From the sequence record NC_055708.1: a stretch of 64,000 nucleotides of DNA; one strand, written 5' to 3'. Source of the DNA: Enterobacteria phage ATK47. Shown in pieces: positions 1 to 64,000 of the stretch. The notes beneath the pieces are model-generated. The model made no database searches. It saw nothing but the letters and a program-made list of their open reading frames with translations, and had not been told where the DNA came from. Each line of letters starts with the position of its first letter. Positions within the stretch are counted from its first letter, which is position 1. The translations under genes were made by a program, and so were the position numbers.

Positions 1-2
1 AG

Positions 3-503
3 TTGGATGTTATTGAATTATTGGAAGAAGCGCTAATTTATTTGCAAAGTCAATATTTACCGATTAATAATGTTAAAGTATTATCATCGTTAGAAGGTGG
101 ATATTCGTATCTAGATATTAAACCATATGAAGCCCTGCGTGAAGCTATAAATAATATCAACGACACATGGTCAATCCGCCGTCTTATGCAAGCCCTCGGT
201 ACGGATGTTGTCGTTAATTTATTTGACCGTATGTATTGGGTTAAACTTTTTGCATTAAACTATATGGATTATATTGGAAGTGATTTCGATTACTATGTTG
301 TGACCGATACACGCCAAGTCCATGAAATGGAAACCGCTAGAGCGATGGGTGCTACAGTTATTCATGTGGTTCGCTCTGGTACGGAATCCACCGATAAACA
401 TATTACAGAAGCTGGGTTGCCTATTGAAGAAGGTGATTTAGTTATTACAAACGACGGCTCTTTAGAAGAGCTTTATTCTAAAATTGAAACAATCTTAAGG
501 TAA
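3..503 (+). CDS. 1: dNMP kinase gp1, 5'-truncated at window edge
   Basis: Translation matches remembered T4 gp1 C-terminal half (WSIRRLMQALGTD, DRMYWVKLFAL, ARAMGATVIHVVR, GDLVITNDGSLEEL). Confidence 0.8.
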   Translation: MDVIELLEEALIYLQSQYLPINNVKVLSSLEGGYSYLDIKPYEALREAINNINDTWSIRRLMQALGTDVVVNLFDRMYWVKLFALNYMDYIGSDFDYYVVTDTRQVHEMETARAMGATVIHVVRSGTESTDKHITEAGLPIEEGDLVITNDGSLEELYSKIETILR

Positions 504-507
504 TAAA

Positions 508-1193
<686 letters not shown>

Positions 1194-1204
1194 TTTTACA
1201 AAAC

Positions 1205-1244
1205 AGTTTACATAAGGATGATGGCGTGTTACTATCATCCTATC
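1205..1244 (+). promoter_or_regulatory. early promoter (GTTTAC -35, TACTAT -10) inside palindrome ggatgat/atcatcc
   Basis: -35/-10 spacing and flanking inverted repeat read directly. Confidence 0.5.
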
Positions 1245-1269
1245 AAATAAACGACCTCAAGGAAATAAA

Positions 1270-1557
1270 ATGAAAACCTATAAAGAATTTATATCACCTG
1301 ATGCTAACGTTTCTACTCTGACCGAAGCGACCCTTACTTCCGAAGTTATTAAAGCAAATAAAGGACGTGAGGGTAAACCAATGATTAGTCTGGTTGACGG
1401 CGAAGAAGTAAAAGGTACTGTTTACTTAGGGGATGGATGGTCTGCTAAGAAAGATGGCGCTACTATTGTTATCTCTCCGGCTGAAGAGACTGCACTGTTT
1501 AAAGCTAAGCATATTTCTGTAGCTCAGCTTAAAATTATTGCAAAAACCCTTCTGTAA
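1270..1557 (+). CDS. internal-protein-like (capsid-targeting N-terminus MKTYKEFI)
   Basis: N-terminus matches T4 internal protein capsid targeting sequence consensus MKTYQEFIAE; LxE sites for prohead protease. Confidence 0.6.
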   Translation: MKTYKEFISPDANVSTLTEATLTSEVIKANKGREGKPMISLVDGEEVKGTVYLGDGWSAKKDGATIVISPAEETALFKAKHISVAQLKIIAKTLL

Positions 1558-1560
1558 GTA

Positions 1561-1600
1561 GTTTACATGCTGATAGGATTATGGTATAGTAGTCCTATCA
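1561..1600 (+). promoter_or_regulatory. early promoter with -10 inside palindrome ataggatta/tagtcctat
   Basis: GTTTACA then TATAGT; inverted repeat flanks -10. Confidence 0.5.
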
Positions 1601-1620
1601 AAATTAATTAGGAAAATAAA

Positions 1621-1929
1621 ATGAAAACTTTCAAAGAATTTATCAATGAAGCGGCTGCACCAAAGACATTCGTTATTAATACTCAAGCGAGTCTTGATGA
1701 TGAGTACGCGGATGCAATTCTGAGGTCACTTGCTAAGAACGGCGTTGAAGTATCTGCATCAGACTTTAAGAAAGGGTCTTCCGAGATGTTTATTTCTATA
1801 GTTAAAGGATCTAAAGCTAAGATTAAATCATCATTCGGAGTTGCTCGTACCGATCAAATCGACAGTCATGACTTTAAACAAACCGGCGTTAAACGGCAGA
1901 ATACGATTGCATCACGCGGAATAAAATAG
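1621..1929 (+). CDS. internal-protein-like (MKTFKEFINE N-terminus)
   Basis: CTS-like N-terminus; SD AGGAAAA upstream. Confidence 0.6.
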   Translation: MKTFKEFINEAAAPKTFVINTQASLDDEYADAILRSLAKNGVEVSASDFKKGSSEMFISIVKGSKAKIKSSFGVARTDQIDSHDFKQTGVKRQNTIASRGIK

Positions 1930-1940
1930 TTTATAAAACC

Positions 1941-1980
1941 GTTTACTTTTAGATAGGGTAGTGATACTATTACCCTATCA
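1941..1980 (+). promoter_or_regulatory. early promoter with palindrome tagggta/taccctat
   Basis: GTTTAC -35, TACTAT -10, inverted repeat. Confidence 0.5.
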
Positions 1981-1998
1981 ACTACTGAGGAGAATAAA

Positions 1999-2184
1999 AT
2001 GAAACGCGCTGAACTGATTCGTAATGTTGCTGTAGTAATTGCTTCAATGGCTTTTAGTTTTTCGATGTTTGTAGGATTCATTTGTGGACTACTGACAACA
2101 ACTGAAAATTCTATCTCATTGGTAGTAGCATTTCTAATCGGTTTAATCGCTATTGTTATGGATAAAATTGCAAAAGGTGAGTAA
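1999..2184 (+). CDS. small hydrophobic membrane protein
   Basis: 61 aa ORF with SD GAGGAG; two hydrophobic segments. Confidence 0.45.
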   Translation: MKRAELIRNVAVVIASMAFSFSMFVGFICGLLTTTENSISLVVAFLIGLIAIVMDKIAKGE

Positions 2185-2185
2185 A

Positions 2186-2548
2186 ATGAAATATCACGTA
2201 TATGCGGATTTTGAAGCAAATCCTTCTAAAGACCCGGATTGTCGTTTATTCCGTAATCCGTTTGATTCAGCAGCTCAAGCATGGGCCTGGATTAAAACTT
2301 GTACTCCTTCTTACACTTTCTTTGAAGTGGTAGATGATAATGGTGTTTTGCATCCAGAACCTACAGAAACTATTAATTTCCTTCTGTTTGCTGGTTATGA
2401 CTGTTATCCTCTTGGTGGTATTGACGACCTTGTTGCTACAGGAAAAACTGTTGAAGCTCTTCGCGAAATTTATAAAAACGCAGAAGAAAATTTTGACTGG
2501 TATCATATTGTTGATGCTCATACCTTTGAAGTGGTGGAACATTCATGA
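2186..2548 (+). CDS. hypothetical protein
   Basis: ORF with SD GGTGAG before ATG at 2186; tight packing. Confidence 0.5.
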   Translation: MKYHVYADFEANPSKDPDCRLFRNPFDSAAQAWAWIKTCTPSYTFFEVVDDNGVLHPEPTETINFLLFAGYDCYPLGGIDDLVATGKTVEALREIYKNAEENFDWYHIVDAHTFEVVEHS

Positions 2549-2835
2549 TTCTTTATGCTAAGGTAAAATCCGTTGAGAATGGATATGAAAGCGATCAACG
2601 TGCAGCTAAAGCACTAGTCGATTACTATGGTATTTTGACCCACTTTGAAGTTGAAAAGGTTTACGTCGACCGTTCATCTTCACAGGTTAAATTACTTTGG
2701 GAAGACCGCAAATTTAATAGTGTGAACTTTGATTTCTTTATTGAAACAGAAAAAGGTCCTCTTGAATATGATATTTTCAAGAATCCTTTAAATCTTGAAT
2801 GTATTGAGTATAATTACATTAATATGGTACGGTGA
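2545..2835 (+). CDS. hypothetical protein
   Basis: 96 aa ORF, ATGA overlap with upstream gene. Confidence 0.5.
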   Translation: MILYAKVKSVENGYESDQRAAKALVDYYGILTHFEVEKVYVDRSSSQVKLLWEDRKFNSVNFDFFIETEKGPLEYDIFKNPLNLECIEYNYINMVR

Positions 2836-2839
2836 GTAA

Positions 2840-3355
2840 ATGAATATTTGTTTAGGCAGTACAATTCCTAAGGGTTATGTAATTGATGTCACTACCTATG
2901 AAAATGACGGGGACAACTATAAAACCAAAACATTGTTTGAAGTGGAAGAGCATGAGCTCCAACAGTTTAAATATCTCTTGAAGAAATTTAAGAGTCGTCA
3001 TTCCAGCACTAAAGCTGAACGTTACTGTGGTAATACACCATTCAGTGACTGCTCGCTTATTATCTACGAATATCTGGTTGAAGGGCTGTTCTCAGACCAA
3101 CTCCGACCAGAATTTATTAAAAAGGTCTTTGGCATCGAAGTAGACCTTGGTGATAAATCTGAAGAAGACGAAGCCCGCGTATTCGACCTGTTCTTTGTGA
3201 AAGGCGATGAGATATCTCAAGGACTTATTGATATTCTTGGCTATGCTTCTGAATACTATGATTACGATTTCTTGCGTGTAGTTGAACGTGTCGAATTTGC
3301 TTATATTGAAGAAGAAATTGTTTTGCCAACTGTTAAAATGATTGATTTGCTTTAA
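2840..3355 (+). CDS. hypothetical protein
   Basis: 171 aa ORF, SD GGTGAG upstream. Confidence 0.5.
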   Translation: MNICLGSTIPKGYVIDVTTYENDGDNYKTKTLFEVEEHELQQFKYLLKKFKSRHSSTKAERYCGNTPFSDCSLIIYEYLVEGLFSDQLRPEFIKKVFGIEVDLGDKSEEDEARVFDLFFVKGDEISQGLIDILGYASEYYDYDFLRVVERVEFAYIEEEIVLPTVKMIDLL

Positions 3356-3434
3356 GAATTATGTGTTATTATTAATTCATACCCTCTATTACCAAAGGTG
3401 CTCTAAAGTGCCTTTCATAATAGAAAGTTATTAA

Positions 3435-3509
3435 GGCCCTGTAGCTCAATGGGAGAGCTGTCAGCTCATAACTGATAGGTAGCTGGATCGAAACCAGCCA
3501 GGGTCACCA
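3435..3509 (+). tRNA. tRNA with CAU anticodon (Met or lysidine-modified Ile), includes encoded CCA
   Basis: Hand-folded cloverleaf: acceptor ggccctg/cagggtc, D stem gctc/gagc, anticodon stem gtcag/ctgat, loop CTCATAA, T stem gctgg/ccagc. Confidence 0.75.
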
Positions 3510-3512
3510 ATT

Positions 3513-3589
<77 letters not shown>

Positions 3590-3607
3590 ACTTCAAGTGA
3601 GGAAAAT

Positions 3608-3952
3608 ATGAAAGGTAATATTTATCTGGTAGTTCATGATTTAACGTTTTATTTTAACGAACAGGATACAGTTATTTCCGACCGGTTGATTAATTCATTA
3701 TATCAACACGCTGATTACGTTTATTTCCAAAATGAATTTGGCCATTGGAAGTTTCTTAAAAACCGTTCCGGGTTAACTAGTTTTGAATACTTTGACCGTA
3801 AAGACCTTTTAAACGAAATCCCATTGCAACATCGGTTCCAGAAACGCGAATCACTATACTATTGTCGCCATATACCAAATGCTGAATGTGTTTATGAAGC
3901 GATTAATCTATGGCGTCGGCGTCGAGAGCAAATTGATGATATGCCAAAATAA
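3608..3952 (+). CDS. hypothetical protein
   Basis: ORF with SD GAGGAAAA before ATG at 3608; upstream part of tracked ORF overlaps the tRNA. Confidence 0.45.
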   Translation: MKGNIYLVVHDLTFYFNEQDTVISDRLINSLYQHADYVYFQNEFGHWKFLKNRSGLTSFEYFDRKDLLNEIPLQHRFQKRESLYYCRHIPNAECVYEAINLWRRRREQIDDMPK

Positions 3953-4263
3953 GAAGCCGGGTCGCTACCGGCAAGTCGTCGGACTGATGTTCCCTGAGTA
4001 AGGACTGGTCTTAATAAATCTTTATGATTTGTTAATATCCCCTTACATCACAGCAGAAACGGCGCACAAAATTATCGATTCGAGGAAATATCTTTGCCGT
4101 AATCCGAGTAGCGTTTTTGACGGAACGTTCGGATATGGTCGAGATATGGCCTTTTAAAAATATTGAGTAGCGTCAACTGCTTAATAACCAGGTTCAAATC
4201 CCGGCGTTTCGTACAAACACTTGCCTTAGCAGGTGGAACCCCGACAAGGTTGCCGCAAGGCTT

Positions 4264-4290
4264 AGCCCCTTCCGAAAGGTTGGGGCTTTT
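4264..4290 (+). terminator. rho-independent terminator hairpin (gcccc..GAAA..ggggc + T-run), copy 1 of 3
   Basis: GC stem, tetraloop, U-run. Confidence 0.55.
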
Positions 4291-4335
4291 GGCATAATAA
4301 TAAATAGATAAGTTAATTAACTTAGGAAAAGCAAC

Positions 4336-4800
4336 ATGAAATCATACGCTGAATTTTTGACTGAACAATCTAGTTCAGATGTAAAAGCCGCTGCGATTGC
4401 AGCAATTCAAGCAGGTAAATATTCTTACAAAGACGCCTCTGATGAAGAACGTTTCCGTTTTATTAGAGATTTTAAAGCCGAAGGTTTTACTAATGCTAAT
4501 ACTGTTAGCCGAGTTTTTAAAAGCCTAGCTGCATCAGGTGAATTGTTCCAGAAAGCTACAGGTAAAGCACCTGCGCCAAAAACAGACCCTAAAGCAGCTC
4601 AAGAAAAAAATATCGCCAAAGGAATTATTTCTAAGTATGAAGCAATTCTTAAAGAGCTTTTAGTAATCAAAACAGAAGGCCAGAAACTGGCACGAGCACA
4701 TAGCTTCAAAGATAATCCTCACGCTCATAGCCTTGAGTATGTTGAAGATATCCAAAAACTTATTAAAGACCGTATCTGGTCTGCTAAACAAATTAAATAA
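4336..4800 (+). CDS. internal-protein-like (MKSYAEFLTE N-terminus)
   Basis: CTS-like N-terminus; SD AGGAAAAG. Confidence 0.55.
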   Translation: MKSYAEFLTEQSSSDVKAAAIAAIQAGKYSYKDASDEERFRFIRDFKAEGFTNANTVSRVFKSLAASGELFQKATGKAPAPKTDPKAAQEKNIAKGIISKYEAILKELLVIKTEGQKLARAHSFKDNPHAHSLEYVEDIQKLIKDRIWSAKQIK

Positions 4801-4806
4801 TAGAAT

Positions 4807-4834
4807 GCCCCTTCCTTATGGTTGGGGCCTTTTG
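4807..4834 (+). terminator. rho-independent terminator, copy 2 of conserved hairpin
   Basis: gcccc ttcc ttat gg tt ggggc followed by CTTTT. Confidence 0.55.
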
Positions 4835-4866
4835 GTATCTAGGGCATAAAAATATTTCATAAAGAT

Positions 4867-4906
4867 GTTTACTTCTTCCCTAGATGTGTTACTATAGATT
4901 TATCAA
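4867..4906 (+). promoter_or_regulatory. early promoter (GTTTAC, TACTAT)
   Basis: consensus elements upstream of 4924 gene. Confidence 0.5.
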
Positions 4907-4923
4907 CCACAGAGGAAAATATT

Positions 4924-5427
4924 ATGAGTCTTTACACTGAACTGAATAAAAAATCTGAAGAATCTGCTGAAACTATTTTTAAAAACGTGCAAAAGCGTAT
5001 TTTGGAAAAGATGTACGATGCAGCATCTAAAGGTGAAAAATCTTGCCGGTTTCCGATGAGGTGTTCTTCTGATTTATGCGCAAATACTATTGAATGGCTG
5101 GAAAGTGAAGGTCTTACGGTAGAGAAAAACCCGGCGACTTCTATTGACAGTGAATCATATATTAGTATTTCTTGGGATAAATCAAGGGTAGAAGAGAAAG
5201 ATGGTGATTGGGTTGTAGATGTTAAAACTTCTGATGGTGGACGTTCTGTTGAAGTTTCAGCTGTAGTTAAAGGTACCCACGGACAAAGGACTTGGGGTTG
5301 GGGTGGTGAAGAAAAAGAAATTGTTCTTAGTGTGATTGCAAGGTCTACTAGCAATAAAATTGCCCAGAGCATCATCTATGCTGCATGTATCGAAGCTGGA
5401 AAAATTTGCAAAATTAAAAATAAATGA
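4924..5427 (+). CDS. hypothetical protein
   Basis: 167 aa ORF with SD AGAGGAAAA; the antisense ORF 4932..5375 is treated as its shadow. Confidence 0.5.
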   Translation: MSLYTELNKKSEESAETIFKNVQKRILEKMYDAASKGEKSCRFPMRCSSDLCANTIEWLESEGLTVEKNPATSIDSESYISISWDKSRVEEKDGDWVVDVKTSDGGRSVEVSAVVKGTHGQRTWGWGGEEKEIVLSVIARSTSNKIAQSIIYAACIEAGKICKIKNK

Positions 5428-5485
5428 TGTACAAACACCATGGACGGTGTTACTATAGACCTATCAAATCAAGAGGAGAAACAAA

Positions 5486-5713
5486 ATGGCTAAAGTTAGT
5501 ATTGATGTCGTTGATTATGAATACACAGAAGAAGTTATTCGCAACCGTCACCCTGAAGTTCGTATCGATTCAGTACAAGATTCCAAGTTCTGGACAACTG
5601 AGCTTAATCTGAGTGGTCCTTATGAAGCTGTTAAGAAGTTCATGGTTGAAGAATACTGCGAAGGAATGCACCCGGAAGACGCCAAGTTTTATGTCAATTT
5701 GATTAAAAAATAA
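5486..5713 (+). CDS. hypothetical protein
   Basis: 75 aa ORF with SD AGAGGAG. Confidence 0.5.
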   Translation: MAKVSIDVVDYEYTEEVIRNRHPEVRIDSVQDSKFWTTELNLSGPYEAVKKFMVEEYCEGMHPEDAKFYVNLIKK

Positions 5714-5748
5714 TTTACAAACTCTTGAGAGCAGAGTATAATGCTCTC
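5714..5748 (+). promoter_or_regulatory. promoter cassette: TTTACAAACTCTTGAGAG..GAGTATAAT with -10 inside palindrome gagagca/tgctctc
   Basis: near-identical second copy at 36017-36052 with compensatory stem changes. Confidence 0.5.
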
Positions 5749-5783
5749 ATTGGATAATAAACCACCAATTGAAAGGTAATAAT

Positions 5784-6377
5784 ATGAACACACTGAAGAA
5801 ACTTGTTGAATTCATCCGCACTAAACTGGGTACTGCTATGGCTAAAAATCTGACTGTCGAAGAACAGTATAACGCAGCTGCAGATAAGTTGATTACCCAA
5901 ATCAAAGAACTAAAAACGGCTTCTGTTAAATCTATTAATGAAGAAAAACGTATTCGCGAACTTGTTAATGAAAAGAACAAGCAAGCCGCTTCTAAGGAAC
6001 GTGAAATTCGTAAGCTCCTGGCTGAAGGACAAGATGTTACCATGCATGCTAAGCTTGGTCTTCTGTATCGTCGAACTGCCGAACAACTTAATACAAAAGC
6101 TGACGGGTATGCCGCTATGCGAATTGAAATTGCTCGTAAGGTGGTTGAACTTGATGATGCTCGTCAGAACCTGGCAATCAAACTCGAATACATTCGTGAA
6201 ACTCGAGCAGCCAATGCCCTTGGTATCTCTACGGCTGATGATGTAATTGAAATCGCTGCACTGACTAAGGTTGATATCGAAGACACTCTGACTCGTGTTG
6301 AAACGTTCAATGGCACTCCAGCTGGTGTCGAAACCACTTCTGCTGATGTACAAGAATATATTAACTCTTTGAAATAA
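5784..6377 (+). CDS. coiled-coil protein of unknown function
   Basis: 197 aa, heptad-rich, SD AAAGGTAA. Confidence 0.5.
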
Positions 6378-6385
6378 AATAATAC

Positions 6386-6408
6386 GGAGGACTCCGGTCC
6401 TCCTTTTG
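6386..6408 (+). terminator. rho-independent terminator (ggaggac tccg gtcctcc TTTT)
   Basis: perfect 7 bp stem and T-run. Confidence 0.6.
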
Positions 6409-6426
6409 GATAATAAAGGAGTTAAC

Positions 6427-7029
6427 ATGCGAAACCAAAATAATGATATTGACTCAATGTTCGAAGAGTTCCGAGATAAGGTAAATCCACCTACGTCCTT
6501 AGTTGATTCATTACGATATGTTGCAACCGGACGTAAATGGTACTGGTCGTCTTCTTATGAGACCACCGAGAAAACGGCTAGCCATAGCAGAAAATCTTTA
6601 TTAGCCCCAGGTATTATGATTCATGATATCGGAGCTATTGCTAAACTAGTTGCAGACCATGATATTAGATTCACTGATTTCGTTGCTCCTACGTGGTCTG
6701 TTTGTTGTTTAAACACTGAATGGGAATATATCAGCGAACGCTCTGAAGATTATTATGGTTTTAGAGATAAGCTTCTGAGGTCTAATATGTTTTATATCGA
6801 TACAGAAGTTCTAGTCGATAATAAAAAATATTACTTTACGTTAATCATCGATTCTGAAACTATGTATGAAGGCAAGCCTTTGCTTAAAAGAGTTGATGCT
6901 TTAAGTGCTATTGATGCGCTTTATGAAACTATGGTTGTTAGTCCTAATTTCACTAACAATTTAATCCTTGAGCAATTTATTATGGAATGTAGAGAATATG
7001 TCAAAGCCAACCCTATACATGCCAAGTAA
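6427..7029 (+). CDS. hypothetical protein with FIMECR motif
   Basis: 200 aa ORF, SD AAAGGAG. Confidence 0.5.
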   Translation: MRNQNNDIDSMFEEFRDKVNPPTSLVDSLRYVATGRKWYWSSSYETTEKTASHSRKSLLAPGIMIHDIGAIAKLVADHDIRFTDFVAPTWSVCCLNTEWEYISERSEDYYGFRDKLLRSNMFYIDTEVLVDNKKYYFTLIIDSETMYEGKPLLKRVDALSAIDALYETMVVSPNFTNNLILEQFIMECREYVKANPIHAK

Positions 7030-7393
7030 GCCCTGGGCGTATGAATACAAGCGTAAATTAATCCCAAATGAAGTACTATTTGGCCCTATTTTAGCTTTAG
7101 CATTTTTAATCTTTATGATTATAGGAGCTGTTTTAGATTCTAGTGAAGTTATATCGTCTGATGCAGCATTTTCATTAATGTTCGTCGCACCACTTATTGT
7201 ACCGTTTTTATTAATGCCTATTAATTGGGCGGGATATTGGCACCAAGGCCGTCATCACAGAGCCCGATTAAGAGAATGGAAAGTTCAGTGCGCAAAAGCC
7301 CAAGCTCAGTATGATGAAGCTGTTAAAAAGTATGAATATGAAGAAGCTATGGAATTCGTTAAGGAAATAAGATGCAAAAGCCTCAACTCTTAA
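7019..7393 (+). CDS. membrane protein, variant C-terminal motif (EFVKEIRC)
   Basis: hydrophobic segments; start uncertain (6998 or 7019). Confidence 0.4.
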   Translation: MPSKPWAYEYKRKLIPNEVLFGPILALAFLIFMIIGAVLDSSEVISSDAAFSLMFVAPLIVPFLLMPINWAGYWHQGRHHRARLREWKVQCAKAQAQYDEAVKKYEYEEAMEFVKEIRCKSLNS

Positions 7394-7731
7394 CCGTATG
7401 GCCTTCTCTTGGTGAGAACATTCTAATTTTTATTATGAGTATTGGCATGGGATTTGCCTTTGGATTAGTTGGATTTCTTATTGACGGCGTTGTGTTAGGA
7501 TTTATAGGGAACACTGGTGGATTCACAGACCAATGGCAGGACTTACGGTATACCCAAGCCTTTGCATCCATCGCATCATTTTGTACTGTAGTCTATTTTT
7601 ACTACGATTTTATAAACCACAACAAGAAAAATAAAAAGGTTTACGCTTCTCAAATGATTAGTTATAATGAACTCCTAGCTAGACGTGAAAATGAAACAAT
7701 CGAAAACTTTATTAAGGAATGTAGAAAATGA
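7372..7731 (+). CDS. membrane protein, C-terminal NFIKECR motif family
   Basis: two TM segments; C-terminus IENFIKECRK. Confidence 0.45.
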   Translation: MQKPQLLTVWPSLGENILIFIMSIGMGFAFGLVGFLIDGVVLGFIGNTGGFTDQWQDLRYTQAFASIASFCTVVYFYYDFINHNKKNKKVYASQMISYNELLARRENETIENFIKECRK

Positions 7732-8033
7732 GTAAGATTATTGAAATTAAAGTACCAGAGTTTAATGATGCCAAATCCGCTTCAGATGCAATTTATAAAC
7801 TTCTGAATCAAGCTGAACGTATCGAAGAAGAAGCAACAAAGATCGCAGACCAATATGCCGTATCATTTTCTGTAGGTGATTATGGTAGTGGTCGTACTTA
7901 TTATCCTAAGGGTGAAATCGTATCCCAGTGGATGAAAGATGAAATTGAAAATAATGGCGGCGATGTTAAGCGTGAAGGTAATGGATACGTTATTACTGAA
8001 GGTGCTTGGGTTTCGTCTTCTGCGTTGTGCTAA
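7728..8033 (+). CDS. small protein, C-terminal GAWVSSSALC (paralog 1 of 3)
   Basis: tandem paralogs share C-terminal motif. Confidence 0.5.
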   Translation: MSKIIEIKVPEFNDAKSASDAIYKLLNQAERIEEEATKIADQYAVSFSVGDYGSGRTYYPKGEIVSQWMKDEIENNGGDVKREGNGYVITEGAWVSSSALC

Positions 8034-8042
8034 GGAATCATT

Positions 8043-8315
8043 ATGTCTAAAGAACAAACCGAACTGGCTGAAGCTGTAGCAAAAATCTATGCAGCTATTG
8101 AGGCTGCCAAAGAAATTGCTGATAAACAAAACACAACATTCGACTTGTATCCAGCTTATGGTATGGGTGGAACCTATCATTCACCAGGACATCTTAAAGC
8201 CGATCTTGAACGTTGTACAAAAAACGGTTATGCCGAATGGGCTGACGTTTACCAATACGACTACAACCTGAGCCTCGAAACTGGTGGTTGGGTCGCATCT
8301 TCTCACACTTGCTAA
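8043..8315 (+). CDS. small protein, C-terminal GGWVASSHTC (paralog 2 of 3)
   Basis: SD AAGGAA; shared motif. Confidence 0.5.
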   Translation: MSKEQTELAEAVAKIYAAIEAAKEIADKQNTTFDLYPAYGMGGTYHSPGHLKADLERCTKNGYAEWADVYQYDYNLSLETGGWVASSHTC

Positions 8316-8324
8316 GGAAACAAT

Positions 8325-8522
8325 ATGTCTCGTGAATTAGATTGTGCTGTACGTACGGCAGTAGCTGCTCTGGAAAACCTGTTCCAAATTGCAACAGAAG
8401 AACGCGAAGAAGTTACATTATGGATTGAAGATAACGCAGGTCTGAATCTCCAGGACGCGATCTCATTATCCCACAATAGTATCACTGTTCAAGGCTGGGT
8501 ATCATCTAGTTATTCTTGCTAA
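8325..8522 (+). CDS. small protein, C-terminal QGWVSSSYSC (paralog 3 of 3)
   Basis: SD AAGGAAA; shared motif. Confidence 0.5.
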   Translation: MSRELDCAVRTAVAALENLFQIATEEREEVTLWIEDNAGLNLQDAISLSHNSITVQGWVSSSYSC

Positions 8523-8526
8523 AACA

Positions 8527-8566
8527 GTTTACAACAAGATAGGGCTATGTTATAGTAGTCCTATCA
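8527..8566 (+). promoter_or_regulatory. early promoter with -10 inside palindrome
   Basis: GTTTACA, TATAGT, inverted repeat atagggcta/tagtcctat. Confidence 0.5.
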
Positions 8567-8584
8567 AAACAAATGGAGTCCACA

Positions 8585-8824
8585 ATGATTTATTACGAAA
8601 GTATCGGAACCAAAGTGGTTGGTAAAACCATTACTCGTGAAAAGTTTGCAAAGATATTCGATATGCGTTATAAAAAATCTGAACACAAAGGCATCCGATT
8701 CGAAGATGCGCACTGTACAATTTGCCCTTATAATGAAGACATAAACGGTACAATCGTTCCATTGGTAGAGGCTTCACATGATGACCTCTGGGATGAATAT
8801 AATATCGCATGTCGTGAAATTTAA
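8585..8824 (+). CDS. hypothetical protein
   Basis: SD GGAG 6 nt before ATG at 8585. Confidence 0.45.
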   Translation: MIYYESIGTKVVGKTITREKFAKIFDMRYKKSEHKGIRFEDAHCTICPYNEDINGTIVPLVEASHDDLWDEYNIACREI

Positions 8825-8852
8825 GTTAATGAATTAATCCGAGGAAAATATT

Positions 8853-9809
8853 ATGATGTTAGTTATTGGTTCTCGTGCACTTCACTATCACGGTCTTATT
8901 GATTCTAGCGCTATTAAAAATAGTGATTGGGACTTTATTGCGGACCAAGGTTCTTGGAATGTATTCAAAAATCAAATGATGGGTGTATATGTTCACCAAG
9001 ATAACCCTGATGTCCAAGTTTTCAAATGCTTCCATAACGGACGCGAAACTCATTTTGAAGCATACATCGTTCCGGCTATCACTAACGTTCGCGAACTAGT
9101 CGGTGAACTCACTCCTGAAGATTTCACGTCTTCTTATGACCTTTTAAAATACGCCAAGAAAAATTTGACTAAAGACCGTTTGAACGGGTTTTACTGGGCA
9201 ACTCCTGAGATATGTCTTGCAATTAAGATGTCTCATCGTTTCAAGAAAAATAATCCATTCTTTTTAAAGACTATGAACCATATTCAGTATCTTCGTGGTA
9301 AAGGTGTTACACTGAACGATGAACTTACTGAAATTATGCTGAAACGCCAGAAAGAAACCTTGAATTATGCTCACCCAGTTCTTGACACTTCTAAAAGTGC
9401 GTTCTTTAAAGATGACATCTATACATATGACCATGATACTATTCATGAAGCCATTGCACTAACAGACCGTCCAGCGTATACATTTTATATGAAAGATGGT
9501 TCTGAAGTCATGACCTCACGCGAGAAGTTCGAATCATTACCAGAAATGGTCAAATTGGCCGGCGTATACGAAGAATCATGTGTACTAGCGTTAGAACGTT
9601 CTCAGATTCCTAATAACTTTGAAATCCATCCACGTGATAGTTTTATGATGGCCCTTGAAAAGGTCTGCACATCAATCACATCAGGATGGTTCCGTGAGTT
9701 CGCTTGGGAAAATTATAGCAAAGTAGTAAGTATGTACCAAAGCTTAGGACACGACGATTACGTCAAGCGTTTCAAACAAAACTTTCATATGGTAAAACCT
9801 TTCAAATAA
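8853..9809 (+). CDS. hypothetical protein (318 aa)
   Basis: long ORF with SD GAGGAAAA. Confidence 0.55.
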   Translation: MMLVIGSRALHYHGLIDSSAIKNSDWDFIADQGSWNVFKNQMMGVYVHQDNPDVQVFKCFHNGRETHFEAYIVPAITNVRELVGELTPEDFTSSYDLLKYAKKNLTKDRLNGFYWATPEICLAIKMSHRFKKNNPFFLKTMNHIQYLRGKGVTLNDELTEIMLKRQKETLNYAHPVLDTSKSAFFKDDIYTYDHDTIHEAIALTDRPAYTFYMKDGSEVMTSREKFESLPEMVKLAGVYEESCVLALERSQIPNNFEIHPRDSFMMALEKVCTSITSGWFREFAWENYSKVVSMYQSLGHDDYVKRFKQNFHMVKPFK

Positions 9810-9821
9810 TTTCACAAAACA

Positions 9822-9860
9822 GTTTACAAGGTCTGTAGTTGTTGATACTATAGACCTATC
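9822..9860 (+). promoter_or_regulatory. early promoter with palindrome aggtct/agacct
   Basis: GTTTACA, TACTAT. Confidence 0.5.
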
Positions 9861-9889
9861 AAAACAAATGAGTGAATGGAGATATAAAA

Positions 9890-10090
9890 ATGACTACTTT
9901 GAATAAACGTTTCGGTAAAGCTAAACCTGGTTGTGCAGCAGAACGTCGTTATGTTTTCGCTCAGTTAGAAGATGTAGAGTATCAGATTAATCAAGTTCAC
10001 ATTACTGGTATCGAGCCTATGTGTGGCCTTGAAGCTCTTCGTGAAGTTCGTGATGGGTATCGTCGTGACATCGAAGAAATGTCAAAATAA
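9890..10090 (+). CDS. hypothetical protein
   Basis: 66 aa ORF from ATG at 9890. Confidence 0.45.
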   Translation: MTTLNKRFGKAKPGCAAERRYVFAQLEDVEYQINQVHITGIEPMCGLEALREVRDGYRRDIEEMSK

Positions 10091-10130
10091 GTGTACAAAC
10101 TGATAGGACTATGTTATAGTAGTCCTATTA
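10091..10130 (+). promoter_or_regulatory. early promoter with palindrome ataggacta/tagtcctat
   Basis: GTGTACA, TATAGT, 9 bp inverted repeat. Confidence 0.5.
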
Positions 10131-10148
10131 AAACATGAGGAGAATATT

Positions 10149-10454
10149 ATGAAATTAGGCGAAACCAACCGAATTGGTCTTTTAACAATATTTGTATCAC
10201 TTTTTTACGCAGCTCTTTCTGTTGCAGTATTACAAAAGGCTTACAGTATGGATGGTGTTCCTGGTTTTGTATTCTTATCGCCGTTTTTGCTATTCGTTGG
10301 AGCATTGTTATTATATGCCACGACTAGTTTCGACCATAACGTCTGGGTCAATTATAAATGTAAATTGTCTGAAGAAGAACACGCAGAAGCTCGTAAAAAA
10401 GCTATTGAATCTACCAATCTAGAAAATTTCATTAAAGAATGTCGAGGAAAATAA
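10149..10454 (+). CDS. membrane protein, C-terminal NFIKECR motif family
   Basis: two TM segments; C-terminus LENFIKECRGK. Confidence 0.5.
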   Translation: MKLGETNRIGLLTIFVSLFYAALSVAVLQKAYSMDGVPGFVFLSPFLLFVGALLLYATTSFDHNVWVNYKCKLSEEEHAEARKKAIESTNLENFIKECRGK

Positions 10455-10455
10455 T

Positions 10456-11142
10456 ATGAATAGTTCTAAAGTGTTTAATAGTCAAGCTCGTGCAGTAGGT
10501 GGTTTTGCTCATGCGATTAAAAATGACCAGATTAAAAACGAGCCTATGTTCTTTAATTGCGATTTGAATTTTGCTTTTGATAACGGCGGTCCAATTACTC
10601 GTAGCTTTATCCAAAATCTCCCTGACGATTGGAAAGACTCGGATGTAGTATTTGATTCACGAGTCCATATGCTGATGCCTGGTTGGTATCCTGCTATTCC
10701 TGGTTATCACCATGATGACGTACCACGCCCGGATATTCCGGTTGGTCAACATTTTATTACTGCAGGACAACCTGACTATGACAATCCTCGCTATTTGTCT
10801 GAACATATTCTTGGTCTTGTTAACGCTGATGTGTGTCCTACTCATTTTGCAACAGGAACTGCAGAGTTCAGTCAGATTCCTGATGGCGAACTTATCTATC
10901 GCCAGTGTCACAAAGAAGTCCTCGAAAAAATTGAAAAAGGTGAACTAGAGAAATGGGAAGCTCCAGATCGTACTCTTCTTCAGTTTGATTGGCAAACATG
11001 GCACACTGGTTCTCGTGCAATTAGTAATGGATGGCGTTGGTTCGGACGTGTATCTCGTAATACAGACCGAGTTAAAAAGATTACCAATGAAATTCGTGTC
11101 AATGCTCAAGTTTATCTGGAATTCCCTATGGAAGGCTGGTAA
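10456..11142 (+). CDS. hypothetical protein (228 aa)
   Basis: ORF with SD GAGGAAAA. Confidence 0.5.
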   Translation: MNSSKVFNSQARAVGGFAHAIKNDQIKNEPMFFNCDLNFAFDNGGPITRSFIQNLPDDWKDSDVVFDSRVHMLMPGWYPAIPGYHHDDVPRPDIPVGQHFITAGQPDYDNPRYLSEHILGLVNADVCPTHFATGTAEFSQIPDGELIYRQCHKEVLEKIEKGELEKWEAPDRTLLQFDWQTWHTGSRAISNGWRWFGRVSRNTDRVKKITNEIRVNAQVYLEFPMEGW

Positions 11143-11633
11143 TGATTAACAAAACATATTGGTCTAATATAGACGATGGCAACGAAGGTATTTCGTACTA
11201 TTCAGTGGATTGGACAGGATGTCCATCCTACTTAGTGAAACGTATTTGCCAAGAATTTAAAATCGACCAGCCAGCAGGTATTATCGTGAACAGATACATT
11301 AATGGATATCAACCTATCGATGAAGTAATACGAACAACTCAAGCTGAGCTTGAAAAGTTTTTCAATAAGTGCCAATGGATAACAGGATGGATTATATTTG
11401 TACCGTCGGTATGGTTTTTCAGTACTAAGGTGAGTTCTTTCGGATTTGTTGATATTATTGCTATCTTATTAGCATCTAGTATCGTAAGTGTTGTTGGTGG
11501 CATCATTGGCGGCGGTACCGCCGCCATCATTATTAATCTTATTAAAAGTAGTTTACAAGAACATAAAGACAAGATAAAAGCCAAGAATAATGAAGTTGAA
11601 CGTTTTATTACCGAATGCAGGAATTTGAGATGA
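11142..11633 (+). CDS. membrane protein, C-terminal RFITECR motif family
   Basis: hydrophobic C-terminal half; motif VERFITECRNLR. Confidence 0.5.
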   Translation: MINKTYWSNIDDGNEGISYYSVDWTGCPSYLVKRICQEFKIDQPAGIIVNRYINGYQPIDEVIRTTQAELEKFFNKCQWITGWIIFVPSVWFFSTKVSSFGFVDIIAILLASSIVSVVGGIIGGGTAAIIINLIKSSLQEHKDKIKAKNNEVERFITECRNLR

Positions 11634-11866
11634 GTATAGCAATTTACATTAAATCAGAATCATGTGATAGTTATCTGTACACATATGATAAAGATGTGTC
11701 AGAAGAAAAAATCAAAGACGACCTTAATACGGACCTTGATATGTTCTGTCCTATTGCAGATTACAAACTTGCGGTCTCTAATAGTGAAAGTCCATCTAAA
11801 GAAACGCGCATTGAAGAATTTATGTCTGAATTAATGGCCAAATCATGGGACCGAGATGATGAGTAA
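11630..11866 (+). CDS. hypothetical acidic protein
   Basis: ORF from ATG at 11630 overlapping upstream stop. Confidence 0.4.
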   Translation: MSIAIYIKSESCDSYLYTYDKDVSEEKIKDDLNTDLDMFCPIADYKLAVSNSESPSKETRIEEFMSELMAKSWDRDDE

Positions 11867-12314
11867 GAAAAATAAAGTGAAAGAGCTATCAGCCGGTATT
11901 ATTTTCCTTACCGAAGATAAAGAGTTATTCATGGGGCGTGTAACTGGTTCTCGTCCTAAAGGTGCATTAACTCATCGGTGGGATATTCCTAAAGGCCGTG
12001 TCGAACCTGGCGAATCTCCTATTGAAGCCGCTATTCGTGAATGCGAAGAAGAAACTGGGTTTACACAATATGACCCTGCCTTCCTGAAAGACCTAGGTGA
12101 ACATCATTACTCAGACAATAAGAATATTCATCTGTTCCTATATACCATCCCTGTAGAGCACGAGCAATTCAGAAACAGTGTTTGTAATTCCTATCATACA
12201 TTCCAAGACGGACGACAGATTCCTGAATTTGATGCATTCGCTTTAATTAAACCTTCTCAATGGGAATATGTAATGGGCAAATCGTTATATAAGGTGCTCA
12301 CTACCCTCCTATAA
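11856..12314 (+). CDS. nudE: Nudix hydrolase (NudE, e.1-like)
   Basis: Nudix box GRVEPGESPIEAAIRECEEETG; sits directly upstream of e as in T4. Confidence 0.75.
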   Translation: MMSKKNKVKELSAGIIFLTEDKELFMGRVTGSRPKGALTHRWDIPKGRVEPGESPIEAAIRECEEETGFTQYDPAFLKDLGEHHYSDNKNIHLFLYTIPVEHEQFRNSVCNSYHTFQDGRQIPEFDAFALIKPSQWEYVMGKSLYKVLTTLL

Positions 12315-12315
12315 G

Positions 12316-12347
12316 TAATAAATACCTCCTATAAACGTGGGAGGTAT
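12316..12347 (+). promoter_or_regulatory. late-promoter-like AATAAATA plus hairpin sequestering the lysozyme SD
   Basis: tacctcc/ggaggta stem occludes GGAGG; matches the known T4 e regulatory layout. Confidence 0.4.
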
Positions 12348-12348
12348 T

Positions 12349-12837
12349 ATGAATATATTTGAAATGCTTCGTAATGACGAAGGTCTTAGACTGACTTTAT
12401 ACAAAGACACTGAAGGCTTTTGGACGATTGGCATAGGCCATTTAGTAACAAAGAACCCGTCTTTAGCCGTAGCTAAAGCTGAACTTGACAGAATGATCGG
12501 CCGTAAATGCAACGGTACAATTACCCTTGATGAGGCTGAAAAGCTATTTAATGAAGACGTTGATAAAGCTGTCCGCGGAATCTTGGGTAATGCTAAACTT
12601 AAACCGGTATATGATTCTTTAGATGCAGTTCGTCGGTGTGCATTGGTCAATATGGTCTTCCAAATGGGTGTAGCAGGAGTCGCCGGTTTTACTAATTCTC
12701 TTCGTATGCTTAAACAGAAACGTTGGGATGAAGCGGCAGTAAATCTAGCTCAATCTAAATGGTATCGTCAGACACCTAATCGCGCGAAACGCGTAATCTC
12801 AACATTTAAAACAGGAACTTGGAAAGCGTATATATGA
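12349..12837 (+). CDS. e: endolysin (T4 lysozyme e)
   Basis: [48 protein letters not shown]; near-identical to remembered T4 lysozyme. Confidence 0.9.
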
Positions 12838-13115
12838 AAACATATAGTGAATTTTTATCAGAATCTATTCTTAACGAAGCTACTGACACATTTGCAACTA
12901 AGCTAGGTGCAGCTTTGGTTGAAGCTGAAAGTCTATTAGCACGTATTTCTGAACTTGCTAGTAAGATAGATACTCGCAAATTTGAACGTACCAGCGATAT
13001 CGCTAAGCTTGAAGCCTTGTTGCGTATGTGCGATAAACCAGAAGAAATCGCTAAGAACGGCTCGCTGATGAAACAACGTCTTGAAAAATATATTTCAGGC
13101 GCTTCAGAAAAATAG
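12834..13115 (+). CDS. internal-protein-like ([11 protein letters not shown]-terminus)
   Basis: CTS-like N-terminus; at T4 ipIII/ipII position. Confidence 0.55.
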
Positions 13116-13116
13116 T

Positions 13117-13168
13117 GTTTACTTCCTCCAAGGGTTTTGATACTATACATTCATCAACTACTTGGAGG
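13117..13168 (+). promoter_or_regulatory. early promoter with palindrome ttcctccaag/cttggaggaa
   Basis: GTTTAC, TACTAT; 10 bp inverted repeat whose 3' arm carries the SD. Confidence 0.5.
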
Positions 13169-13587
13169 AAATTATGACTCGTATCAATTTAACACTTGTT
13201 TCTGAACTGTCCGACCAACATCTTATGGCTGAGTATCGTGAATTACCACGCGTATTTGGTGCAGTCCGTAAACATGTTCAAAACGGTAAACGTGTAAAGG
13301 ATTTTAAAATCTCTCCAACATTTATCTTAGGCACAGGTCACGTAACATTCTTTTACGACAAACTCGAATTTTTACGTTTACGTCAAATCGAGCTAATCGC
13401 TGAATGTTTGAAACGTGGTTTCAAAATCAAGGACACGACAGTCCAGGATATTTCCGACATCCCTGCCGAATTTCGTAATAATTATGTCCCGTCCGAAGCG
13501 TCCATTGCGATAAGTCAAGCACGCTTAGATGAAAAAATTGCTCAACGTCCGACTTGGTACAAATACTATGGTAAATCAATTTACTAA
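13162..13587 (+). CDS. denV: endonuclease V, pyrimidine-dimer DNA glycosylase (DenV)
   Basis: [35 protein letters not shown]; near-identical to remembered T4 DenV. Confidence 0.9.
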
Positions 13588-13594
13588 GGAAAAA

Positions 13595-13924
13595 ATGAAA
13601 ACATATCAAGAGTTTATCACTGAAGTTACATTATCTGCGGAACAGAAAGCTGCTATCGAAGAAAGTAAAAATCCCAAAGTAACATATAAAGTAAATAGTA
13701 AAGGCGTTTTTGATGGCTTGGTTCAAGACCCTGAATTGAAAAAAGCTCTTTCTAAAACTAATGCGTACTTTGCTCCTAAATTTAACACAGCCGGTGTACT
13801 TATTGGATTGGATGTATTCAACTCTAAAGGTGTTCTATCTAATGCCTTTGGCTATGCCGCTAACAAAATTACCAAAGCCGCATGGGAATCCAATACCAAA
13901 CAAGCTCAAAAGCCTAGAGTATAA
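13595..13924 (+). CDS. internal-protein-like (MKTYQEFITE N-terminus)
   Basis: exact CTS-like start; SD AAGGAAAAA. Confidence 0.6.
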   Translation: MKTYQEFITEVTLSAEQKAAIEESKNPKVTYKVNSKGVFDGLVQDPELKKALSKTNAYFAPKFNTAGVLIGLDVFNSKGVLSNAFGYAANKITKAAWESNTKQAQKPRV

Positions 13925-14096
13925 TTCTTGTCTAATAAAGGGAAACGCAACCTCTCCTTATGAACGTCGAGTCCTCTGAGTGATGTACCTTTTCCAACCT
14001 GTAATAAGGTCGAGCGCAATGCGGTAATGGGTTTACATAGCGAGTCGAAGGACCTAACATGTGCCACGGAATGGCCCAAACCTTAAGAGAAATAAT

Positions 14097-14636
14097 ATGA
14101 GAACATTTTTAACTGGACCTTATCTATCCCTGATGAATGCTTTTACACACCATTCTGATGCTAGAGTAGAAGAAATTTGTAAGAACGGTTATATCCCACC
14201 ATTTGAAGACGTACTCAAGCAGTACTGTACACTTCGTTTAGACGGCGGCAGACAATCAGGTAAATCAATTGCTGTGACTAACTTTGCTGCTAATTGGCTG
14301 TACGATGGTGGAACAGTTATTATTCTTTCTAATACTTCAGCTTATGCTAAAATTTCTGCTGGCAACATTGAAAAAGAATTTTCTCGTTATTCTAGCGACA
14401 ATATTCGATTCCGTTTATTTACTGATTCTGTCCGTAGTTTTATTGGCAATGAAGGTTCTAAATTCCGTGGATTAACGCTTTCTCGTATTCTGTATATAAT
14501 TGACGAGCCTATTAAAGCTCCTGATATGGATAAGATTTACAATGTCCATATTAAAACAGTACAGTACTGCTGCAAAAGCAAATATTGCATCGGCGGTAAT
14601 TCTCGTCCTCAATTTTTTGTGATTGGAATGCAATGA
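14097..14636 (+). CDS. P-loop NTPase-like protein
   Basis: Walker A GGRQSGKS, Walker B-like IIDEP. Confidence 0.45.
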   Translation: MRTFLTGPYLSLMNAFTHHSDARVEEICKNGYIPPFEDVLKQYCTLRLDGGRQSGKSIAVTNFAANWLYDGGTVIILSNTSAYAKISAGNIEKEFSRYSSDNIRFRLFTDSVRSFIGNEGSKFRGLTLSRILYIIDEPIKAPDMDKIYNVHIKTVQYCCKSKYCIGGNSRPQFFVIGMQ

Positions 14637-14941
14637 TGACCACTATTGAAGTTTTTGAATATTGTTATAACAGCCCAGTATGCAATAAAAGGGCTCTTGT
14701 AGAAAATTATGAGATTTACCATTTTAAACCTAAACGATATCGTTTGACTAAAGGCCCGTTCGCAGGGCAGCAGGTTCTTTGTACTGCTCCTAATGCACGG
14801 TTGATGACTAGTATTCCGCATTTCAAAATGGAATTTATTGATGGGCCATTTAAGGGATTAATCACTCAAAGTTTAATGGCGTTTAATTCCGACCCATTTT
14901 TGATTAAAGAAAAATCTTGGATAAATTTATTTTCTAATTGA
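14633..14941 (+). CDS. hypothetical protein
   Basis: 102 aa ORF, ATGA overlap. Confidence 0.4.
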   Translation: MMTTIEVFEYCYNSPVCNKRALVENYEIYHFKPKRYRLTKGPFAGQQVLCTAPNARLMTSIPHFKMEFIDGPFKGLITQSLMAFNSDPFLIKEKSWINLFSN

Positions 14942-14947
14942 GGTTAT

Positions 14948-15310
14948 ATGAAAGCATATCAAATTCTTGAAGGTGAACATAAAGGCACTATTTATTTTGA
15001 AGACTGTACTCAAGCCCGGATTATTGTCTCTAAGACTTTTAAAGAAGACGCTATTGTAGATCCAGAAATTTTCTACGGTTTGAATGCTCGTGAAATTGAA
15101 ATTGAACATCAACCTAAAGTTAAAATTGAAGGTGGTCAACACCTGAACGTTAACGTTCTGCGTCGCGAAACTCTGGAAGATGCAGTTAAGCATCCAGAAA
15201 AATATCCGCAGCTGACCATCCGTGTATCCGGTTATGCAGTTCGCTTTAACTCTCTGACTCCGGAACAGCAGCGCGACGTTATCGCTCGTACCTTTACCGA
15301 GAGTCTATAA
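14948..15310 (+). CDS. grcA: autonomous glycyl-radical cofactor (GrcA/YfiD-like)
   Basis: C-terminus [59 protein letters not shown] matches enterobacterial GrcA glycyl-radical domain; host-like codon usage in 3' half. Confidence 0.8.
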
Positions 15311-15534
15311 TGGCTAAATTGATTATAGAAGGGTCTGAAGATGTTTTAAAATGTTTTGCCGCCTGGTTTAGTTGCTCAGGCGAGCAATCATTCATTGAAG
15401 CATTTAGAATGGGTGATATTACTGGAAACTATCCGACAACTGATATCACTGTACGTGGATATGGTATTAATGAGCCTATCCAATTGGTCGAATATGACCT
15501 TGCCACAGATGAGGAAATTCCTTATGTCGATTGA
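15310..15534 (+). CDS. hypothetical protein
   Basis: 74 aa ORF, TAATG overlap. Confidence 0.4.
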   Translation: MAKLIIEGSEDVLKCFAAWFSCSGEQSFIEAFRMGDITGNYPTTDITVRGYGINEPIQLVEYDLATDEEIPYVD

Positions 15535-15790
15535 AGATATTAAAGGCTACAAGCCACATACCGACGATAAAATCAGTAAAGTGAACGCTATTAAAGATGC
15601 AGAAGTCCGTCTTGGATTGATGTTTGATGCTCTGATTGAAGAAGCATATATCTTAAAAGAAAATGAAACAGAGCAACAAACCAAAGAAGATATGGATGCA
15701 GTGCAGGCTCTTAAGTATGCTAAGCAACATCTAAAAGAAGCTAGTATGTGGGCTTGTCGTGCGGTATTTCAACCAGAGGAAAAATACTAA
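15524..15790 (+). CDS. hypothetical protein
   Basis: ORF from ATG at 15524. Confidence 0.4.
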
Positions 15791-16089
15791 TGGCTCAAAT
15801 CCTATCAGGCTTTGGAACTCATTATGAAGCATCTCGACGCATAACTGAAAGCAATCCTTTTGGCCTTGTTCCGAAGCACAAGAAAATTCAAAGCCTTGAT
15901 GACTTTGAGAATCGCCTATGGGCCCTCTTTAATGAGTACAAGGCATATCTGAAAGAAGACGCTGACGATTGTCTTGAAGAAGATGAGATTGCGTATTACG
16001 AACAACGCCTTGAACAGCTCAAGAACTTCCACCAGGTTCGTGACGAAGTATCTAAAGCAGTTAAAAAGTTAATTCCTTTCAAAGAGTAG
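15789..16089 (+). CDS. hypothetical protein
   Basis: ORF from ATG at 15789. Confidence 0.4.
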
Positions 16090-16137
16090 TTTACTTCTCC
16101 TCTAGTTGTGTTACTATAGACCTGTCAACTAGAGGAG
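16089..16137 (+). promoter_or_regulatory. early promoter with 12 bp palindrome ctcctctagttg/caactagaggag
   Basis: GTTTAC, TACTAT; longest palindrome of the set. Confidence 0.55.
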
Positions 16138-16145
16138 AAATCAAA

Positions 16146-16604
16146 ATGACTATCAATTCAGACGTTTTTATCCGCCGCAATAAACTCCGTCGAATCTTTG
16201 AAACGGAGTTCCGCAAAATAAATGCCAGTATAAAAGATGCTGCAAAGTCTCTTGGACTACCAGGCTTTCATATCAAGTATTCTCAACATCTCTTAGATCG
16301 TGCCATCCAGAGAGAAATAGATGAGAATTACGTTTTTGAATTATTTCGTAAAGTAAAAAATCATGTTAAAGAAGTTGCAGAATTTTTATCAATGCCGGCA
16401 CGTCCAGATGTTGATGAAGATTTTGTCGAAGGTGTAGAATATCGCCCAGGCCGTTTAGAAATAACTGATGGAAATCTTTGGTTAGGACTTACAGTTTGTC
16501 GCGAAAATCCGGCATTCAAAATGAAGACTCTTCAATGCAGAATGGCTATTATTAACAATAAACGACTACCAGGAAAAGCTTCTAAAGCAGTGATTAAAAT
16601 CTAG
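16146..16604 (+). CDS. regB: RegB site-specific endoribonuclease
   Basis: MTINSDVFIRRNKLRR..KYSQHLLDRAIQREIDE..GVEYRPGRLEITDGNLWLG..RLPGKASKAVIK matches remembered T4 RegB. Confidence 0.85.
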   Translation: MTINSDVFIRRNKLRRIFETEFRKINASIKDAAKSLGLPGFHIKYSQHLLDRAIQREIDENYVFELFRKVKNHVKEVAEFLSMPARPDVDEDFVEGVEYRPGRLEITDGNLWLGLTVCRENPAFKMKTLQCRMAIINNKRLPGKASKAVIKI

Positions 16605-16612
16605 AGGTAAAC

Positions 16613-17155
16613 ATGAGAAAAGCACTACTCGCTGGTCTATTTGCTCTTTCATTATCAGCACATAGCTCCGAGCATACTTTTAGTAATGTCCAACTCGATA
16701 ACTTGAATTATGCTTATCAGTTTGGGGAACAGTTTTCTAAGGATGGAAAATTTAAAACGCATGAAAATATGCATAAGAAAGGACTTGGATACATAATGGC
16801 CGCAATACTATGGCAGGAATCATCTGCTGGTATTAATCTTAAAGATAAGAAAGGTCACCATGCGTATGGAATGTTCCAAAATTATCTACCAACAATGAGG
16901 GCAAGAATTAACCAGCTTGGTTATAATATGACTGATGCCCAAATTAAGAAAATGCTATCTAAGCGGTCTAATTCAACCAGATGGGCTTATATCGAATTTT
17001 CTTATTGGTTAAATATACATAATGGGGATATAAGAAAAGCTATATCCTCATACAATGCGGGATGGAAGACAAGTGCTGGAAGTAAATATGCTTCTGAAGT
17101 CCTAGAAAAGGCTAATTACCTTAAATCAAATAAACTACTGGAAATAAAAGAATGA
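16613..17155 (+). CDS. secreted lytic-transglycosylase-like protein (SLT-type motifs)
   Basis: signal peptide; QESSAG, GMFQ and SYNAG resemble family 1 lytic transglycosylase motifs. Confidence 0.5.
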   Translation: MRKALLAGLFALSLSAHSSEHTFSNVQLDNLNYAYQFGEQFSKDGKFKTHENMHKKGLGYIMAAILWQESSAGINLKDKKGHHAYGMFQNYLPTMRARINQLGYNMTDAQIKKMLSKRSNSTRWAYIEFSYWLNIHNGDIRKAISSYNAGWKTSAGSKYASEVLEKANYLKSNKLLEIKE

Positions 17156-17499
17156 CCAAAATGTTAGCTTTAATAGTTGGCTTGGTTTCATTTAACGCTC
17201 TTGCTAATACTACATATACTGATGTAACGGAGTATACAAACAGAACGGCGTCTGATTATTGTGGTAAAAGTCAAGAGTGTAAAGTAGATTTTTCACAAAA
17301 ATTGTTATATGCGTATAAAGACGGAGAAAAAGATGGGGCGTCTAGTAGGTTCAAGGCGTCTACCTTAATTAAAAGATACTATAAAAAATGGCAAATATTA
17401 GAATGCTCGGTGGCGGAACCTAAAGATAAGGCAGCATGCAATTCTATGGTGGACCGCCTAGTTGACTCTTATACTAGAGGACTTGCAGCAAGTGATTAA
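17152..17499 (+). CDS. secreted protein with signal peptide
   Basis: N-terminal MTKMLALIVGLVSFNALA. Confidence 0.45.
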   Translation: MTKMLALIVGLVSFNALANTTYTDVTEYTNRTASDYCGKSQECKVDFSQKLLYAYKDGEKDGASSRFKASTLIKRYYKKWQILECSVAEPKDKAACNSMVDRLVDSYTRGLAASD

Positions 17500-17959
17500 A
17501 AACTATATCAAGGGCGATATTGTCGCCCTGTTTTCTAAAGGTAATAATATTGCTCATGGGTGTAATTGTTTTCATACAATGGGCGCCGGTGTGGCAGGAC
17601 AATTAGCAAAGGCTTATCCAAAAATTCTGGAAGCCGATAAACTTCAAACCGAATTCGGAGACGAGTCTAAACTCGGGACTTATTCGGTTTATGAAAAATA
17701 TTTTAAGACCCATAAAGCTTATTGCTTTAATCTTTATACGCAGTTTGAGCCGGGACCTAATTTTGAGTACTCTGCTTTAATGAATTGTATAATAGAATTA
17801 AATGAATTTGGAAAGAATAAGATAACAAAGCCTGTAATTTATATGCCAAGAATTGGTGCAGGTATTGGTGGTGGAAACTGGGATGTCATCGAAGAGATTT
17901 TAGATACGTATTCCACTAAACTAGAAATTGTGATTGTTGATTGGGAACCGTTATTATGA
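17483..17959 (+). CDS. macro-domain protein (ADP-ribose binding/hydrolase fold)
   Basis: NIAHGCNCFHTMGAGVAGQL and RIGAGIGGGNWDVI resemble macro-domain glycine-rich loops; start approximate (non-ATG). Confidence 0.55.
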   Translation: MQQVIKNYIKGDIVALFSKGNNIAHGCNCFHTMGAGVAGQLAKAYPKILEADKLQTEFGDESKLGTYSVYEKYFKTHKAYCFNLYTQFEPGPNFEYSALMNCIIELNEFGKNKITKPVIYMPRIGAGIGGGNWDVIEEILDTYSTKLEIVIVDWEPLL

Positions 17960-18168
17960 ATATACATTATCCACATCCATATGATCCAAAGAATAAGGCA
18001 GTAATTATTCGTCAATGGGAACGCATTTGTCGTACTAAATGTCCAATTAATAGTCCACATGATGTAGATAAAGACTACATCGGAACATTCGTTGAATATA
18101 CCTTTATTGATAAGAAAGGCCGTAAACAACATGTAGAAGAATATTGCTTAAAGGTGACATGGCTATGA
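17956..18168 (+). CDS. hypothetical protein
   Basis: ORF from ATG at 17956. Confidence 0.4.
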   Translation: MNIHYPHPYDPKNKAVIIRQWERICRTKCPINSPHDVDKDYIGTFVEYTFIDKKGRKQHVEEYCLKVTWL

Positions 18169-18371
18169 GTCAAACAAAAATTCTTACAGGTGCTAAATGC
18201 GAAAAATGCGAATGGCCTGTAGTTTTTGCTTTATGCAATGACGAAATGGCTTGTGATTTTGATTATTGGTGTTACTGTTCGAACAAAGGTTGTAGCAATC
18301 ATAAAGGTGAAGGGTTTTACTCAGGATTTTACCCTTACCCAGATTTCGTTAAAGAAGGTGAACCTAAATGA
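18159..18371 (+). CDS. Cys-rich small protein (putative Zn-binding)
   Basis: CEKCEW...CNDEMACDFDYWCYCSNKGC. Confidence 0.45.
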   Translation: MAMSQTKILTGAKCEKCEWPVVFALCNDEMACDFDYWCYCSNKGCSNHKGEGFYSGFYPYPDFVKEGEPK

Positions 18372-18550
18372 AATTGACTAAAGAAGAGAAAACTAAACTG
18401 TTTGAACTTATCCATGACCTATTGGATGAGCAAGCAGCCACCAATGCGTATGATGAATATGCTCCTTTGACGGACGAAGAATATCAAGCATTGTTGGAAT
18501 CATTTGACAGGAAAGAACAAGAACTCATTGACTACGTGAATTCGTTATGA
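18368..18550 (+). CDS. hypothetical acidic protein
   Basis: 60 aa ORF, ATGA overlap. Confidence 0.4.
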   Translation: MKLTKEEKTKLFELIHDLLDEQAATNAYDEYAPLTDEEYQALLESFDRKEQELIDYVNSL

Positions 18551-18732
18551 TTACTCGCCAACAGAAAGAAGAAATAATTTATTTGTCTAATGAAATACGG
18601 TTAGCAGAACAAGCTTATGAATGGGAACATTCATCGTATTTCTCGTCTAAACTGGCAAAACAACTTGCAACACAAGAATTGGAAGATGCTCAAAAAGCAT
18701 TGGATGATTATTTAGAACGAATTACCGAATAA
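18547..18732 (+). CDS. hypothetical protein
   Basis: 61 aa ORF, ATGA overlap. Confidence 0.4.
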   Translation: MITRQQKEEIIYLSNEIRLAEQAYEWEHSSYFSSKLAKQLATQELEDAQKALDDYLERITE

Positions 18733-18740
18733 GGACTCTT

Positions 18741-19322
18741 ATGGCTAGTTTAATTTTTACATATGCCGCTATGAACGCTGGTAAGTCTGCTTCATTACTT
18801 ACTGCTGCACATAACTATAAAGAACGTGGCATGGGTGTATTAGTTCTTAAACCGGCTATTGATACTCGTGATTCAAAAGGTGAAATAGTCTCTCGTATTG
18901 GTATTCGTCAGGATGCCAATATAATTACAAAAGACATGGATATCTTTGAATTCTATAAATGGGCTGCAGCACAAAAGGATATTCACTGTGTATTTGTTGA
19001 CGAAGCTCAGTTCTTAACTACTGAAAAGGTGTATCAACTTAGTCGTATTGTTGACGTATACAATGTGCCGGTAATGGCATATGGACTACGAACAGATTTT
19101 AAAGGTAATCTATTTGAAGGTTCTCAAGCATTAATGGCTATTGCCGATAAGCTTGTTGAACTTAAAGGTGTCTGTCATTGCGGTAAAAAGGCCACAATGG
19201 TAGCTAGAGTCACGGAAGACGGACTTCCAATTACAGATGGCAGTCAAATTGAAATTGGTGATACCGATAGATACGTGTCATTATGCCGGAAGCATTGGAA
19301 TGATTTGACAGGGTTGTTATAA
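18741..19322 (+). CDS. tk: thymidine kinase
   Basis: P-loop YAAMNAGKS, VFVDEAQF, C-terminal Zn ribbon CHCGKKA...CRKHW; 193 aa as in T4 Tk. Confidence 0.9.
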   Translation: MASLIFTYAAMNAGKSASLLTAAHNYKERGMGVLVLKPAIDTRDSKGEIVSRIGIRQDANIITKDMDIFEFYKWAAAQKDIHCVFVDEAQFLTTEKVYQLSRIVDVYNVPVMAYGLRTDFKGNLFEGSQALMAIADKLVELKGVCHCGKKATMVARVTEDGLPITDGSQIEIGDTDRYVSLCRKHWNDLTGLL

Positions 19323-19349
19323 ATACTAATATCTAACCAAGAGGTATAT

Positions 19350-19562
19350 ATGCAGCAATTAAACGAAAGACAACTTCGTAATCTTACTGTAACCCAATTG
19401 GATGAAATCCGAAGAGAATTAGGACATTCTATTTCTCATTTAAACGAGGATATCCGTCAAACTGGTTCTAAAGCTGATTATACACGCAAGCGCAAGCTGG
19501 AAAAATACCTCGCAGATGTTAAGGCCGTCCAAAGGCGAAAAATAAATACTGGCCAAAATTAA
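19350..19562 (+). CDS. hypothetical protein
   Basis: 70 aa ORF with SD AAGAGG. Confidence 0.45.
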
Positions 19563-19574
19563 CAGGAGGCCTAT

Positions 19575-19877
19575 ATGGCCTTAAGAGCGATAGCTGTCAT
19601 GGCGATGCTGGGGTTTTTTGCAGCAACAACTCCTATCGTTGGTACTGCACATATTGACCCATATTTTGATAACTTTATGGAATCAGGGATTAAAAACGTA
19701 TATACTTTGTTTGAAATTCAAAATGTCGAGAATTCTGAAAAATTCTATAAGTATATGGCAAAGCATTACAAAAATAGCCCCTGTGATGATGCATTTGAAT
19801 GTCATGAACAAGGCATAAAAACTGCCAGACAATTTGCTGAGTTCATGAAAATAAAATTAGAGCCTACATCTATCTAA
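19575..19877 (+). CDS. secreted protein with signal peptide
   Basis: N-terminal hydrophobic signal; SD AGGAGG. Confidence 0.45.
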   Translation: MALRAIAVMAMLGFFAATTPIVGTAHIDPYFDNFMESGIKNVYTLFEIQNVENSEKFYKYMAKHYKNSPCDDAFECHEQGIKTARQFAEFMKIKLEPTSI

Positions 19878-19884
19878 TTTACTA

Positions 19885-19911
19885 GCCCCTTCCTTATGGT
19901 TGGGGCTTTTT
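19885..19911 (+). terminator. rho-independent terminator, copy 3 of conserved hairpin
   Basis: gcccc ttcc ttat gg tt ggggc + TTTTT. Confidence 0.55.
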
Positions 19912-19922
19912 GGCATTTAACA

Positions 19923-19972
19923 GTTTACTTCTCCTTGAGATGTGTTATAGTAGTCCTTACTTACTAGAGGAG
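19923..19972 (+). promoter_or_regulatory. early promoter with inverted repeat flanking -10
   Basis: GTTTAC, TATAGT, ctcct...aggag arms. Confidence 0.5.
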
Positions 19973-19977
19973 AACGT

Positions 19978-20158
19978 TATGACACGTAAAGAAAAGATTT
20001 CTAAGTTGATGTTTTTGATTGAAGAGTACGCTAATGCGGTATCTGATTGGGAAAATGCTCATGGTTGCGAAGATGGAGACATCGACATTAACAGAGCTAT
20101 GAAAAAGATGGCCGACGCTCACACCGAATTGCAAATGTATGTTAACGAGATTATGTGA
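19978..20158 (+). CDS. hypothetical protein
   Basis: ORF from ATG at 19978. Confidence 0.4.
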
Positions 20159-20165
20159 GGATATT

Positions 20166-20372
20166 ATGCTTTACGATTATACTGGAAAATCTGAAGACGG
20201 TGTGCTTGAACTTTTACCTGAAAGCGCTGAAGATGATGATATGGTGGCAATGTTTTGTAAAAATGGTCCTGGGGATAAGGGATGGATTTATCTTCGCCAA
20301 GAAAATGACCTAATTGTTTTAGACCCAAAACAAGTTGAAGAACTTTATCAACATTTAAAACACAATCGGTAG
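20166..20372 (+). CDS. hypothetical acidic protein
   Basis: ORF from ATG at 20166. Confidence 0.4.
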   Translation: MLYDYTGKSEDGVLELLPESAEDDDMVAMFCKNGPGDKGWIYLRQENDLIVLDPKQVEELYQHLKHNR

Positions 20373-20410
20373 TTTACATCTTGGTAGGACTATGTTATAG
20401 TAGTCCTACC
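20373..20410 (+). promoter_or_regulatory. early promoter with 10 bp palindrome ggtaggacta/tagtcctacc
   Basis: GTTTACA, TATAGT. Confidence 0.5.
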
Positions 20411-20535
20411 AAAACAAACGGAGAACAAAATGAAACTTTTGCTTATCGCTTATGTTGTAGTACAATACAATTATCCGATGTTTACTTATAACATGGTAAA
20501 CGGCATAGTGAATCTTATTGAAACGAGTATGGTAA

Positions 20536-20715
20536 AATGACCCGTGAACAAGCTAATAAATTGATGGACCTTATCCGTGACCTACGTGAAGCCGATTCAG
20601 ATTTGAATGATGTAGCTTATCACGCGGTAAATGATAACGGAGACTTTTATGAAAATCAGGTTGATGCGTGCCAGAATGCTTTGGTGAATTTTGTTGAAAC
20701 TTTAATTGGTGAATA
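20536..20715 (+). CDS. hypothetical small protein (59 aa, below ORF-track cutoff)
   Basis: translated by hand from ATG at 20536. Confidence 0.35.
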
Positions 20716-20717
20716 AT

Positions 20718-21248
20718 ATGAAAATTGTAATTGAAACAACCGAGTTGTTTGGTGATTTATGTATCGAAAAACGTGGTTATGCTTACGTTCTGACACAAGA
20801 AGATGATTCTGTTACTATTCTTCCTATGGAACTGGACAAGATTTTGAAACTCAATCCGCCAGGCCATGCATCTGTAATTAACATCGATGAAGACCTTCAA
20901 GTTCGTTTTTATCACGGTCTTTATAGTGGGGTTAATATCGAAACAGAAGATGAATGCCTTTCTATCAATAATTGGAAAACATTCGTCACTAAGGTGAAAG
21001 AATTAATGGAATCTGAAATAGCCAAAAAGGCCAAACTTCAATGGGCTAAATGCCGTAATGCTTTTATTACAAATCAGGACCGCCCTGACTATACAACGGT
21101 CCTAGGCGTTAATCCTTCTTATGAAGATGGCGATGTTGTAGTTATTCGTCAAATTGATGACCTTCGTCAACATATCGTTACATTAGACAAAGATGAAGCA
21201 GTTGCTCTTAAAGCTTATCTCGATTCTATTATCCCAACTTTGAAATAA
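20718..21248 (+). CDS. hypothetical protein
   Basis: ORF from ATG at 20718. Confidence 0.5.
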   Translation: MKIVIETTELFGDLCIEKRGYAYVLTQEDDSVTILPMELDKILKLNPPGHASVINIDEDLQVRFYHGLYSGVNIETEDECLSINNWKTFVTKVKELMESEIAKKAKLQWAKCRNAFITNQDRPDYTTVLGVNPSYEDGDVVVIRQIDDLRQHIVTLDKDEAVALKAYLDSIIPTLK

Positions 21249-21257
21249 GGAATTATT

Positions 21258-21731
21258 ATGATTATCAATGAAAACTCTTGGCACTTTAAAATTTATGCCG
21301 CGTTCAATAGTACATGGAATCGTCCGAAAACGTTGTGTGCTTATTTTTGGAAAACGTTAATCCCGGTATTGGCTGTTTCAATTATTGGATTTGCGATTTT
21401 AGCAGCAGTCACAATCATTGGCCAGGAAATTTTAACTAAATTCTTTGTTTTTAGCAGTCTATGGACATTAGTTCCAGCCTCAATTGGTGTAGGCATTTTA
21501 ATTGTAGCAGTCATGGCTTTTATTGCTACCGGGTTAGTAATTGGTCCGTCTTGGTTGTTAGACAAATATAACGACAGAAAATATTATAAAGAAATTGAGC
21601 TCATTGCGCAAAACCAAGAACGAATTAAAAATGGACTTGAGCCTATTGAACGTAAGAAATCATTAATAGGTGAATACCTTAAAGCTCGTAAAGAAAAAGT
21701 CTGTCCTACTCTTGAATATAAGGCTAAATGA
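21258..21731 (+). CDS. membrane protein
   Basis: multiple hydrophobic segments. Confidence 0.5.
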   Translation: MIINENSWHFKIYAAFNSTWNRPKTLCAYFWKTLIPVLAVSIIGFAILAAVTIIGQEILTKFFVFSSLWTLVPASIGVGILIVAVMAFIATGLVIGPSWLLDKYNDRKYYKEIELIAQNQERIKNGLEPIERKKSLIGEYLKARKEKVCPTLEYKAK

Positions 21732-22717
21732 TGAAAACAATTATGAAAGGCTACTTTGGTAGCCACCTTTATGGAACGTCTACTCCTGAATCTGACGTCG
21801 ATTTTAAAGAAATTTATGTCCCTCATGCTCGTGATATTTTGACCGGTAACGTTAAAGAACATATGAGCAAGAACACGAATAACACATCTTCTAAGAACAC
21901 AAAAGACGACGTAGACCATGAGTTGTATAGTCTAAAATATTTCTTTAAACTAGCTGCGGATGGTGAAACCGTCGCATTAGATATGCTTCATACTCCACCA
22001 AGTCTAGTAGTTAAATCTGATTTGCCTGATGTATGGAAGTATATTCAAGATAACAGGTCTCGTTTCTATACCACTAACATGAAATCTTATTTAGGGTACG
22101 TCCGTAAGCAAGCTTCTAAATACGGTGTCAAGGGTTCTCGACTGGCTGTTCTTCGTCAAGCCCTTAAACGTTCTAATGAATGGGGACAATACTTTGATAA
22201 TGGTGCAGTAATTCGTTTATCACATATGAAGAATGTTCTACCTGTAGGTGAATTTGCTTCATGGGTTGAAACCGAAAACGAGAAAACAGGTAAGCAAACA
22301 TTCTATAGTCTGTTAGACCGTAAATTCCAAGACACGTTAACCAATAAAGAGTTCAATGCTATCCTGGTTAAACTGGAAGAGAACTATGGTGAACGTGCTC
22401 GTAAAGCAGAAGCTAACGAAGGTATTGACTGGAAAGCATTGAGTCATGCATGTCGTGGTGGACTTCAATTATTGGAAATTTACAAAACCGGCGACCTGGT
22501 TTACCCACTTCAGGATGCTCCATTTATTCTCGATGTTAAGCTTGGTAAACATACGTTTAAAACTGTACAAGAATTCCTAGAAGATATCGTTGACCAAGTT
22601 GAACATGCGTCAGAACAAGCTGCCAAGAATGGTATGCAACAAAAAGTAGATACGAGTTTCTGGGATGATTTCCTTGAGCAAGTCTATCTCGAAAATCATA
22701 ATTCTTACTATAAATAA
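21728..22717 (+). CDS. Pol-beta-superfamily nucleotidyltransferase-fold protein
   Basis: GS-x12-DVD motif (GYFGSHLYGTSTPESDVDF). Confidence 0.5.
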   Translation: MMKTIMKGYFGSHLYGTSTPESDVDFKEIYVPHARDILTGNVKEHMSKNTNNTSSKNTKDDVDHELYSLKYFFKLAADGETVALDMLHTPPSLVVKSDLPDVWKYIQDNRSRFYTTNMKSYLGYVRKQASKYGVKGSRLAVLRQALKRSNEWGQYFDNGAVIRLSHMKNVLPVGEFASWVETENEKTGKQTFYSLLDRKFQDTLTNKEFNAILVKLEENYGERARKAEANEGIDWKALSHACRGGLQLLEIYKTGDLVYPLQDAPFILDVKLGKHTFKTVQEFLEDIVDQVEHASEQAAKNGMQQKVDTSFWDDFLEQVYLENHNSYYK

Positions 22718-22748
22718 GTAGATAAATAACCCTTAACTTGAGGTAAAT

Positions 22749-23009
22749 ATGAAAAAATTAGCAATTGGTTTATTCGCAGTAATGATGGCATTCTCTGTTG
22801 GTGCTACCACAGGAGCTGGTGGTAACCAGTCTTCTGGGCCTTCCAACGGTTCGGTAAATGCATCACATTCTCAGGGTATTGAGAATATCAAATCGAGCTA
22901 TATTAATAGCACTGCCGGACAAGCAACTGAAGCATGGTCAAAGGGTCGAGTAGTTACACGCTCCGTATTCTGTGATATGCCTAATTATGTTGCTAAGTGC
23001 GATAAGTAA
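22749..23009 (+). CDS. secreted small protein
   Basis: signal peptide MKKLAIGLFAVMMAFSVGA. Confidence 0.45.
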   Translation: MKKLAIGLFAVMMAFSVGATTGAGGNQSSGPSNGSVNASHSQGIENIKSSYINSTAGQATEAWSKGRVVTRSVFCDMPNYVAKCDK

Positions 23010-23012
23010 ATG

Positions 23013-23034
23013 TGGGGACCTTCGGGTCCCTTTA
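23013..23034 (+). terminator. rho-independent terminator (gggacc ttcg ggtccc TTT)
   Basis: UUCG tetraloop hairpin. Confidence 0.55.
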
Positions 23035-23060
23035 GGGGGTCAAAATATTTTTAAAAAGTA

Positions 23061-23098
23061 GTGTACATGCTTTTAGGATATGATACTATAGACCTATC
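23061..23098 (+). promoter_or_regulatory. early promoter
   Basis: GTGTACA, TACTAT, aggata...tagacctat. Confidence 0.45.
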
Positions 23099-23127
23099 GA
23101 AACGAAATGAGTAAATTGGAGAATAAA

Positions 23128-24108
23128 ATGTTCAACGTTCAAATCAAAAAAGGTATCTATCGTAATAACGAAATCTCTGGTTCTTATGTTGCCACAAAGA
23201 CATGGTTCCCGGCAAAGCTTAATCCTGAATGTTCCCACTTAGGTGATGGTAAAATTTTCGTTATGATTGATGGTTCTGAACGTGGAGTATGGGTCTTCAA
23301 ATCAGACATCGTAATGGAAGGAGTTGAGACGTCACCAGTTGCAGTTGTTGAAAGCACTGAAGATATGAAAACTCGTATCAACAAACGCTTTAAAGTAATG
23401 AACATGATGACGAATGGCATTATTGATGGCAAAATTCGTTCACTCATTATTTCAGGTGCAGCTGGTATTGGTAAGACGTATTCTCTGGATAAAGCACTTA
23501 ATAATGCTAATGATAATGGTTTCATCAAATACAAAAGCATTAATGGTAAAATCTCCGGTATTGGCCTTTACGAACAACTTTGGCTCAACCGTGATGAAGA
23601 CAGCGTTCTCTTAATCGATGACGTTGACGTATTCTCAGATATGGACATCCTGAACCTTCTTAAAGCAGCATTAGATACCGGAGATAAACGCAAAGTTTGT
23701 TGGAGCACTGCGTCATCTTATCTCGAGGATAAGGGTATTGATAAAGAATTTGAGTTTGAAGGTACTATCGTTTTCATTACAAACGTTGATATCGATAAAG
23801 AGTTAGAACGGGGTTCGAAACTTGCTCCACACCTTCAAGCTTTAGTATCTCGTTCAGTGTATCTCGACCTTGGAGTACACTCTAATGAAGAGATTATGGT
23901 TCGAGTTGAAGATGTAATATTATCTACTGATATGATGCAGAAACGTGGCTTGACTGATGCTGAAACGTATAAAGCATTGTCCTGGATGAAGGCTAATGTA
24001 TCTCGTCTTCGCAATGTATCATTACGTACGGCTCTTTATGTAGCAGATTTTATTTCAACCGATAAAGATGGTTGGGAGGAAATCTCCGAAGTAACTTTAC
24101 TGAAATAA
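23128..24108 (+). CDS. AAA/P-loop ATPase
   Basis: Walker A GAAGIGKT, Walker B VLLIDDVD. Confidence 0.6.
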   Translation: MFNVQIKKGIYRNNEISGSYVATKTWFPAKLNPECSHLGDGKIFVMIDGSERGVWVFKSDIVMEGVETSPVAVVESTEDMKTRINKRFKVMNMMTNGIIDGKIRSLIISGAAGIGKTYSLDKALNNANDNGFIKYKSINGKISGIGLYEQLWLNRDEDSVLLIDDVDVFSDMDILNLLKAALDTGDKRKVCWSTASSYLEDKGIDKEFEFEGTIVFITNVDIDKELERGSKLAPHLQALVSRSVYLDLGVHSNEEIMVRVEDVILSTDMMQKRGLTDAETYKALSWMKANVSRLRNVSLRTALYVADFISTDKDGWEEISEVTLLK

Positions 24109-24245
24109 GCTTATAGGAAGTTCTGAGGTAACAAAAGCCATAAAGATGAATAATCATATGGCTTACCTCAAAGAAGGACACCAGGAACCTACTGAGGGCA
24201 TAGAAATATTTAAAATAATGATGTACAAATCAAAGAGGATATGTT

Positions 24246-24533
24246 ATGGATTTTATGCAAAAAATTAAAGCCGCAGTCGAACTCTATGCTCATCGTATGG
24301 TTAGTTCTACGATGCAATATAGCGAGGAGGTTCGCCAGGACTCTTCCTTGAAAGGAAAAACTAAAGCCTTAATTACCTTAGATCGTTTGCAAAAGAATGC
24401 CATAGAGATGCTCCAGTACGACAAGGGTGTATATAAGAAAGAACAGGAAGAGAAACTTAAATCTGAAAAATTACAAAAAATCCCGAAGTCGGTTTGGTTC
24501 AGTGGAAAAAATACCGAAAAAAGTTTCTTTTAG
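24246..24533 (+). CDS. hypothetical protein
   Basis: 95 aa ORF with SD AGAGGA. Confidence 0.4.
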   Translation: MDFMQKIKAAVELYAHRMVSSTMQYSEEVRQDSSLKGKTKALITLDRLQKNAIEMLQYDKGVYKKEQEEKLKSEKLQKIPKSVWFSGKNTEKSFF

Positions 24534-24535
24534 TT

Positions 24536-24575
24536 GTTTACAAGGTCTATGGTTATGTTATTATAGACCTATCAA
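24536..24575 (+). promoter_or_regulatory. early promoter with palindrome aggtctat/atagacct
   Basis: GTTTACA, TATTAT. Confidence 0.5.
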
Positions 24576-24591
24576 CTACTGGAGGTAAAAC

Positions 24592-25119
24592 ATGAACGCT
24601 AAAGATATTTTCAACCTGGTAAATTATAACGACGGTAAATTTAAATCTGAAGCACAAAGCAAGTTCTTTAATGACGTTGCTTATGGTAACGAGATTACCG
24701 TAGATGGAGGTCAGATTTTCAAATCTCGCTGGAATTGGATTGTTATCATCGATTCAGTTGGAATTGTGGAAGTCTACAAAAACACTAACAAAAACCGTAC
24801 ATTATTCTGGTCTCGTGAAACTAACGAGCAGTACAAAAAGGATAAAGCATCTCGTTTATCCAAAGTAACCCAGGAAGATATCGAGTTTATTAAGAAAGAT
24901 ATCGAGATGTACGAAAATTTAATCGCTGAAGACCAGGCAGTACTCGATAAGTTTGATGAAATTAAAGCTTCTCGTGAAATCCCTGACTTCATGAAAGAAA
25001 CAGTAAACGAACGATACGCTCTCACTTCAGAACGTATTGCAAACTATACAAAACAGAAAGCAGAACGTATTAGTACTCTTCGGAAATTTGAAGAACGTTT
25101 AAAGACGGTTCACGCATAA
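24592..25119 (+). CDS. hypothetical protein
   Basis: 175 aa ORF with SD GGAGG. Confidence 0.5.
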   Translation: MNAKDIFNLVNYNDGKFKSEAQSKFFNDVAYGNEITVDGGQIFKSRWNWIVIIDSVGIVEVYKNTNKNRTLFWSRETNEQYKKDKASRLSKVTQEDIEFIKKDIEMYENLIAEDQAVLDKFDEIKASREIPDFMKETVNERYALTSERIANYTKQKAERISTLRKFEERLKTVHA

Positions 25120-25148
25120 ACGCTTTACCCAAGGACGGGTTATAATGG
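25119..25148 (+). promoter_or_regulatory. middle-type promoter (MotA-box-like CGCTTTA at about -30, TATAAT)
   Basis: resembles T4 middle promoter layout. Confidence 0.45.
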
Positions 25149-25181
25149 TTTTGAGTTCCAATTCAATCTGAGGAAATAGTT

Positions 25182-26177
25182 ATGAGCATTACATCTGATG
25201 CGATAAAACATGAAATTAACGGTTTATGTGCTTCACAGATTAAAGTGTGGTTTAAAGACCATAATGATCGCAGAGCGCTTAATTATGAACGAATTGCTAT
25301 CCAAGTTCATCAATTACTGGTTAGTAAATTTGATTTTCATATGCCGTCTGAAATCTATACTAATCTACCGCGAGCGCTTATTAAAGCGTGTAAAGGCTAC
25401 GGAAAATCAATGGCTGACGGAATCTTCAGCGCGCTGAATAAACTTAACGTTCTGTCGATGATTAACTCTAACAATATCCTGCGTAATCTAGGACGTACTG
25501 ATTTGTTCGGTCGTGAACAGTGTAAAATGCCTTTGAAACGGATTGTTGCTCATCTTAACGAGAACCAAACACGTTTTATGGCCGTAACAGCACGTTTACA
25601 AATGGGCCTAGATCGTCAGATGAACTTTAAAACTCATCCACGTTATTCAGGTTCAACAGACTTTTATAAATGTGAGCTTCAAAAGGTTGGTGGTAAAACT
25701 GTCTTAGTAGTTCGTGTAACGTTTGAAGGACGACGTCAAGGATATTTTGACATAATCGGCTCTGGTCTTAAACATTGTGGATTTATCGACGAAGTTGATA
25801 TCAAGCGAGACGGCATTGGATACCGTATTGGGTATGTTTGTACTCTTAAAGAAGAGATTTCAGGACCAGCTCCAGGACTAAAAGACGTTAGATATAAAGA
25901 CGAGCTCGTTGAAGAAATAAAAGAAGTTGAATATGATATCAACCAAGAAGATGCTCTTAAAGACCTTATTGATGAACTGAACCAAGATGTTATTCCTGTT
26001 CAGAAATTTGAATCAAAACATGCTGAGCAAATCAAATACTTTGAAGCTTTGATTAACGAACTTAATGTAACTATTCAACAGACTGACGATGAAATCTCAC
26101 GATTAGCAGGCTTAAACGGTAAAAATAAAACAGAACGAGCTAATCTTATTCAAGTAGTAAAACTTCTTAAGGAATGA
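25182..26177 (+). CDS. hypothetical protein with C-terminal coiled coil
   Basis: 331 aa ORF; first of three similar-sized tandem genes. Confidence 0.5.
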   Translation: MSITSDAIKHEINGLCASQIKVWFKDHNDRRALNYERIAIQVHQLLVSKFDFHMPSEIYTNLPRALIKACKGYGKSMADGIFSALNKLNVLSMINSNNILRNLGRTDLFGREQCKMPLKRIVAHLNENQTRFMAVTARLQMGLDRQMNFKTHPRYSGSTDFYKCELQKVGGKTVLVVRVTFEGRRQGYFDIIGSGLKHCGFIDEVDIKRDGIGYRIGYVCTLKEEISGPAPGLKDVRYKDELVEEIKEVEYDINQEDALKDLIDELNQDVIPVQKFESKHAEQIKYFEALINELNVTIQQTDDEISRLAGLNGKNKTERANLIQVVKLLKE

Positions 26178-26208
26178 TGTACAACCAAGGATGGTTGGAG
26201 TATAATAA
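26176..26208 (+). promoter_or_regulatory. promoter cassette AACCAAGGATGGTTGGAGTATAAT
   Basis: near-identical element at 27196-27228. Confidence 0.45.
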
Positions 26209-26232
26209 ATTTTTCAACATGAGGAATATAAA

Positions 26233-27192
26233 ATGGCTTTTATTACACGTAGAGAACTTATCAAAGAATTTACCTCGAACGCATATACTCCAGGACCTAA
26301 TCCTATCCGTATGCCTGTAAAGACTCCTGAAGAGATTGAGGAAATCTGTTCATATTATGGGATTACTTCTCGTATGTTTACCCAATTTGAATGCGTTACT
26401 AACACACCCGTTAAAGAGTTCATTAAAAATGGTGAGTTCAGCCGTTTATTGGCCAAACAGAAACTTCGTAATTTTTGTATTGGCGGTGAAGGTCAATATT
26501 TCGCTAAGCAGTTCCGGAATAACCTTAACAATCTGATGGCCATTGCTTCTCGTATTCGTCCTCAAGCAATTAACATGAAACATTTGAAATATACTTACGA
26601 TAAGTTAGAAATCATGGTTATCAGTGAGAACGAGTTCACTCTTACGTATAAACCTAAGAATGATAACGTTGCTCGTGTATTCCACCAAGCGTTGGAAGTT
26701 TTAGGTGATAATATCCACCAGATTAAAGCAATTTATTCTCGTGAGCTTAATATTATCGACCCTATCAAGAATAAGGGCCATATCGCTATCCAGGCTCGTG
26801 TATCTATTGGTAAAAAGGTTCCTGCACCATGGTGGCACAAAGACTCTGAATATTATCAAAATCTTAAAAAGGAAAATGCAACATTTGAAGCGTCAATTAC
26901 TGCAACCCCAATTGGTAATGCTGAAGTTCTAGGTTCATATTCTACTTCGGGTAAATCAATGTTTAAAGGTTTGCCAAATGTGTGCAAACTGTCTGCAGTA
27001 AAACTAAATGTTTCTAATGACCTTCTTCCGGTCGAAGATTACCATTACAATCAAATCAAGGCCACTATGGACCAACTGTCTGTTGAACTTGACAAAGCAC
27101 AAGCTAAGCTTCGTGATGCTCAAAGTGTTGTAACGAATCTCCAGTTGCAGTACTCTAAACTTTTTAACGCAATGAATGCATTAAAATCATAA
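26233..27192 (+). CDS. hypothetical protein with C-terminal coiled coil
   Basis: 319 aa ORF. Confidence 0.5.
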   Translation: MAFITRRELIKEFTSNAYTPGPNPIRMPVKTPEEIEEICSYYGITSRMFTQFECVTNTPVKEFIKNGEFSRLLAKQKLRNFCIGGEGQYFAKQFRNNLNNLMAIASRIRPQAINMKHLKYTYDKLEIMVISENEFTLTYKPKNDNVARVFHQALEVLGDNIHQIKAIYSRELNIIDPIKNKGHIAIQARVSIGKKVPAPWWHKDSEYYQNLKKENATFEASITATPIGNAEVLGSYSTSGKSMFKGLPNVCKLSAVKLNVSNDLLPVEDYHYNQIKATMDQLSVELDKAQAKLRDAQSVVTNLQLQYSKLFNAMNALKS

Positions 27193-27195
27193 AAC

Positions 27196-27228
27196 GGTTT
27201 ACAACCAAGGACGGTTGGAGTATAATGA
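27196..27228 (+). promoter_or_regulatory. promoter cassette GTTTACAACCAAGGACGGTTGGAGTATAAT
   Basis: second copy of 26176 element. Confidence 0.45.
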
Positions 27229-27254
27229 ATCTATCTTAACGAGAGGAAAATATT

Positions 27255-28205
27255 ATGACACGTTCACATTACATTGAATACTTTGCCGGGCTTATCGCTA
27301 ACGTTCATGCTCAGCGCGCTACTGGTGCACTAGGATTTGATGTTCCACACCGAGATGTAGTAAGTGGTATTCTTCGCGATTTTGGTACATACACAGGCCA
27401 AGAAAATCATATCTGTAAAGATACTCAAAATGCATATTCTCATTCATTAGGGACGCTGCTTCAATGGTTCAAACGTTCTCGTTTATTATCTTCTACTGTA
27501 GCTCGCGATAACATTAAAAACTTTATGAAGCCGAGCTTTATTAAATCTGTGACATCTAAAACCGATTTGGTTGAATTCACTATTGTTAATGATGTTAAAA
27601 AGACTCATTTGGCTGATTGGTTATCTACCATTCCTGAAACTAAATTTGCTGATAAATTTGCTTGTGAATTCAATAACCAAGTGAATATGCTTTTTAAACA
27701 TTCTCGTAAATTATTCACGGGCGGTGATGGTCGTACAAATAAAGTTCATGTTAAAGATTGGGTTACTGCAGTATTCAAACCGACCGGTAATGGTAACGCA
27801 TCATTATCAATTGATATCCAGGTTCCTTATTACTACTCACGTAATCTCGGTACCATGAAAGCCGAAGAAATTAATAAGCACAACAAAACCGTTCGTTCAT
27901 TGTCTTATAAACTTATTACATTGTTAGAGACTATGGATGTTGTTGAAACGTTCGACGAATCCGAAGATAACGGTTCAATGTTATACAGTTCTCGTACCAG
28001 AATTAAGCTGAAGAACCCTAACGAGTATAAACTTAAGACTATTAAAGAACCTAAAGTAGAAAAAGTTGACAACTTGAGCGAAGAACGTGAATACCTCAAA
28101 TCTCGTCTGAAAGAAGTCGAAGCCCAGATTAAAGAACAAACTAAATCGTTAAAAGCTCTTAATGCGAAAGCGGATGGTTTACGAAATGCCATTGAGGTTT
28201 TATAA
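27255..28205 (+). CDS. hypothetical protein with C-terminal coiled coil
   Basis: 316 aa ORF. Confidence 0.5.
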   Translation: MTRSHYIEYFAGLIANVHAQRATGALGFDVPHRDVVSGILRDFGTYTGQENHICKDTQNAYSHSLGTLLQWFKRSRLLSSTVARDNIKNFMKPSFIKSVTSKTDLVEFTIVNDVKKTHLADWLSTIPETKFADKFACEFNNQVNMLFKHSRKLFTGGDGRTNKVHVKDWVTAVFKPTGNGNASLSIDIQVPYYYSRNLGTMKAEEINKHNKTVRSLSYKLITLLETMDVVETFDESEDNGSMLYSSRTRIKLKNPNEYKLKTIKEPKVEKVDNLSEEREYLKSRLKEVEAQIKEQTKSLKALNAKADGLRNAIEVL

Positions 28206-28510
28206 TGAAACTACGTCTTTTAGAGGATATTGATATGAACACTAATCACAGCTTGGTTAAGTTTATTGACGATAGTTCAAAGATTGAATTTGTTCAGCGA
28301 GATAAAATCCACGGTGAAGAAGAGTTCGTTCCTCCAGCATGGAACGAAATCATGAAAATGGTTGAACGACGTGAAAATGCTGCCAAATCGGCAGCAAAAC
28401 ACCCATGTCCGGAATGTGGAACTATCCAAGTCCAACTGGTTAACTGGACCACTGATAACTTGAAATTGAAATGCCGTAAATGCTTCCACAATTTTGAGAG
28501 AACATTATAA
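28205..28510 (+). CDS. zinc-ribbon protein
   Basis: CPECG...CRKCFH. Confidence 0.45.
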   Translation: MKLRLLEDIDMNTNHSLVKFIDDSSKIEFVQRDKIHGEEEFVPPAWNEIMKMVERRENAAKSAAKHPCPECGTIQVQLVNWTTDNLKLKCRKCFHNFERTL

Positions 28511-28923
28511 TGAGATATAGCCTTCGTTGTTTTATCGCAGCTTTAGTTTTTGCTATTATTCCATTCATTTGGAACAGCCAGAATACTTACATGGAAACTA
28601 AAGTAATTCCTGTGGAGGTAGTGGAATTAATCTCAGGACAATCTACAGGAAAATATTCTAAATTGGAATTTATTGCAGTCTATAAAGATGAGCAAGGACG
28701 AGTTTTTGACAGGCGTGTATCGCCATCGTTTTATACGCTTCTGAATAAAGGTGATACGATAGCTATAGAAATTCGTGAGATGGATATCAAACAAACTACT
28801 AAAGATAACTTGATTTGGTTCTTTGGTACAGTGTTGTTGGTTTCTATCTGTATCACAGGTTTTATTACATGTATTGTATTTGGCGTTGCATATTTAATCG
28901 ATGAAAGGAAAAATAATGTTTAA
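28510..28923 (+). CDS. membrane protein
   Basis: N- and C-terminal TM segments. Confidence 0.45.
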   Translation: MRYSLRCFIAALVFAIIPFIWNSQNTYMETKVIPVEVVELISGQSTGKYSKLEFIAVYKDEQGRVFDRRVSPSFYTLLNKGDTIAIEIREMDIKQTTKDNLIWFFGTVLLVSICITGFITCIVFGVAYLIDERKNNV

Positions 28924-29179
28924 AGTGTACGGGTACGACTCTACTATTCATAAATGCATTTATTGCGATAATGCGAAACGATTGCTGACTGTTAAGAAAC
29001 AGCCATTCGAATTCATTAATGTTATGCCGGAAAAAGGTGTTTTTGATGATGAGAAAATTGCTGAGCTTCTGGCTAAGCTTGGACGTGAAACACATGTTGG
29101 ATTGACGATGCCTCAGGTGTTTGCTCCTGACGGAAGTCACATTGGTGGATTTGACCAACTACGAGAATATTTTAAATGA
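28916..29179 (+). CDS. nrdC: glutaredoxin/thioredoxin NrdC
   Basis: MFKVYGYDS..IHKCIYCDNAKRLL..MPQVFAPDGSHIGGFDQLREYFK matches remembered T4 NrdC; 87 aa. Confidence 0.85.
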   Translation: MFKVYGYDSTIHKCIYCDNAKRLLTVKKQPFEFINVMPEKGVFDDEKIAELLAKLGRETHVGLTMPQVFAPDGSHIGGFDQLREYFK

Positions 29180-29472
29180 GTATTGATTTAACTTTCCCTG
29201 GCCCTTATGACCAGGGTGAATTAGAAGCTTTATTATATCAAGAAATGTGCTCTCGTGCCAAGAACGATATTCAGTATGCTATCGATAATCCATGGGGCGA
29301 ATTTCGAGTAATGATGGGTAATCGAATCATCGGTGTCCAATGGCGATTCGTTGGCCTTGAGCCTGAGGACTATGAAGAAAACGAGCACGGTGACTGGATT
29401 CCCGTTGGTGAATATCACTGGGAATACGGTGGTCCTGATTTTGAAGTCTCTTGTTCATGGGTAGAACAATAA
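29176..29472 (+). CDS. hypothetical protein
   Basis: 98 aa ORF, ATGA overlap. Confidence 0.45.
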   Translation: MSIDLTFPGPYDQGELEALLYQEMCSRAKNDIQYAIDNPWGEFRVMMGNRIIGVQWRFVGLEPEDYEENEHGDWIPVGEYHWEYGGPDFEVSCSWVEQ

Positions 29473-29490
29473 CCTGCGAGAAAATTTTAA

Positions 29491-29847
29491 ATGACATATT
29501 CATTAAATCTTAAAGATTTCCAGGATGTATACGAAGTTTGTGCCAATGAACTTGGTCCTGATGCTCCAACTATTATTGAAGTTTTAAATGTGCTACCTTC
29601 AACATTAGCTTACGAAGCCAAATCATGGGGATGGAACGACACTGTCGTTCGTGATGACCTTTACATCCTGATGAACGATATGATTGTTAAAAAGGCAGAA
29701 CCGGTTGCACCAATGGTTACCATTACCGTTGAAGAATATAATCGCCTGCAAGCCATTGAAGAGCTTCTGTGGAACATTGAATGTGACCTGCCGTCAGGGC
29801 TAGAATCCTGGATTGATTATGAAGAGCTCAATAAACTCCGGGGTTAA
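29491..29847 (+). CDS. hypothetical protein
   Basis: 118 aa ORF. Confidence 0.45.
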   Translation: MTYSLNLKDFQDVYEVCANELGPDAPTIIEVLNVLPSTLAYEAKSWGWNDTVVRDDLYILMNDMIVKKAEPVAPMVTITVEEYNRLQAIEELLWNIECDLPSGLESWIDYEELNKLRG

Positions 29848-29975
29848 ACCGTGGTATTCTGCTCGATGGGAGACTGTCGAGCCAGACGTTGAAACGGTTT
29901 ACAACGACGAAGAACCATGTTATGATGAACCTTCAATAAATGAATTAATTGATATGGAAATGGGAAGAGATTATT

Positions 29976-30146
29976 ATGCAAGTTAAATTATTGTACCGTT
30001 TATTAAAAAACGGCAAACATGATTGGTATTTGCTTATTAAAACCGATCCGAATTTTTTCTCTGGACAACCATTTACAGTTCGTCCTACTAAACGTCAGCT
30101 TCGCAAAGCTAAACGTTCTCATCGTAACTTTTATAGAGAATATTGA
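29976..30146 (+). CDS. small basic protein (paralog of 30571 gene)
   Basis: shared C-terminal RPTKR..R..K..R..FY..Y pattern. Confidence 0.35.
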   Translation: MQVKLLYRLLKNGKHDWYLLIKTDPNFFSGQPFTVRPTKRQLRKAKRSHRNFYREY

Positions 30147-30147
30147 T

Positions 30148-30561
30148 ATGAATATTTCTGAAACTCGCGGTAAATGGTTCAAGATTGTTAAAGAAGATGA
30201 AGAACTACAAGTCAAGTTTCCTGAATTAAAGAAAGGAACAATCATCAAGGTAATTGGTACTACTACCGAAGATGGTTATGGCGACCATGGCATTATCGAA
30301 GTGATGTTGAACACAGGTGAGAAACTTTGCATCTATGACCGTGATACTTCTCTTTGGTGCTTCTGGGAATCCCATTCAATAGATGAACTCGAAGAAATTG
30401 ACCAAGTAGTTTGTGATGGTGGACTTGGCGAATTCGAAGGTGAACGTATTTCTTATGCTTTAGCTAAATTAGCTGGTCAAGAAAATAATGACGGTTATGA
30501 AGGTAATCTGATGCAAGCCGCAGCGGAATACATTGAATACTTAGAAAGACGTTTAAGTTAA
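30148..30561 (+). CDS. hypothetical acidic protein
   Basis: ORF from ATG at 30148. Confidence 0.45.
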   Translation: MNISETRGKWFKIVKEDEELQVKFPELKKGTIIKVIGTTTEDGYGDHGIIEVMLNTGEKLCIYDRDTSLWCFWESHSIDELEEIDQVVCDGGLGEFEGERISYALAKLAGQENNDGYEGNLMQAAAEYIEYLERRLS

Positions 30562-30570
30562 AGGTTTATT

Positions 30571-30750
30571 ATGAAAACTGAACTATTTTATGGTGAAAGA
30601 AAAAATGGGCAAAAATCCTGGAAATTTATTATGATTGGGGCCCCAAACAATCCAAATATGAGGACTTCAATTATTTCAGAAACTCGTCCTACTAAAAGAA
30701 TGATTCGTCAGTATAAGCGTTTCCATCGAGACTTTTATAACGTTTACTAA
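30571..30750 (+). CDS. small basic protein (paralog of 29976 gene; 59 aa, below ORF-track cutoff)
   Basis: translated by hand; conserved C-terminal motif. Confidence 0.35.
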   Translation: MKTELFYGERKNGQKSWKFIMIGAPNNPNMRTSIISETRPTKRMIRQYKRFHRDFYNVY

Positions 30751-30752
30751 AT

Positions 30753-30789
30753 TATAAATACCCTTATCTATTTAAGGTAAGGGTTTATC
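30753..30789 (+). promoter_or_regulatory. late promoter TATAAATA plus hairpin ccctta/taaggg before gene 49
   Basis: exact T4 late promoter consensus at 30753-30760. Confidence 0.5.
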
Positions 30790-31263
30790 ATGTTATTATC
30801 AGGCGCAAAATATAAAGAAGAAAAACAAAAATTTTATGATGCACAGAACGGTAAGTGTCCTATTTGCCACCGTGAATTAGACCCTGATGTTCAAGGTAAC
30901 CATCTTGACCATGACCACGAATTAAAAGGGCCAAAAGCCGGTAGAGTTCGTGGTTTACTATGTAACCTGTGCAATGCAGCAGAAGGTCAAATGAAGCATA
31001 AGTTCAACCGTTCCGGTTTGAAAGGTCAAAACGTTGACTACTTAGAATGGCTTGAAGCTCTTCTTGCTTATTTGAAACAAGATTATTCTGATAATAATAT
31101 CCATCCTAATTTTGTTCCGGATAAAACTAAAGAGTTCTCAAGACTAGGTAAAGAGGAAATGATGACCGAGATGCTTCAAAGAGGATTTGAATATAATGAA
31201 TCTGATACTAAAACACAATTAATAGCTTCATTCAAAAAGCAGCTTAGAAAGAGTTTAAAATGA
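30790..31263 (+). CDS. 49: endonuclease VII (Holliday junction resolvase)
   Basis: MLLSGAKYKEEKQKFYDAQNGKCPIC..HLDHDHEL..LCNLCNAAEGQ; near-identical to remembered T4 gp49; 157 aa. Confidence 0.9.
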   Translation: MLLSGAKYKEEKQKFYDAQNGKCPICHRELDPDVQGNHLDHDHELKGPKAGRVRGLLCNLCNAAEGQMKHKFNRSGLKGQNVDYLEWLEALLAYLKQDYSDNNIHPNFVPDKTKEFSRLGKEEMMTEMLQRGFEYNESDTKTQLIASFKKQLRKSLK

Positions 31264-33077
31264 AAATTGAAAAAGAAATTGAAGGATTAATTTATAAAAC
31301 TAATAAAGATCTTTTGAACGAGAATGCTAATAAAGATTCTCGTGTTTTTCCAACTCAACGGGACCTTATGGCTGGTATTGTGTCTAAGCACATTGCCAAA
31401 AATATGGTCCCGTCTTTTATTATGAATGCGCATGAAAGCGGAATCATTCATATGCATGATATTGATTATTCTCCTGCTCTTCCATTTACTAATTGCTGTT
31501 TAGTCGATTTAAAGGGGATGCTTGAGAATGGATTTAAATTAGGCAATGCTCAAATTGAAACGCCTAAATCGATTGGTGTTGCTACTGCAATTATGGCACA
31601 AATTACTGCACAAGTTGCTTCCCATCAATACGGCGGAACGACTTTTGCTAATGTAGATAAAGTACTTTCTCCTTATGTTAAACGCACCTATGCAAAACAT
31701 ATTGAGGATGCAGAAAAATGGCAAATCGCTGATGCGTTGAATTATGCTCAATCCAAAACAGAAAAAGATGTCTATGACGCATTCCAAGCTTATGAATATG
31801 AAGTAAATACTCTCTTTAGTTCAAACGGACAAACGCCTTTTGTAACAATTACATTTGGTACTGGAACTGATTGGACCGAACGAATGATTCAGAAGGCAAT
31901 TCTTAAAAACCGCATTAAAGGTCTTGGTCGTGATGGAATAACTCCTATTTTCCCTAAACTTGTTATGTTTGTCGAAGAGGGTGTTAATCTTTATAAAGAC
32001 GATCCGAACTATGATATTAAGCAACTCGCTCTAGAGTGTGCAAGCAAAAGAATGTATCCTGACATTATTTCTGTTAAGAATAATAAAGCTATTACCGGTT
32101 CTTCAGTTCCAGTTTCTCCAATGGGTTGCCGTAGTTTCTTGAGCGTATGGAAAGATTCGACCGGTAATGAAATTCTTGATGGACGTAATAATCTCGGTGT
32201 TGTAACACTGAATCTTCCTCGTATCGCATTAGATTCTTATATTGGAACACAGTTCAATGAACAGAAATTTGTTGAATTATTCAACGAACGAATGGATCTG
32301 TGCTTTGAAGCTTTGATGTGTAGAATTAGTTCCTTAAAAGGAGTTAAAGCGACTGTTGCTCCTATTCTTTACCAAGAAGGTGCATTCGGGGTTCGTCTTA
32401 AACCTGACGACGATATAATTGAGTTATTTAAAAACGGTAGAAGTTCAGTGTCTTTAGGATACATTGGTATTCATGAATTGAATATTCTTGTTGGCCGTGA
32501 TATTGGACAAGAAATTTTAACTAAGATGAATGCTCATCTTAAACAGTGGACTGAAAGAACTGGATTTGCTTTTAGCTTGTATTCTACACCTGCTGAAAAC
32601 CTTTGTTATCGTTTCTGTAAACTCGACACAGAAAAATACGGAAGTGTAAAGGATGTCACTGATAAAGGCTGGTACACTAATAGTTTCCATGTTTCAGTAG
32701 AAGAAAATATTACTCCGTTTGAAAAGATTTCTCGTGAAGCGCCATATCATTTCATTGCGACAGGTGGTCACATTTCTTATGTTGAACTTCCAGATATGAA
32801 AAACAATTTAAAGGGACTTGAGGCTGTCTGGGATTATGCTGCACAACATTTAGATTATTTTGGTGTTAATATGCCAGTAGATAAGTGTTTTACATGCGGA
32901 AGCACCCATGAAATGACTCCTACTGAAAACGGATTTGTTTGTTCAGTTTGCGGAGAAACTGATCCTAAAAAGATGAACACTATAAGAAGGACCTGCGGTT
33001 ATTTGGGAAATCCGAACGAGCGCGGATTTAATCTAGGCAAAAATAAAGAAATCATGCATAGGGTTAAACACCAATGA
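31260..33077 (+). CDS. nrdD: anaerobic ribonucleoside-triphosphate reductase NrdD
   Basis: 605 aa; C-terminal glycyl-radical motif RRTCGYLG and Zn ribbon CFTCGS..CSVCG. Confidence 0.9.
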   Translation: MKIEKEIEGLIYKTNKDLLNENANKDSRVFPTQRDLMAGIVSKHIAKNMVPSFIMNAHESGIIHMHDIDYSPALPFTNCCLVDLKGMLENGFKLGNAQIETPKSIGVATAIMAQITAQVASHQYGGTTFANVDKVLSPYVKRTYAKHIEDAEKWQIADALNYAQSKTEKDVYDAFQAYEYEVNTLFSSNGQTPFVTITFGTGTDWTERMIQKAILKNRIKGLGRDGITPIFPKLVMFVEEGVNLYKDDPNYDIKQLALECASKRMYPDIISVKNNKAITGSSVPVSPMGCRSFLSVWKDSTGNEILDGRNNLGVVTLNLPRIALDSYIGTQFNEQKFVELFNERMDLCFEALMCRISSLKGVKATVAPILYQEGAFGVRLKPDDDIIELFKNGRSSVSLGYIGIHELNILVGRDIGQEILTKMNAHLKQWTERTGFAFSLYSTPAENLCYRFCKLDTEKYGSVKDVTDKGWYTNSFHVSVEENITPFEKISREAPYHFIATGGHISYVELPDMKNNLKGLEAVWDYAAQHLDYFGVNMPVDKCFTCGSTHEMTPTENGFVCSVCGETDPKKMNTIRRTCGYLGNPNERGFNLGKNKEIMHRVKHQ

Positions 33078-33544
33078 ATTATGATAGATTTTATCCTTGC
33101 GATTTTGTGAATGGCCCTGGTTGTAGGGTCGTTCTTTTCGTTACAGGGTGTTTGCATAAATGCGAAGGGTGTTATAATAAATCAACATGGAATGCTAGAA
33201 ATGGTGTTCCATTCACTGGTGAAACACTAGAACAATTAATTGAATGTTTGAATAATGATTATATAGAAGGATTAACTATAACCGGAGGTGACCCTCTCTA
33301 TCCTGATAACCGAGATGTTATTCATTGCATTGTTCAAACAGTAAAAAATCTTTATCCTAATAAAAGCATTTGGTTGTGGACAGGATATACGTTTGAAGAT
33401 ATTAAACAACTAGAAATGCTTAAATATGTTGATGTTATTATTGATGGGAAGTATGAGAAAAATCTTCCGACCAAAAAACTGTGGCGAGGATCAGATAATC
33501 AGCGACTTTGGTCAAATACCGATGGGGTGTGGAAACATGATTAA
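33074..33544 (+). CDS. nrdG: anaerobic RNR activating protein NrdG (radical SAM)
   Basis: Cys cluster GCLHKCEGCYN; downstream of nrdD. Confidence 0.8.
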   Translation: MNYDRFYPCDFVNGPGCRVVLFVTGCLHKCEGCYNKSTWNARNGVPFTGETLEQLIECLNNDYIEGLTITGGDPLYPDNRDVIHCIVQTVKNLYPNKSIWLWTGYTFEDIKQLEMLKYVDVIIDGKYEKNLPTKKLWRGSDNQRLWSNTDGVWKHD

Positions 33545-33655
33545 ATTGAACTACATTATGGATACTATAAATGATATGATTTTTCATTTTGGTCCAGAAT
33601 TTTATTCGCAATATGGTTTGCTTATCAACGCTTGGTTAATTAATTAAGGGTAAAT

Positions 33656-33871
33656 ATGTATAAATTTCGTAAAGGTTTAGCTGATTTTCTTACAACTGTA
33701 ACATTCTTTCTGTTTATGGCAGTTGGAGCTATTTTTCTTATTCCTTTTACTGGTGTATTTTTCGTGATTAGTTTAATTTCTCCGGAAAAGGGTTTATCCT
33801 CCAGCGAATTCAATGAACGTTTGGATAAAATTACTAACAAACTGAATTCTGTTCTTGATAAAAAGGCTTAA
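33656..33871 (+). CDS. small membrane protein
   Basis: two TM segments. Confidence 0.4.
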   Translation: MYKFRKGLADFLTTVTFFLFMAVGAIFLIPFTGVFFVISLISPEKGLSSSEFNERLDKITNKLNSVLDKKA

Positions 33872-33873
33872 TT

Positions 33874-34185
33874 ATGATTAGTTTTGAGCGGTACGTGGTA
33901 GAGAGTTGGAAGGGTTTTGACATGTTCGGTAATGACTATTATTTCTATGAATGTAGTCTGAACCCAAGCTTCTGGGCTGGACGTGAACAAGACCTCGAAG
34001 AAATCAACGCTCGTGCCGATTTGTTAGGTGAACTGCCTACTACTTATTTCACCTTTGATGAATCCGGCTTCGTTATCCAGGTTTATTTCCCTGAAGAAAA
34101 TTCTGGTGATGATTCTGTTAATCCTCCTTATTGGGCTTACCAAGGAATTATTTCTCGTGGAACAAAACTCGAACTTAAAGAATAA
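33874..34185 (+). CDS. hypothetical protein
   Basis: 103 aa ORF. Confidence 0.45.
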   Translation: MISFERYVVESWKGFDMFGNDYYFYECSLNPSFWAGREQDLEEINARADLLGELPTTYFTFDESGFVIQVYFPEENSGDDSVNPPYWAYQGIISRGTKLELKE

Positions 34186-34186
34186 G

Positions 34187-34480
34187 ATTGAAGTCTATGG
34201 CATCCCTGAAGAAGTTGGACGTTGTCCAGGATGTTATACCGTTACAAAACTTTTAAAGGAGCTCAATGCTCCTTATACATTTTATAAAGTCCTCACTAAT
34301 AATGGTAAGATTGAATATGATCGTCCTTTAATCGTATCTCTTGCTAAACGTGCAGGATTCACTTCACTTAATATTCGTTATCCTGTCATATTTTTAAATG
34401 ATAAGAAACAAAAGAATATTGCAGAGTTTAAAAAGTCCTTGATTTCATTAGGATACGACTCTGATATCATAGAAGATTGA
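34187..34480 (+). CDS. glutaredoxin-like protein (CPGC active site), start codon unresolved (possible ATT)
   Basis: KIEVYGIPEEVGRCPGCY is a thioredoxin-fold active site; no in-frame ATG/GTG/TTG between upstream stop and the conserved N-terminus. Confidence 0.45.
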   Translation: MEVYGIPEEVGRCPGCYTVTKLLKELNAPYTFYKVLTNNGKIEYDRPLIVSLAKRAGFTSLNIRYPVIFLNDKKQKNIAEFKKSLISLGYDSDIIED

Positions 34481-34503
34481 CCAGGTGCCGCCTGGTCTTC
34501 TTT
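34479..34503 (+). terminator. rho-independent terminator (gaccagg tgccg cctggtc TTCTTT)
   Basis: 7 bp stem + T-rich tail. Confidence 0.55.
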
Positions 34504-34588
34504 ATCCTATTTCTAATATAATCCATTAGAATCTTCACTTCACTATCTCCTTGTGCCCCTCTCAAATCAAAAATATTTTCATAAAACA

Positions 34589-34640
34589 GTTTACATCCTC
34601 AATAGATGTGTTAAGATTAAACCATCTGCTATAGAGGAAA
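34589..34640 (+). promoter_or_regulatory. early promoter with inverted repeat
   Basis: GTTTACA; cctc...gagg arms. Confidence 0.4.
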
Positions 34641-34645
34641 ACAAA

Positions 34646-34828
34646 ATGAAAATTGAAGATAAAGAAATTAAGGTTGACCAGTATTATTCTGTCAATGGTA
34701 ATGCAGTACGGATAACCAGAATTTCAAGCCTGGATGTTTGGTATCGTTCAATCAAATATCCAGAAATTGGTGAAATGCTTTGTGACCGTAGTATCTTCTG
34801 TTCAATTGCGAAGGAAATTAAGCCATGA
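34646..34828 (+). CDS. hypothetical protein
   Basis: ORF from ATG at 34646. Confidence 0.4.
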   Translation: MKIEDKEIKVDQYYSVNGNAVRITRISSLDVWYRSIKYPEIGEMLCDRSIFCSIAKEIKP

Positions 34829-35073
34829 TTAGTTTGGATTCAAAGAAGGTTGTTCTAACCCTTAAAGTTAATGATGAGCGACCGGTATTCGTTACCATTT
34901 CAGATTTGCATGTTGAAATTGCTAATGGCGTTCGTACTTATCAAACGTCTAAAACTCAATGGGACTATATCCCAATGTTGACGCTTACTCAGCGTTTAGA
35001 ATCAATCGGTCTTAAAGACCTTTCAGTAAGTGAAGTGAATTTTATCAAACGCATTGTATCAATCAACCTCTGA
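34825..35073 (+). CDS. hypothetical protein
   Basis: 82 aa ORF. Confidence 0.4.
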   Translation: MISLDSKKVVLTLKVNDERPVFVTISDLHVEIANGVRTYQTSKTQWDYIPMLTLTQRLESIGLKDLSVSEVNFIKRIVSINL

Positions 35074-35080
35074 GGTACTT

Positions 35081-35374
35081 ATGGGTAAAACATATCGTCG
35101 TAAAGATTTGAAAGTTCGCGATTACGACTATTTTGGTAAGCGTAAAGCTCCTGACGGTGTTAGCCACAAAGACATGGTTGAAAACATCTTCCGCTCAGAT
35201 AAATGGAAACGTATGAAAGGTGTTGATTCTGAAGTCAAGAATGAAATGAATCGACAACTCCGCAAAGAGGTTCGTAAGTTGAAAAAAGATGTTTACAGTA
35301 AAGAAGAGTATGATTATAATACTTCTCATACTGAAGCCAAACGTAAAGCTAACGAATGTTATCGTTACAGTTGA
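35081..35374 (+). CDS. basic hypothetical protein
   Basis: ORF from ATG at 35081. Confidence 0.4.
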   Translation: MGKTYRRKDLKVRDYDYFGKRKAPDGVSHKDMVENIFRSDKWKRMKGVDSEVKNEMNRQLRKEVRKLKKDVYSKEEYDYNTSHTEAKRKANECYRYS

Positions 35375-35512
35375 GGAAATTATGAATATTAAACGAATGC
35401 TTTTTAAGCAAGGATTATATACTTTAAATGTTAATCCAAAGGGTGATACAACTAAATGGTCTGTAAATGACTGGATTAAGTTCATCGATGAAAATGGGGC
35501 GTGGAATACAAA

Positions 35513-35713
35513 ATGAATCCTGAATCTATGTTATCGCAAAAGCTTCGTGAAGAACGTGCCGAATTCTTTGCCAATATGAAACTCAACGGCGTTGAGGATG
35601 AAGACTTCTTACGCTGGTTCTGGATTTACAAATACAAAGAATGCCAGCACGCTGTACTATTGACTTGTGCAGCTATGTACGAAGGCTGGAAAGGCGCTAA
35701 AAAGTTCGGTTAA
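35513..35713 (+). CDS. hypothetical protein
   Basis: ORF from ATG at 35513. Confidence 0.4.
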   Translation: MNPESMLSQKLREERAEFFANMKLNGVEDEDFLRWFWIYKYKECQHAVLLTCAAMYEGWKGAKKFG

Positions 35714-35776
35714 CAATGTACAACGATAGGAAGACATGTTATTATCTTCCTATCGTCTTAAAATGAGGAAAATATC

Positions 35777-36016
35777 ATGGCCCAAGAATTAGATTTTATC
35801 AAATTCAAAAAACACCTCGACGTTAAAATTGGGGATTCAATTGTTAGGATTGAGTATGACATTTTAACAGATGCTATTACTGTTAGTTGTGATGGAAATA
35901 GTTTCAGCTTCGATACAACCGAAAACAAATACCCAATCTATAAAGGTATCTTTGATATGGGTGTTGATATTACTCCACGTGATACAAATTACTTACTTTT
36001 CATGCTTAAAAAATAA
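35777..36016 (+). CDS. hypothetical protein
   Basis: 79 aa ORF with SD GAGGAAAA. Confidence 0.4.
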   Translation: MAQELDFIKFKKHLDVKIGDSIVRIEYDILTDAITVSCDGNSFSFDTTENKYPIYKGIFDMGVDITPRDTNYLLFMLKK

Positions 36017-36052
36017 TATACAAACTCTTGAGAGATGAGTATAATTCTCTCA
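36017..36052 (+). promoter_or_regulatory. second copy of TACAAACTCTTGAGAG..GAGTATAAT cassette, palindrome gagaga/tctctc
   Basis: direct comparison with 5714-5748. Confidence 0.5.
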
Positions 36053-36082
36053 TCGGATAATAAAATAACCGAGGAAAATAAT

Positions 36083-36415
36083 ATGTCTACTAAAATCAAA
36101 AACGTAGTTAATTCTTTCGCTTTCGATAAAGTTGTTGCTCTTCTGGAATCCGGCAATATTGTTACTCCTCAAGTTCTTGACGCATGGGAATTCCGTCTTT
36201 ATGAAATCATGCAAAAACACGACCAGAAAATTGGACGTAATTCTATTCGTGAAATTCTAGTGCAATATATTCTTTCTGAATTTGACGTTGCTGCATTTGG
36301 TGTTGAATCTAAAGCTTATCAGAAACATGAAATCTCTGAAAAGACTATCCGTCGTATGAAAAATCAACGTAAGAAAAAATTCGTTGACCTGAAAATTGTT
36401 AAGGCGGTAAAATGA
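36083..36415 (+). CDS. hypothetical protein
   Basis: ORF from ATG at 36083. Confidence 0.45.
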   Translation: MSTKIKNVVNSFAFDKVVALLESGNIVTPQVLDAWEFRLYEIMQKHDQKIGRNSIREILVQYILSEFDVAAFGVESKAYQKHEISEKTIRRMKNQRKKKFVDLKIVKAVK

Positions 36416-36639
36416 GCGTATTAACAGAAACTTTGATTAATGACCTGCGTCTAGCTGGTTACGAAGTTGGTACAAATAGTCTAGGTCTTCCTCAGATTGA
36501 AGGGCCTGGATTTATCCTAGAATATGAATTCAAACAATGGTGGTTATATGCTACGGTTGACGATGCGTTGAATATTGATTTCGTTGACCAATTTGATTCG
36601 TTGGATGCTGCTCTTGAAGCAGCAAAGGAACTAGAATGA
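36412..36639 (+). CDS. hypothetical acidic protein
   Basis: 75 aa ORF. Confidence 0.4.
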   Translation: MSVLTETLINDLRLAGYEVGTNSLGLPQIEGPGFILEYEFKQWWLYATVDDALNIDFVDQFDSLDAALEAAKELE

Positions 36640-36905
36640 AATTAACTCGAATCAGTATAACTGAAGAAAAGCTGGGCGAATTTTACATCGACAACTTTAT
36701 GAAAGTCACGTATTTTCCATTCGTTAAAGGTGTTGGTTTTTGGGAAACTCATGTATCTCAATTAAACGAAGGCGACTATAACGAAACACATGAGAACTTT
36801 TTAGATTTTCTTTATAACGCCGGTCTTACTGAGCTTTATATCGATATCCATGAGTTCAAACGTTTAATGGAAAAAGTGTTTCAGGCTTATTGTTTGCTCC
36901 GATAG
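36636..36905 (+). CDS. hypothetical protein
   Basis: 89 aa ORF. Confidence 0.4.
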   Translation: MKLTRISITEEKLGEFYIDNFMKVTYFPFVKGVGFWETHVSQLNEGDYNETHENFLDFLYNAGLTELYIDIHEFKRLMEKVFQAYCLLR

Positions 36906-36911
36906 TATCTC

Positions 36912-36957
36912 GTGCTTTAAGATAGGTCTCTAAATATTATGATATAATAGACCTATG
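36912..36957 (+). promoter_or_regulatory. promoter before gene 55 (GCTTTAA box, TATAAT inside palindrome ataggtct/agacctat)
   Basis: motifs read directly. Confidence 0.45.
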
Positions 36958-36977
36958 AATTGAGCCAAGAGGTACTT

Positions 36978-37535
36978 ATGACTGAACAAAAACCTAAAAA
37001 TAACTATGTGAATAATAAAGAGCTTCTCGCTGCTATAATCGAGTGGAAAAAGGAGCTCTTAAATAATAAAGACCCAAACAAAATTATTCGTCAGAATGAT
37101 ACCATCGGTTTAGCAATTATGCTTATCGCCGAAGGCCTGTCCAAACGTTTCAACTTTTCAGGATATACCCAGTCTTGGAAGCAGGAGATGATTGCAGATG
37201 GGATTGAAGCCTCTATTAAGGGACTTCATAATTTCGACGAAACTAAGTACAATAACCCACATGCATACATAACTCGAGCTTGTTTTAATGCTTTTGTCCA
37301 ACGTATCAAAAAAGAACGTAAGGAAGTTGCAAAGAAATATAGTTACTTCGTTCATAACGTCTACGACAGTCATGACGATGATATGGTAGCGTTGGTAGAT
37401 GAAACGTTTATTCAAGACATCTACGATAAAATGACGCATTATGAAGAATCCGCTTATAAAGCTCCTGGGGCTGAAAAGAAGGAAGTTGTTAGCGATTCGC
37501 CTAGTTTGGATTTTTTATATGAGGATGACAATTGA
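36978..37535 (+). CDS. 55: late-transcription sigma factor gp55
   Basis: [70 protein letters not shown]; near-identical to remembered T4 gp55; 185 aa from ATG at 36978. Confidence 0.9.
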
Positions 37536-37734
37536 TATCTCTAACTACTTAGAAGAACCTTTTGACGAAGCAATCCCTTATTTGGTAAAACTGTTGGGCC
37601 GAGAATTTAAAATTAATTTTGACATCGACCCTTTGAACCCACATGACGTGTCATTTTCGATAAATGGGACTCCAGTTGAGTACGAGTTCTGTATTGAAGA
37701 GGACGGACGTTTTTATTTTAATTTAATGAGATAA
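37523..37734 (+). CDS. hypothetical protein
   Basis: ORF overlapping the gp55 stop. Confidence 0.35.
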
Positions 37735-37735
37735 T

Positions 37736-38059
37736 ATGACTACCGAGATTATTGAAAATAAAGAAGCAGAAGATGCAGTAGCTAAAATGCTACAAGAAAT
37801 CCAAAAGAAAAACGAAGCTGAAGCACGTAAAAAATCCGAAAAGATTCTTAAAAAGAATCGTTTTGAACTAAACCGTCTTTATGCTCATGCTCAAGAAGCA
37901 GCAATTCAAAACAACTTCGAAGCTTACGAATACGCTATTAAGAAATCTCGGGATATTCTACGACAACCATATAATGACAAGTTAATTAAAATCCAGTGGG
38001 TTACTACTCGTCAGGCTATTGAGGACATCATTAATGGCGCTAGTTCAAACAAAGTTTAA
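37736..38059 (+). CDS. hypothetical protein
   Basis: 107 aa ORF. Confidence 0.45.
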   Translation: MTTEIIENKEAEDAVAKMLQEIQKKNEAEARKKSEKILKKNRFELNRLYAHAQEAAIQNNFEAYEYAIKKSRDILRQPYNDKLIKIQWVTTRQAIEDIINGASSNKV

Positions 38060-38240
38060 ACGTCTGAAGCTGAACGCAGGGTTCACCGTTAAATTGGGTG
38101 GTCCTCTTTGTGTTAAAATTTCTGAAAAGGAATATCACGACGGTTCTATTACAGAAATTTGTCCGCCTATTGTAAAGGCAGACCCAAAACAACTCGTGTG
38201 GGTTGATTCATTTCAAGTTAAGAAATGGTGGAAACGATGA
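38034..38240 (+). CDS. hypothetical protein
   Basis: ORF from ATG at 38034. Confidence 0.35.
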   Translation: MALVQTKFKRLKLNAGFTVKLGGPLCVKISEKEYHDGSITEICPPIVKADPKQLVWVDSFQVKKWWKR

Positions 38241-38279
38241 GAGAAATCGATTTAGGCATTTTCCGAGAGGTGCTTATGC

Positions 38280-38453
38280 ATGATGAACATCCCGACTTCT
38301 GAAAATTTCGATAAAATCCGTAAAGGCAAAGCAGAAAGAATGAGACGTTTTAAAGAGTCTTATGATAAAGCTAAAGCCGAAGGAACTATTACGTACAAGC
38401 CCATTCGATTTAAAAGTCCAAATGAGCCTCTGTACGGTGTACTATGTGGATAG
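38280..38453 (+). CDS. hypothetical small protein (57 aa, below ORF-track cutoff)
   Basis: translated by hand; followed by terminator. Confidence 0.3.
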   Translation: MMNIPTSENFDKIRKGKAERMRRFKESYDKAKAEGTITYKPIRFKSPNEPLYGVLCG

Positions 38454-38476
38454 GAACTCTTCGGAGTTCCTTTTTT
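38453..38476 (+). terminator. rho-independent terminator (ggaactc ttcg gagttcc TTTTTT)
   Basis: UUCG hairpin + T6. Confidence 0.6.
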
Positions 38477-38522
38477 GCTTTATAAACGGATGATAGAATG
38501 AATTAACTAATGAGGAAATAAT

Positions 38523-39542
38523 ATGAAAATTTTGCACTTAGGAGACTTCCATATCGGAGTCAAACAAGATGACCCATGGGTTCAAGATATTCAACGTGAT
38601 GGTATTCGTCAAGCAATTGAATACTCTAAGAAACACGGGATTAAAACTTGGATTCAGTACGGTGATTGGTTCGACGTCCGTAAAGCAATAACACATCGTA
38701 CAATGGAATTCAATCGTGAAATCGTTGATATGATTTCTAAAGCAGGCATTCACGTTCATGTCACGATAGGAAACCATGACATGGCGTTTAAGAATACAAT
38801 AACACCTAACACTGTTTCTGAATTGTTAACTCAATTTGAAAACTTTACTATTTACGAACATCCAACTACTGTAGATTTTGATGGATGTCTGATTGATATC
38901 GTTCCATGGATGTGTGAAGAAAATACAGGTGAAATCTTAGAGCATATCAAGACTTCTTCTGCTGCGTATTGTGTTGGGCACTGGGAACTGAATGGCTTTT
39001 ATTTCTATAAAGGAATGAAGTCTCATGGGCTTGAACCTGATTTCTTAAAGACCTATAAACAAGTCTGGTCCGGCCACTTCCACACAATCTCTGAAGCTGC
39101 TAACGTCAAATATATTGGGACACCATGGACCCTTACTGCAGGTGACGAGAACGACCCACGTGGATTCTGGGTATTTGACACTGATGTTGAACGTATGGAA
39201 TTTATTCCTAATGAAACGACATGGCATCGACGAATCACTTATCCATTTAAAGGCAAAATCAATTATTCTGATTATACTAATCTAGCCGTACGTGTTATAG
39301 TATCAGAAATTGATTCAGAGTTGACTAAGTTTGAATCTGAACTTGAAAAAGTAGTTCACTCTCTTCGTATGGTTTCTAAAGTTGATAACAGTGTTGAATC
39401 TGATGACGACCAGGAAATCGAGATTAAATCACTTCAAGATATCATTAAAGAATATATTGACGCGATTCCAGATATCTCAGACGAAGACAGAGAAGCGCTG
39501 GTCAAATATTCCAACGAACTTTATATTGAGGCAACACAATGA
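38523..39542 (+). CDS. 47: recombination nuclease subunit gp47 (Mre11/SbcD-like)
   Basis: phosphoesterase motifs LGDFHIG, GDWFD, GNHD; 339 aa as T4 gp47. Confidence 0.9.
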   Translation: MKILHLGDFHIGVKQDDPWVQDIQRDGIRQAIEYSKKHGIKTWIQYGDWFDVRKAITHRTMEFNREIVDMISKAGIHVHVTIGNHDMAFKNTITPNTVSELLTQFENFTIYEHPTTVDFDGCLIDIVPWMCEENTGEILEHIKTSSAAYCVGHWELNGFYFYKGMKSHGLEPDFLKTYKQVWSGHFHTISEAANVKYIGTPWTLTAGDENDPRGFWVFDTDVERMEFIPNETTWHRRITYPFKGKINYSDYTNLAVRVIVSEIDSELTKFESELEKVVHSLRMVSKVDNSVESDDDQEIEIKSLQDIIKEYIDAIPDISDEDREALVKYSNELYIEATQ

Positions 39543-39796
39543 CTTTAGATGAATTTAACAATGCTGGGCTTGGGCTTGAAGTTGAAATAGACGTTAAAGA
39601 TGATGATGGATTCGAGAACACTATCAAGTATTGGATTGAGCCATTACGCGTTGAAGGCAATGAAGTTAAAGCCGTTCATGTCTGTACCGACTGGGCTATT
39701 GAATTTAGCTTTAATATAATGGACAACGATACTCCTGGCTCTATTCTTAAAATGGCTGAAGCGTGTATTGAGGATGCGTATAATGACGAAGACTGA
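39539..39796 (+). CDS. hypothetical acidic protein
   Basis: 85 aa ORF between 47 and 46. Confidence 0.45.
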   Translation: MTLDEFNNAGLGLEVEIDVKDDDGFENTIKYWIEPLRVEGNEVKAVHVCTDWAIEFSFNIMDNDTPGSILKMAEACIEDAYNDED

Positions 39797-40022
39797 CTAT
39801 GAAATCCATCGTCACGAATTTAGTATTGGTGACGGTTATATTGGTATCGTTGAATGGACTGAGAATTACGAGGAATCAACTCCTCGTTTCTTTGGAACAA
39901 TGTATGTTACCTGTGAGTACGCACCAGGTGTTGTTATGTATGCAGAACTAGATGAATATTTTGCTGATAGGGATGACATGTTAAAATATGTAGAGGACTT
40001 CATTCGAAGAGAATACATATGA
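39780..40022 (+). CDS. hypothetical protein
   Basis: ORF from ATG at 39780. Confidence 0.4.
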   Translation: MMTKTDYEIHRHEFSIGDGYIGIVEWTENYEESTPRFFGTMYVTCEYAPGVVMYAELDEYFADRDDMLKYVEDFIRREYI

Positions 40023-41707
40023 AATCATTTAAATTAAATCGTGTTCGTTATCAAAACATCATGTCGGTAGGTGGGAATCCTATTGATATCCAATTAGATA
40101 AAGTCCAAAAGACATTAATCACTGGTAAAAATGGTGGTGGTAAATCTACGATGTTAGAAGCCATTACTTTCGGACTTTTCGGTAAACCATTTCGTGATGT
40201 TAAGAAAGGACAAATCATTAATAGCACGAACAAGAAAGAGCTCTTAGTTGAGCTTTGGATGGAATTCGATGATAAAAAATACTTCATTAAACGAGGCCAA
40301 AAGCCCAATATTTTCGAAATCTCCGTTGACGGTGTTCGTCTTGATGAATCTGCCAGCAGTCGTGACTTCCAAGAAGAATTTGAACGTAGCATCGGAATGT
40401 CATACGCGTCTTTTAAACAGATCGTTGTGCTTGGGACGGCAGGGTATACCCCTTTCATGGCTCTTAGCACCCCTGCTCGCAGAAAGCTTGTTGAAGACTT
40501 ATTAGAAGTTGGAACACTAGCTGAAATGGATAAAATCAATAAGTCTCAAGTTCGAGAACTTAATTCCCAGGGACAAGTTCTCGATGCCAAGAAAGATGGT
40601 ATTATCCAACAAATTAAGATTTATAACGAGAATATCGAACGTCAAAAGAAATTATCTGGCGATAATGTAGCGCGTCTACAGAATATGTATGACGACCTAG
40701 CCAAAGAAGCTCGTTCATTAAAAGCAGAAATTGAAGAAGCTAACGAGCGTCTACTTAATATCGTTCTTGACGAAGACCCTACTGAGGCATTCAACAAGAT
40801 CGGACAAGAAGCATTCTTGATTAAATCTAAAATTGACTCATATAACAAAGTTATTAAGATGTATCATGATGGCGGTACATGTCCTACTTGCGCATCACAG
40901 TTGCACCAGGGTGACCCTATTGTCTCTAAGATTACCGATAAGCTTCATGAATGTAATCACTCATTCGAGCAACTTACCTGCCACAGAGATAATCTGAGTG
41001 TCCTAGTGGACGAATATCGAGCTAATGTTAAGACTAAACAGGACCTTGCATCCGATATCCGTACCAAGAAACAAGCAATGATTGCCACTATTGATAAAGC
41101 TAAGAAAGTTAAAGCTGCAATAGAGCAAGCCTCGGCGGAATTTATCGACCATGCCGATGAGATAGCTTTGCTTCAAAAAGAACTTGATAAAATCATTAAA
41201 ACAAAATCAGATATCGTTCTTGAAAAATACCATCGTGGTATTATCACAGATATGTTAAAAGATTCTGGTATTAAAGGTGCTATCATTAAAAAATATGTGC
41301 CTCTGTTCAACAAGCAGATTAACCATTATCTTAAAATCATGGAAGCCGATTACGTGTTTTCTATTGATGAAGAATTCAATGAATCTATAAAATCACGTGG
41401 TCGTGAAGATTTTAGTTATGCTTCATTTAGTCAAGGTGAAAAGGCACGTATCGATATCGCATTGTTGTTTACATGGCGAGATATTGCTGAAAAGGTCTCT
41501 GGTGTTAGAATCAATACATTAATTATGGACGAAGTCATGGATTCCGCGACTGATTCTGAAGGTATTAAAGCTATTTCAACAATTCTTAACTCTCTAACCG
41601 ATGCAAACGTGTTTATAATTAGTCACAGAGACCATGACCCACAAGCTTATGGACAACATCTTCAGATGAGTAAAGTTGGACGATTTACTGTAATGTCTGT
41701 TTCATAA
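40019..41707 (+). CDS. 46: recombination nuclease ATPase subunit gp46 (Rad50/SbcC-like)
   Basis: Walker A GKNGGGKST, long coiled coil with Zn hook CPTC, C-terminal signature/Walker B LIMDEV; 562 aa. Confidence 0.9.
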   Translation: MKSFKLNRVRYQNIMSVGGNPIDIQLDKVQKTLITGKNGGGKSTMLEAITFGLFGKPFRDVKKGQIINSTNKKELLVELWMEFDDKKYFIKRGQKPNIFEISVDGVRLDESASSRDFQEEFERSIGMSYASFKQIVVLGTAGYTPFMALSTPARRKLVEDLLEVGTLAEMDKINKSQVRELNSQGQVLDAKKDGIIQQIKIYNENIERQKKLSGDNVARLQNMYDDLAKEARSLKAEIEEANERLLNIVLDEDPTEAFNKIGQEAFLIKSKIDSYNKVIKMYHDGGTCPTCASQLHQGDPIVSKITDKLHECNHSFEQLTCHRDNLSVLVDEYRANVKTKQDLASDIRTKKQAMIATIDKAKKVKAAIEQASAEFIDHADEIALLQKELDKIIKTKSDIVLEKYHRGIITDMLKDSGIKGAIIKKYVPLFNKQINHYLKIMEADYVFSIDEEFNESIKSRGREDFSYASFSQGEKARIDIALLFTWRDIAEKVSGVRINTLIMDEVMDSATDSEGIKAISTILNSLTDANVFIISHRDHDPQAYGQHLQMSKVGRFTVMSVS

Positions 41708-41748
41708 ACGCTTTAACACGATGTGGTTATAATGACCACATCAAATTA
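41708..41748 (+). promoter_or_regulatory. middle-type promoter (GCTTTA box, TATAAT inside palindrome gatgtggt/accacatc)
   Basis: motifs read directly. Confidence 0.45.
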
Positions 41749-41761
41749 AATGGAGAACAAC

Positions 41762-41950
41762 ATGGAGTATTCAACCGGTCAACATCTTCTCGTTGTCCCT
41801 GAAATTAAAAAATATGTTTTGACCAATACGTTTTCAGGTGAAGAACATATTGTTACTGAACAAATGCTCAAATCTGCTTTTAAAGATGAGTATAATAAAA
41901 TAATGTCTAATCGCAATTCCGCATGGACAGTTACTGACTTCTACGAATAA
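41762..41950 (+). CDS. hypothetical protein
   Basis: ORF from ATG at 41762 after SD GGAG. Confidence 0.4.
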   Translation: MEYSTGQHLLVVPEIKKYVLTNTFSGEEHIVTEQMLKSAFKDEYNKIMSNRNSAWTVTDFYE

Positions 41951-41962
41951 GAGAGAAATAAT

Positions 41963-42379
41963 ATGTTTACTACTGCTAAAGGTTTCACTGCTGCTGATCT
42001 GAAAGTTACTTCTATCCGTACTGACGCTAACCCACATAACCATAATCGTGTTCGTAAAGCATGGGTCCTGCATTGTGATGACGCAAGTGCTAAAAAGCTT
42101 CAATCTTTGCCACAAGAAACTCGTTTTATGATTTATGGTTTTATTGATAACGATGTATCTGATATGTGGATTCATCTGATGCGTAAGCACTATAAAGATT
42201 CTATTGAAGCTGGTGGAAAAATCGTTCTTGATAAAGATGGTTCTGAGCGTCTGGAAGATTTCTACTGTGTTGATGCCGACGAACAATTAATTGCAGCCGG
42301 CGAAATTGTTGCTTCTAAAATTCCAGAATATATTGAATCGCTGCCTGAAGCTATTAAAAAGCAGATGGTTGCTGCGTAA
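41963..42379 (+). CDS. hypothetical protein at T4 rpbA position
   Basis: 138 aa ORF between 46 and 45; synteny only. Confidence 0.45.
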   Translation: MFTTAKGFTAADLKVTSIRTDANPHNHNRVRKAWVLHCDDASAKKLQSLPQETRFMIYGFIDNDVSDMWIHLMRKHYKDSIEAGGKIVLDKDGSERLEDFYCVDADEQLIAAGEIVASKIPEYIESLPEAIKKQMVAA

Positions 42380-42419
42380 TAAATTTGTTATACTTTGAAT
42401 TGTCTTGAAAGGAAATAAA

Positions 42420-43106
42420 ATGAAACTGTCTAAAGATACTATCGCTATTCTGAAAAACTTTGCCTCTATTAACTCCGGTATTCTGCTGAGTCAAGGTAAA
42501 TTTATTATGACCCGTGCAGTTAATGGCACCACTTATGCGGAAGCAAATATCTCTGATGAAATTGATTTTGACGTAGCACTTTATGATTTGAATAGCTTCT
42601 TAAGCATTTTGAGTCTAGTGTCTGATGATGCTGAAATTTCAATGCACACTGATGGCAATATTAAAATTGCAGATACACGTTCCACAGTTTATTGGCCTGC
42701 TGCCGACAAGAGCACCATTGTTTTTCCTAATAAGCCAATTCAATTCCCAGTGGCTTCTGTGATTACTGAAATTAAAGCTGAAGACCTTCAACAATTGCTT
42801 CGAGTTTCACGTGGTCTCCAGATTGATACAATTGCTATTACAAATAAAGATGGTAAAATTGTTATCAATGGTTACAATAAAGTTGAAGATTCTGGCTTGA
42901 CTCGTCCTAAGTATTCTTTGACTCTTACCGATTATGATGGTTCTAACAACTTTAACTTCGTAATCAATATGGCTAATATGAAAATCCAGCCAGGTAACTA
43001 TAAAGTAATGTTGTGGGGAGCTGGTGATAAAGTTGCAGCCAAGTTTGAAAGCTCTCAAGTAAGTTATGTTATTGCAATGGAAGCCGATTCTACTCACGAC
43101 TTCTAA
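42420..43106 (+). CDS. 45: sliding clamp gp45
   Basis: 228 aa; MKLSKDTIAILKNFASINSGILL...; synteny with 44/62. Confidence 0.9.
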   Translation: MKLSKDTIAILKNFASINSGILLSQGKFIMTRAVNGTTYAEANISDEIDFDVALYDLNSFLSILSLVSDDAEISMHTDGNIKIADTRSTVYWPAADKSTIVFPNKPIQFPVASVITEIKAEDLQQLLRVSRGLQIDTIAITNKDGKIVINGYNKVEDSGLTRPKYSLTLTDYDGSNNFNFVINMANMKIQPGNYKVMLWGAGDKVAAKFESSQVSYVIAMEADSTHDF

Positions 43107-43181
43107 GTCAAAGCTTTACGTTTAATGTAGTACGATTATGGAGGAGAAATCCTCCAGATTAATGATAATGAGGAAAATTAC

Positions 43182-44144
43182 ATGATTACTATCAATTCCA
43201 AAGAACACATTCTAGAACAGAAATATCGTCCTTCTTCCATCGACGAATGTATTCTGCCTGCGTATGACCATGAAACATTCAAGTCTTTAGTATCTAAAGG
43301 AAAACTTCCTCATATTATTTTGCACTCTCCTTCTCCTGGTACAGGTAAAACAACCGTAGCAAAAGCATTATGTAATGATATCAATGCCGAAATGATGTTC
43401 GTCAACGGTTCTGATTGTAAGATTGATTTTGTGCGTGGTCCGTTAACTGCATTCGCTCGTTCAGTCTCAATGGAAGGCAAGCCTAAAGTTATTGTTATTG
43501 ATGAATTTGACCGTAGTGGCCTCGCCGAATCACAACGTCACCTTCGTACGTTTATGGAAGAATTCTCTAGTAACTGCTCTATTATTATCACTGCTAACAA
43601 TATTGATGGAATTATTGAACCATTACGTAGTCGTTGTCGAGTTATCGAATTCGGTCGTCCGACTGAAGAAGATAAAATCTCGATGATGAAGAAAATGATT
43701 CATCGTATGGTTGAAATCTGTAAGAACGAAAATATCGAAATCGCTGATATGAAAGTTGTTGCAGCTCTGGTTAAAAAGAACTTCCCAGACTTTCGTCGTA
43801 CAATTGGCCAATTAGACCAGTACTCGTCTAAAGGTGTTCTTGATGCAGGTATTCTGTCTATCGTAACTAATGACCGTGGCACAGTCTCTGATGTTATCGA
43901 AGCAATGAAGAACAAAGATATCAAACAACTTCGTGCATTAGCTCCAAAATATGCTGCAGATTATTCATGGTTCATCGATAAATTAGTTTCAGAATGTTAC
44001 GACCAAGTTGCACCTGGTAAAAGTATTATTTCGCTTTACGAAATTGCAGGCGAAAATAATAAGTTTCATGGACTAGCAAGTAATATTGAATTACATGTTA
44101 TGTATATGCTTCTTCAACTGACCTGTGAACTGACTTGGAAATAA
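43182..44144 (+). CDS. 44: clamp loader large subunit gp44 (AAA+)
   Basis: Walker [10 protein letters not shown], Walker [12 protein letters not shown]-like motif. Confidence 0.9.
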
Positions 44145-44145
44145 T

Positions 44146-44709
44146 ATGAACTTATTCGATGATGACGTCCAGCTTAACGAGCACCAAATTGCATGGAAGT
44201 CTAATGACGCTGATGCGATTCAAAAATGTGCTGATATGTTTAAAGAAAAACCTGAGAATGAATTCTTTAAAATCATTAATGCTATTAATGAAAAGAAATC
44301 TATGTCAATTGCTCAGGTCGACTACTCAAAATTTATGGTTGAGAACTCATTATCCCAGTTCCCAGAATGTATGCCAGCCGTTTACATGATGAACTTAGTC
44401 GGTTCTGAATTAAGTGATGAAGCGCACTTCAACTATATGATGGCGGCAATTCCACGTGGTCGTCGATTCTCTAAATGGGCTAAACTAGTCGAAGACACTT
44501 CAGAGTTACTAGTTATCAAACTGTTGATGAAACATTACACAATCAACATGAACGATGCTACCGAGTATAAGCGGCTCCTTGAAAAAAATAACAAGTTGCC
44601 AATAGTCCTTAAAGAACTGAAGGCCATGGTCACTGATGAATTTCTCAAAGAAGTTACTAAAAACGTAAAAGAACAAAAACAATTTAAAAAATTAGCATTG
44701 GAATGGTAA
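44146..44709 (+). CDS. 62: clamp loader small subunit gp62
   Basis: 187 aa immediately after gp44; synteny. Confidence 0.8.
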
Positions 44710-44711
44710 AA

Positions 44712-45080
44712 ATGATTGAAATTAAATTGAAGAACCCTGAAGATTTTCTTAAAGTCAAAGAGACTTTGACCCGTATGGGCATCGCTAATAACAAAGATAA
44801 AGTCCTTTACCAGTCTTGTCATATCCTCCAAAAGCAAGGTAAGTACTATATTGTCCACTTTAAAGAAATGTTGCGTATGGACGGACGTCAGGTTGATATT
44901 GATGGTGAAGACTATCAGCGACGTGATTCGATTGCTCAGTTGCTTGAAGACTGGGGATTGATTGTTATTGAAGACTCTGCTCGTGAAGATCTGTTTGGCC
45001 TGACTAATAACTTCCGTGTTATCTCTTTTAAACAGAAAGATGACTGGACTTTGAAAGCAAAATATACAATTGGTAATTAA
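44712..45080 (+). CDS. regA: translational repressor RegA
   Basis: MIEIKLKNPEDFLKVKETLTRMGIANNKDKVLYQSCHILQK; near-identical to remembered T4 RegA; 122 aa. Confidence 0.9.
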   Translation: MIEIKLKNPEDFLKVKETLTRMGIANNKDKVLYQSCHILQKQGKYYIVHFKEMLRMDGRQVDIDGEDYQRRDSIAQLLEDWGLIVIEDSAREDLFGLTNNFRVISFKQKDDWTLKAKYTIGN

Positions 45081-45085
45081 AGCAA

Positions 45086-45104
45086 TGGGACTTCGGTCCC
45101 ATTT
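45086..45104 (+). terminator. hairpin tgggac ttcg gtccca + TTT (terminator/operator before gene 43)
   Basis: UUCG hairpin. Confidence 0.5.
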
Positions 45105-45161
45105 GGAGTATAATAAGTTCATCAACAAACAAAAGACAATAACTCGTCTAAAGGAAATTAA

Positions 45162-47873
45162 ATGAAAGAATTTTACTTAACGGTTGAACAGATTGGTGAT
45201 TCAATTTTTGAACGTTACATCGATTCTAATGGCCGTGAACGTACTCGTGAAGTAGAATATAAACCATCACTGTTTGCTCATTGTCCAGAAAGTCAGGCTA
45301 CTAAATATTTCGATATCTACGGTAAACCTTGTACTCGTAAGTTGTTCGCTAATATGCGTGATGCCTCCCAATGGATTAAACGCATGGAAGATATCGGACT
45401 TGAAGCACTTGGCATGGACGATTTCAAATTGGCGTATTTGTCTGACACTTATAACTATGAAATCAAATATGACCATACAAAAATTCGTGTGGCTAACTTC
45501 GACATCGAAGTAACATCCCCGGATGGGTTCCCTGAGCCGTCACAAGCAAAACATCCGATTGATGCTATCACCCATTATGACTCAATTGACGACAGGTTCT
45601 ACGTATTTGATCTATTGAATTCTCCATATGGCAATGTAGAAGAATGGTCTATCGAAATTGCGGCTAAGCTTCAAGAACAAGGTGGTGATGAAGTTCCATC
45701 TGAAATTATCGATAAAATCATTTATATGCCGTTTGATAATGAAAAAGAATTATTGATGGAATATCTCAACTTCTGGCAACAGAAAACTCCTGTCATTTTG
45801 ACTGGATGGAACGTTGAGTCATTTGATATTCCATATGTGTATAATCGAATCAAGAATATTTTTGGTGAATCCACAGCAAAACGGTTGTCGCCACATCGTA
45901 AAACTCGTGTTAAAGTTATCGAAAACATGTATGGTTCTCGTGAAATCATTACATTGTTCGGTATCTCTGTTCTTGATTACATTGACCTTTACAAAAAATT
46001 CTCTTTCACAAACCAACCGTCGTATTCTCTGGATTACATTTCAGAATTTGAATTGAACGTTGGTAAACTGAAATATGACGGCCCTATTTCTAAGCTTCGT
46101 GAAAGCAATCACCAACGATATATTTCTTATAACATTATCGACGTATATCGTGTATTGCAAATTGATGCTAAACGCCAGTTCATTAACTTGAGCTTGGACA
46201 TGGGTTATTATGCTAAGATACAGATTCAATCTGTGTTTAGCCCAATTAAAACATGGGATGCTATTATTTTTAATAGCCTTAAAGAGCAGAACAAGGTGAT
46301 TCCACAAGGTCGTTCTCACCCGGTTCAACCTTATCCTGGCGCTTTTGTTAAGGAACCTATTCCAAATCGATACAAATATGTAATGAGTTTCGACCTTACA
46401 TCTCTGTATCCAAGTATTATTCGCCAAGTGAATATTAGCCCAGAAACAATAGCAGGAACGTTTAAAGTAGCTCCATTGCATGATTATATTAACGCAATCG
46501 CTGAACGTCCTTCAGATGTGTACAGTTGCTCTCCTAACGGCATGATGTATTATAAAGACCGTGACGGTGTAGTTCCAACTGAAATCACTAAGGTCTTTAA
46601 TCAACGTAAAGAACATAAAGGTTATATGCTTGCGGCTCAACGTAATGGTGAAATAATTAAAGAGGCGTTGCATAATCCTAATCTTTCTGTTGACGAACCA
46701 TTAGATGTTGATTATCGTTTCGACTTCACTGACGAGATTAAAGAAAAGATTAAAAAGTTGTCTGCTAAATCTCTTAATGAAATGTTGTTTAGAGCTCAAC
46801 GTACTGAAGTTGCAGGTATGACTGCACAAATTAACCGTAAATTGCTTATCAACTCGCTTTATGGTGCACTTGGTAACGTATGGTTCCGTTATTACGATTT
46901 GCGTAATGCTACTGCAATCACAACATTCGGGCAAATGGCTTTACAGTGGATTGAACGTAAAGTTAATGAATATCTGAATGAAGTTTGTGGTACAGAAGGT
47001 GAAGCTTTCGTTCTTTATGGTGATACAGACTCTATTTACGTATCTGCTGATAAAATTATCGATAAGGTTGGTGAATCTAAATTCCGTGATACCAACCATT
47101 GGGTAGACTTCTTAGATAAGTTTGCACGTGAACGTATGGAACCAGCTATTGATAAAGGTTTCCGTGAAATGTGTGAATACATGAACAATAAACAACACTT
47201 AATGTTCATGGACCGAGAAGCTATCGCTGGTCCTCCGCTCGGTTCTAAAGGTATTGGTGGATTCTGGACCGGTAAGAAACGTTATGCATTAAACGTGTGG
47301 GATATGGAAGGAACTAGATACGCTGAGCCTAAACTCAAAATCATGGGTCTCGAAACACAGAAATCTTCGACCCCTAAAGCAGTACAGAAAGCTCTTAAAG
47401 AATGTATTCGTCGTATGCTTCAAGAAGGTGAAGAATCATTACAAGAATATTTTAAAGAGTTTGAAAAAGAATTCCGTCAATTGAATTATATTAGCATCGC
47501 GTCAGTATCTTCTGCGAATAACATTGCTAAATATGACGTTGGTGGATTCCCTGGTCCTAAATGCCCGTTCCATATTCGTGGAATTCTGACATATAACAGA
47601 GCTATCAAAGGTAATATTGATGCTCCACAAGTTGTAGAAGGTGAAAAAGTATATGTTCTGCCTTTACGTGAAGGAAACCCATTCGGTGATAAATGTATCG
47701 CATGGCCTTCTGGTACTGAAATCACAGATTTAATTAAAGACGACGTACTTCATTGGATGGACTACACTGTTCTCCTTGAGAAGACATTTATTAAACCACT
47801 TGAAGGATTCACATCAGCAGCGAAACTCGATTACGAGAAGAAAGCATCTCTGTTCGATATGTTCGATTTTTGA
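45162..47873 (+). CDS. 43: DNA polymerase gp43 (family B, with 3'-5' exonuclease)
   Basis: 903 aa; exo motif FDIEV; polymerase motifs SLYPSII, YGDTDS. Confidence 0.95.
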   Translation: MKEFYLTVEQIGDSIFERYIDSNGRERTREVEYKPSLFAHCPESQATKYFDIYGKPCTRKLFANMRDASQWIKRMEDIGLEALGMDDFKLAYLSDTYNYEIKYDHTKIRVANFDIEVTSPDGFPEPSQAKHPIDAITHYDSIDDRFYVFDLLNSPYGNVEEWSIEIAAKLQEQGGDEVPSEIIDKIIYMPFDNEKELLMEYLNFWQQKTPVILTGWNVESFDIPYVYNRIKNIFGESTAKRLSPHRKTRVKVIENMYGSREIITLFGISVLDYIDLYKKFSFTNQPSYSLDYISEFELNVGKLKYDGPISKLRESNHQRYISYNIIDVYRVLQIDAKRQFINLSLDMGYYAKIQIQSVFSPIKTWDAIIFNSLKEQNKVIPQGRSHPVQPYPGAFVKEPIPNRYKYVMSFDLTSLYPSIIRQVNISPETIAGTFKVAPLHDYINAIAERPSDVYSCSPNGMMYYKDRDGVVPTEITKVFNQRKEHKGYMLAAQRNGEIIKEALHNPNLSVDEPLDVDYRFDFTDEIKEKIKKLSAKSLNEMLFRAQRTEVAGMTAQINRKLLINSLYGALGNVWFRYYDLRNATAITTFGQMALQWIERKVNEYLNEVCGTEGEAFVLYGDTDSIYVSADKIIDKVGESKFRDTNHWVDFLDKFARERMEPAIDKGFREMCEYMNNKQHLMFMDREAIAGPPLGSKGIGGFWTGKKRYALNVWDMEGTRYAEPKLKIMGLETQKSSTPKAVQKALKECIRRMLQEGEESLQEYFKEFEKEFRQLNYISIASVSSANNIAKYDVGGFPGPKCPFHIRGILTYNRAIKGNIDAPQVVEGEKVYVLPLREGNPFGDKCIAWPSGTEITDLIKDDVLHWMDYTVLLEKTFIKPLEGFTSAAKLDYEKKASLFDMFDF

Positions 47874-47913
47874 TATAATGCCATGGACGGTAAACTAATT
47901 AAATGAGAGAAAT

Positions 47914-48549
47914 ATGAAAACTACACCAATCACTATCGCTATTGACGCAATCGTAAAACAAGCTTCTTCTTTGGCTACTATGGCCAAAGTAATTAGTCAA
48001 AACCCTGCTCGTTATAATGCTATTCTAGAAACTCTTCGACGCCCAGGACTTAGTAATTATGAAAGCCGAGTAATTATTACAGGTGTTGGTAAGAATGCTA
48101 ATATTGCAACTAAAGCTTCTGAGACATTTGCTTCACTCGGTATCCCAAGTATGTACTTGAACACCGGGCATTATTCTCACGGTGATGCAGGATTCATTGC
48201 GCCTAATGATGTGTTGATTCATATTAGTCGTTCTGGTAAGACTGAAGAAATGATAGGTGTTGCTAAACATCTTCGTATGATTCGTCCTCAGGTTAAACAG
48301 ATTCTGTTACATTGTAACCCTGACATTCCACAAGAATACGAAGCTCTTTTTGATTATACGTTCTGTACCGGTATCGCGGTAGAAGTTGACGAGAACTCTT
48401 TAGCTCCGACAATGTCCACTACATTGTTGTTAGCGCTTATCGATACGTTCGCTATCAACCTTTCGTCTGAACGCGGATTTACCTCTAATGACTTCCTTAA
48501 GTTCCACCCTGGTGGTGCACTAGGTGCCATGTTACGAGGCGAGCAATGA
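47914..48549 (+). CDS. SIS-domain sugar-phosphate isomerase (KdsD/GutQ arabinose-5-phosphate isomerase-like, no CBS domains)
   Basis: ITGVGKNANIATK, HGDAGFI, ISRSGKTEE, LAPTMSTT and FHPGGALG match SIS-domain isomerase motifs. Confidence 0.7.
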   Translation: MKTTPITIAIDAIVKQASSLATMAKVISQNPARYNAILETLRRPGLSNYESRVIITGVGKNANIATKASETFASLGIPSMYLNTGHYSHGDAGFIAPNDVLIHISRSGKTEEMIGVAKHLRMIRPQVKQILLHCNPDIPQEYEALFDYTFCTGIAVEVDENSLAPTMSTTLLLALIDTFAINLSSERGFTSNDFLKFHPGGALGAMLRGEQ

Positions 48550-48689
48550 AAGCAATAACAATAGGACTTTTACTATTGATGCTTGTCATGACTATCTACT
48601 GGAGCTTAACGGCTCCAGTAATGATTCCGACTCTTATAATCGGATGGATTATGATTGGACTACAAGCAAAGTATGAATGCTTTAACTAG
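48546..48689 (+). CDS. small hydrophobic protein (47 aa, below ORF-track cutoff)
   Basis: translated by hand; ATGA overlap with upstream stop. Confidence 0.3.
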   Translation: MKAITIGLLLLMLVMTIYWSLTAPVMIPTLIIGWIMIGLQAKYECFN

Positions 48690-48730
48690 AATAGTGTACA
48701 ATACACCTACTTACCAATGAGGACCACAAC

Positions 48731-50416
48731 ATGAAAAAAGCTGTTATTCTTGGTGCTGGACTGGCAACTCGTTTGTATCCAATAACGCATCATATTCCTA
48801 AGGTGCTTGTTAACTATAAACAAGACACTATTCTGAGCAATTTGTATACAATTTATTCTGACCTTGGCGCAGATGAAATTATTGTAGTAGTTCATTCAAA
48901 ATTTGCTGAAACTGTTCGAGCTTATTGCGAGCAAGAAGGGTTCAATGCGACTATTCGTACAGTTGATGAAGCGTATGGTTCTGCTTATGCTCTTGCTAAA
49001 TTATACAAAGATTTAGATGGCCATAATGTAATTGTTAACTGGTGTGATATTATTCCTGATTTTGGTTCATGGTCTTGGAATGTTAACGCAATCTATGTTA
49101 AGGGTGATGAATGTCGATATAATTTCGATGGTGAAAATATCACTAACGTAGGTTCAACAGGCGGTAATGTTGTAGGAATTTATCAGTTCAAAGACTGGGA
49201 ATTCTACATGGGTTCTACTGATGAGGAAATTCACGAATACTGCAAAGGACGTGATTTCGTAGAATTCCTTTACGGCAGTGCATTCAATAAATCAGAGCTT
49301 ATGAATCTAATTGATTTAGGTGATATGCCTAAACTTGAAAAAGCTCATGAAGTTCGTGAACTTAATCGTAGTTTTAATGCAGTTGAAATTGGCGAAGAAA
49401 CTGTAACTAAATTCGCGTTAACCGAACAAGGTCGAGCTCTTCAGAAAGATGAGATTTCATGGTATTTGAAAGTGAAATCAGATTCAGTCCCTCAGTTAGT
49501 TTCTGTTAATGAAAATAACTTTGAAATGGAACGTATTAAAGGTAAGCCGGCATTTGAATATATTAAATCCAAATCAAGTCTTGCTCGTCCACAAATTGTT
49601 GATGCAATTTTAGATGCACTGAAATTCAGCACAGACACTTATTTTGTAAGTCCTGAAACTGTTCGCCGTGATTTCACTAAAGAGTTCTATACGAAAGTTA
49701 TTGATCGTTGTGAAAGCATTCAGCCATTGATTGATTCATTTGGTAAAATCACACACGTGAACTACACTAAGATTGGACGTCTGAAGCCAATGTTGAAACA
49801 AGCTTTAGAACATCTTATTCGTTATCATAACCGTTCTCAGGGACAGTACTCTGTTATTCACGGTGATCCGAACTTCAGTAATACTATGATTACTGATAAC
49901 GGCGAAGTCAAGTTTATCGACCCTCGTGGATATTTTGGTGAAACCAAGATTTACGGACCAAAATTGTATGATGAAGCTAAAGTGCTTTATGCTGTTTCAG
50001 GTTATGATGAATTCAACGCTAATCCGACCTGGGGCCAGTTTATTATTGATGAAACAACTTGTAATGTGACTATTAACATCAATCCATTAGTTTACAAATA
50101 TGGAAAGATGAGTTCGTTTAACGAGTATCATCATTTGGCAGTAGCAATTATCTGGATTGCATTAGGTGGTTATTTCAAGAATAATCCACTTAAAGCGGTA
50201 GCCGCATATTATAAAGGTATGGAACTTCTGACTAAGCAATTACGTAACATGGGCCGTGTACTTCAAGATGGCTCTATTAGTTATGACGTAGCAGAACCTG
50301 TAACGGCTACTCTGATTACAAAAAATCCTGGTAAATGGGTACTAACTGATAAAGAAACTGGTGTTTCCTATCGTCCAATCGGTGGCGATATCACTCATCA
50401 ATGGGAACGAATCTAA
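48731..50416 (+). CDS. bifunctional sugar-1-phosphate nucleotidyltransferase (N-terminal) / anomeric sugar kinase (C-terminal)
   Basis: N-terminal AVILGAGLATRL as in LicC/RmlA-type nucleotidyltransferases; C-terminal HGDPNFSNTMI...FIDPRG as in choline/aminoglycoside/AmgK kinases. Confidence 0.7.
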   Translation: MKKAVILGAGLATRLYPITHHIPKVLVNYKQDTILSNLYTIYSDLGADEIIVVVHSKFAETVRAYCEQEGFNATIRTVDEAYGSAYALAKLYKDLDGHNVIVNWCDIIPDFGSWSWNVNAIYVKGDECRYNFDGENITNVGSTGGNVVGIYQFKDWEFYMGSTDEEIHEYCKGRDFVEFLYGSAFNKSELMNLIDLGDMPKLEKAHEVRELNRSFNAVEIGEETVTKFALTEQGRALQKDEISWYLKVKSDSVPQLVSVNENNFEMERIKGKPAFEYIKSKSSLARPQIVDAILDALKFSTDTYFVSPETVRRDFTKEFYTKVIDRCESIQPLIDSFGKITHVNYTKIGRLKPMLKQALEHLIRYHNRSQGQYSVIHGDPNFSNTMITDNGEVKFIDPRGYFGETKIYGPKLYDEAKVLYAVSGYDEFNANPTWGQFIIDETTCNVTININPLVYKYGKMSSFNEYHHLAVAIIWIALGGYFKNNPLKAVAAYYKGMELLTKQLRNMGRVLQDGSISYDVAEPVTATLITKNPGKWVLTDKETGVSYRPIGGDITHQWERI

Positions 50417-50802
50417 TGCACCGTGTAGAAAACATGCTTAATCTTTGTTTTGATGTCGATGATTGTATAACAGAGTGGAATAACAATCGTGATTATGTGA
50501 ACTTCAAACCAGACGTCGAAATGGTGACCGCCATTAATGCCCTGTATGATGCAGGGCATACCATAACGCTTTACACTGCTCGTGGTATGAAGTCGGTAGG
50601 TCCTGGTCGTATAGCAATTGACATTCTCCCAAGTCTGATTCAGAACTTGGAAAACATTGGTTTGAAGTACCATAATTTGCTAACACATAAACCAGTATAT
50701 GATTGGATTATCGACGACAAAGCTATGCGTCCTGACGAATTCAAAGCTCTTATGAATAAAGGCGAATTCGAAACATTTAAATCGTATAAACCGAATCTAT
50801 AA
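50416..50802 (+). CDS. HAD-superfamily phosphatase
   Basis: motif I FDVDDCIT; small cap-less HAD architecture; TAATG overlap with upstream gene. Confidence 0.55.
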   Translation: MHRVENMLNLCFDVDDCITEWNNNRDYVNFKPDVEMVTAINALYDAGHTITLYTARGMKSVGPGRIAIDILPSLIQNLENIGLKYHNLLTHKPVYDWIIDDKAMRPDEFKALMNKGEFETFKSYKPNL

Positions 50803-50853
50803 TAATTTAAGTAAGACCTGCAAAAAAAAACCCATCGCATCAATTAACGCGAG

Positions 50854-52023
50854 ATGCAAAAAATGAATACTTTTAAAATCGGAACGAATTTTGATTTAGC
50901 TCTTCTTGATAAAATCGTAGAGCTCAATAAAACTTATCCTAATAGCTTGATAAATGAAGTATACGGCTCTACAAGAGAAATGGCTTTTGTAGCAGCCAGA
51001 CCTGATTTTAGGCTTCCTGACGTTGACAAAAAGATGTTAGAAGACTACGTTAAACGTTGTAACGAATTAGGTATTTGCTTTAACTATACACTCAACACGA
51101 TAAATCCTGGTTCAAAAAGAGAACTAGTTGAGTGGAAGAAGAAAGCTATTCAGGATTATGTTCAGTATCTTTGGTCAATAGGCGTATGGCGTATTACTAT
51201 CGCTAACCCTGTTGTTATGGAAATTGTTCGTGAAGTCAATAAAGACATTGAGATTGAAGTTTCAACAATTCTACATGTTGATGCTGTAACTCAAATCAAA
51301 TACTTGCACGACCAATATAACATCAAAAAAGTCTGTTGCGGAATTCATAAGAACCGTTCAGTTTCTTTCCTGAAGCGTGCAGCAGAGTTTTGCAATAAGA
51401 ACAATATAATATTTGAAGTTCTTGTAAATGAGTTCTGTTCTAATGCTGGTAAAGGGTATACAACACATTGTAGCTATCGTGACTCTTGCTATATTTTCCA
51501 TAGTACTGATGTTACCGCTGATGATGCTAAATCCTTAAATGGATATCCTATGCAGCACTGTATTAAAGCTCGTGATACAGACCCATTTAACTGGCTGAGA
51601 ACTCGTTTTGTTCGTCCTCAAGATTTGAAACTTTATAATGATATTGGTATCACTCAATTCAAAGTTTCAGGACGTACAGGTAGCACAGACTACATTTTGA
51701 AAGTTCTTGAAGCATACGCTTCTGAAAAGTTTGAAGGTAATTTGTTAGAACTGTGGAAGCCTTTAGAGACTATTTTCACTCTTGAAAATGAGACTGAGTT
51801 TTCACATACAGTAAATATTGAAACCTCATTGTTAGACGGTTTTTTAGAAAAAAGGTGGTTCAGACATCCAGATTTCGATTGTGCTAATGAAATCTGCGGG
51901 ACGACGTGTACATATTGTGAAAGATATTATAAACGTCAGTTATCTAAAAATGGGTTATCAGAAAACTCTATATCTATTATTGATATAACTAACTCTGATG
52001 ACGCTTTGAGGTACCCGGAATGA
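50854..52023 (+). CDS. hypothetical protein, Cys-rich C-terminus (candidate sugar-modifying or transferase enzyme)
   Basis: 389 aa ORF inside the island; CANEICGTTCTYC cluster; function not recognisable. Confidence 0.45.
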   Translation: MQKMNTFKIGTNFDLALLDKIVELNKTYPNSLINEVYGSTREMAFVAARPDFRLPDVDKKMLEDYVKRCNELGICFNYTLNTINPGSKRELVEWKKKAIQDYVQYLWSIGVWRITIANPVVMEIVREVNKDIEIEVSTILHVDAVTQIKYLHDQYNIKKVCCGIHKNRSVSFLKRAAEFCNKNNIIFEVLVNEFCSNAGKGYTTHCSYRDSCYIFHSTDVTADDAKSLNGYPMQHCIKARDTDPFNWLRTRFVRPQDLKLYNDIGITQFKVSGRTGSTDYILKVLEAYASEKFEGNLLELWKPLETIFTLENETEFSHTVNIETSLLDGFLEKRWFRHPDFDCANEICGTTCTYCERYYKRQLSKNGLSENSISIIDITNSDDALRYPE

Positions 52024-52259
52024 TTTCTAGAAAAACTTTTAACCACCAACTTAATGAAGAGATTTTGACTATAAAACTGAACACTAACGAACAAATTCTT
52101 AAAAAGGCCCTTATGGGCCTGTTTGAAACCAAAGCGGCTAAAGTGATTAAAGAACCTGTTCAATTGGAATACTACACTGATGCATTCCTTCATAGTGTTC
52201 TTGGAAGTATAGATTCTGAAGCTTTACGTTATATCAACATTGCCAAGAAATTCAAATAA
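52020..52259 (+). CDS. hypothetical protein
   Basis: 79 aa ORF, ATGA overlap. Confidence 0.4.
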   Translation: MISRKTFNHQLNEEILTIKLNTNEQILKKALMGLFETKAAKVIKEPVQLEYYTDAFLHSVLGSIDSEALRYINIAKKFK

Positions 52260-52301
52260 GCTTTACGAATTGAGTATATAATAAATTGTATTGAGGTAAA
52301 C

Positions 52302-53018
52302 ATGGGAAAACATAACACAATGAAATATATCAAAGCCGCAGATTTTCAAGCCGCATTTAAAGCAGTCAATCGTGAAATTTTAGAAAATCCTGAATTCGTA
52401 ACTGATTCTCGTATTGGACGTTGTAATGAAATCGGGTCCATGACAGTAGTTGTTGACAATCCATCATCATTCAAAATGACCGACCCACGTATTAACCGCA
52501 TCTCTTATGAATATGCCGAAGACTTCTGGAAGTTTATGATTTCTGGTGGTACTGATGCAGAAGAAGCGTTTAAGGCATATCCTAATGTCGCTAAATTTAT
52601 TTCTAAACCTAAATCAGACGCTTTGCCGGCGAACTTCAACACTTTCTATGGTCCTCGCATTGCGGCCCAATTACCAGCTCTTCTAAAAGAACTTAAAGAG
52701 AAACCTAACTCTCGAAGAGTTGTGTTCCAAATTCTAGAAAGTTCTGATCAGGCTTTGCTTGATTCGGACGAAACACTTGAATATCCATGTACTGACTCAG
52801 TGACTTATTATATTCGCGATGGTAAGCTTTATACCCACTGTCATATGCGTTCTCAGAACTGTGCTGTTGTTATGCAGTTGGATTTTTATCTCCAAGGAAA
52901 ATTACTTCATTATATCGCTAACGAATGCGGCGTAGAAGTTGGTGATTATACTCATACCATGGTAAGTGCCCATGTGTTTGAACGTGATTTTGATTATGTT
53001 AAAGGATTCCTTGACTAA
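52302..53018 (+). CDS. thymidylate-synthase-family deoxypyrimidylate hydroxymethylase (gp42-like, divergent)
   Basis: KPNSRRVVF, nucleophile motif YPCTDSVTYYIRD, MRSQN...QLDFY align to remembered T4 dCMP hydroxymethylase NPDSRR / MCTNTVQYLIRD / MRSND...RNDY. Confidence 0.7.
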   Translation: MGKHNTMKYIKAADFQAAFKAVNREILENPEFVTDSRIGRCNEIGSMTVVVDNPSSFKMTDPRINRISYEYAEDFWKFMISGGTDAEEAFKAYPNVAKFISKPKSDALPANFNTFYGPRIAAQLPALLKELKEKPNSRRVVFQILESSDQALLDSDETLEYPCTDSVTYYIRDGKLYTHCHMRSQNCAVVMQLDFYLQGKLLHYIANECGVEVGDYTHTMVSAHVFERDFDYVKGFLD

Positions 53019-53917
53019 TGGCTATTTTCCGCGTACCAATCTTGAGTATGCGGTCTTATGAAACTGGACAGTATGCTATCCTTAAGGATGGCAACTTCCA
53101 ACTTCATTTGCACCGTGCTAATCCAGGTGATGTGATTACATATCCACGTAATGCATCTGATATTAAAGAATGTGAACGTCTTTTCCCGGAATTTAAGTTT
53201 GTTCCATTATGGTATAAAGATAACGCGTATAACACTCGTAAATATTTCTGGTCTGAAAATGAATTTGTGGTTGATTCATTAATTGCTTATTATGATTGTG
53301 ATTTTCTAATAACAGATATCACTGGATATGACGGCGCTTTTGATGTAGAATTCAATTTCAATATCACTGCAGACCCTAATAAACCACGTTTTTATATTGA
53401 TGAATTCTTAAAAACCGATATGTTGTCGGTTAATCGTTCACTTCAAACTACTGTGTTGAATGAACGTCAAAAAGAAGTGCTGGTTAACGCCGGTGCAGAT
53501 GGTAATAAGATTATCGTAACGCAGAAAGTTATACGTCCTTCCATCATGCAGCGTCTTGTAGGTGATTTGGCTCCTATTCATGTAGATGGTATTTTTCATC
53601 CATTTCGAATTAGTGATCCGTGTTATCATTTTGAACAAGTGGTTGAATGTGCAATTCAATTAGGTCAACCGCTTTATATAACTGATCCAAATAATAGCTT
53701 TGACAGAAATAAGTATCCTGAAGAAGCGCTGATTCGAATTTTTAAACCAACTAAAACTGAGTACTATCAAATTCTTAAAGGACGTCCGAAGATTCAATAT
53801 TTCGAAAATCCTGAAGAAGTATTCCATCCAGGTCTTGGTGAGTTCATCTACTTTAATGCTTTAATTTCTTCGCCGTATAATATACCTAAATACGAAGATG
53901 TCGTAATCGAGGAATAA
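53018..53917 (+). CDS. hypothetical protein at T4 beta-gt position (candidate DNA glycosyltransferase)
   Basis: 299 aa ORF, position only; no motif recognised. Confidence 0.4.
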   Translation: MAIFRVPILSMRSYETGQYAILKDGNFQLHLHRANPGDVITYPRNASDIKECERLFPEFKFVPLWYKDNAYNTRKYFWSENEFVVDSLIAYYDCDFLITDITGYDGAFDVEFNFNITADPNKPRFYIDEFLKTDMLSVNRSLQTTVLNERQKEVLVNAGADGNKIIVTQKVIRPSIMQRLVGDLAPIHVDGIFHPFRISDPCYHFEQVVECAIQLGQPLYITDPNNSFDRNKYPEEALIRIFKPTKTEYYQILKGRPKIQYFENPEEVFHPGLGEFIYFNALISSPYNIPKYEDVVIEE

Positions 53918-53918
53918 A

Positions 53919-54467
53919 ATGGCTAAAATTATTTTAGTAGATGGCCCAGATAATGCTGGTAAAACAACTTTCATTAATGACATAATGGAAATTAGTGAAA
54001 GATATGTAAAGATTGATTTCCCTAAACGAACAGTTGATGGACGTTTCGATGTTAAGTCTCGAAATGAAGTTGGCTGTTTCGAAACGATGTTGAATTATTT
54101 AGACCCTACTAAGATTTATCTGTTAGACCGTGGATATATTAGTAACTGGGTTTATGGACGTATTCGACAAGATGCGGACTCGGTTCTTGACGTTTATGAA
54201 CAGGACTATGTTCGTCTTTGCCAAAACCATGATGTGTTCACAATTATTTTAACACGTAACGAAATGACTGAAAGTTTTGAAGACGACCTTATTACTTTGT
54301 CTTCATTCGGTTTTAATACAGTCATTTCACATTTTGAAGAGTTTGCAATTCATAACAAAATCCAAACGTATCAATTACTTAATCATGATGGTGCTAACAA
54401 AGTTATAGGATTTAATGCAAGCGAACGTAATTATTTGATTACAGAAATTATCAAATGGGCTCGTTAA
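53919..54467 (+). CDS. thymidylate-kinase-like P-loop nucleotide kinase
   Basis: P-loop VDGPDNAGKTT and LDRGYISNWVYG (DRY-type motif) resemble dTMP kinase family. Confidence 0.55.
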   Translation: MAKIILVDGPDNAGKTTFINDIMEISERYVKIDFPKRTVDGRFDVKSRNEVGCFETMLNYLDPTKIYLLDRGYISNWVYGRIRQDADSVLDVYEQDYVRLCQNHDVFTIILTRNEMTESFEDDLITLSSFGFNTVISHFEEFAIHNKIQTYQLLNHDGANKVIGFNASERNYLITEIIKWAR

Positions 54468-54565
54468 GAGCCATTTAAAGTTTTAAATGCTGTATAACCA
54501 TTAGTATATAATTGTCTTATCTTTTAAACATGAGTAAAATATAATGATGCCTATGGAAAAATACA

Positions 54566-55738
54566 ATGTCTGATTTAAAATCTCGTCTGATTAAAGCTTC
54601 TACTTCTAAAATGACTGCCGACTTGACCAAGTCTAAGCTCTTTAATAATCGTGATGAAGTCCCTACTCGTATTCCGATGTTGAATATTGCACTAGGTGGT
54701 GCTCTGAATGCAGGATTGCAATCAGGCTTGACTATTTTTGCTGCACCTTCTAAACACTTTAAAACATTGTTTGGGCTGACTATGGTTGCAGCGTATATGA
54801 AGAAATATAAAGATGCAATCTGTTTGTTTTATGACTCGGAATTTGGTGCTTCAGAATCTTATTTTCGTTCAATGGGTGTTGATTTAGACCGTGTAGTTCA
54901 CACACCAATTCAGTCCGTCGAACAACTTAAAGTTGATATGACTAATCAGCTTGACGCTATTGAACGCGGTGATAAAGTTATTATCTTTATCGATTCAATC
55001 GGTAATACTGCATCTAAGAAAGAAACCGAAGATGCATTGAACGAGAAAGTTGTAGGTGATATGTCTCGTGCTAAGGCACTTAAATCTCTGTTCCGTATTG
55101 TGACTCCTTATCTGACTATTAAAGATATTCCGTGTGTTGCAATCAACCATACAGCAATGGAAATCGGCGGACTATATCCTAAAGAGATTATGGGCGGTGG
55201 TACAGGTATTCTTTACTCTGCTAACACTGTATTCTTTATCTCTAAACGTCAGGTTAAAGAAGGTACAGAATTGACAGGTTATGACTTCACGTTGAAAGCA
55301 GAAAAATCTCGTACTGTTAAAGAAAAATCTACTTTCCCGATCACGGTTAATTTTGATGGCGGTATTGATCCATTCAGTGGCTTGTTAGAAATGGCAACTG
55401 AAATTGGATTTGTTGTTAAGCCTAAAGCTGGTTGGTATGCTCGTGAATTCCTTGACGAAGAAACAGGCGAAATGATTCGTGAAGAAAAATCATGGCGTGC
55501 TAAAGCTACTGATTGTGTAGAATTCTGGGGGCCGTTGTTTAAACACAAACCTTTCCGAGATGCAATTGAAACTAAATATAAACTAGGTGCTATCTCTTCT
55601 ATTAAAGAAGTTGATGACGCTGTTAACGACCTTATTAATTGCAAAGCAACAACTAAAGTTCCGGTTAAAGCTTCTGATGCTCCGTCTGCAGCAGATATAG
55701 AAAACGACCTTGACGAAATGGAAGATTTCGATGAATAA
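54566..55738 (+). CDS. uvsX: recombinase UvsX (RecA-like)
   Basis: 390 aa; MSDLKSRLIKAS...; Walker A FAAPSKHFKT; near-identical to remembered T4 UvsX. Confidence 0.95.
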   Translation: MSDLKSRLIKASTSKMTADLTKSKLFNNRDEVPTRIPMLNIALGGALNAGLQSGLTIFAAPSKHFKTLFGLTMVAAYMKKYKDAICLFYDSEFGASESYFRSMGVDLDRVVHTPIQSVEQLKVDMTNQLDAIERGDKVIIFIDSIGNTASKKETEDALNEKVVGDMSRAKALKSLFRIVTPYLTIKDIPCVAINHTAMEIGGLYPKEIMGGGTGILYSANTVFFISKRQVKEGTELTGYDFTLKAEKSRTVKEKSTFPITVNFDGGIDPFSGLLEMATEIGFVVKPKAGWYAREFLDEETGEMIREEKSWRAKATDCVEFWGPLFKHKPFRDAIETKYKLGAISSIKEVDDAVNDLINCKATTKVPVKASDAPSAADIENDLDEMEDFDE

Positions 55739-56072
55739 TCTTGATGATTTAAATCTAGAAATCGTTGATGAATCCCCTTCTTCGGAAGGGGAAGACATTC
55801 GCAAAGAACGAGTGTTTAATGAATCTCTTAAAATTATCCGTTCAGCAATGGAAAATGTCATTCAAGAGATTCTGATTACACTTGAAGACGGTTCTCATCA
55901 TATAGTCTATATTACAAAACTAGACTGGGTTGATGGTAAAATCGTAATGGACTTTGCAGTTCTTGACCAGGACAGAAAAGCAGAACTTGCACCGCATGTT
56001 GAAAAATGTGTTACAATGCAGGTACAACAAGCTTTTAATGAACGAACCAAGAAAAAATTTAAATTCTTTTAA
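55731..56072 (+). CDS. 40: gp40 head vertex assembly chaperone
   Basis: 113 aa ORF between uvsX and 41; synteny. Confidence 0.6.
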   Translation: MNNLDDLNLEIVDESPSSEGEDIRKERVFNESLKIIRSAMENVIQEILITLEDGSHHIVYITKLDWVDGKIVMDFAVLDQDRKAELAPHVEKCVTMQVQQAFNERTKKKFKFF

Positions 56073-56081
56073 GGAGTTATC

Positions 56082-57524
56082 GTGGTAGAAATTATTTTGT
56101 CTCATCTAGTATATGACCAGGCTTATTTTTCTAAGGTCTGGCCTTATATGGATTCTGAGTATTTTGAGCGTGGACCGGCAAAAAACGTCTTTAAAATTAT
56201 AAAGAACCACGTTAACGAATATAATGCAATGCCATCTATCAATGCATTAAAGGTGGCTTTAGATAACAGTTCTTTAACTGAAGCCGAATATAAAGGAACT
56301 TCAGACCTAATTGAAAAATTGGCTGACACTCCTGAAGACCACGAATGGTTGGTTAAAGAAACTGAGAAATATGTCCAGCAAAAAGCGATGTATAATGCTA
56401 CGTCCAAAATCATTGAGATTCAGACTAATGCTGAACTACCTCCAGAACAACGTAACAAGAAAATGCCTGACGTAGGAGCTATTCCTGATATTATGCGTCA
56501 AGCACTTTCAATTTCGTTTGATAGTTATGTTGGTCATGACTGGATGGAAGACTATGAAGCACGCTGGCTTTCTTATCTAAATAAAGCACGTAAGGTCCCG
56601 TTCAAATTAAACATTCTGAATAAAATCACCAAAGGTGGTGCAGAAACAGGTACACTGAACGTTTTAATGGCCGGTGTTAACGTTGGTAAATCTTTAGGCC
56701 TTTGTTCACTTGCTGCAGATTATCTTCAAACAGGACATAATGTTCTTTATATTTCCATGGAAATGGCTGAAGAAGTTTGTGCTAAGCGTATAGACGCAAA
56801 CATGCTTGACGTATCACTCGATGATATCGACGATGGTAACGTATCTTATGCTGAATATAAAGCCAAGATGGAAAAATGGCGTTCAAAAACAACATTAGGA
56901 CGTTTAGTAGTTAAACAGTATCCTACTGGTGGAGCTAATGCTAATACATTTCGTGCATTGCTTAATGAGTTAAAACTTAAGAAGAACTTTGTGCCATCTG
57001 TAATCATGGTTGATTACTTAGGTATTTGTGGGTCTTGTCGTATCAGAGTTTACACTGAAAATAGCTACACATTAGTTAAAGCTATCGCAGAAGAACTTCG
57101 TGCATTAGCAGTAGAATCTGAAACAGTTCTATGGACTGCAGCTCAAGTAGGACGTGCAGCCTGGGATGCTTCAGACATGAACATGAGTGATATCGCAGAA
57201 TCAGCAGGTTTACCAGCAACAGCAGATTTCATGTTGGCCGTAATTGAAACCGAAGAACTTGCACAAGCTGAACAACAACTTATCAAACAAATCAAATCAC
57301 GATACGGTGATAAGAATAAGTGGAATAAATTCCTGATGGGTGTACGTAAAGGCAATCAGAAATGGGTTGAGATTGAGCAAGAAGGCATGAACACACCTAA
57401 CACAGTAAATGAAAACGCAGGTGCTCAGATGCGTCAGGCAGAGGTGAATCGCACGGAACGCGTAGGTAAAGCCAAAGCAACACGTGCTGACCTAGATAGC
57501 TTAGCCAATGAGTTAAAATTTTAA
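56082..57524 (+). CDS. 41: replicative DNA helicase gp41 (DnaB-like), GTG start
   Basis: MVEIILSHL...; Walker A GVNVGKSLG; near-identical to remembered T4 gp41. Confidence 0.95.
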   Translation: MVEIILSHLVYDQAYFSKVWPYMDSEYFERGPAKNVFKIIKNHVNEYNAMPSINALKVALDNSSLTEAEYKGTSDLIEKLADTPEDHEWLVKETEKYVQQKAMYNATSKIIEIQTNAELPPEQRNKKMPDVGAIPDIMRQALSISFDSYVGHDWMEDYEARWLSYLNKARKVPFKLNILNKITKGGAETGTLNVLMAGVNVGKSLGLCSLAADYLQTGHNVLYISMEMAEEVCAKRIDANMLDVSLDDIDDGNVSYAEYKAKMEKWRSKTTLGRLVVKQYPTGGANANTFRALLNELKLKKNFVPSVIMVDYLGICGSCRIRVYTENSYTLVKAIAEELRALAVESETVLWTAAQVGRAAWDASDMNMSDIAESAGLPATADFMLAVIETEELAQAEQQLIKQIKSRYGDKNKWNKFLMGVRKGNQKWVEIEQEGMNTPNTVNENAGAQMRQAEVNRTERVGKAKATRADLDSLANELKF

Positions 57525-57531
57525 TAAAAAA

Positions 57532-57550
57532 GGAGACTTCGGTCTCCTTT
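57532..57550 (+). terminator. rho-independent terminator (ggagac ttcg gtctcc TTT)
   Basis: UUCG hairpin after gene 41. Confidence 0.6.
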
Positions 57551-57554
57551 CGGG

Positions 57555-57590
57555 GTTTACATCTTCCTCTAGGCATGATATGATGTACTT
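57555..57590 (+). promoter_or_regulatory. early promoter (GTTTACA, TATGAT)
   Basis: consensus elements. Confidence 0.45.
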
Positions 57591-57613
57591 ACACCAACCA
57601 AGAGGAAAACATT

Positions 57614-57988
57614 ATGAATATGTCTCAAGCAATTTTTACTGCAATCACCGAAAACACAACTGTTGAAGTAGTTTCTCCGCTGGCAACCTACGTTATTCTT
57701 GCTCCTAAATCTATTGTATCTCGTATGGAAAACATGGGCAAACGTATCGTACAAATCGTTGGAGCCGGAAATCAAAAACTTGATTATCTGCGAACCATCA
57801 AAGCTTATGAACATTTCCAACTCGAAAAAGGTTCTCCTATCCAGGTAGAACTCGTAAATGGTGATATCGTTCGAGCAATGTTCCATCATTTCTATGCATT
57901 GAATGACCCATCTAAAGCGGTTCGTTTAATTGCATACGACGCAAACCAAAACGAAATCAACGCAGATATATCTAAATTACGTTTTTAA
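57614..57988 (+). CDS. hypothetical protein
   Basis: 124 aa ORF with SD AAGAGGAAAA. Confidence 0.45.
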   Translation: MNMSQAIFTAITENTTVEVVSPLATYVILAPKSIVSRMENMGKRIVQIVGAGNQKLDYLRTIKAYEHFQLEKGSPIQVELVNGDIVRAMFHHFYALNDPSKAVRLIAYDANQNEINADISKLRF

Positions 57989-58038
57989 GTTTACTTCTCC
58001 AGTAGTTGTGTTATTATAGACCTATCAACTACTGGAGA
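57989..58038 (+). promoter_or_regulatory. early promoter with 10 bp palindrome ccagtagttg/caactactgg
   Basis: GTTTAC, TATTAT. Confidence 0.5.
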
Positions 58039-58043
58039 ACAAA

Positions 58044-58361
58044 ATGAAAACCATCGATTGTAAAGCAGAATTTAAGATTTTTTATCACGGTTCAAGTAGT
58101 TCAGCTAACATCGAAAACATGCTTTGTCCTCCTGAAGAAACAGGAGTTCTGTCTGAAACTGGACGTAAGAAAAACTTGAATCGTGTATTCTTTACTGAAG
58201 ATATCGGTTTAGCAAAGATTTATGCAGGACGAGCAGCACGCTCTTATGGAGGTGAACCACGTCTCTATCGAGTAATTTCTCCGGTAGACGTAGTTCAAAT
58301 GAATAATACTAAAGGTGCTACAGTTTATCACGCTGAATGGGCATTTTGCGAGGAAATATGA
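58044..58361 (+). CDS. hypothetical protein with YHGSS motif (possible NAD-binding/ADP-ribosyltransferase-like fold)
   Basis: motif-level resemblance only. Confidence 0.4.
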   Translation: MKTIDCKAEFKIFYHGSSSSANIENMLCPPEETGVLSETGRKKNLNRVFFTEDIGLAKIYAGRAARSYGGEPRLYRVISPVDVVQMNNTKGATVYHAEWAFCEEI

Positions 58362-58546
58362 GCAAATTAACTAAAGTTACTTTTATCGGTTGGTTTAAAA
58401 GCGGCGAGATGTTCACTAAAGATATCATGCTATCAGGTGATCGCGAAGAAATCGAGTGGGTTACGGTACAACTTGCTGAAGTGAACAATGCATTAGTTAA
58501 AGCATTTATTAATGACGAGAAAGTTTTCGAAGCAGATTTTCGATAA
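58358..58546 (+). CDS. dmd: Dmd-like antitoxin (discriminator of mRNA degradation)
   Basis: VTFIGWFKSGEMFTKDIM...AEVNNALVKAFINDEKVFEADFR resembles remembered T4 Dmd; located next to gene 41. Confidence 0.65.
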   Translation: MSKLTKVTFIGWFKSGEMFTKDIMLSGDREEIEWVTVQLAEVNNALVKAFINDEKVFEADFR

Positions 58547-58559
58547 TTTTAAAATAACT

Positions 58560-58600
58560 GTTTACAAGCACCACATACTGTGTTACTATCTTTCTATCAA
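58560..58600 (+). promoter_or_regulatory. early promoter
   Basis: GTTTACA, TGTTACTAT. Confidence 0.45.
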
Positions 58601-58617
58601 CTACAGAGGAAATTGAA

Positions 58618-58986
58618 ATGAAAAAATTAATCGCTTTAGCAATGGTATTTGGATTAACCGGATGTGGTGCCCATGGCTTTATCCCTAATAACGTCGGCCA
58701 ATTGATTTACAATCCGAATGTTAAACAGTACGACCAACCTAAAGTTGAAGTGGAAGACCCGGTTACTGTAGGTAATCGAATGATTCAAGCTGATGCCCAT
58801 GCTCAACGTTATCGTGATTCTGATACTGTAGCATTGTCAAAAGAACAACGCGTTAAAGAACATTGCTTACAGGCTACTGAAATCGCATTCATTCGCTATG
58901 TTGAAACAACTGGTAAAGAGCCTTCCCAGAAACAAATCGCGAATAACTACGTCCAGTGTATTGAACGTTTAAACAAATTTAATTAA
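58618..58986 (+). CDS. lipoprotein (lipobox LTGC)
   Basis: signal peptide MKKLIALAMVFGLTGC. Confidence 0.5.
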   Translation: MKKLIALAMVFGLTGCGAHGFIPNNVGQLIYNPNVKQYDQPKVEVEDPVTVGNRMIQADAHAQRYRDSDTVALSKEQRVKEHCLQATEIAFIRYVETTGKEPSQKQIANNYVQCIERLNKFN

Positions 58987-58989
58987 TTG

Positions 58990-59025
58990 GTTTACACCAA
59001 AGTTAAAATAAGATACTATAAACAT
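58990..59025 (+). promoter_or_regulatory. early promoter
   Basis: GTTTACA, GATACTAT. Confidence 0.45.
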
Positions 59026-59047
59026 AACAAATCAAGAGGAAATTAAC

Positions 59048-59296
59048 ATGGAATTATTCGTAGCTAGTTCAGTAGCAGTTTTAATCGCAGGTATTGGTTC
59101 AATCATCATTTACATGTTGCCTTGGGTAATCGCACTTATTCGTGGCACAAAAAGCACAACAGCAATCTTCTTTGTATCTTTGCTCTTTAACTGGACGATG
59201 GTTGGTTGGATTGGAACTTTAATTTGGTCTATCGTTGCCGAAAAGAAATCTGCTCAGCAGCCTCAACAAGTAATTATTATTCGCGAAAAAGAATAA
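59048..59296 (+). CDS. imm: superinfection-immunity (Imm)-like membrane protein
   Basis: two TM segments; PWVIALIRGTKSTTAIFFVSLLFNWTMVGWIGTLIWS resembles the Imm family pattern. Confidence 0.5.
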   Translation: MELFVASSVAVLIAGIGSIIIYMLPWVIALIRGTKSTTAIFFVSLLFNWTMVGWIGTLIWSIVAEKKSAQQPQQVIIIREKE

Positions 59297-59300
59297 ACTT

Positions 59301-59340
59301 GTTTACATTATAGATGGACTATAGTATAGTAGTCCTATCA
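59301..59340 (+). promoter_or_regulatory. early promoter with palindrome ggacta/tagtcc
   Basis: GTTTACA, TATAGT. Confidence 0.5.
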
Positions 59341-59359
59341 AATCAACTAAGGAGTTAAA

Positions 59360-59653
59360 ATGAAAAAGTTATCATTGGCAGCAATCTTACTCGCAGTATC
59401 ATGTGCACCAGCTCCAGTTACAGCAGGTTATGATAAAGACCTCTGTGAGTGGTCAATGACTGCAAATCAAGAAGATGTTGAACATCAAATCTTCGCTGAT
59501 ATCATGAACATTACTAAACGAGACCGTCCTAATATGGTTAATAAAGTTGTTGAACAACTTAAGTCTGGCGGTATCATGCAGTACAACTATGTTTTGTATT
59601 GTGACCCTAATTTCGATAACAAAGATATCGTAACCGAAATCACAGGTGAATAA
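59360..59653 (+). CDS. sp: Spackle (periplasmic inhibitor of gp5 lysozyme, superinfection exclusion)
   Basis: 97 aa with signal peptide; GYDKDLCEWSMTA...SGGIMQYNYVLYCD matches remembered T4 Sp. Confidence 0.7.
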   Translation: MKKLSLAAILLAVSCAPAPVTAGYDKDLCEWSMTANQEDVEHQIFADIMNITKRDRPNMVNKVVEQLKSGGIMQYNYVLYCDPNFDNKDIVTEITGE

Positions 59654-59654
59654 T

Positions 59655-60305
59655 ATGATTTATTACATGCACAAAAACGCGCCATTTAAATATGGTAAAT
59701 TTCCTAATGCACAATGTTATAATATAACGCCGAATGAAAATAATAATGGATACCATATTGGTGTAATTTTTGTAATTGTTAAAGATAACGAAATCGTTGC
59801 ATGGGCAGATTTTAAAGGTACAACGTATGACGTTAATCCAGTTCCGTTCACATATTATAATTTAATGGATTTAGCATACGACTATAATTGGTTTACTCAT
59901 GATACTCTAGCACATGTTGAAGGCGTAGGATTTGACATCTCTTATTCTAGTTATTCATTATGTCCTATGAGCCGAGCTCACGGTAAAGATGTATCATATC
60001 TTTCAATTCGGAAACGTGTAAACTTTAAACGTAGTACAGAGTATGTTGGTGGACTCTTTGTTAAAGATAATAAAATAACTCGTATTAGTTATCCTTTAAG
60101 TGTAGGTCAAAAAGATGTTGATGTTGATTTAGACTTAACTGAAAGTAACATTAATCGTATTGCTTCTGTATATTTTGATATCGATGAAAAAATTGTAGTG
60201 TGTGGATACGAATTACCACCTGAAGAAAAGGCTGAAACAATTGAAGTCGAATTAGAAATTTCTGTTGATGACCAAATATTTAATGCATTTATGAATCGAG
60301 GTTAA
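59655..60305 (+). CDS. hypothetical protein
   Basis: 216 aa ORF from ATG at 59655. Confidence 0.5.
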   Translation: MIYYMHKNAPFKYGKFPNAQCYNITPNENNNGYHIGVIFVIVKDNEIVAWADFKGTTYDVNPVPFTYYNLMDLAYDYNWFTHDTLAHVEGVGFDISYSSYSLCPMSRAHGKDVSYLSIRKRVNFKRSTEYVGGLFVKDNKITRISYPLSVGQKDVDVDLDLTESNINRIASVYFDIDEKIVVCGYELPPEEKAETIEVELEISVDDQIFNAFMNRG

Positions 60306-60306
60306 A

Positions 60307-60504
60307 ATGACTACTGCAATTTGCACTGGTTCTAAAATTAGTGTTTTTACAAGTTTTGAAGATTATGAAGTTGTTTCAAAACACCAATGCCATATTAGCG
60401 TAAAAGCTAATGATGGCGTAATTTGGAATATTCCACACTATGAAGACACTACATATGAAGTCACAGATGCGAACGGTGATAAAGCGATCTTTGTGATTGA
60501 TTAA
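60307..60504 (+). CDS. hypothetical protein
   Basis: 65 aa ORF. Confidence 0.4.
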   Translation: MTTAICTGSKISVFTSFEDYEVVSKHQCHISVKANDGVIWNIPHYEDTTYEVTDANGDKAIFVID

Positions 60505-60523
60505 ATATACTCAGGAGGTACCT

Positions 60524-60991
60524 ATGGGTATTATTAACACTGCAATAGATTCAGTTTATGCATATAAGTTTATTCGACTAATGCAAAAACCTTTTACCGA
60601 ATGGAAAGCGTACGAAGCCAAAATCATCGACGAACGTGGAAGTGTTCTTAAACGTCCTTCCACTCCTGAAGAGAAAGCGGCTTATACACCTTTTCATGCT
60701 TCAGTTCGTTCAATGAAGCGAATGATGAGCACTGTTCCGGGTCTTAATGGAATGGCCTCAATGATGTCTGCCTGGAGTGCTGTAGCATCCCGCTATAACA
60801 TTACAGAAGAACAACAGAAAGAAATATTTAAAGAACTCCCTTTATTTGAGGATATGGTTGCTGGTGATTCAGGTGGCAGCCCTCAAGCTATTGCATCAGG
60901 AACAACTACAGGTGCAGTCGTAAATAAAGGTCCAGAACAAATTCCTTCCAAGAAAAGAAAGCGAATTAAAGTAAATATTAATAAGTTGTGA
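60524..60991 (+). CDS. hypothetical protein
   Basis: ORF from ATG at 60524 after SD AGGAGG. Confidence 0.45.
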   Translation: MGIINTAIDSVYAYKFIRLMQKPFTEWKAYEAKIIDERGSVLKRPSTPEEKAAYTPFHASVRSMKRMMSTVPGLNGMASMMSAWSAVASRYNITEEQQKEIFKELPLFEDMVAGDSGGSPQAIASGTTTGAVVNKGPEQIPSKKRKRIKVNINKL

Positions 60992-61030
60992 TATGATGGC
61001 CTTATTAATTTAAGGCCTCTGGAGAATACT

Positions 61031-62053
61031 ATGGCTGAATGGATAGATAATGAATTTGCTTATCGTGCGTTTTCTCACCTCCCTCGTTTTAGACAAATCA
61101 ATAATTCAAGCACATTTAAATTAACGTTTCGTTGTCCAGTTTGTGGCGACTCTCAGACAGATGCAATGAAAGCCCGCGGATGGTATTATGGTGGTACTCC
61201 AGGTAATGTGCATTGCTATAACTGTCAGTATCATAATACAATTTCCGGATACTTAAAAGAGTATGATGAAGAGCTTTATCGCGAGTATCTAATGGAAGTT
61301 CGTAAAGAAAAAGTTAGAATGGAACCAAAGATTGAAAAGGTTCCTGAACATAAACCAGAACCGGAGAAAAAGACTATAAATTCTTTGCCGTCTTGTTCTC
61401 GTCTGGACAAGCTGCCTGAAGAGCATCCTATTGTGAAATATGTTAAGTCTCGGTGTATTCCTAAAGAATCGTGGAACAGATTATGGTTCACATTAGAATG
61501 GCCTAAATTGGTCAACAAGATTCAACCTGGTACGTATAAGAAAGAGATTCCCGAGCCACGTTTAGTGATTCCTATTTTTAATAAAGATGGGAAGGCCGAG
61601 TCATTCCAAGGACGTGCACTTCGTAAAGATGCTCCTCAGAAATATATCACTATTAAAGCGTTTGAGTCTGCAACAAAAATTTATGGTGTTGAACGTGTTA
61701 AGGAAGGAGACGTCTGGGTAATGGAAGGCCCTATTGATAGTTTATTCATACCCAATGCAATCGCTATTACAGGCGGCTCAATAGATTTAGATGTGGTACC
61801 ATTTAAAGAACGTCGGGTATGGGTAATGGATAATGAACCTAGGCATCCAGATACTATAGCTCGCATGAAGCGATTAGTTGATGCAGGCGAACGTGTCATG
61901 TTCTGGGACCGAGCTCCGTGGAGTTCAAAGGATGTGAATGATATGGTAATGAAAGAAAATGCAACACCACAAGAAATTTTAGAATATATGAAACAGAATA
62001 TTTCAAGTGGGTTGCATGCTAAAATGAGATTATCTCGTTATTCGAAGATTTAA
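61031..62053 (+). CDS. 61: DNA primase gp61
   Basis: Zn ribbon CPVCGDS...CYNC; TOPRIM-like region; near-identical N-terminus to remembered T4 gp61. Confidence 0.9.
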   Translation: MAEWIDNEFAYRAFSHLPRFRQINNSSTFKLTFRCPVCGDSQTDAMKARGWYYGGTPGNVHCYNCQYHNTISGYLKEYDEELYREYLMEVRKEKVRMEPKIEKVPEHKPEPEKKTINSLPSCSRLDKLPEEHPIVKYVKSRCIPKESWNRLWFTLEWPKLVNKIQPGTYKKEIPEPRLVIPIFNKDGKAESFQGRALRKDAPQKYITIKAFESATKIYGVERVKEGDVWVMEGPIDSLFIPNAIAITGGSIDLDVVPFKERRVWVMDNEPRHPDTIARMKRLVDAGERVMFWDRAPWSSKDVNDMVMKENATPQEILEYMKQNISSGLHAKMRLSRYSKI

Positions 62054-62247
62054 ACAAGCCCTATAATAGCAAAGGCCAAATCAACTACAGTATCCAACGG
62101 AACAGAAGGAACTATAATACCATGGGCAACTAACAACGGTGCAATCCCGAAGTTCCATGAAATAATGCCACCTACAACTATTGCGGCGATAGCAGTTTTC
62201 TTTTTATTGCCTTTAATAGCGTTGATTAACGATGGAAGTTTAAACAT
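62050..62247 (-). CDS. small two-TM membrane protein on opposite strand
   Basis: minus-strand ORF with strong SD (AAGGAGAT) 7 nt before ATG; AATAAATA late-promoter-like element upstream. Confidence 0.4.
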   Translation of the reverse strand: MFKLPSLINAIKGNKKKTAIAAIVVGGIISWNFGIAPLLVAHGIIVPSVPLDTVVDLAFAIIGLV

Positions 62248-62335
62248 AATATCTCCTTGGTTACCTATTATTTATTACGCTTTATAAAATTAATGTTAGA
62301 ATTAACTCTCTTATACTGAATTGAAAGGAAAAATA

Positions 62336-62857
62336 ATGGCACACTTTAATGAATGTTCACAACTTATTTCTGGTGTTGATAAAGCAGAAGAAGCTTATTT
62401 TAATGCTCTGATTCACGAAGATAAAGACCCACTGCAGGTAATGCTTGATATGCAGAAATCTTTACAGGTTCGTCTGGCAAATGACAAGCCTGAACATAAC
62501 AAACATCCTGATGAATTGGCCACTGCTGGTGATGTTGTTGATTGGCTGCGTAATCAGAAAGATTATATTGATGATGAATTCCGTGAACTGTTGACTTCAC
62601 TTGGTGGTATGAGCAATGGTGAAAAAGCCGCCAGCAGTGTATGGAAGCCATGGAAAGCACAACATGCTGAATATCGAAATCGTCGTATCGATGAACTGTC
62701 TCCTGAAGACCAGCTTGAAATTAAATTTGAAATGATTGATATTCTGCATTTCGTTCTAAATATGTTCCAAGGTCTAGGTCTTTCGGCTGAAGAAATCTTT
62801 AAACTTTACTACTTGAAAAACCAACACAACTTTGAACGTCAGGATAATGGTTACTAA
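62336..62857 (+). CDS. 56: dCTPase/dCDPase gp56 (MazG-like)
   Basis: MAHFNECSQLI...; 173 aa; position next to 61 as in T4. Confidence 0.8.
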   Translation: MAHFNECSQLISGVDKAEEAYFNALIHEDKDPLQVMLDMQKSLQVRLANDKPEHNKHPDELATAGDVVDWLRNQKDYIDDEFRELLTSLGGMSNGEKAASSVWKPWKAQHAEYRNRRIDELSPEDQLEIKFEMIDILHFVLNMFQGLGLSAEEIFKLYYLKNQHNFERQDNGY

Positions 62858-62863
62858 TTAAGT

Positions 62864-62871
62864 TATAAATA
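62864..62871 (+). promoter_or_regulatory. late promoter TATAAATA upstream of soc
   Basis: exact T4 late promoter consensus. Confidence 0.55.
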
Positions 62872-62902
62872 CACCTGTAATTAAACAACAAAGGAGTTAA
62901 TT

Positions 62903-63139
62903 ATGGGTGGTTATGTAAACATCAAAACCTTTACGCATCCTGCTGGTGAAGGCAAAGAAGTTAAAGGTATGGAAGTTTCTGTTCCGTTTGAGATTTATTC
63001 AAACGAACATCGGATTGCAGATTCTCATTACCAAATCTTTCCATCAGAAAAGGCAGCTTATTCTGATGTCGTTTCTGATGCAGCAACTTGGAAAACTAAG
63101 AACGCTGCAATGTTTACCCCTACGCCAGTAAGTGGTTAA
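62903..63139 (+). CDS. soc: small outer capsid protein Soc
   Basis: GYVNIKTF...HYQIFPSEKAAYS matches remembered T4 Soc. Confidence 0.8.
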   Translation: MGGYVNIKTFTHPAGEGKEVKGMEVSVPFEIYSNEHRIADSHYQIFPSEKAAYSDVVSDAATWKTKNAAMFTPTPVSG

Positions 63140-63148
63140 ATAATTTAA

Positions 63149-63172
63149 GGAATCCTTCGGGATTCCTTTTTT
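63149..63172 (+). terminator. rho-independent terminator (ggaatcc ttcg ggattcc TTTTTT)
   Basis: UUCG hairpin + T6. Confidence 0.6.
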
Positions 63173-63183
63173 CGTTTCTAGAG

Positions 63184-63225
63184 TTTACATCCACTAAAAA
63201 CTATGTTAAGATATTCTTACTTACT
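63184..63225 (+). promoter_or_regulatory. early promoter
   Basis: GTTTACA, TATGTTAAGAT. Confidence 0.4.
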
Positions 63226-63240
63226 CAAGAGGAGAACAAT

Positions 63241-63468
63241 ATGTTAAATCGTTGGATTAAACCTAATAACACATTAGGTGCTTTGATTGCTCAAGAAGTT
63301 TCGTTGAAATACGGTCTTGGATATTACGATGATGTAGTCGTACACTCATTCATGATGGATGGTGAAGACGTCAAATTTAATGCCGAAATCCGCTGGGATG
63401 ATGGTGGCGTTCGTTTTGTTCGAGGAACAATTAATGCTTACGATGCTAAAGAAGTTATTTGCTGTTAA
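63241..63468 (+). CDS. hypothetical protein
   Basis: 75 aa ORF with SD AAGAGGAG. Confidence 0.4.
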   Translation: MLNRWIKPNNTLGALIAQEVSLKYGLGYYDDVVVHSFMMDGEDVKFNAEIRWDDGGVRFVRGTINAYDAKEVICC

Positions 63469-63481
63469 ACCAGGCGAAGGT

Positions 63482-63682
63482 ATGATGCCTATTCCTGATA
63501 CACACGAAAAAAGTTGGGAATATATCGGTGACGGAATGATGGAAGAAGTTGTTCGTCCAAAAACAAAACAGGTTAATGCTTCAAGCTCTTCAAGTTATAA
63601 TCATTCATACGTATCGTCTTGGCCTGGTGATTCCGGGTCAAGTTATTCTGATTGTGGTTCAAGCTCAGGGAGCTGCGAATGA
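63482..63682 (+). CDS. hypothetical protein with Ser-rich C-terminus
   Basis: ORF from ATG at 63482. Confidence 0.35.
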   Translation: MMPIPDTHEKSWEYIGDGMMEEVVRPKTKQVNASSSSSYNHSYVSSWPGDSGSSYSDCGSSSGSCE

Positions 63683-63858
63683 ACAAGATAGTTAAATGGT
63701 TTAAAAGCTGGGACGATGGTGTCGGTCCAGAAGATTGGCTGGATGTTCTTGAAGAGAATATGGCTAAAGAATTCCAGAAACATGAAGAAAAGCTCGTCGA
63801 AGATGAAGGCGAACGTATTGTAAAACTTTATATGGGTGAACCATCGAGGAAATTATAA
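63679..63858 (+). CDS. hypothetical protein
   Basis: ORF from ATG at 63679. Confidence 0.35.
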   Translation: MNKIVKWFKSWDDGVGPEDWLDVLEENMAKEFQKHEEKLVEDEGERIVKLYMGEPSRKL

Positions 63859-64000
63859 TGGATGCTATGTTATTTAAAATGTATTTGCTTGAAGCCAAGT
63901 CATTTAAACATATACCAGTAGAAGATAAGACTCCACTAGAAATAGCTATTCTCATTAACAAAAGTCTAAATAATCCGCAATATATCGTAGAAGAATTCTG
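63858..64000 (+). CDS. hypothetical protein, 3'-truncated at window edge
   Basis: open frame from ATG at 63858 to window end. Confidence 0.35.
   Translation, partial: MDAMLFKMYLLEAKSFKHIPVEDKTPLEIAILINKSLNNPQYIVEEF

Follow-up and report, generated by a model that had tools for sequence, protein, structure and literature searches.

Background

The closest described relatives of the locus analysed here are found in phages whose DNA carries arabinosylated cytosines. Experiments with RB69 gp48 demonstrated the conversion of dCMP into 5-hydroxy-dCMP (5hodCMP) (Lee et al., NAR 2026, PMC13326640). Expression of gp48 with its cognate dNMP kinase led to the entry of 5hodC into E. coli DNA, labelling with 18O2 gave a +2 Da product, showing that the hydroxyl oxygen derives from O2, and FMN is released from the purified enzyme, which is yellow and binds its flavin loosely (PMC13326640). 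In the same assay T4 gp42 produces 5hmdC, with a retention time unlike that of the 5hodC formed by RB69 gp48 (PMC13326640). The virion DNA of RB69 contains mono- and di-arabinosylated 5-hydroxycytosine; the base is arabosyl-5-hydroxycytosine, in which an ether bond at C5 holds the sugar, and not the arabinosyl-hmC first reported in 2018 (PMC6024577), and the base fragment has an m/z of 128.05, not the 142.06 of hmC (PMC13326640). The enzyme of phage HY126 combines flavin binding with O2-dependent hydroxylation of dCMP, as it is cited in PMC13326640, and gp80 of Acinetobacter phage DLP3 is another 5hodCMP synthase, the sequence comparison in the current study having been made with DLP1 and not DLP3. 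A crystal structure with flavin exists for a near-identical ortholog, and the replacement of Asp169 of the E. coli thymidylate synthase (TS) by Asn (D169N) was proposed as a diagnostic signature of 5hodCMP synthases (PMC13326640).

We analysed a 64,000-nucleotide stretch of Enterobacteria phage ATK47 (NC_055708.1), hereafter the window. A first-pass annotation, made from the sequence only, had proposed that 52302..53018 encodes a divergent hydroxymethylase of the TS family with a cytosine substrate, whose divergence may reflect co-evolution with a different sugar transferase encoded downstream. The superfamily, the cytosine substrate and the transferase are retained here; the hydroxymethylase activity and the co-evolution are not. 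The divergence of this gene is real yet already explained, because its product shares 99% identity with an RB69 enzyme that was characterised in 2025-2026; publications of those years described the enzyme family, its product, the cofactor switch and the gene cluster, and nothing in them is biologically new here. A U32-family gene of the same cluster provides a side observation that may be new.

Results and discussion

Gene structure and divergence from T4

The gene and its putative expression signals are the following:

52302..53018, + strand: 5hodCMP synthase, almost certainly (TS superfamily, RB69 gp48 ortholog), from the ORF, Pfam, identity and signature residues
52293..52296, + strand: ribosome-binding site GAGG, by sequence inspection
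52258-52265 and 52277-52282, + strand: putative T4-type middle promoter, AAGCTTTA and TATAAT separated by an 11-nt gap

The ORF encodes 238 aa, starts with ATG, stops with TAA and is preceded by the GAGG at 5 nt from the ATG. A middle promoter is a possible reading of AAGCTTTA and TATAAT, based on what we take to be the MotA-box consensus. Scanning the cassette for sigma-70 promoters and terminators gave matches no commoner than in shuffled sequence.

Membership of the TS superfamily is supported by the Pfam Thymidylat_synt model (PF00303; E 2.4e-15, 56.9 bits for a cut-off of 24.3), with a match confined to aa 122-235, and by PDB matches to TS and MilA at E about 1e-11. An AlphaFold2 single-sequence model was unusable (mean pLDDT 42). 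The ORF lies between gene 43 and uvsX, in the genome slot of T4 gp42, with a DNA glycosyltransferase gene after it; its product shares only 54/218 residues (25%; E 7e-13, BLASTP) with gp42. The first-pass annotation contrasted this divergence with neighbours considered nearly identical to T4. The contrast is real but was overstated: the proteins then named are 82% (lysozyme e), 91% (DenV), 91% (gp55) and 88% (gp49) identical to those of T4, others reach 62% (gp43), 68% (UvsX) and 85% (gp41), and the neighbouring genes range overall from 60 to 92%. A few nrdC.x-like ORFs without an assigned function diverge from T4 as much as the 52302..53018 protein does (24-30% identity). At the DNA level, no part of 47721..54565 matches T4. 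The nrdD protein is 99% identical to that of T4; a recent exchange with T4, considered on this ground, was rejected as no DNA segment of at least 100 nt reaches 93% identity to T4.

In the 52302..53018 protein, 236/238 residues are identical to RB69 gp48 (NP_861738.1) and 234/238 to the HY126 enzyme (XAN60475.1), the sequence of which corresponds, by exact sequence identity, to PDB 9IQC/9IR2 (also 9IQU). The substitutions relative to these two enzymes lie at A17, E31, N53 and E87 and affect no signature position. We are thus highly confident that 52302..53018 encodes a 5hodCMP synthase, predicted to combine a TS fold with flavin and O2 in place of methylene-tetrahydrofolate and to hydroxylate dCMP at C5. 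Proteins with 95% identity or more to it occur in at least 150 phage records; in the 13 of these that were listed, the annotations, where given, are thymidylate synthase, dCMP hydroxymethylase or hypothetical protein.

Residues separating the hydroxylase from hydroxymethylases and thymidylate synthases

Residues were mapped on a MAFFT alignment of 8 sequences. The nucleophile motif recognised in the first-pass annotation, 162-PCTDS-166, is aligned to 147-MCTNT-151 of T4 gp42, and C163 occupies the position of T4 C148 and E. coli C146, invariant across the alignment. As also anticipated, the Asp of QLDFY (D194) is aligned to T4 D179 and E. coli N177, and the cytosine substrate deduced from it was right, RB69 gp48 using dCMP (PMC13326640). 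E160 stands at the E. coli L143 position, an acidic replacement also present in T4 gp42. N186 corresponds to E. coli D169, where T4 gp42 keeps an Asp (D171), in an ungapped motif reading MRSQN in the window protein, MRSND in T4 and QRSCD in E. coli. C163, E160, N186 and D194 are all kept in six homologs of the clade, from Escherichia, Serratia, Acinetobacter and Rhizobium phages, down to 34% identity. Folate-site residues are also changed across this clade (in E. coli numbering W80 to A97, E58 to F75 and G173 to V190, the N-terminal-half positions E58 and W80 being mapped by MAFFT at 20-25% identity and not by structural superposition), whereas T4 gp42 and ThyA both keep them. Relative to gp42, D171, W82, E60 and G175 are replaced by N186, A97, F75 and V190; the D171/N186 equivalence is alignment-robust and those of W82 and E60 depend on the MAFFT alignment.

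A T4-type dCMP hydroxymethylase, forming 5-hydroxymethyl-dCMP from methylene-THF for later arabinosylation, would share several of these features, namely the catalytic Cys, the Asp at the N177 position and the acidic residue at the L143 position, as well as the gp42 slot between gene 43 and uvsX with a DNA glycosyltransferase next. It also agrees with the GenBank annotation of Mosigvirus ATK48, to which we assign the window ("deoxycytidylate 5-hydroxymethyltransferase") and with the arabinosyl-hmC reported for RB69 in 2018 (PMC6024577). It is, however, refuted for the 99% identical RB69 gp48, which makes 5-hydroxy-dCMP with oxygen from 18O2 and bound flavin, giving 5hodC where gp42 gives 5hmdC, and the base fragment of RB69 DNA is that of hydroxycytosine (m/z 128.05) and not of hmC (142.06) (PMC13326640). 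The window protein itself carries N186 where gp42 (D171) and ThyA (D169) keep Asp, and has lost W82 and E60 of gp42. Beyond the 25% identity, gp42 reaches 29.8 bits with 9IQC, a score not above those of ordinary bacterial thymidylate synthases, and is absent from the 60 best PDB matches of the window protein, the sequence of which is at least as distant from gp42 as from an ordinary TS. We therefore consider a hydroxymethylase very improbable.

Even less credit can be given to a thymidylate synthase converting dUMP into dTMP, the name given by many GenBank records and by PHROGs. The Asp instead of Asn at N177, the Glu instead of Leu at 143 and the replacement of D169, W80 and E58 in the folate site all argue against this activity, as do the absence of the C-terminal ~45 residues of ThyA and the experimental product of the ortholog, 5hodC. 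Pfam, PHROGs and NCBIfam matches are all to TS models and the annotation recurs in many phage records, but every NCBIfam TS equivalog is far under its cut-off (70.1 versus 174.55 bits for the best).

The hydroxylase therefore remains our interpretation, and the divergence from gp42 reflects a change of chemistry and cofactor, from folate to flavin, instead of the proposed co-evolution of a hydroxymethylase with its sugar transferase. The first-pass annotation had named an Asn at the discriminator position or the loss of the catalytic Cys as observations that would refute its own proposal. The alignment reveals neither, and such a test misses a hydroxylase: a hydroxymethylase and a hydroxylase look alike at the nucleophilic Cys and at the Asn/Asp discriminator, while the D169 equivalent, here N186, is the informative residue and tells them apart. 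The practical value of this case is thus a caution about annotations relying on the Cys and Asn/Asp check.

The arabinosyl-5-hydroxycytosine cassette

Arabinosylation genes are present on both sides of the 52302..53018 ORF. The gene order is that of RB69 ORFs 045-055, with protein identities of 92-99.7%, and a similar cluster is found in Acinetobacter phage DLP1. The genes concerned, with two located elsewhere in the window, are:

47914..48549, + strand: arabinose-5-phosphate isomerase (RB69 gp55 ortholog; phrog_5670, E 1.5e-116; ATK48 annotation), 97% identical to RB69p055
48731..50416, + strand: bifunctional sugar kinase / NDP-sugar pyrophosphorylase (RB69 gp52:53, like HY126 AfhE)
50401..50802, + strand: HAD-like phosphatase (RB69 gp51, like HY126 AfhF; phrog_1238), 98% identical to RB69p051
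50854..52023, + strand: U32-family protein (RB69 gp50 ortholog; Pfam Peptidase_U32, E 7.4e-11), 99.7% identical to RB69p050
52020..52259, + strand: 79-aa ORF of unknown function (RB69 gp49 ortholog; phrog_8601), 92% identical to RB69
53018..53917, + strand: DNA arabinosyltransferase 1 (RB69 gp46:47 ortholog; phrog_3891; role from PMC13326640 Table 1)
53919..54467, + strand: thymidylate-kinase-like nucleotide kinase (RB69 gp45 ortholog; phrog_761, E 2.4e-45; PMC13326640 Table 1), 99% identical to RB69p045
62336..62857, + strand: dCTPase (T4 gp56-type NTP pyrophosphohydrolase; phrog_173, E 1.6e-45)
3..503, + strand: dNMP kinase (T4 gp1 / RB69 gp159 ortholog; phrog_139, E 7.9e-42), C-terminal part of a gene starting before the window, 74% identical to T4 gp1

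The different sugar transferase expected downstream is the RB69 gp46:47-type arabinosyltransferase, the start of which shares one base with the stop codon of the hydroxylase gene (TAATG). It is 98-99% identical to RB69 ORFs 046+047 and forms here a single intact ORF of 299 aa; similarly, 48731..50416 is a single intact ORF of 561 aa, 99% identical to RB69 ORFs 052+053, with a Pfam NTP_transferase match (E 3.7e-9) and weak kinase matches. In the published scheme, the HAD-like phosphatase converts arabinose-1,5-bisphosphate into arabinose-1-phosphate, the gp52:53-type enzyme makes UDP-arabinofuranose and RB69 gp159 acts on 5hodCMP (PMC13326640). The start of the 79-aa ORF overlaps the stop codon of the U32 gene and the ORF is frameshifted in HY126. 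It has no Pfam match, even at E 10. Other genera carry a chorismate mutase in this place, as in Serratia phage LC53, but the 79-aa ORF was rejected as a counterpart because the two proteins show no similarity; Yersinia phage phiR1-RT carries both types of genes.

By TS-family chemistry, Cys163 would add to C6 of dCMP, with Asp194 reading and protonating the N3/N4 face of the cytosine like Asp179 of T4 gp42. The target of the activated C5 would then be a flavin-derived oxygen species (a C4a-hydroperoxide, presumably) in place of a folate iminium, and elimination of the Cys would free 5hodCMP; the reductant, the hydroperoxide intermediate and the covalent Cys adduct are all putative parts of this scheme. 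The product would be phosphorylated by the phage dNMP kinase (3..503) and further to 5hodCTP, presumably by the host NDP kinase, while the 62336..62857 dCTPase, by analogy with T4 gp56 and RB69p028, would remove dCTP and supply dCMP, leaving the phage polymerase to put 5hoC into DNA instead of C. The 53018..53917 enzyme would then join arabinofuranose to the 5-OH of the base in DNA, using UDP-Araf provided by the products of 47914..50802, and the resulting arabinosyl-5-hydroxycytosine DNA would be resistant to restriction enzymes. The hydroxyl added to cytosine nucleotides is therefore what would allow the phage to coat its DNA with arabinose.

A possible second route to 5-hydroxycytosine

The O2 requirement of the TS-like hydroxylase raises the possibility that two routes exist and that this enzyme covers only the aerobic one, an interpretation compatible with its identification as a 5hodCMP synthase. 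We put forward tentatively, at somewhat less than even chances, that the U32 gene (50854..52023) encodes a prephenate-dependent, O2-independent pyrimidine C5-hydroxylase acting as an anoxic route beside it. The product of this gene is listed in one paper as a possible "sugar or heterocycle reductase". The characterised U32 proteins are all involved in O2-independent hydroxylation, RlhA forming ho5C in rRNA, TrhP ho5U in tRNA, together with UbiU/V, with prephenate as the oxygen donor in this family (PMC5727448, PMC6599085, PMC10990095).

The linkage of U32 homologs to chorismate mutase, to DAHP synthase and to the same glycosyltransferase without TS homolog suggests a second route. A Pfam-significant chorismate mutase, the enzyme making prephenate, is present in 54 phage records and adjoins the U32 gene or the TS homolog in the records examined. 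Unrelated metagenomic phage contigs of low GC content have the U32 homolog beside a gene resembling that of DAHP synthase, the first enzyme of the shikimate pathway. In four contigs the U32 homolog adjoins a homolog of the window arabinosyltransferase, with a thymidylate-kinase-like gene also near in three of them (L019-L021), and no TS homolog occurs within 5-10 kb on either side of it. The phage U32 gene was retrieved in 220 phage records, the named hosts of which are Enterobacterales and Shewanella, presumably facultative anaerobes. Acinetobacter and Rhizobium, accounting for 64 and 22 TS-homolog records, are absent from the U32 host genera listed, and DLP1, the one Acinetobacter cluster examined, is devoid of the gene. 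Conversely, Dhakavirus JS10 lacks U32 although its host is E. coli.

Nine Cys and one His, including a C-terminal Cx4Cx3Cx2C, are invariant over 50 U32 homologs and are probably conserved metal ligands. However, the phage protein has no significant pairwise similarity to RlhA, TrhP, UbiU and UbiV of E. coli and no sequence match in the PDB, and only two of the four canonical Fe-S cysteines of the family align, so that it is the Pfam profile that assigns it to the U32 family. That the TS-like hydroxylase is the aerobic arm of two routes, the U32 protein giving the same base without O2, is accordingly a plausible but not a favoured scenario. If true, the U32 route would explain the replication in the anoxic gut of phages replacing all their cytosine through an O2-dependent enzyme, and prephenate-dependent hydroxylation would extend from RNA and quinones to DNA precursors.

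Comparison with known systems

The RB69 gp48 and HY126 enzymes have the same length, signature (Cys, L143E, D169N, N177D) and gene neighbourhood as the window protein and differ from it by just 2-4 substitutions, all in the N-terminal third; in practice they are the same protein. The ortholog of the Acinetobacter phage DLP1 (Lazarusvirus) is about 70% identical to it.

The best non-self PDB relatives are the ThyA of E. coli, L. casei and S. aureus, matched in the C-terminal catalytic half at E about 1e-11 to 1e-12, which share the phosphate-binding Arg pair, R166/S167, Y94, H207 and the Cys. The window protein differs from them by N177D, L143E and D169N and by N-terminal 120 aa unrecognised by the Pfam model, and ThyA transfers a methyl, whereas the 5hodCMP synthase operates without methyl transfer. 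MilA, a CMP 5-hydroxymethylase (PDB 5B6D/5JNH), differs by its ribonucleotide substrate, its folate dependence and the hydroxymethylation it performs. RlhA and TrhP share the 5-hydroxypyrimidine outcome, but have an unrelated fold and cofactors and act on RNA; they bear on the U32 gene (50854..52023) and not on 52302..53018.

T4 gp42 (PDB 1B49/1B5D/1B5E) has in common with the 5hodCMP synthase the TS fold, the nucleophilic Cys, the cytosine-selecting Asp, the acidic residue at the L143 position, the dCMP substrate, the genome slot before a DNA glycosyltransferase and a product phosphorylated by a gp1-type kinase. It differs by four residues changed in the window protein (D171 to N, W82 to A, E60 to F and G175 to V) and by the use of CH2-THF and water instead of flavin and O2. 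Its product bears C5-CH2OH, that of the 5hodCMP synthase C5-OH, and in the latter case the sugar is therefore ether-bonded directly to the ring.

Identity of the thymidylate synthase homolog

The open reading frame at 52302..53018 (+) comprises 238 codons with ATG start and TAA stop, exactly as the first-pass annotation had placed it, and a GAGG of ribosome-binding type can be read in the sequence 5 nt before the ATG. Its product matches the Pfam thymidylate-synthase (TS) family PF00303 (E 2.4e-15) over residues 122-235 only, so the N-terminal half is missed by the model, and it scores far under the curated cut-offs of all NCBIfam thymidylate-synthase equivalog models (top 70.1 bits vs 174.55). 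A single-sequence AlphaFold model gave a pLDDT of 42. Just 5' of the gene, AAGCTTTA followed by 11 nt and TATAAT (52258..52282, +) resembles a T4 MotA-dependent middle promoter; promoter and terminator scans of the surrounding cassette gave hits no commoner than in shuffled sequence.

The protein had been called a hydroxymethylase. Its near-identity to RB69 ORF048c (gp48; 236/238 residues), together with the signature residue described below, identifies it instead as an already known enzyme, 5-hydroxy-2'-deoxycytidine-5'-monophosphate (5hodCMP) synthase, a dCMP 5-hydroxylase. A PDB sequence search retrieved 9IQC/9IR2 and 9IQU (E 2.4e-161), entries titled just “thymidylate synthase”; by genome comparison, the 9IQC sequence is exactly that of the phage HY126 homolog XAN60475.1, from which the window protein differs at four positions (A17S, E31Q, N53T, E87K).

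The DNA of RB69 and of Acinetobacter phage DLP3 contains mono- and poly-arabinosylated 5-hydroxycytosine, the sugar being attached by an ether bond straight to C5 (Lee et al., Nucleic Acids Res 2026, PMC13326640; first released as a preprint in June 2025). In the same study, RB69 gp48 or DLP3 gp80 with the cognate dNMP kinase produced 5-hydroxy-dC in E. coli DNA, and T4 gp42 (dCMP hydroxymethylase) gave 5-hydroxymethyl-dC in the same assay. The product was labelled by 18O2, the purified proteins were yellow and released FMN, and Asn at the E. coli D169 position was defined as the signature of “5hodCMP synthases”, nine more D169N homologs being validated (PMC13326640). As cited there, the crystal structure of the flavin-containing HY126 enzyme and its in-vitro reconstitution are due to He et al. 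(Nat Chem Biol 2026), and related phages to Mahler et al. (Cell Host Microbe 2025). The Mosigvirus enzyme is likewise called a 5hodCMP synthase, and set apart from 5hmdCMP synthase, in a 2026 paper on the Durham phage collection.

Positions 40000-64000 of the window are 100% identical to Enterobacteria phage ATK48 (KT184310.1), a Mosigvirus related to RB69, whose record labels the hydroxylase hydroxymethyltransferase. In about 150 phage records there is a protein that shares 95% identity or more with it; the annotations, where given, in the 13 listed are thymidylate synthase, dCMP hydroxymethylase or hypothetical protein.

Active-site residues

The window protein was aligned with RB69 gp48, its homologs from Dhakavirus JS10, Serratia phage 92A1, Acinetobacter phage DLP1 and Rhizobium phage AF3, T4 gp42 and E. 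coli thymidylate synthase (ThyA). The ThyA sequence used shows the expected residue at all 12 numbered landmark positions checked. The nucleophile C163 aligns with T4 C148 and E. coli C146, and D194 with T4 D179 and E. coli N177; the earlier deduction of a cytosine substrate from these residues was right. An Asn discriminator or a lost Cys, proposed at that stage as arguments against a hydroxymethylase, are blind to the difference between hydroxylase and hydroxymethylase, and both C163 and D194 are present. Contacts to the dCMP phosphate and ring are kept (R138/R139, R183, S184, Y116, H224), and E160 occupies the L143 position (T4 D145). The window clade departs from both folate-dependent enzymes at four positions, where its replacements are uniform in six of six members, down to 34% identity.

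Residues at the four positions (ThyA; T4 gp42; window)
D169; D171; N186
W80; W82; A97
E58; E60; F75
G173; G175; V190

The D169 position is robust because its motif is ungapped (MRSQN / MRSND / QRSCD); the W80 and E58 equivalents rest on the sequence alignment.

Organization of the arabinosylation cassette

The genes around the hydroxylase correspond to RB69 ORFs 045-055, with 92-99.7% protein identity.

Genes of the cassette and related genes in the window
3..503, dNMP kinase, C-terminal part
47914..48549, arabinose-5-phosphate isomerase
48731..50416 (+), bifunctional kinase/pyrophosphorylase, similar to AfhE of the HY126 arabinose pathway
50401..50802, HAD phosphatase, similar to AfhF of the same pathway
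50854..52023 (+), U32-family protein
52020..52259 (+), 79-aa ORF (RB69 gp49, phrog_8601)
52302..53018 (+), hydroxylase
53018..53917 (+), arabinosyltransferase 1, its start sharing one base with the hydroxylase stop (TAATG)
53919..54467, thymidylate-kinase-like nucleotide kinase
62336..62857, dCTPase

In the window, the arabinosyltransferase (299 aa) and the kinase/pyrophosphorylase (561 aa) are each encoded by one uninterrupted ORF. Both are unannotated in the ATK48 GenBank record, which has only 'repeat_region' features over the latter gene, and each is split in two ORFs in the RB69 record, which has been put down to sequencing errors (PMC13326640).

Translation of the 79-aa ORF is coupled to that of the U32 gene. 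No family was detectable for it; at 92% identity to RB69 its conservation falls below that of its neighbours (97-99.7%), and its homolog is frameshifted in HY126. It was considered as a counterpart of the chorismate mutase of Serratia phage LC53 and is a separate gene, since the two coexist in Yersinia phage phiR1-RT.

A possible oxygen-independent route involving the U32 gene

The hydroxylase requires O2, yet the host bacteria of these phages live in the gut. Characterised U32 proteins carry out O2-independent hydroxylation: RlhA forms ho5C2501 of 23S rRNA, TrhP forms ho5U34 of tRNA, and UbiU/UbiV belong to the same family, prephenate being the oxygen donor of UbiU/V and the donor proposed for all U32 proteins (PMC5727448, PMC6599085, PMC10990095). 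The U32 gene of the window could tentatively be assigned to a prephenate-dependent, O2-independent route to 5-hydroxycytosine, a reading to which we give somewhat less than an even chance. The literature searched gave no description of such a route and mentioned the gene only in a table entry, as “sugar or heterocycle reductase”.

The gene occurs in 220 phage records, whose listed host genera are Enterobacterales, with one Shewanella phage among the rows. The TS homolog also occurs in 64 Acinetobacter and 22 Rhizobium phage records, neither genus being among the U32 hosts listed, and the cluster of Acinetobacter phage DLP1 is without U32. These enterobacterial and Shewanella hosts are facultative anaerobes, and Acinetobacter is a strict aerobe. 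Dhakavirus JS10, which infects E. coli, also lacks U32, so the pattern is one-directional. Across 50 homologs of 46-85% identity, nine Cys and one His never vary (C161, C195, C206, C212, H216, C236, C343-x4-C348-x3-C352-x2-C355), which together with the host range suggests the O2-independent route. Against it, pairwise comparison of the phage protein with the four E. coli U32 proteins (RlhA, TrhP, UbiU, UbiV) gave no significant match, and of the four canonical cluster cysteines just two could be aligned.

In LC53, a chorismate mutase (Pfam CM_2, E 1.7e-11, over the gathering cut-off) lies between U32 and the TS homolog; its homologs, present in 54 phage records, adjoin one or the other wherever coordinates were compared. 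A database search returned 282 clusters of U32 homologs, including a large clade 50-58% identical on low-GC phage-like contigs. Seven metagenomic contexts were inspected. An arabinosyltransferase homolog (E 4e-17 to 5e-9) accompanies U32 in four: in loci L019-L021 it directly precedes U32, and in L018 it stands two genes further upstream. In each of L019-L021 the transferase is itself immediately preceded by a thymidylate-kinase-like gene, the L019 call being a weak match to the window kinase. A DAHP-synthase-like gene follows U32 in two of the seven; the L018 copy fits the DAHP synthase model better than that of KDO8P synthase (E 2.6e-70 vs 2.9e-17), both under the curated equivalog cut-offs. 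In L022 (contig Ga0307355_100913, 24% GC), the DAHP-synthase-like gene beside U32 (2767-3540) has an in-frame stop under genetic code 11, which may point to a phage with stop-codon recoding or to a sequencing error. In two contexts U32 is preceded by a dCMP-deaminase gene, with overlapping coding ends in L015. No TS-family gene was found within 5-10 kb on either side of U32 in any of the seven. The pairing with chorismate mutase, DAHP-synthase-like genes and the same arabinosyltransferase, with no TS nearby, likewise suggests an O2-independent, prephenate-dependent origin of 5-hydroxycytosine.

Comparison with T4

Translations of all window ORFs were compared with some 63 kb of T4 sequence.

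Protein identity to T4
lysozyme e, 82%
DenV, 91%
gp55, 91%
gp49, 88%
gp43, 62%
UvsX, 68%
gp41, 85%
TS homolog vs gp42, 25% (54/218; E 7e-13)

The contrast drawn in the first-pass annotation between a divergent gp42 homolog and its neighbours is real (25% vs 62-91%), “nearly identical” being an overstatement for the latter. Elsewhere in the window, just two tRNA genes occur at 3435..3589 (+), Met-CAT and Arg-TCT, vs eight in T4, and 4.5 kb (7383..11865) are without a DNA-level match to the T4 regions compared. NrdD (31260..33077, +; 605 aa) is uninterrupted, without intron or I-TevII; its protein sequence is 99% identical to that of T4 over 425 aa, with no DNA segment reaching 93% identity, which reflects strong purifying selection and not recent exchange.

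Besides itself, the hydroxylase best matched bacterial thymidylate synthases (E about 1e-11 to 1e-12) and MilA (E 2.8e-11) in the PDB, and T4 gp42 was not among its best 60 matches; in the reverse search, 9IQC scored 29.8 bits with T4 gp42 and did not outrank ThyA of E. coli or B. subtilis. Because neither direction favours a link to gp42, the gene is, as judged from sequence, a separate branch of the TS superfamily in the gp42 position and not a fast-evolving gp42. Co-evolution with a sugar transferase, the earlier explanation, was loosely right in that a different transferase is adjacent; what the divergence itself reflects is a change of reaction and cofactor.

The longest stretch of the window without a DNA-level match to T4 is 47721..54565. 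Homologs of T4 imm.1 (32% identity) and imm (64%) lie at 58618..59296 (+), downstream of gene 41. In T4, imm.1 and imm adjoin gene 42, whereas here the arabinosylation cassette, between gene 43 and uvsX, has taken that position, filling the slot of imm.1-imm-42-beta-gt-segA.

Follow-up and report, generated by a model that had tools for sequence, protein, structure and literature searches.

In this study, we analyzed a stretch of 64,000 nucleotides from Enterobacteria phage ATK47 (NC_055708.1; "the window" below) and concluded that the gene at positions 53919 to 54467 encodes a divergent deoxynucleoside monophosphate (dNMP) kinase with the thymidylate kinase (TMK) fold, in which the base pocket and the lid are probably remodeled. 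The gene is the terminal gene of the arabinosyl-5-hydroxycytosine island, rather than a gene lying after the island, where a sequence-only reading of the window had put it. We infer the substrate from the fold, the catalytic and deoxyribose/phosphate motifs, the cluster membership and the co-occurrence, all of which were observed here, and consider it the most likely reading, at about even odds, that the kinase phosphorylates a modified dCMP (5-hydroxy-dCMP) of the cytosine-replacement pathway. The gene and its ribosome-binding site are located as follows.

53919..54467, + strand: TMK-fold nucleotide kinase gene, 182 aa, ATG to TAA; orthologue of RB69 gp45 (RB69p045, NP_861735.1)
53909..53913, + strand: ribosome-binding site GAGGA of the kinase gene, 5 nt before the ATG, read from the sequence

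The open reading frame (ORF) had been recognized at these positions by the sequence-only reading, and it was confirmed on the + strand with 182 aa and with the motifs GPDNAGKTT and LDRGY where they had been placed. A single nucleotide separates the ATG from the stop codon (53915-53917) of the 299-aa transferase gene, and no intrinsic terminator was found in a scan 3' of the kinase gene. The kinase was matched by tblastn in 342 phage records, with at least 80% of the query covered in all but one, and 38 positions are invariant across 18 homologues that are 42-72% identical to the window protein. Given this near-full coverage in so many records and these invariant residues, the gene is genuine and not a chance ORF. 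The protein is acidic (pI 4.99, net charge -8), is identical to RB69 gp45 at 180 of 182 positions (99%) and falls in phrog_761 'thymidylate kinase' (PHROGs, E=2.4e-45); 'thymidylate kinase' is also its RefSeq product name and the name used in several GenBank records. Between 50800 and 54600, the window matches ATK48 (KT184310.1), an Enterobacteria phage of the genus Mosigvirus in the RB69 group, at 100% identity.

Both the gene and its place in the cluster have already been published, as RB69 gp45, a putative 'nucleotide kinase'. Table 1 of Lee et al. (NAR 2026; PMC13326640) gives this name, from fold matches only, to RB69 gp45, DLP3 gp78 and Rhizobium phage RL38J1 gp214; the window kinase is the same gene in a sister phage, with no substantive difference. 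In the literature examined, we found no biochemical test or substrate of the kinase; it is not mentioned in Thomas 2018 or in the Thanatos and CMoRE papers, and essentiality data for LC53 or Bas46 are absent from a transposon-mutagenesis preprint.

The island is located downstream of the DNA polymerase gene, and its gene order, from the isomerase to the kinase and on to uvsX, is identical to that of RB69 genes 55 to 44.

47914..48549, + strand: arabinose-5-phosphate isomerase, RB69 gp55 orthologue (Pfam SIS, E=4.1e-10; GenBank annotation)
48731..50416, + strand: bifunctional nucleotidyltransferase / sugar-phosphate kinase, 561 aa, RB69 gp52:53 / HY126 AfhE orthologue (Pfam NTP_transferase, E=3.7e-9; PMC13326640)
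50401..50802, + strand: HAD-like phosphatase, RB69 gp51 / HY126 AfhF orthologue (from position and synteny; role from PMC13326640)
50854..52023, + strand: Peptidase-U32-family protein, RB69 gp50 orthologue (Pfam Peptidase_U32, E=7.4e-11; weak NCBIfam UbiU, E=9e-4)
52020..52259, + strand: 79-aa ORF, RB69 gp49 orthologue (phrog_8601)
52302..53018, + strand: 5-hydroxy-dCMP synthase (flavin-dependent thymidylate-synthase homologue), RB69 gp48 orthologue (Pfam Thymidylat_synt, E=2.4e-15)
53018..53917, + strand: first arabinosyltransferase, GT-B fold, 299 aa, RB69 gp46:47 orthologue (phrog_3891, E=6e-156; PMC13326640 Table 1)
54566..55738, strand not given: uvsX, the gene after the kinase

In RB69 and Acinetobacter phage DLP3, the base found in place of cytosine is 5-hydroxycytosine bearing one to three arabinoses, and not hydroxymethylcytosine, and RB69 gp48 is a flavin-dependent 5-hydroxy-dCMP synthase, with activity shown, that is marked by D169N (PMC13326640). 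The synthase of the window carries the signature ...HMRSQNCAVVMQLD..., which corresponds to D169N and N177D (E. coli ThyA numbering). The first arabinosyltransferase is acidic (pI 5.12, net charge -11). The 561-aa AfhE-like gene has no CDS in the GenBank record of ATK48. No Pfam match was obtained for the HAD-like phosphatase, and no Pfam, NCBIfam or PDB match for the 79-aa ORF; the ORF at the same position in one related locus (L004) is a chorismate mutase, but the two have no similarity, and this identity was not supported for the 79-aa ORF.

Searched alone, the kinase sequence reached no curated family in Pfam, NCBIfam or the PDB, with matches at the level of P-loop noise only. Pfam gave AAA_14 (E=0.04), PF02223 gave no match at E<=1, and so lay below the curated family threshold, and NCBIfam TIGR00041 (dTMP kinase) scored 16 bits, under its cut-off of 83. 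The TMK-fold assignment was made by profile and fold comparison, not from a single sequence. A profile of close homologues gave weak TMK matches; the RecA concatemers ranked above the TMKs in that search were rejected as artefacts of repeated P-loops. An exhaustive profile search over 1.84 billion cluster representatives (E<=1e-3) retrieved only 315 relatives, which defines a small family, and the signature G-x-D-x-x-GK-[ST]-[ST] plus [LIVM]-D-R-x-x-x-S-[NDE]-x-x-Y is found throughout a list of 176 family proteins. The profile of 93 diverse members matched SPbeta YorR end to end (E=9e-21), and it also matched true thymidylate kinase structures end to end (1e-15 to 1e-13). Pfam PF02223 was matched at E<1e-3 by 58 of these 93 relatives, and the predicted link of the window protein to this family is transitive only, running through them. 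In the fold search, the closest matches of the kinase were thymidylate kinases, with which it shares the three-dimensional fold. These profile and fold comparisons support the earlier proposal of a TMK-like P-loop kinase distinct from gene 1. That proposal was to fall if an HMM search placed the protein in an unrelated P-loop family such as gluconate or shikimate kinase, and no family of that type appeared in the Pfam, NCBIfam, family-profile or fold searches.

Four segments of the protein correspond to the active-site elements of TMKs.

53943..53969, + strand: P-loop / Walker A G9-P-D11-N-A-G14-K15-T16-T17, with the TMK-type acidic residue D11
54018..54029, + strand: F34-P35-K36-R37, counterpart of the TMK 'FPR(Y)' acceptor-phosphate loop (hhalign; role inferred from TMK structures)
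54123..54155, + strand: L69-D70-R71-G-Y-I-S75-N76-W-V-Y79, the TMK 'DRxxxSNxxY' motif (catalytic Arg, sugar/base contacts; hhalign)
54276..54293, + strand: F120-E-D122-D123-L-I125, an acidic motif where TMKs have a basic lid (HMMER alignment to Aquifex TMK)

Residues G9, D11, G14, K15 and T16 of the P-loop are invariant among the 18 homologues; across the 93 diverse members, G9, G14 and K15 never vary, and conservation of D11 reaches at least 90%. F34, P35 and K36 are likewise invariant among the 18 homologues. In the third motif, which includes LDRGY (residues 69-73, nt 54123-54137), R71 is invariant in the 93 members, at least 90% of which keep D70 and Y79, and S75 is invariant in a 12-sequence alignment. 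With hhalign, D11 pairs with Asp9 of M. tuberculosis TMK, F34-P35-K36-R37 with F36-P37-R38-Y39, and D70-R71..S75-N76..Y79 with D94-R95-Y-V-A-S99-N100-A-A-Y103; the M. tuberculosis sequence used was checked against published residue numbers. In TMK structures, these residues contact the free 3'-OH (Asp9), both the acceptor and the transferred phosphate, and the deoxyribose. The conserved apparatus is thus predicted to suit a free deoxynucleoside monophosphate and not a base in a polymer.

The base-recognition and lid regions differ from those of TMKs. The TMK segment bearing the thymine-stacking Phe70 and the O4-binding Arg74 is gapped or inconsistent across two hhalign alignments that disagree with each other, and this unaligned segment would fit an altered base specificity. 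The P-loop position that holds the arginine of type I TMKs is N12 in the kinase. At the lid, placed with moderate reliability by the HMMER alignment, Asp122-Asp123 replaces the lid arginines, and F120, D122, D123, L124 and I125 are invariant among the 18 homologues. The FEDDLI motif is present in kinases that adjoin the arabinosyltransferase or are fused to a glycosylase, and absent from the remote relatives on two non-T4 contigs, L017 and L018.

The distribution of the gene ties it to its two upstream neighbors. Alongside the 342 kinase records, tblastn found the synthase in 376 and the transferase in 347, in the same genera and in nearly equal numbers: the counts for kinase, synthase and transferase are 177/177/177 in Escherichia, 57/57/57 in Acinetobacter, 25/26/26 in Klebsiella and 15/15/15 in Shigella phages. 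The synthase surplus is largely due to 22 Rhizobium records, whose kinase has diverged too far to be picked up by tblastn. The synthase with its D169N signature, the transferase and the kinase are contiguous in all examined Straboviridae loci with enough upstream flank except one (L013), and also in Shewanella phage Thanatos-2, in one Pootjesviridae phage and in metagenome contigs whose kinase is only ~30% identical. In Dhakavirus, the order is permuted, with the kinase ahead of the synthase and the transferase, and stop codons overlap start codons; overlapping or abutting stops and starts of the three genes recur in relatives. The syntenic T4 locus reads 43-imm-42-beta-gt-segA-uvsX and has no kinase gene. 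Tenacibaculum phage PTm5 has a D169N synthase with no kinase homologue within 6 kb. On L017 and L018, the remote relatives directly adjoin a MazG-type NTP pyrophosphohydrolase, and a dCMP-specific hydroxymethylase-type thymidylate-synthase homologue that keeps D169 is found two genes away. Pootjesviridae phage P10VF carries, beside its TMK-like kinase, an annotated 'putative deoxynucleotide monophosphate kinase', for which no Pfam match was found.

Considering the above results, we have proposed a plausible route for the modified nucleotide. A phage dCTPase would supply dCMP, which the thymidylate-synthase homologue two genes upstream of the kinase would hydroxylate to 5-hydroxy-dCMP; the kinase would then move the gamma-phosphate of ATP onto the 5'-phosphate of 5-hydroxy-dCMP, and the diphosphate would be converted to the triphosphate by the host nucleoside-diphosphate kinase and incorporated by the phage polymerase. 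The sequence-only reading had offered three kinds of substrate, a modified dNMP, a sugar or DNA. The first is favored because the residues for the 3'-OH, the phosphate and the deoxyribose are conserved, the protein is acidic and its remote relatives occur in dCTPase and dCMP-hydroxymethylase modules; sugar and DNA are disfavored, as set out below. Its particular candidates, hm-dCMP and hm-dUMP, are wrong for this phage group, in which the base is 5-hydroxycytosine (PMC13326640).

The phage carries two unrelated nucleotide-kinase-like genes, of which the other is located as follows.

3..503, + strand: T4 gp1-type dNMP kinase, C-terminal 166 aa (Pfam DNMK PF21448, E=6e-64, profile positions 77-232 of 232)

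Gene 1 had been correctly named at the start of the window, whose edge cuts it. The window kinase was rejected as a gp1-type enzyme, as it has no match to DNMK PF21448, the profile on which the gp1 fragment scores so strongly. The gp1 homologue of RB69, gp159, converts 5-hydroxy-dCMP to its diphosphate, and gp48 and gp159 suffice to place 5-hydroxy-dC in the DNA of E. coli (PMC13326640), so a second kinase is not obviously needed. That gp1 does the same job in vitro and in E. coli is the main weakness of the assignment to modified dCMP. Also counted against it were the second annotated kinase of P10VF, the sub-threshold TMK scores, the Asp-Asp lid and the lack of a kinase in PTm5. If 5-hydroxy-dCMP is the substrate, the window kinase would act alongside the gp1-type kinase and partly duplicate its job. 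It probably came with the synthase-transferase cassette, which stands where T4 has genes 42 and beta-gt, and may represent a cassette-borne gp1 equivalent that was kept after the cassette replaced 42 and beta-gt.

A second kinase beside gp1 would be explained if the first transferase arabinosylated free 5-hydroxy-dCMP and the kinase converted the resulting 5-(arabinosyloxy)-dCMP, which the gp1-type enzyme may refuse, to the diphosphate. The first sugar would then enter DNA via the polymerase as a glycosylated dCTP analogue, and further arabinoses would be added on the DNA. We regard this as rather unlikely. Several observations speak for it. Single transferases with UDP-arabinose showed no activity on 5-hydroxycytosine DNA, and the published experiments cannot separate a first arabinosylation on the mononucleotide from one after replication (PMC13326640). 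The kinase gene directly follows that of the transferase, and the two proteins have closely matching distributions in the phage database. Transferase homologues from all lineages examined are strongly acidic, with pI 4.7-5.6 and a net charge of -9 to -19, whereas the DNA-acting T4 beta-glucosyltransferase has pI 9.05 and net charge +6; surface charge is, however, weak evidence. The acidic FEDDLI is shared without variation by the kinases that accompany a transferase and is missing from remote relatives that have none, but the glycosylase-fused relatives share it as well, and in the only one of these with an upstream flank (L019), no transferase was present in the flank retrieved. Phage Thanatos comes close to a lethal defect when it loses the sugar-activating enzyme. 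On the other hand, a Bas46 arabinosyltransferase deletion is viable, although the citing paper does not specify which transferase was deleted. In addition, 5-hydroxy-dCTP can be made and incorporated without a sugar, and the later arabinoses are added on DNA (PMC13326640). If it were true, this would be a route to glycosylated DNA that is not known from T-even-type phages, where sugars come after replication.

An ordinary dTMP kinase that raises the dTTP supply during infection would agree with the RefSeq name, with thymidylate kinases as the closest fold and profile matches and with the match of DRxxxSNxxY to M. tuberculosis TMK, and yet we hold it to be quite unlikely. The gene is confined to phages that have the 5-hydroxy-dCMP synthase and the transferase and is missing from the T4 locus, and a general role in dTTP supply is disfavored because it would not predict this confined distribution. 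The thymine-recognition segment appears unconserved, and the protein scores below the Pfam and NCBIfam dTMP-kinase thresholds. Moreover, T4 gp1-type kinases and the host TMK already handle dTMP.

It is very unlikely that the protein is not primarily a kinase, and instead binds nucleotides while assisting or regulating the transferase or synthase, or acts on a by-product such as 5-hydroxy-dUMP from deamination. The atypical, acidic lid and the translational coupling with the transferase are in line with such a role, and relatives that carry a fused glycosylase for deaminated pyrimidines hint at deamination products, but neither the Walker A lysine nor the DR arginine varies within the family, as expected of an active phosphotransferase, and nothing points to a specific alternative.

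The least probable of the roles considered, and one with only a slim chance, is action on a polymer or a sugar, that is, on the 5-hydroxyl of 5-hydroxycytosine in DNA or on an arabinose intermediate. Phage P-loop kinases that act on DNA bases do exist (PMC5889632, PMC8989533), some relatives of the window kinase are fused to a helix-hairpin-helix DNA glycosylase domain, and the first arabinosylation step has so far not been reconstituted (PMC13326640). For comparison we used the validated 5-hmdU DNA kinases PaMx11 gp49, identified as 5-HMUDK (PMC8989533), and M6 gp54. Kinship was rejected, since the hhalign match to the window family covers only 36 P-loop columns and PaMx11 gp49 belongs to another PHROG, phrog_800 (E=5e-30), with phrog_761 at only E=3e-4. 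The domain joined to these relatives is a mismatch glycosylase of the MBD4 type (E about 1e-19); no amino-acid:DNA transferase structure was among its matches, and neither the cluster itself nor any related locus examined showed amino-acid:DNA transferase (aGPT-Pplase) genes. A parallel with the kinase-Pplase fusion of SP10 was accordingly rejected, the partner being MBD4-like. A mononucleotide is favored by the acceptor-phosphate loop and by the conserved Asp that would contact a free 3'-OH, and the protein is acidic. The final base takes its ether oxygen from 5-hydroxycytosine (PMC13326640), so a phosphate leaving group would have no obvious role. For the sugar, arabinose-5-phosphate kinase activity is credited to HY126 AfhE (PMC13326640), a homologue of which is encoded in the cluster.

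The substrate of the kinase would settle whether the first arabinose joins the nucleotide or the DNA, a step that Lee et al. leave undecided (PMC13326640), and it bears on why a second kinase is retained with the synthase and the first arabinosyltransferase though the gp1-type enzyme already accepts 5-hydroxy-dCMP. The kinase would also be a tool for the synthesis of 5-hydroxy- or glycosyl-dCTP analogues. A merely redundant 5-hydroxy-dCMP kinase would be an ordinary finding.

Several known systems can be compared with the window kinase. T4 gp1 (RB69 gp159) probably carries out the same step, from modified dCMP to the diphosphate, but the two are unrelated beyond the P-loop, and the activity of RB69 gp159 on 5-hydroxy-dCMP is demonstrated, whereas that of the window kinase is putative. 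In the hydroxymethyl-dCTP pathway, T4 gp1 fills the slot that the remote relatives hold on L017 and L018. The TMKs (PF02223; vaccinia A48R 2v54, M. tuberculosis 1g3u, Aquifex 2pbr) share the fold, the P-loop with an acidic residue, the FP(K/R) loop and the DRxxxSNxxY motif with the window kinase, which is only 9-19% identical to them, is ~25 residues shorter around the base-binding helix, has no alignable counterpart of their Phe/Arg thymine-recognition pair and carries an acidic lid in place of their basic one.

We know of no link between YorR of the Bacillus prophage SPbeta and cytosine modification. Its structures (PDB 2axp / 3kb2) are titled uncharacterized or hypothetical protein. The 5-hmdU DNA kinases resemble the window kinase as phage P-loop kinases encoded beside a thymidylate-synthase homologue in a base-hypermodification cluster, and some members of each family are fused to a helix-hairpin-helix domain. 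They differ in that the 5-hmdU DNA kinase is basic (pI 8.3) and falls in phrog 800, whereas the window kinase is acidic and falls in phrog 761, and in that the fusion partner in the window family is an MBD4-type glycosylase and not an amino-acid:DNA transferase.

Near the synthase gene lies a gene whose family bears on how the modified base could be made:

window 50854-52023, U32-family protein, second gene upstream from the 5-hydroxy-dCMP synthase
window 52020-52259, 79-aa ORF in the interval from the U32 gene to the synthase
L004:4162-4401, chorismate mutase in a relative (PF01817, E = 1.1e-10)

The RNA 5-hydroxypyrimidine enzymes RlhA and TrhP are members of the U32 family, which also includes the O2-independent hydroxylases UbiU/V. 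In L004 the 79-aa ORF that separates the U32 and synthase genes is the chorismate mutase, and for phages of Enterobacter and Klebsiella, GenBank records also carry a "chorismate mutase" annotation at this position; no chorismate mutase similarity was found for the 79-aa ORF of the window itself. The U32 gene near the synthase, together with the chorismate mutase found there in relatives, suggests that 5-hydroxycytosine could also be made by a prephenate-dependent, oxygen-independent route, as a backup to the O2/flavin enzyme.

Relatives of the kinase from metagenomes were found with a fused C-terminal helix-hairpin-helix mismatch glycosylase domain of the MBD4 type (profile against PDB MBD4, E about 1e-19), and two other contexts of the synthase were examined:

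L019:6001-7074 and L020:127-1092, kinase-glycosylase fusion ORFs
L019:4616-10144, cluster in an unrelated contig
L026, AP019525.1 117309-129959, locus of Tenacibaculum phage PTm5

Eight fusion proteins were compared (P0059, P0060, P0064, P0067, P0069, P0074, P0076 and P0120), and by inspection, the presumed catalytic Asp of the MBD4-type domain was kept in all but one. The fused domain might serve to excise modified cytosines that have been deaminated, for example 5-hydroxyuracil paired with G. The L019 cluster runs from a D169N-type synthase ("MRSNN") through the fusion, an FMN reductase (PF03358) and a SIS isomerase to an AfhE-like protein; its flavin reductase fits flavin-dependent hydroxylation chemistry, and no transferase homologue was found within the stretch fetched. 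In PTm5, a "guanylyltransferase" and a "histidine phosphatase" adjoin a synthase of the same type and motif, and homologues of the kinase and of the first arabinosyltransferase were both absent within 6 kb of it. The locus may encode another sugar pathway that starts from 5-hydroxycytosine.

Several records are incomplete, mislabelled or apparently interrupted at the following genes:

window 48731-50416 (KT184310.1 about 73235-74920), 561-aa nucleotidyltransferase/kinase
window 53018-53917 (KT184310.1 about 77522-78421), 299-aa transferase
L023:14218-14787, PaMx11 gp49, an experimentally validated 5-hmdU DNA kinase
L010:7339-9917, uvsX region of a Yersinia-phage-like contig

The first two lack a CDS in the ATK48 GenBank record, with both ORFs intact, and each is in two pieces in the RB69 RefSeq record, a split that PMC13326640 ascribes to sequencing errors. 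PaMx11 gp49 is labelled "terminase small subunit" in RefSeq and PHROGs (phrog_800), which is a propagated misannotation. The uvsX match in L010 is in two parts (7339-8265 and 9270-9917) with about 1 kb between them, which suggests that something has inserted into uvsX, for example an intron or a homing endonuclease.

The 299-aa transferase, the first arabinosyltransferase of the cluster, and its homologues (L014, L024, L025, L027, L029 and L030) were strongly acidic in all lineages examined, with a pI of 4.7-5.6 and a net charge of -9 to -19. This acidity is out of the ordinary in an enzyme presumed to work on double-stranded DNA; in contrast, T4 beta-glucosyltransferase has a pI of 9.05 and a net charge of +6.

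Follow-up and report, generated by a model that had tools for sequence, protein, structure and literature searches.

Enterobacteria phage ATK47 is T4-like and belongs to the genus Mosigvirus (RB69 group). In its genome the superinfection immunity gene imm and the spackle gene sp stand side by side as the last two members of a three-gene run, imm.1-imm-sp. The explanation that we consider probable is that imm.1 and imm, early envelope genes predicted to have promoters of their own, form a cassette that has been relocated to this place. The stretch analyzed, 64,000 nucleotides of sequence record NC_055708.1, is referred to below as the window.

The initial annotation had placed an Imm-like gene and a spackle gene next to each other at 59048-59653, and the two ORFs were found at exactly those positions, on one strand and separated by 63 bp. 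The first of them, imm (59048-59296, + strand), encodes a predicted inner-membrane superinfection immunity protein of 82 aa. When its product was run against Imm profiles, it passed both Pfam PF14373 (Imm_superinfect; E=1.8e-15, 56.9 bits vs a cutoff of 27.9, with the match spanning the whole 42-position model) and PHROG 1039 ("immunity to superinfection"; E=1.2e-30). It is identical to T4 Imm at 53 of 83 positions (64%) over the full length, with a single one-residue gap (E=4e-37), is 100% identical to the annotated imm protein of RB69 (NC_004928), and retains all the 24 columns that are invariant across the Imm proteins of five genera. T4 Imm (83 aa) has the same length and the same two hydrophobic segments, which here cover residues 1-34 and 40-59 (Kyte-Doolittle windows of ≥1.6, a crude hydropathy measure rather than a topology prediction). 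The window holds imm as a single copy, and its product is the orthologue of T4 Imm and not merely an Imm-like protein.

It could be argued that the 82-aa protein belongs to the PF14373 family merely as a generic small membrane protein and has no exclusion role in this phage, as relatives with this domain occur in many unrelated viral contigs devoid of T4 markers (L026-L085), the family is common in prophages, and the only Imm-family protein whose function has been tested is that of T4. We regard this as very improbable: the 64% identity to T4 Imm also extends over the N- and C-terminal parts outside the domain (including the QVIIIREKE tail), the 24 invariant columns hold over five genera, the linkage to imm.1 is kept, and Imm is conserved at ≥95% identity in 152 genome records, with one additional record at 80 to 90%.

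The second ORF, sp (59360-59653, + strand), encodes a protein of 97 aa with a signal peptide (N-terminal hydrophobic segment at residues 4-24), and its matches identify it as Spackle, by T4 homology the periplasmic inhibitor of the gp5 tail lysozyme. It matched Pfam PF25676 (T4_Spackle) at E=9e-43 (145.2 bits vs a cutoff of 27) and the PDB Spackle chains 6x6o and 7cn6 at E=6.7e-40. The alignment to T4 Sp (67% identity) has no gaps and shows Cys29 and Cys81, the disulfide cysteines of T4 Sp (PMC7677548), to be retained. T4 Spackle (gp61.3) thus resembles the ATK47 protein in its length of 97 aa, its signal peptide, and both disulfide cysteines, and it likewise has 61.2/AdfA directly downstream, whereas the upstream neighbor of sp is 61.4 in T4 and imm here.

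The description of imm and sp as a compact exclusion pair turned out to be half of the picture: imm does adjoin sp, but imm.1 had been missed, and the cluster consists of three consecutive envelope genes, imm.1 > imm > sp. The gene upstream of imm (58618-58986, + strand) encodes a predicted lipoprotein of 122 aa of the Pfam family DUF5481 and is the homologue of T4 imm.1. Its product scored E=3.6e-9 and 37.4 bits against PF17578 (DUF5481; cutoff, 27), T4 Imm.1 itself scoring 239 bits, and was aligned with T4 Imm.1 over its full length (32% identity over 125 columns, E=1e-18). The protein has an N-terminal hydrophobic segment and a lipobox, LTGC at residues 13-16 (with Cys16) here and LAGC in T4, and two cysteines (83 and 114) are conserved. 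In T4, imm.1 immediately precedes imm, and the order imm.1 > imm is found in the window, in T4, and in the metagenomic contigs L091 and L092. The 122-aa ORF was also considered as a homologue of T4 61.4 and rejected in that role, since it showed no similarity to 61.4 and matched Imm.1.

The Imm.1 family is narrow, comprising 3 proteins by a word-indexed search and 9 by an exhaustive HMM search, the latter adding a few metagenomic variants. An AlphaFold2 model of Imm.1 built from a seven-sequence alignment was weak (mean pLDDT of 63, with confident helices at residues 75-120 only) and suggested a C-terminal helical bundle that holds both cysteines; a Foldseek search of the PDB with this model gave nothing below E=1, and a search of the PDB with the Imm.1 sequence gave no match. 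In one metagenomic variant (L092, 718-1086), 45% identical to the Imm.1 of the window, a phenylalanine replaces the lipobox cysteine (SLAGFSAHA), and this variant is more likely to be soluble in the periplasm than to be a lipoprotein. Predicted lipoproteins, each with two conserved cysteines, are also encoded directly after gene 43 in Serratia phage CHI14 (L086, 14783-15196), Kosakonia phage 305 (L088, 12667-13203), and Salmonella phage SEA1 (L005, 19526-19972). None of these three proteins matched DUF5481, but hhalign related them to the Imm.1 pair with 95% probability (E=3e-8), partly via the signal peptide. They may tentatively be taken as Imm.1 relatives, members of a wider Imm.1-like family tied to the post-43 position.

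The gene order in the window is 43 > sugar island > uvsX > 40 > 41 > orf124 > orf105 > dmd > imm.1 > imm > sp > 61.2 (AdfA) > orf65 > 61.1 > 61, while that in T4 is 43 > imm.1 > imm > 42 > b-gt > segA > uvsX > 40 > 41 > dmd > 61.4 > sp > 61.2 > 61.1 > 61. The latter agrees with the initial annotation, which assigned the T4 imm to the interval between 42 and 43 and sp to the vicinity of 61. The gene imm is therefore flanked by 43 and 42 in T4 but by 61.4/dmd and sp here, where its left flank is dmd (58358-58546, + strand) followed by imm.1 and its right flank, beyond sp, is 61.2/AdfA (anti-DarT factor A; 59655-60305, + strand; PF23813, E=2e-118; 65% identity to T4 61.2), the same right neighbor that sp has in T4. 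Both phages have the imm.1 lipoprotein gene as the upstream partner of imm and an early-type promoter context, which is a predicted one in the window. The small membrane ORF 42.1, which follows imm in T4, did not accompany imm to the Mosigvirus site.

The arrangement is not peculiar to ATK47. A 2.1-kb query around imm and sp was 100% identical to Mosigvirus phage ATK48 (KT184310), and the segment dmd-imm.1-imm-sp-61.2 was covered to at least 80% in 153 phage records. By tblastn, Imm.1 was found at ≥95% identity in 153 Mosigvirus records and at ca. 33% in about 500 records of the Tequatrovirus type. The imm.1-imm-sp arrangement is common to about 153 Mosigvirus genomes.

The names of imm and sp and their adjacency were already known from the GenBank records of RB69, ATK48, and many relatives; the ATK48 record, for instance, lists imm and a "spackle periplasmic protein" side by side, as in the window. 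The imm.1 homologue, however, is labeled only "putative membrane protein," "hypothetical," or "immunity" in the RB69 (NC_004928) and other Mosigvirus records, and in the literature that could be searched no text on the relocation of imm, on Imm.1, or on DUF5481 was found. What the present analysis adds is the membership of imm.1 in the cluster, the derived position of the cassette together with its precise site, and a Dhakavirus counterexample to the idea of displacement, all of which are taken up below. The ATK48 record also lacks a CDS for four clear genes, those of the NTP-transferase/kinase, the glycosyltransferase, AdfA/61.2, and 61.1 (48731-50416, 53018-53917, 59655-60305, and 60524-60991, respectively, in the window), and it places "repeat_region" features over the NTP-transferase/kinase gene.

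To locate imm across the T4-like phages, 29 marker proteins were mapped by tblastn onto annotated phage regions and 80 IMG/VR loci recovered with an Imm alignment, and the metagenomic contigs L091 and L092 were added through their Imm.1 relatives. Among the mapped loci with T4-like markers, imm lay directly after gene 43 in every lineage but Mosigvirus. The order was 43 > imm.1 > imm > 42 in the Tequatrovirus type (T4 and 5 loci), 43 > lipoprotein > imm > 42 > b-gt in Gelderlandvirus (SEA1 and 2 loci), 43 > imm > 42 > b-gt in a further group (L023-25), 43 > imm > uvsX in Gaprivervirus (4 loci), and 43 > imm > sugar island > uvsX in Dhakavirus (7 loci). One metagenomic contig, L091, had 43 > Imm.1-like > Imm > 42 > TAGT, and another, L092, had gp43 C terminus > Frd.3-like > Imm.1 > Imm > 42.1-like; L092 had been considered as a third context for imm.1-imm, but its first ORF proved to be the C terminus of gp43, which makes it a post-43 locus again. 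Among the mapped loci, imm was found beside sp only in the window, in ATK48, and in two Mosigvirus IMG/VR contigs. Since all the other imm-bearing T4-like lineages sampled have imm right after gene 43, parsimony suggests that the Mosigvirus position is the derived one and that the move went from 43 toward sp. Furthermore, since imm.1 lies just upstream of imm and the imm.1 > imm order of T4 is kept, the two genes appear to have moved as a unit. The unit that moved would be a promoter-bearing cassette of two genes.

The opposite polarity, with the place beside sp ancestral and the post-43 position of T4 derived, was also weighed. Both sites are hyperplastic and promoter rich, so movement either way is mechanistically possible. 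We nevertheless find this reading highly unlikely, as imm follows 43 in at least seven distinct lineages and stands beside sp in Mosigvirus alone, and nothing interrupts the 61.4/sp junction in T4 and Dhakavirus. The Mosigvirus Imm, moreover, nests with the T4 type: the protein of the window groups with those of T4 and L092 (62 to 64% identity), vs 48 to 52% to those of Dhaka, Gapriver, and Gelderland.

With the post-43 position taken as the original one, the site of arrival can be specified. In JK36-type Mosigviruses, dmd and imm.1 are separated by an extra 206 bp, which turned out to contain a homologue of 61.4 in two reading frames (L093, 552-760, in JK36; tblastn E=2e-15 and 1e-5). This remnant was found in JK36 and at least eight other Mosigviruses among the 40 matches listed. 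In the window (ca. 58546/58547), as in ATK48 and RB69, it is cleanly deleted, which makes it a within-genus indel polymorphism located at a promoter boundary. The JK36 order, dmd > frameshifted 61.4 > imm.1 > imm > sp, implies that the older Mosigvirus order included 61.4, and the alignment then places the cassette exactly at what is the 61.4/sp junction of T4, at an early-promoter box. A stretch of 19 nt 5' of imm.1, TTTTAAAATAACTGTTTAC, recurs unchanged in T4, where it comprises the end of 61.4 and the -35 box of the sp promoter, and the bases 3' of the -35 box of the imm.1 promoter resemble the T4 imm.1 promoter.

We then examined the promoters themselves. The motif GTTTAC-N17/18-TANNNT had 25 matches in the 64-kb window vs 1.95 expected, a ca. 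13-fold enrichment over shuffled sequences, and 24 of the 25 were on the + (coding) strand, while a scan of the window for generic sigma-70 promoters gave no enrichment over shuffles (18 vs 13.8). The motif marks the early transcription units of the 64-kb segment. Between 57.5 and 59.4 kb it precedes each of five consecutive small genes, orf124, orf105, imm.1, imm, and sp; the predicted T4-type early promoters of the last three, all on the + strand, are at 58560-58589 (GTTTAC-N18-TACTAT), 58990-59019, and 59301-59330. The promoter motif of imm lies 29 to 58 nt 5' of the start codon. T4 differs here, as it has no promoter between imm.1 and imm, the latter following 11 bp behind the former, whereas in the window imm has a predicted promoter of its own. 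The predicted promoter before imm resembles that of sp in T4, and the one before sp, particularly in its -10 region, resembles the T4 dmd promoter and not the T4 sp promoter, so the promoters appear to have been shuffled among the genes.

This organization recalls the promoter-mediated modular shuffling, known as PeSL (promoter-early stem-loop) shuffling, described for T4-type phages (PMC2839356, PMC4122927; Arbiol 2010, Comeau 2014). The likeness consists of small nonessential genes in a hyperplastic region, each bordered by strong early-promoter sequences, and of indels or cassette exchange at promoter boundaries (JK36 vs the window, and the 61.4/sp junction). The difference is that no terminator stem-loop was found 5' of the imm.1 or imm promoter, where the sequence folds no better than its shuffles (z = +1.0 and +0.15, respectively). 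A palindrome, GGACTATAGTATAGTAGTCC (59316-59337, + strand), with a hairpin fold of z = -2.2, encloses the -10 region of the sp promoter. The full PeSL-like shape of terminator and promoter is present only in the gene 41 unit that borders the small-gene cluster on its left (57529-57584, + strand), where the strong terminator hairpin GGAGAC-TTCG-GTCTCC (-22.8 kcal/mol, z = -2.5) is followed directly by an early promoter.

The course of events that we propose would have begun with imm.1-imm immediately 3' of gene 43, which encodes the DNA polymerase. The pair would then have moved, or have been reinserted, between 61.4 and sp in the ancestor of Mosigvirus, most likely through recombination in the early-promoter sequences that recur beside the small genes of this hyperplastic region, and later 61.4 would have decayed and been deleted in the lineage of the window. 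A crossover inside the repeated promoter sequence fits the junction. We infer it rather than read it off, because the shared sequence is largely a generic early-promoter/untranslated-region consensus, because the promoters appear to be shuffled among genes, and because those of imm.1 and imm are without the classic PeSL terminator hairpin. The consensus CTATCAACTAC is present before many genes, so the homology at the junction says little about exactly where the crossover took place.

The cassette could also have been acquired from another phage instead of being moved within one genome. This is possible, as the region is a local mosaic (45162-62053) that permits several histories. The gp43 and UvsX proteins are 83% and 90% identical to those of Dhakavirus vs 62% and 68% to those of T4, while for gp40, gp41, and gp61 the relation is reversed (83%, 85%, and 74% to T4 vs 44%, 68%, and 63% to Dhakavirus). 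Dhaka/Gapriver provides the closer relatives of orf105, dmd, and sp, and T4 that of imm.

The place that imm occupies in T4 is taken in the window by a sugar (cytosine arabinosylation) island (47914-54467, + strand), located between gene 43 (45162-47873) and uvsX (54566-55738). As the initial annotation had it, this 42/43 neighborhood is occupied by sugar genes. Their products are a SIS isomerase, an NTP-transferase/kinase, a phosphatase, a U32-like protein, a thymidylate-synthase-like "42," a glycosyltransferase, and a kinase. The island corresponds to the cytosine-arabinosylation cluster of RB69 (PMC6024577, PMC13326640), and the functions are given as assigned for RB69 (PMC13326640). Tequatroviruses and Tegunaviruses with the arabinosylation cluster have also been reported (PMC13326640, Fig. 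4). The "gene 42" of the window (52302-53018, + strand) is of the RB69 gp48 type and only 25 to 26% identical to T4 gp42. Enzymes of this type are reported to make 5-hydroxy-dCMP, not 5-hydroxymethyl-dCMP (PMC13326640, 2026), and for that reason the label "deoxycytidylate 5-hydroxymethyltransferase" in the ATK48 record is probably outdated.

It had also been suggested that the island displaced imm. In the form closest to that suggestion, acquisition of the island replaced the post-43 imm.1-imm segment, and the copy beside sp is one that survived or was rescued, relocation being a consequence of the replacement. The arrangement of the window is compatible with such an event, as the island begins 40 bp after gene 43 and no remnant of imm is left between them. 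The closest islands, those of Winklervirus CHI14, Tegunavirus TG1, and Kanagawavirus 305 (NTP-transferase/kinase, 66 to 73% identity; U32-like protein, 83%; gene order shared), are likewise found in phages with no imm after 43 or between 41 and 61, and in Serratia phage CHI14 no imm was detected within 1-91.9 kb. The similarity of the block from 43 to uvsX to Dhakavirus (83 to 90%), vs the T4-like gp40 and gp41 (83 to 85%), suggests a block exchange, possibly one of the entire block. On the other hand, seven loci of the Dhakavirus type carry imm directly after 43 and upstream of the sugar island; since the Dhakaviruses keep both, the island itself does not displace imm. A lipoprotein gene (the possible remote imm.1 relative mentioned above) separates 43 from the island in CHI14 and Kosakonia 305, and the island therefore need not abut gene 43. 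The order of events, finally, cannot be read from extant genomes. We thus hold replacement by the island to be a possible but unproven and rather unlikely cause of the move.

The functions expected of imm and sp are those of their T4 homologues. By analogy, Imm would alter the site of DNA injection at the inner membrane and so block the uptake of DNA from superinfecting T-even phages, and Sp would act in the periplasm, binding and inhibiting the lysozyme that an incoming phage carries on its gp5 tail spike. For T4, and for T4 only, Sp has been reported to inhibit this gp5 lysozyme domain allosterically by binding to it (PMC7677548); no experiments on RB69-type Imm or Sp were found in the literature that could be searched. 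Expressed from the predicted early promoters, Imm and Sp would establish superinfection exclusion within minutes of infection.

Whether Imm.1 takes part in this is a more speculative matter. The linkage of imm.1 to imm has outlived the translocation and persists in several divergent lineages despite an Imm.1 identity of only ca. 32%, and for these reasons Imm.1 can be pictured as a working partner of Imm. The genes imm.1-imm-sp may then form one envelope exclusion module with three layers, a lipoprotein (Imm.1), an inner-membrane protein (Imm), and a periplasmic lysozyme inhibitor (Sp). We put this forward tentatively and regard it as rather unlikely. The fast divergence of Imm.1 could reflect specificity in phage-phage conflict.

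Taken by itself the arrangement is of little consequence, an ordinary and already annotated one with a modest evolutionary story. It is, though, a clear case in which a cassette of two genes with flanking promoters has changed its place in T-even genomes, the comparison brings out that a cytosine-sugar island and imm are able to coexist next to gene 43, and the linkage of the lipoprotein Imm.1 to imm gives a reason to test whether Imm.1 has a role in superinfection exclusion.

One additional small gene of the cluster deserves mention. The product of orf105 (58044-58361, + strand; 105 aa) gave a faint, below-threshold Pfam hint of an Arr-ms rifampin ADP-ribosyltransferase (E=0.077) and no match in PDB or NCBIfam, the NCBIfam search having yielded no useful matches altogether. 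Its conservation in Dhaka-, Gapriver-, and Tegunavirus is 84 to 90%; T4 lacks the gene. The end of orf105 overlaps the start of dmd, and the gene lies 1.3 kb upstream of that of the anti-DarT factor AdfA (61.2).

Follow-up and report, generated by a model that had tools for sequence, protein, structure and literature searches.

T-even phages already use a holin, T, together with RI and RIII, and both T and RI are inner-membrane proteins with a single transmembrane (TM) segment and an N-in/C-out topology. Exclusion by T4 is set up within minutes of infection by the early genes Imm and Sp, the product of the first having two TM segments and that of the second being secreted into the periplasm. 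The late promoter of T4 consists of the sequence TATAAATA at positions -13 to -6 (PMC2988020, PMC1524935), from which single deviations are tolerated, an A at -13 being the commonest: among 50 listed T4 late promoters, 32 are perfect, 9 carry A(-13) and 1 has a TA-to-AT change (PMC2988020). In RB69 and related phages, little conservation of T(-13) is seen (PMC2988020, PMC1524935). Furthermore, the early and middle transcripts of T4 all share one polarity, such that transcripts of the opposite polarity are late transcripts only (PMC2988020).

We examined a small gene that runs against this polarity in an RB69-like phage. The window, by which we mean the whole stretch of 64,000 nucleotides that was analyzed, corresponds to KT184310.1 24505-88504 (window position 61000 being position 85504 of that record), and its section 61000-63200 is 100% identical to Enterobacteria phage ATK48 (KT184310.1), a Mosigvirus and RB69-like T-even phage. 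An earlier note on this DNA had described a minus-strand gene for a small membrane protein lying between the primase and dCTPase genes, with a strong Shine-Dalgarno (SD) sequence, an upstream element resembling the T4 late promoter and a stop codon overlapping that of gene 61. The ORF, of 65 codons, and each of these elements are present in the sequence (Table 1), in the gene order primase gp61 (+), small ORF (-), dCTPase gp56 (+) and Soc (+). The deposited annotation of the window contains a single minus-strand coding sequence (CDS), ANZ51272.1, described as 'hypothetical protein, similar to RB69 ORF029c', so that the note's statement that this is the only opposite-strand gene also stands. 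Read along the minus strand, the region 5' of the small gene runs ...TTTTATAAAGCGT-AATAAATA-ATAGGTAACC-AAGGAGAT-ATT-ATG, and at the other end of the gene the tetranucleotide TTAA shared by the two convergent stops leaves no space for a terminator between the small gene and gene 61. The 88-bp intergenic region that holds the small-gene promoter box also holds a MotA-type middle-promoter-like element of gene 56, whose counterpart in the homologous region of phage SA79RD is annotated as a T4-type middle promoter.

Table 1. Features of the small-gene locus, in window coordinates.
Feature	Position	Strand	Details
Small membrane-protein CDS	62050..62247	-	65 aa, MFKLPS...IIGLV; ANZ51272.1; RB69ORF029w / 'dam.1' / PHROG 2024
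Start codon ATG of the small gene	62247-62245	-	
Shine-Dalgarno AAGGAGAT of the small gene	62251..62258	-	3 nt 5' of ATG
Putative T4-type late (gp55) promoter box, variant AATAAATA, A at -13	62269..62276	-	21 nt 5' of ATG
TTAA, overlapping convergent stops	62050..62053	.	small gene TAA (-) 62050-62052; primase gene 61 TAA (+) 62051-62053
DNA primase gp61, gene 61	61031..62053	+	tail-to-tail partner of the small gene
dCTPase gp56, gene 56	62336..62857	+	
Soc	62903..63139	+	
MotA-type middle-promoter-like element GCTTTA-N12-TAGAAT, gene 56	62279..62302	+	divergent from the small gene; read from sequence

The small gene is already known: it is the ATK48 copy of a catalogued family of hypothetical proteins, which appears as RB69ORF029w (NP_861719.1), as 'dam.1' in RB10 (AIT74127.1) and as PHROG 2024, to which no function is assigned. 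The protein matches PHROG 2024 over its entire length (E 1.9e-27; residues 1-65 against positions 1-65 of a 65-position profile), as do 11 of 11 diverse family members. A tblastn search with the protein matched 691 phage records, near full length in 684 of them, with T4 and T2 at ~54% identity. When 1.84 billion cluster representatives were searched exhaustively with an HMM, 9 hits were obtained, all of them belonging to the same family. By these sequence comparisons the family is narrow, yet it includes members at 20-34% identity, which tblastn located in T4-like phages infecting Klebsiella, Salmonella, Citrobacter, Raoultella, Enterobacter and other hosts. Its treatment in reference records is uneven: in the T4 reference NC_000866.4, the 310-bp gap between dam and gene 61 holds an unannotated 66-codon homolog (17738..17938, +), the T2 record LC348380.1 contains the homologous ORF without a CDS call, and in the record OZ209057.1 the gene was called by Pharokka. 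A literature search found no papers on RB69ORF029w, phrog_2024 or 'dam.1', and nothing relevant to the small gene in work on T4 small ORFs, Ribo-seq or transcription start site mapping; T4 RNA-seq and omics papers, including PMC9697503, do not treat the locus.

Comparative evidence shows that the ORF is a real protein-coding gene under purifying selection. Between ATK48 and T4, differences at codon positions 1, 2 and 3 number 31, 12 and 42, with position 2 changing least, and Nei-Gojobori estimates of dN/dS range from 0.05 to 0.47 within clades and from 0.24 to 0.34 between clades where dS is finite. Moreover, the reading frame is kept across genera down to ~20-30% identity, with invariant W, P and G residues, and a strong SD (AGGAGG, AAGGAG or GGAGG) precedes the gene in every lineage. 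T4_ev240 and an unverified record, ERS-1, carry frameshifted copies, suggesting that the gene may be dispensable in the laboratory, unless these copies reflect homopolymer sequencing errors.

The candidate promoter is likewise conserved. A box of the form [A/G/C]ATAAATA precedes the small gene in 11 of 12 lineages, with ATTAAATA in the remaining one, at a distance of 14-22 nt from the ATG, and it is kept in all 12 although the flanking DNA cannot be aligned between clades. In the window, the core ATAAATA is depleted, with 12 occurrences observed compared to 30.2 +/- 5.4 expected, and 9 of the 12 sites lie at most 40 nt upstream of an ORF start, including those of the late genes e, rI.1, rI, 49 and soc. 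The variant found at the small gene, AATAAATA, is the same as that before e and rI in this genome, and its gap to the ATG is 21 nt, compared to 24-31 nt at e, rI.1, rI, 49 and soc. On the minus strand, no sigma-70-like promoter was found upstream of the small gene. Taken together, the conserved box, the use of the same variant at e and rI, the missing sigma-70-like promoter and the polarity of T4 early and middle transcripts make late, gp55-dependent transcription from AATAAATA the best inference, in agreement with the late expression that the earlier note had proposed. Transcription, which at promoters of this type is expected to begin ~6 nt downstream of the box and to depend on gp55, gp33, gp45 and replication, would then start near position 62263, giving a leader of ~16 nt; the corresponding position in T4 is ~17722 on the plus strand of NC_000866.4. 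The consensus T at -13 is found in no lineage's box across the 12 lineages, which suggests that the promoter may be weak, perhaps deliberately; an HMM-based late-promoter scan of RB69 called no promoter at the small gene (Nolan et al. 2006).

The architecture of the encoded protein was examined by hydrophobicity analysis, charge distribution and structure prediction. An AlphaFold2 (AF2) model built on a 20-sequence alignment contains helices at residues 3-11, 15-41 and 51-62 (mean pLDDT 84.7), and hydrophobicity analysis identifies a single membrane-competent segment at residues ~18-41. For the ATK48 protein the summed dGapp of this segment is slightly positive (+2.4 to +2.8) on a crude scale without position weighting. 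TMHMM, as applied by Nolan et al. (2006), placed one TM at residues 21-41. The protein had been described as a two-TM protein, a reading that these data contradict: the second hydrophobic stretch comprises 12-15 residues only, the corresponding helix 51-62 is too short to span a membrane, and a summed dGapp of +6 to +13 kcal/mol over the C-terminal 19 residues argues that no second TM forms there. Together with the single TM called by TMHMM, these values led us to reject a two-TM hairpin. Positively charged residues (K+R) number 4-6 on the N-terminal side of the TM and 0-1 on the C-terminal side in 10 of 10 members analyzed, an asymmetry that predicts an N-in/C-out orientation.

In the predicted layout, a basic amphipathic N-terminus (residues 1-17) lies in the cytoplasm, followed by the TM (~18-41), by G43-x3-P47-x4-D52 and by the hydrophobic helix 51-62 on the periplasmic side, the protein ending in ...DLAFAIIGLV. 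Across the family alignment, W31, P37 and G43 are invariant, N32 (replaced by Asp in one member), P47 and G63 reach at least 90% conservation, and residue 52 is an acid, giving the family pattern W-N-x4-P-x5-G-x3-P-x4-[D/E]. We also considered a SAR-type (Gly/Ala-rich) TM, and dropped it, since the TMs of ATK48 and T4 are Ala/Gly/Ser-rich and that of Gaprivervirus is Leu-rich. The product is thus probably a bitopic, late-expressed, single-pass inner-membrane microprotein, predicted to have no soluble domain. The earlier note's proposal of a genuine small membrane-protein gene placed antisense within the replication cluster is supported.

On balance, the evidence leans towards the following account: a conserved coding gene, expressed late from its own gp55 promoter, encodes a single-pass inner-membrane microprotein that acts through association of its TM helix, with a part in lysis or in the envelope as our guess. 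In this model, gp55-RNA polymerase would transcribe the small gene only late, from its own short promoter AATAAATA, and translation would proceed from the strong SD on the ~16-nt leader. Since we found no intrinsic terminator on the minus strand down to position 60900 (>1.1 kb), the mRNA must also continue past its stop codon and cover the 3' part of gene 61 in antisense. The product would insert as a single-pass protein, with its basic amphipathic N-terminus in the cytoplasm and a tail of ~24 residues (G-x3-P-x4-D/E and the short hydrophobic helix) in the periplasm, presenting within the bilayer a helix that is kinked by a Pro and carries an invariant mid-membrane Trp and a near-invariant Asn. 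A polar residue (Asn or Asp) halfway along the TM, in a protein that has no soluble domain, argues for helix-helix association, and the microprotein may thus act by binding within the membrane either to itself, as an oligomer, or to another membrane protein, in either case assisting some late event at the membrane. Speculatively, this event could be lysis timing or the maintenance of envelope integrity, which we rank first among the specific guesses, with low confidence. The functional part of the account, namely TM-TM association and a relation to lysis, is drawn from the anatomy of the protein.

A more specific possibility, which we regard as unlikely, is that the protein forms a holin-, pinholin- or viroporin-like pore, in which single TMs oligomerize such that Asn and Trp line a small opening and a late depolarization of the inner membrane triggers or times lysis. 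In support, this is a small, membrane-embedded and probably late protein in which the Trp at mid-TM is invariant, the adjoining Asn nearly so, and certain Pro and Gly positions are conserved, and a promoter that is sub-consensus in every lineage would suit a product that becomes toxic in large amounts. One family member in UniProt, from phage OE5505, is labelled 'Holin', and a Foldseek search against BFVD returned members of the small-protein family only, one of them bearing this label; however, we saw no supporting evidence accompanying it. Of the features by which holins are recognized, the protein has at least one TM (at ~18-41), but its C-terminus, ...DLAFAIIGLV with K+R of 0-1, is hydrophobic and has no charged tail in place of the hydrophilic, highly charged C-terminal domain. 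Nor does it belong to a described holin family: Pfam searches with the single protein and with all 11 members gave no significant match (the best being GTA_holin_3TM, E 0.1, in 1 of 11 members), and searches of NCBIfam, PADLOC, PDB sequence profiles and, using Foldseek, PDB structures gave no match to the small protein. The lysozyme gene e, at window position 12349..12837, is ~50 kb from the small gene and the two are not linked, a point that carries little weight because the T4 holin gene t is also unlinked to e. Finally, the presence in T-even phages of T, RI and RIII speaks against a further pore.

A second alternative, distinctly improbable as a full explanation, gives the protein a secondary place: the late promoter would fire into the 3' end of gene 61, and antisense RNA or convergent transcription would shut down the primase mRNA late in infection. 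In its favour, the minus strand shows no terminator over >1.1 kb, and certain sites of the T4 genome are known to be transcribed from both strands, each at a different time (PMC2988020). The arrangement is also well conserved, the small gene and the primase gene lying on opposite strands and converging at each of the loci that we inspected (RB69, PhAPEC2, T4, T2, CJ20, three metagenomic relatives, and Jiaodavirus, Gelderlandvirus, Kanagawavirus and Gaprivervirus phages). The stops of the two genes overlap in many of these loci, T4 and T2 alike, and are otherwise 7-18 nt apart, and the neighbour on the far side varies among dCTPase, dam, a mazG-like gene, a gene beside a methyltransferase gene and an unnamed ORF. 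This tail-to-tail order could nevertheless be mere inherited synteny. In Gaprivervirus, a second paralog or a 119-bp remnant intervenes between the first small-gene copy and the primase gene, showing that direct abutment is not required. Moreover, the protein itself is under selection, as seen in a dN/dS below 1, invariant residues and a strong SD in every lineage, and together with the Gaprivervirus separation this means that antisense control of the primase gene can explain the locus at most in part.

A combination of these ideas is a long shot in our view: the gene missing from the T4 annotation would encode a self-associating, viroporin- or pinholin-like depolarizer, or else a factor that adjusts the T/RI lysis clock. 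A deliberately sub-consensus promoter would limit its dose, and its transcript would in addition help to silence the primase gene late in infection, the two forming a dual protein-plus-antisense module.

Superinfection exclusion or immunity, whereby an inner-membrane protein would, like Imm and Sp, block DNA entry or protect from lysis from without, seems to us very doubtful. In its favour, the protein is small and would reside in the inner membrane, and imm and sp are both found less than 3 kb from the small gene. Profile alignment by hhalign with the Imm, Sp and RI proteins of the same phage, however, gave probabilities of 0.1%, 0.4% and <1%, so that we rejected a relationship with any of the three, and PADLOC gave no hit. 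The orientation and promoter of the gene imply late expression, and this timing argues against an Imm- or Sp-like role, T4 exclusion being an early process; the predicted periplasmic part, moreover, has merely ~24 residues. The earlier note had suggested that the protein could be holin-like or an exclusion factor, and we found positive evidence for neither of these two possible roles. The weakest alternative, a chance ORF or annotation artefact in an untranslated spacer between genes 61 and 56, would fit the empty gap in NC_000866.4 and the missing ORF call in LC348380.1 but is effectively refuted by the comparative evidence, namely codon-phased substitutions with dN/dS < 0.5, an ORF intact in 684 of 691 records, a frame kept down to 20-30% identity with invariant W, P and G, and a conserved SD and promoter box.

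The small gene is not new: ever since RB69 was annotated, records of T4-like genomes, by now hundreds of them, have listed its product as hypothetical. Since NC_000866.4 omits it, read or peptide counts based on that annotation cannot see it, an example being PMC9697503, in which T4 transcripts and proteins were followed over time. It is the sole gene read from the other strand in ~64 kb of early and middle genes, and its candidate late-promoter box extends across at least eight genera, which recommends the locus as an uncomplicated test of whether late transcription runs antisense into a replication gene. The protein is also among the more widely conserved T-even small membrane proteins without an assigned function, making it a tractable and cheap target for study.

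Among known systems, holins and pinholins (T4 T, phage 21 S68) and the antiholin RI are, as the small protein is predicted to be, small, late and located in the inner membrane, and T and RI also have the N-in/C-out single-TM topology that is predicted for it. They differ from it in several respects: T and RI carry a folded periplasmic domain, whereas the periplasmic part of the small protein would span ~24 residues; class I and II holins have a charged C-terminal tail, which the small protein lacks; and holins, pinholins and RI share no sequence or profile similarity with the small protein, whose gene is not adjacent to the endolysin gene. Exclusion proteins (T4 Imm and Sp; HK97 gp15) are small phage proteins of the envelope, as the small protein is predicted to be, and imm and sp occupy the same neighbourhood, but Imm and Sp are early whereas the small gene is probably late, and no similarity to the small protein was found. 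Viroporin-type channels such as influenza M2 offer an analogy, with no homology implied, in that a single-pass protein of very small size has, within its TM, an aromatic residue beside a polar one that is conserved, comparable to W31-N32. At the level of gene expression, the small gene resembles the T4 late genes that have their own gp55 promoter within early regions (soc, e, rI and 49), sharing with them an 8-bp -10-type box that stands 21-31 nt ahead of the ATG, with a strong SD after it. However, these genes lie on the same strand as their early neighbours, whereas the small gene runs the other way and meets an early gene head-on at its 3' end, and its box has the consensus T at -13 in no lineage and was not called in the 2006 scan of RB69. 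Finally, compared with RB69ORF029w, 'dam.1' and PHROG 2024, the small gene is of the same family, in the same position and in the same orientation, with no difference in kind.

The canonical T4 record, NC_000866.4, leaves unannotated a homolog of the small gene in the gap between dam and gene 61, and the T2 record (LC348380.1) omits it likewise; other records label the homolog a hypothetical protein, with 'dam.1' given as a note in RB10. A T4 omics study limited its quantification to the features annotated in NC_000866.4 (PMC9697503).

In some Gapriverviruses, a divergent second paralog was found 8 nt past the first copy, encoding 66 aa (starting MGTLFYQIWKLTSKK...) with a tail that resembles the 'LPPxTxEH' type of Klebsiella and Kanagawavirus phages. 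Since it is preceded by a Shine-Dalgarno sequence only, this second paralog is presumably co-transcribed with the first. Codon 2 is TGA in CJ20 and in the L019 locus (ATGGGA to ATGTGA), such that the second paralog appears to be pseudogenised there. Frameshifts were detected in two copies of the small gene itself, in T4_ev240 by a 1-nt deletion within an A-run (GGTAATAAAAACG vs GGTAATAAGAAACG in T4) and in ERS-1 close to the C-terminus, the latter in an unverified record; these may represent sequencing errors, or signs that the small gene is dispensable.

Position -13 of the small-gene late-promoter box was A, G or C in all 12 lineages compared (window 62276; 2710 in L006, the T4 locus), and never the consensus T, a pattern that selection for low promoter strength may explain, with few independent lineages sampled. 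Across the window (1..64000), the heptamer ATAAATA was strongly depleted, with 12 sites compared to approximately 30 expected and at least 12 in each of 100 shuffles, and the majority of the sites lay directly 5' of ORF starts. This combination of scarcity and placement fits a genome that avoids spurious late promoters. On the minus strand, two sites lack an ORF behind them and could be antisense late starts.

The 88-bp intergenic region holds both the small-gene late box and, in the opposite direction, a MotA-type middle-promoter-like element for gene 56. The annotation of phage SA79RD gives a T4-type middle promoter at the site homologous to this element. In Shigella phage SSE1, a 'homing endonuclease' is annotated at the gene 56 position, directly past the small gene, and could represent inserted sequence or a fused annotation; neither the small gene nor the overlap it shares with the primase gene is affected.

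Coordinates of the features described (L numbers, loci with small-gene homologs from other phage records)
Feature	Location	Strand	Remarks
Second paralog of small gene	L007, L012, L018, each 2707..2907		Gaprivervirus
Second-paralog region	L005, L019, downstream of 2698		Gaprivervirus
T4 homolog of small gene	NC_000866.4 17738..17938 = L006 2739..2939	+	66 codons; 310-bp dam/gene 61 gap
Frameshifted small-gene copy	L009 2411..2470		T4_ev240, LR597657.1
Frameshifted small-gene copy	L008 2492..2691		ERS-1, PP337211.1
ATAAATA sites without ORF behind	window 3619-3625, 14989-14995	-	
Middle-promoter-like element, gene 56	window 62279..62302	+	GCTTTA-N12-TAGAAT
'Homing endonuclease', 390 aa (record annotation)	L033 1036..2208		SSE1, MK639187.1, Mosigvirus
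86-aa ORF	window 22749..23009	+	absent from KT184310.1 annotation
154-aa ORF, MKSYAEFLTEQ...	window 4336..4800	+	absent from KT184310.1 annotation

Various product names in KT184310.1 look like mis-transfers (examples at window 23128..29179 and 14948..15310, and at 6325..6504 of locus L001). In that record a series of nrdC.x ORFs is named 'thioredoxin', vs.6 'pyruvate formate-lyase' and ModA.2 'molybdenum ABC transporter ... binding protein', and a RegB note is attached to rI.1. The N-terminus of the 86-aa ORF, which the record lacks, is signal-peptide-like (MKKLAIGLFAVMMAFSVGA...). Two late-promoter boxes precede this ORF: TATAAATA at 22709-22716 and GATAAATA at 22721-22728. Upstream of the 154-aa ORF, likewise missing from the record, lies AATAAATA (4299-4306), and the N-terminus of this ORF may resemble the T4 internal-head-protein leader.
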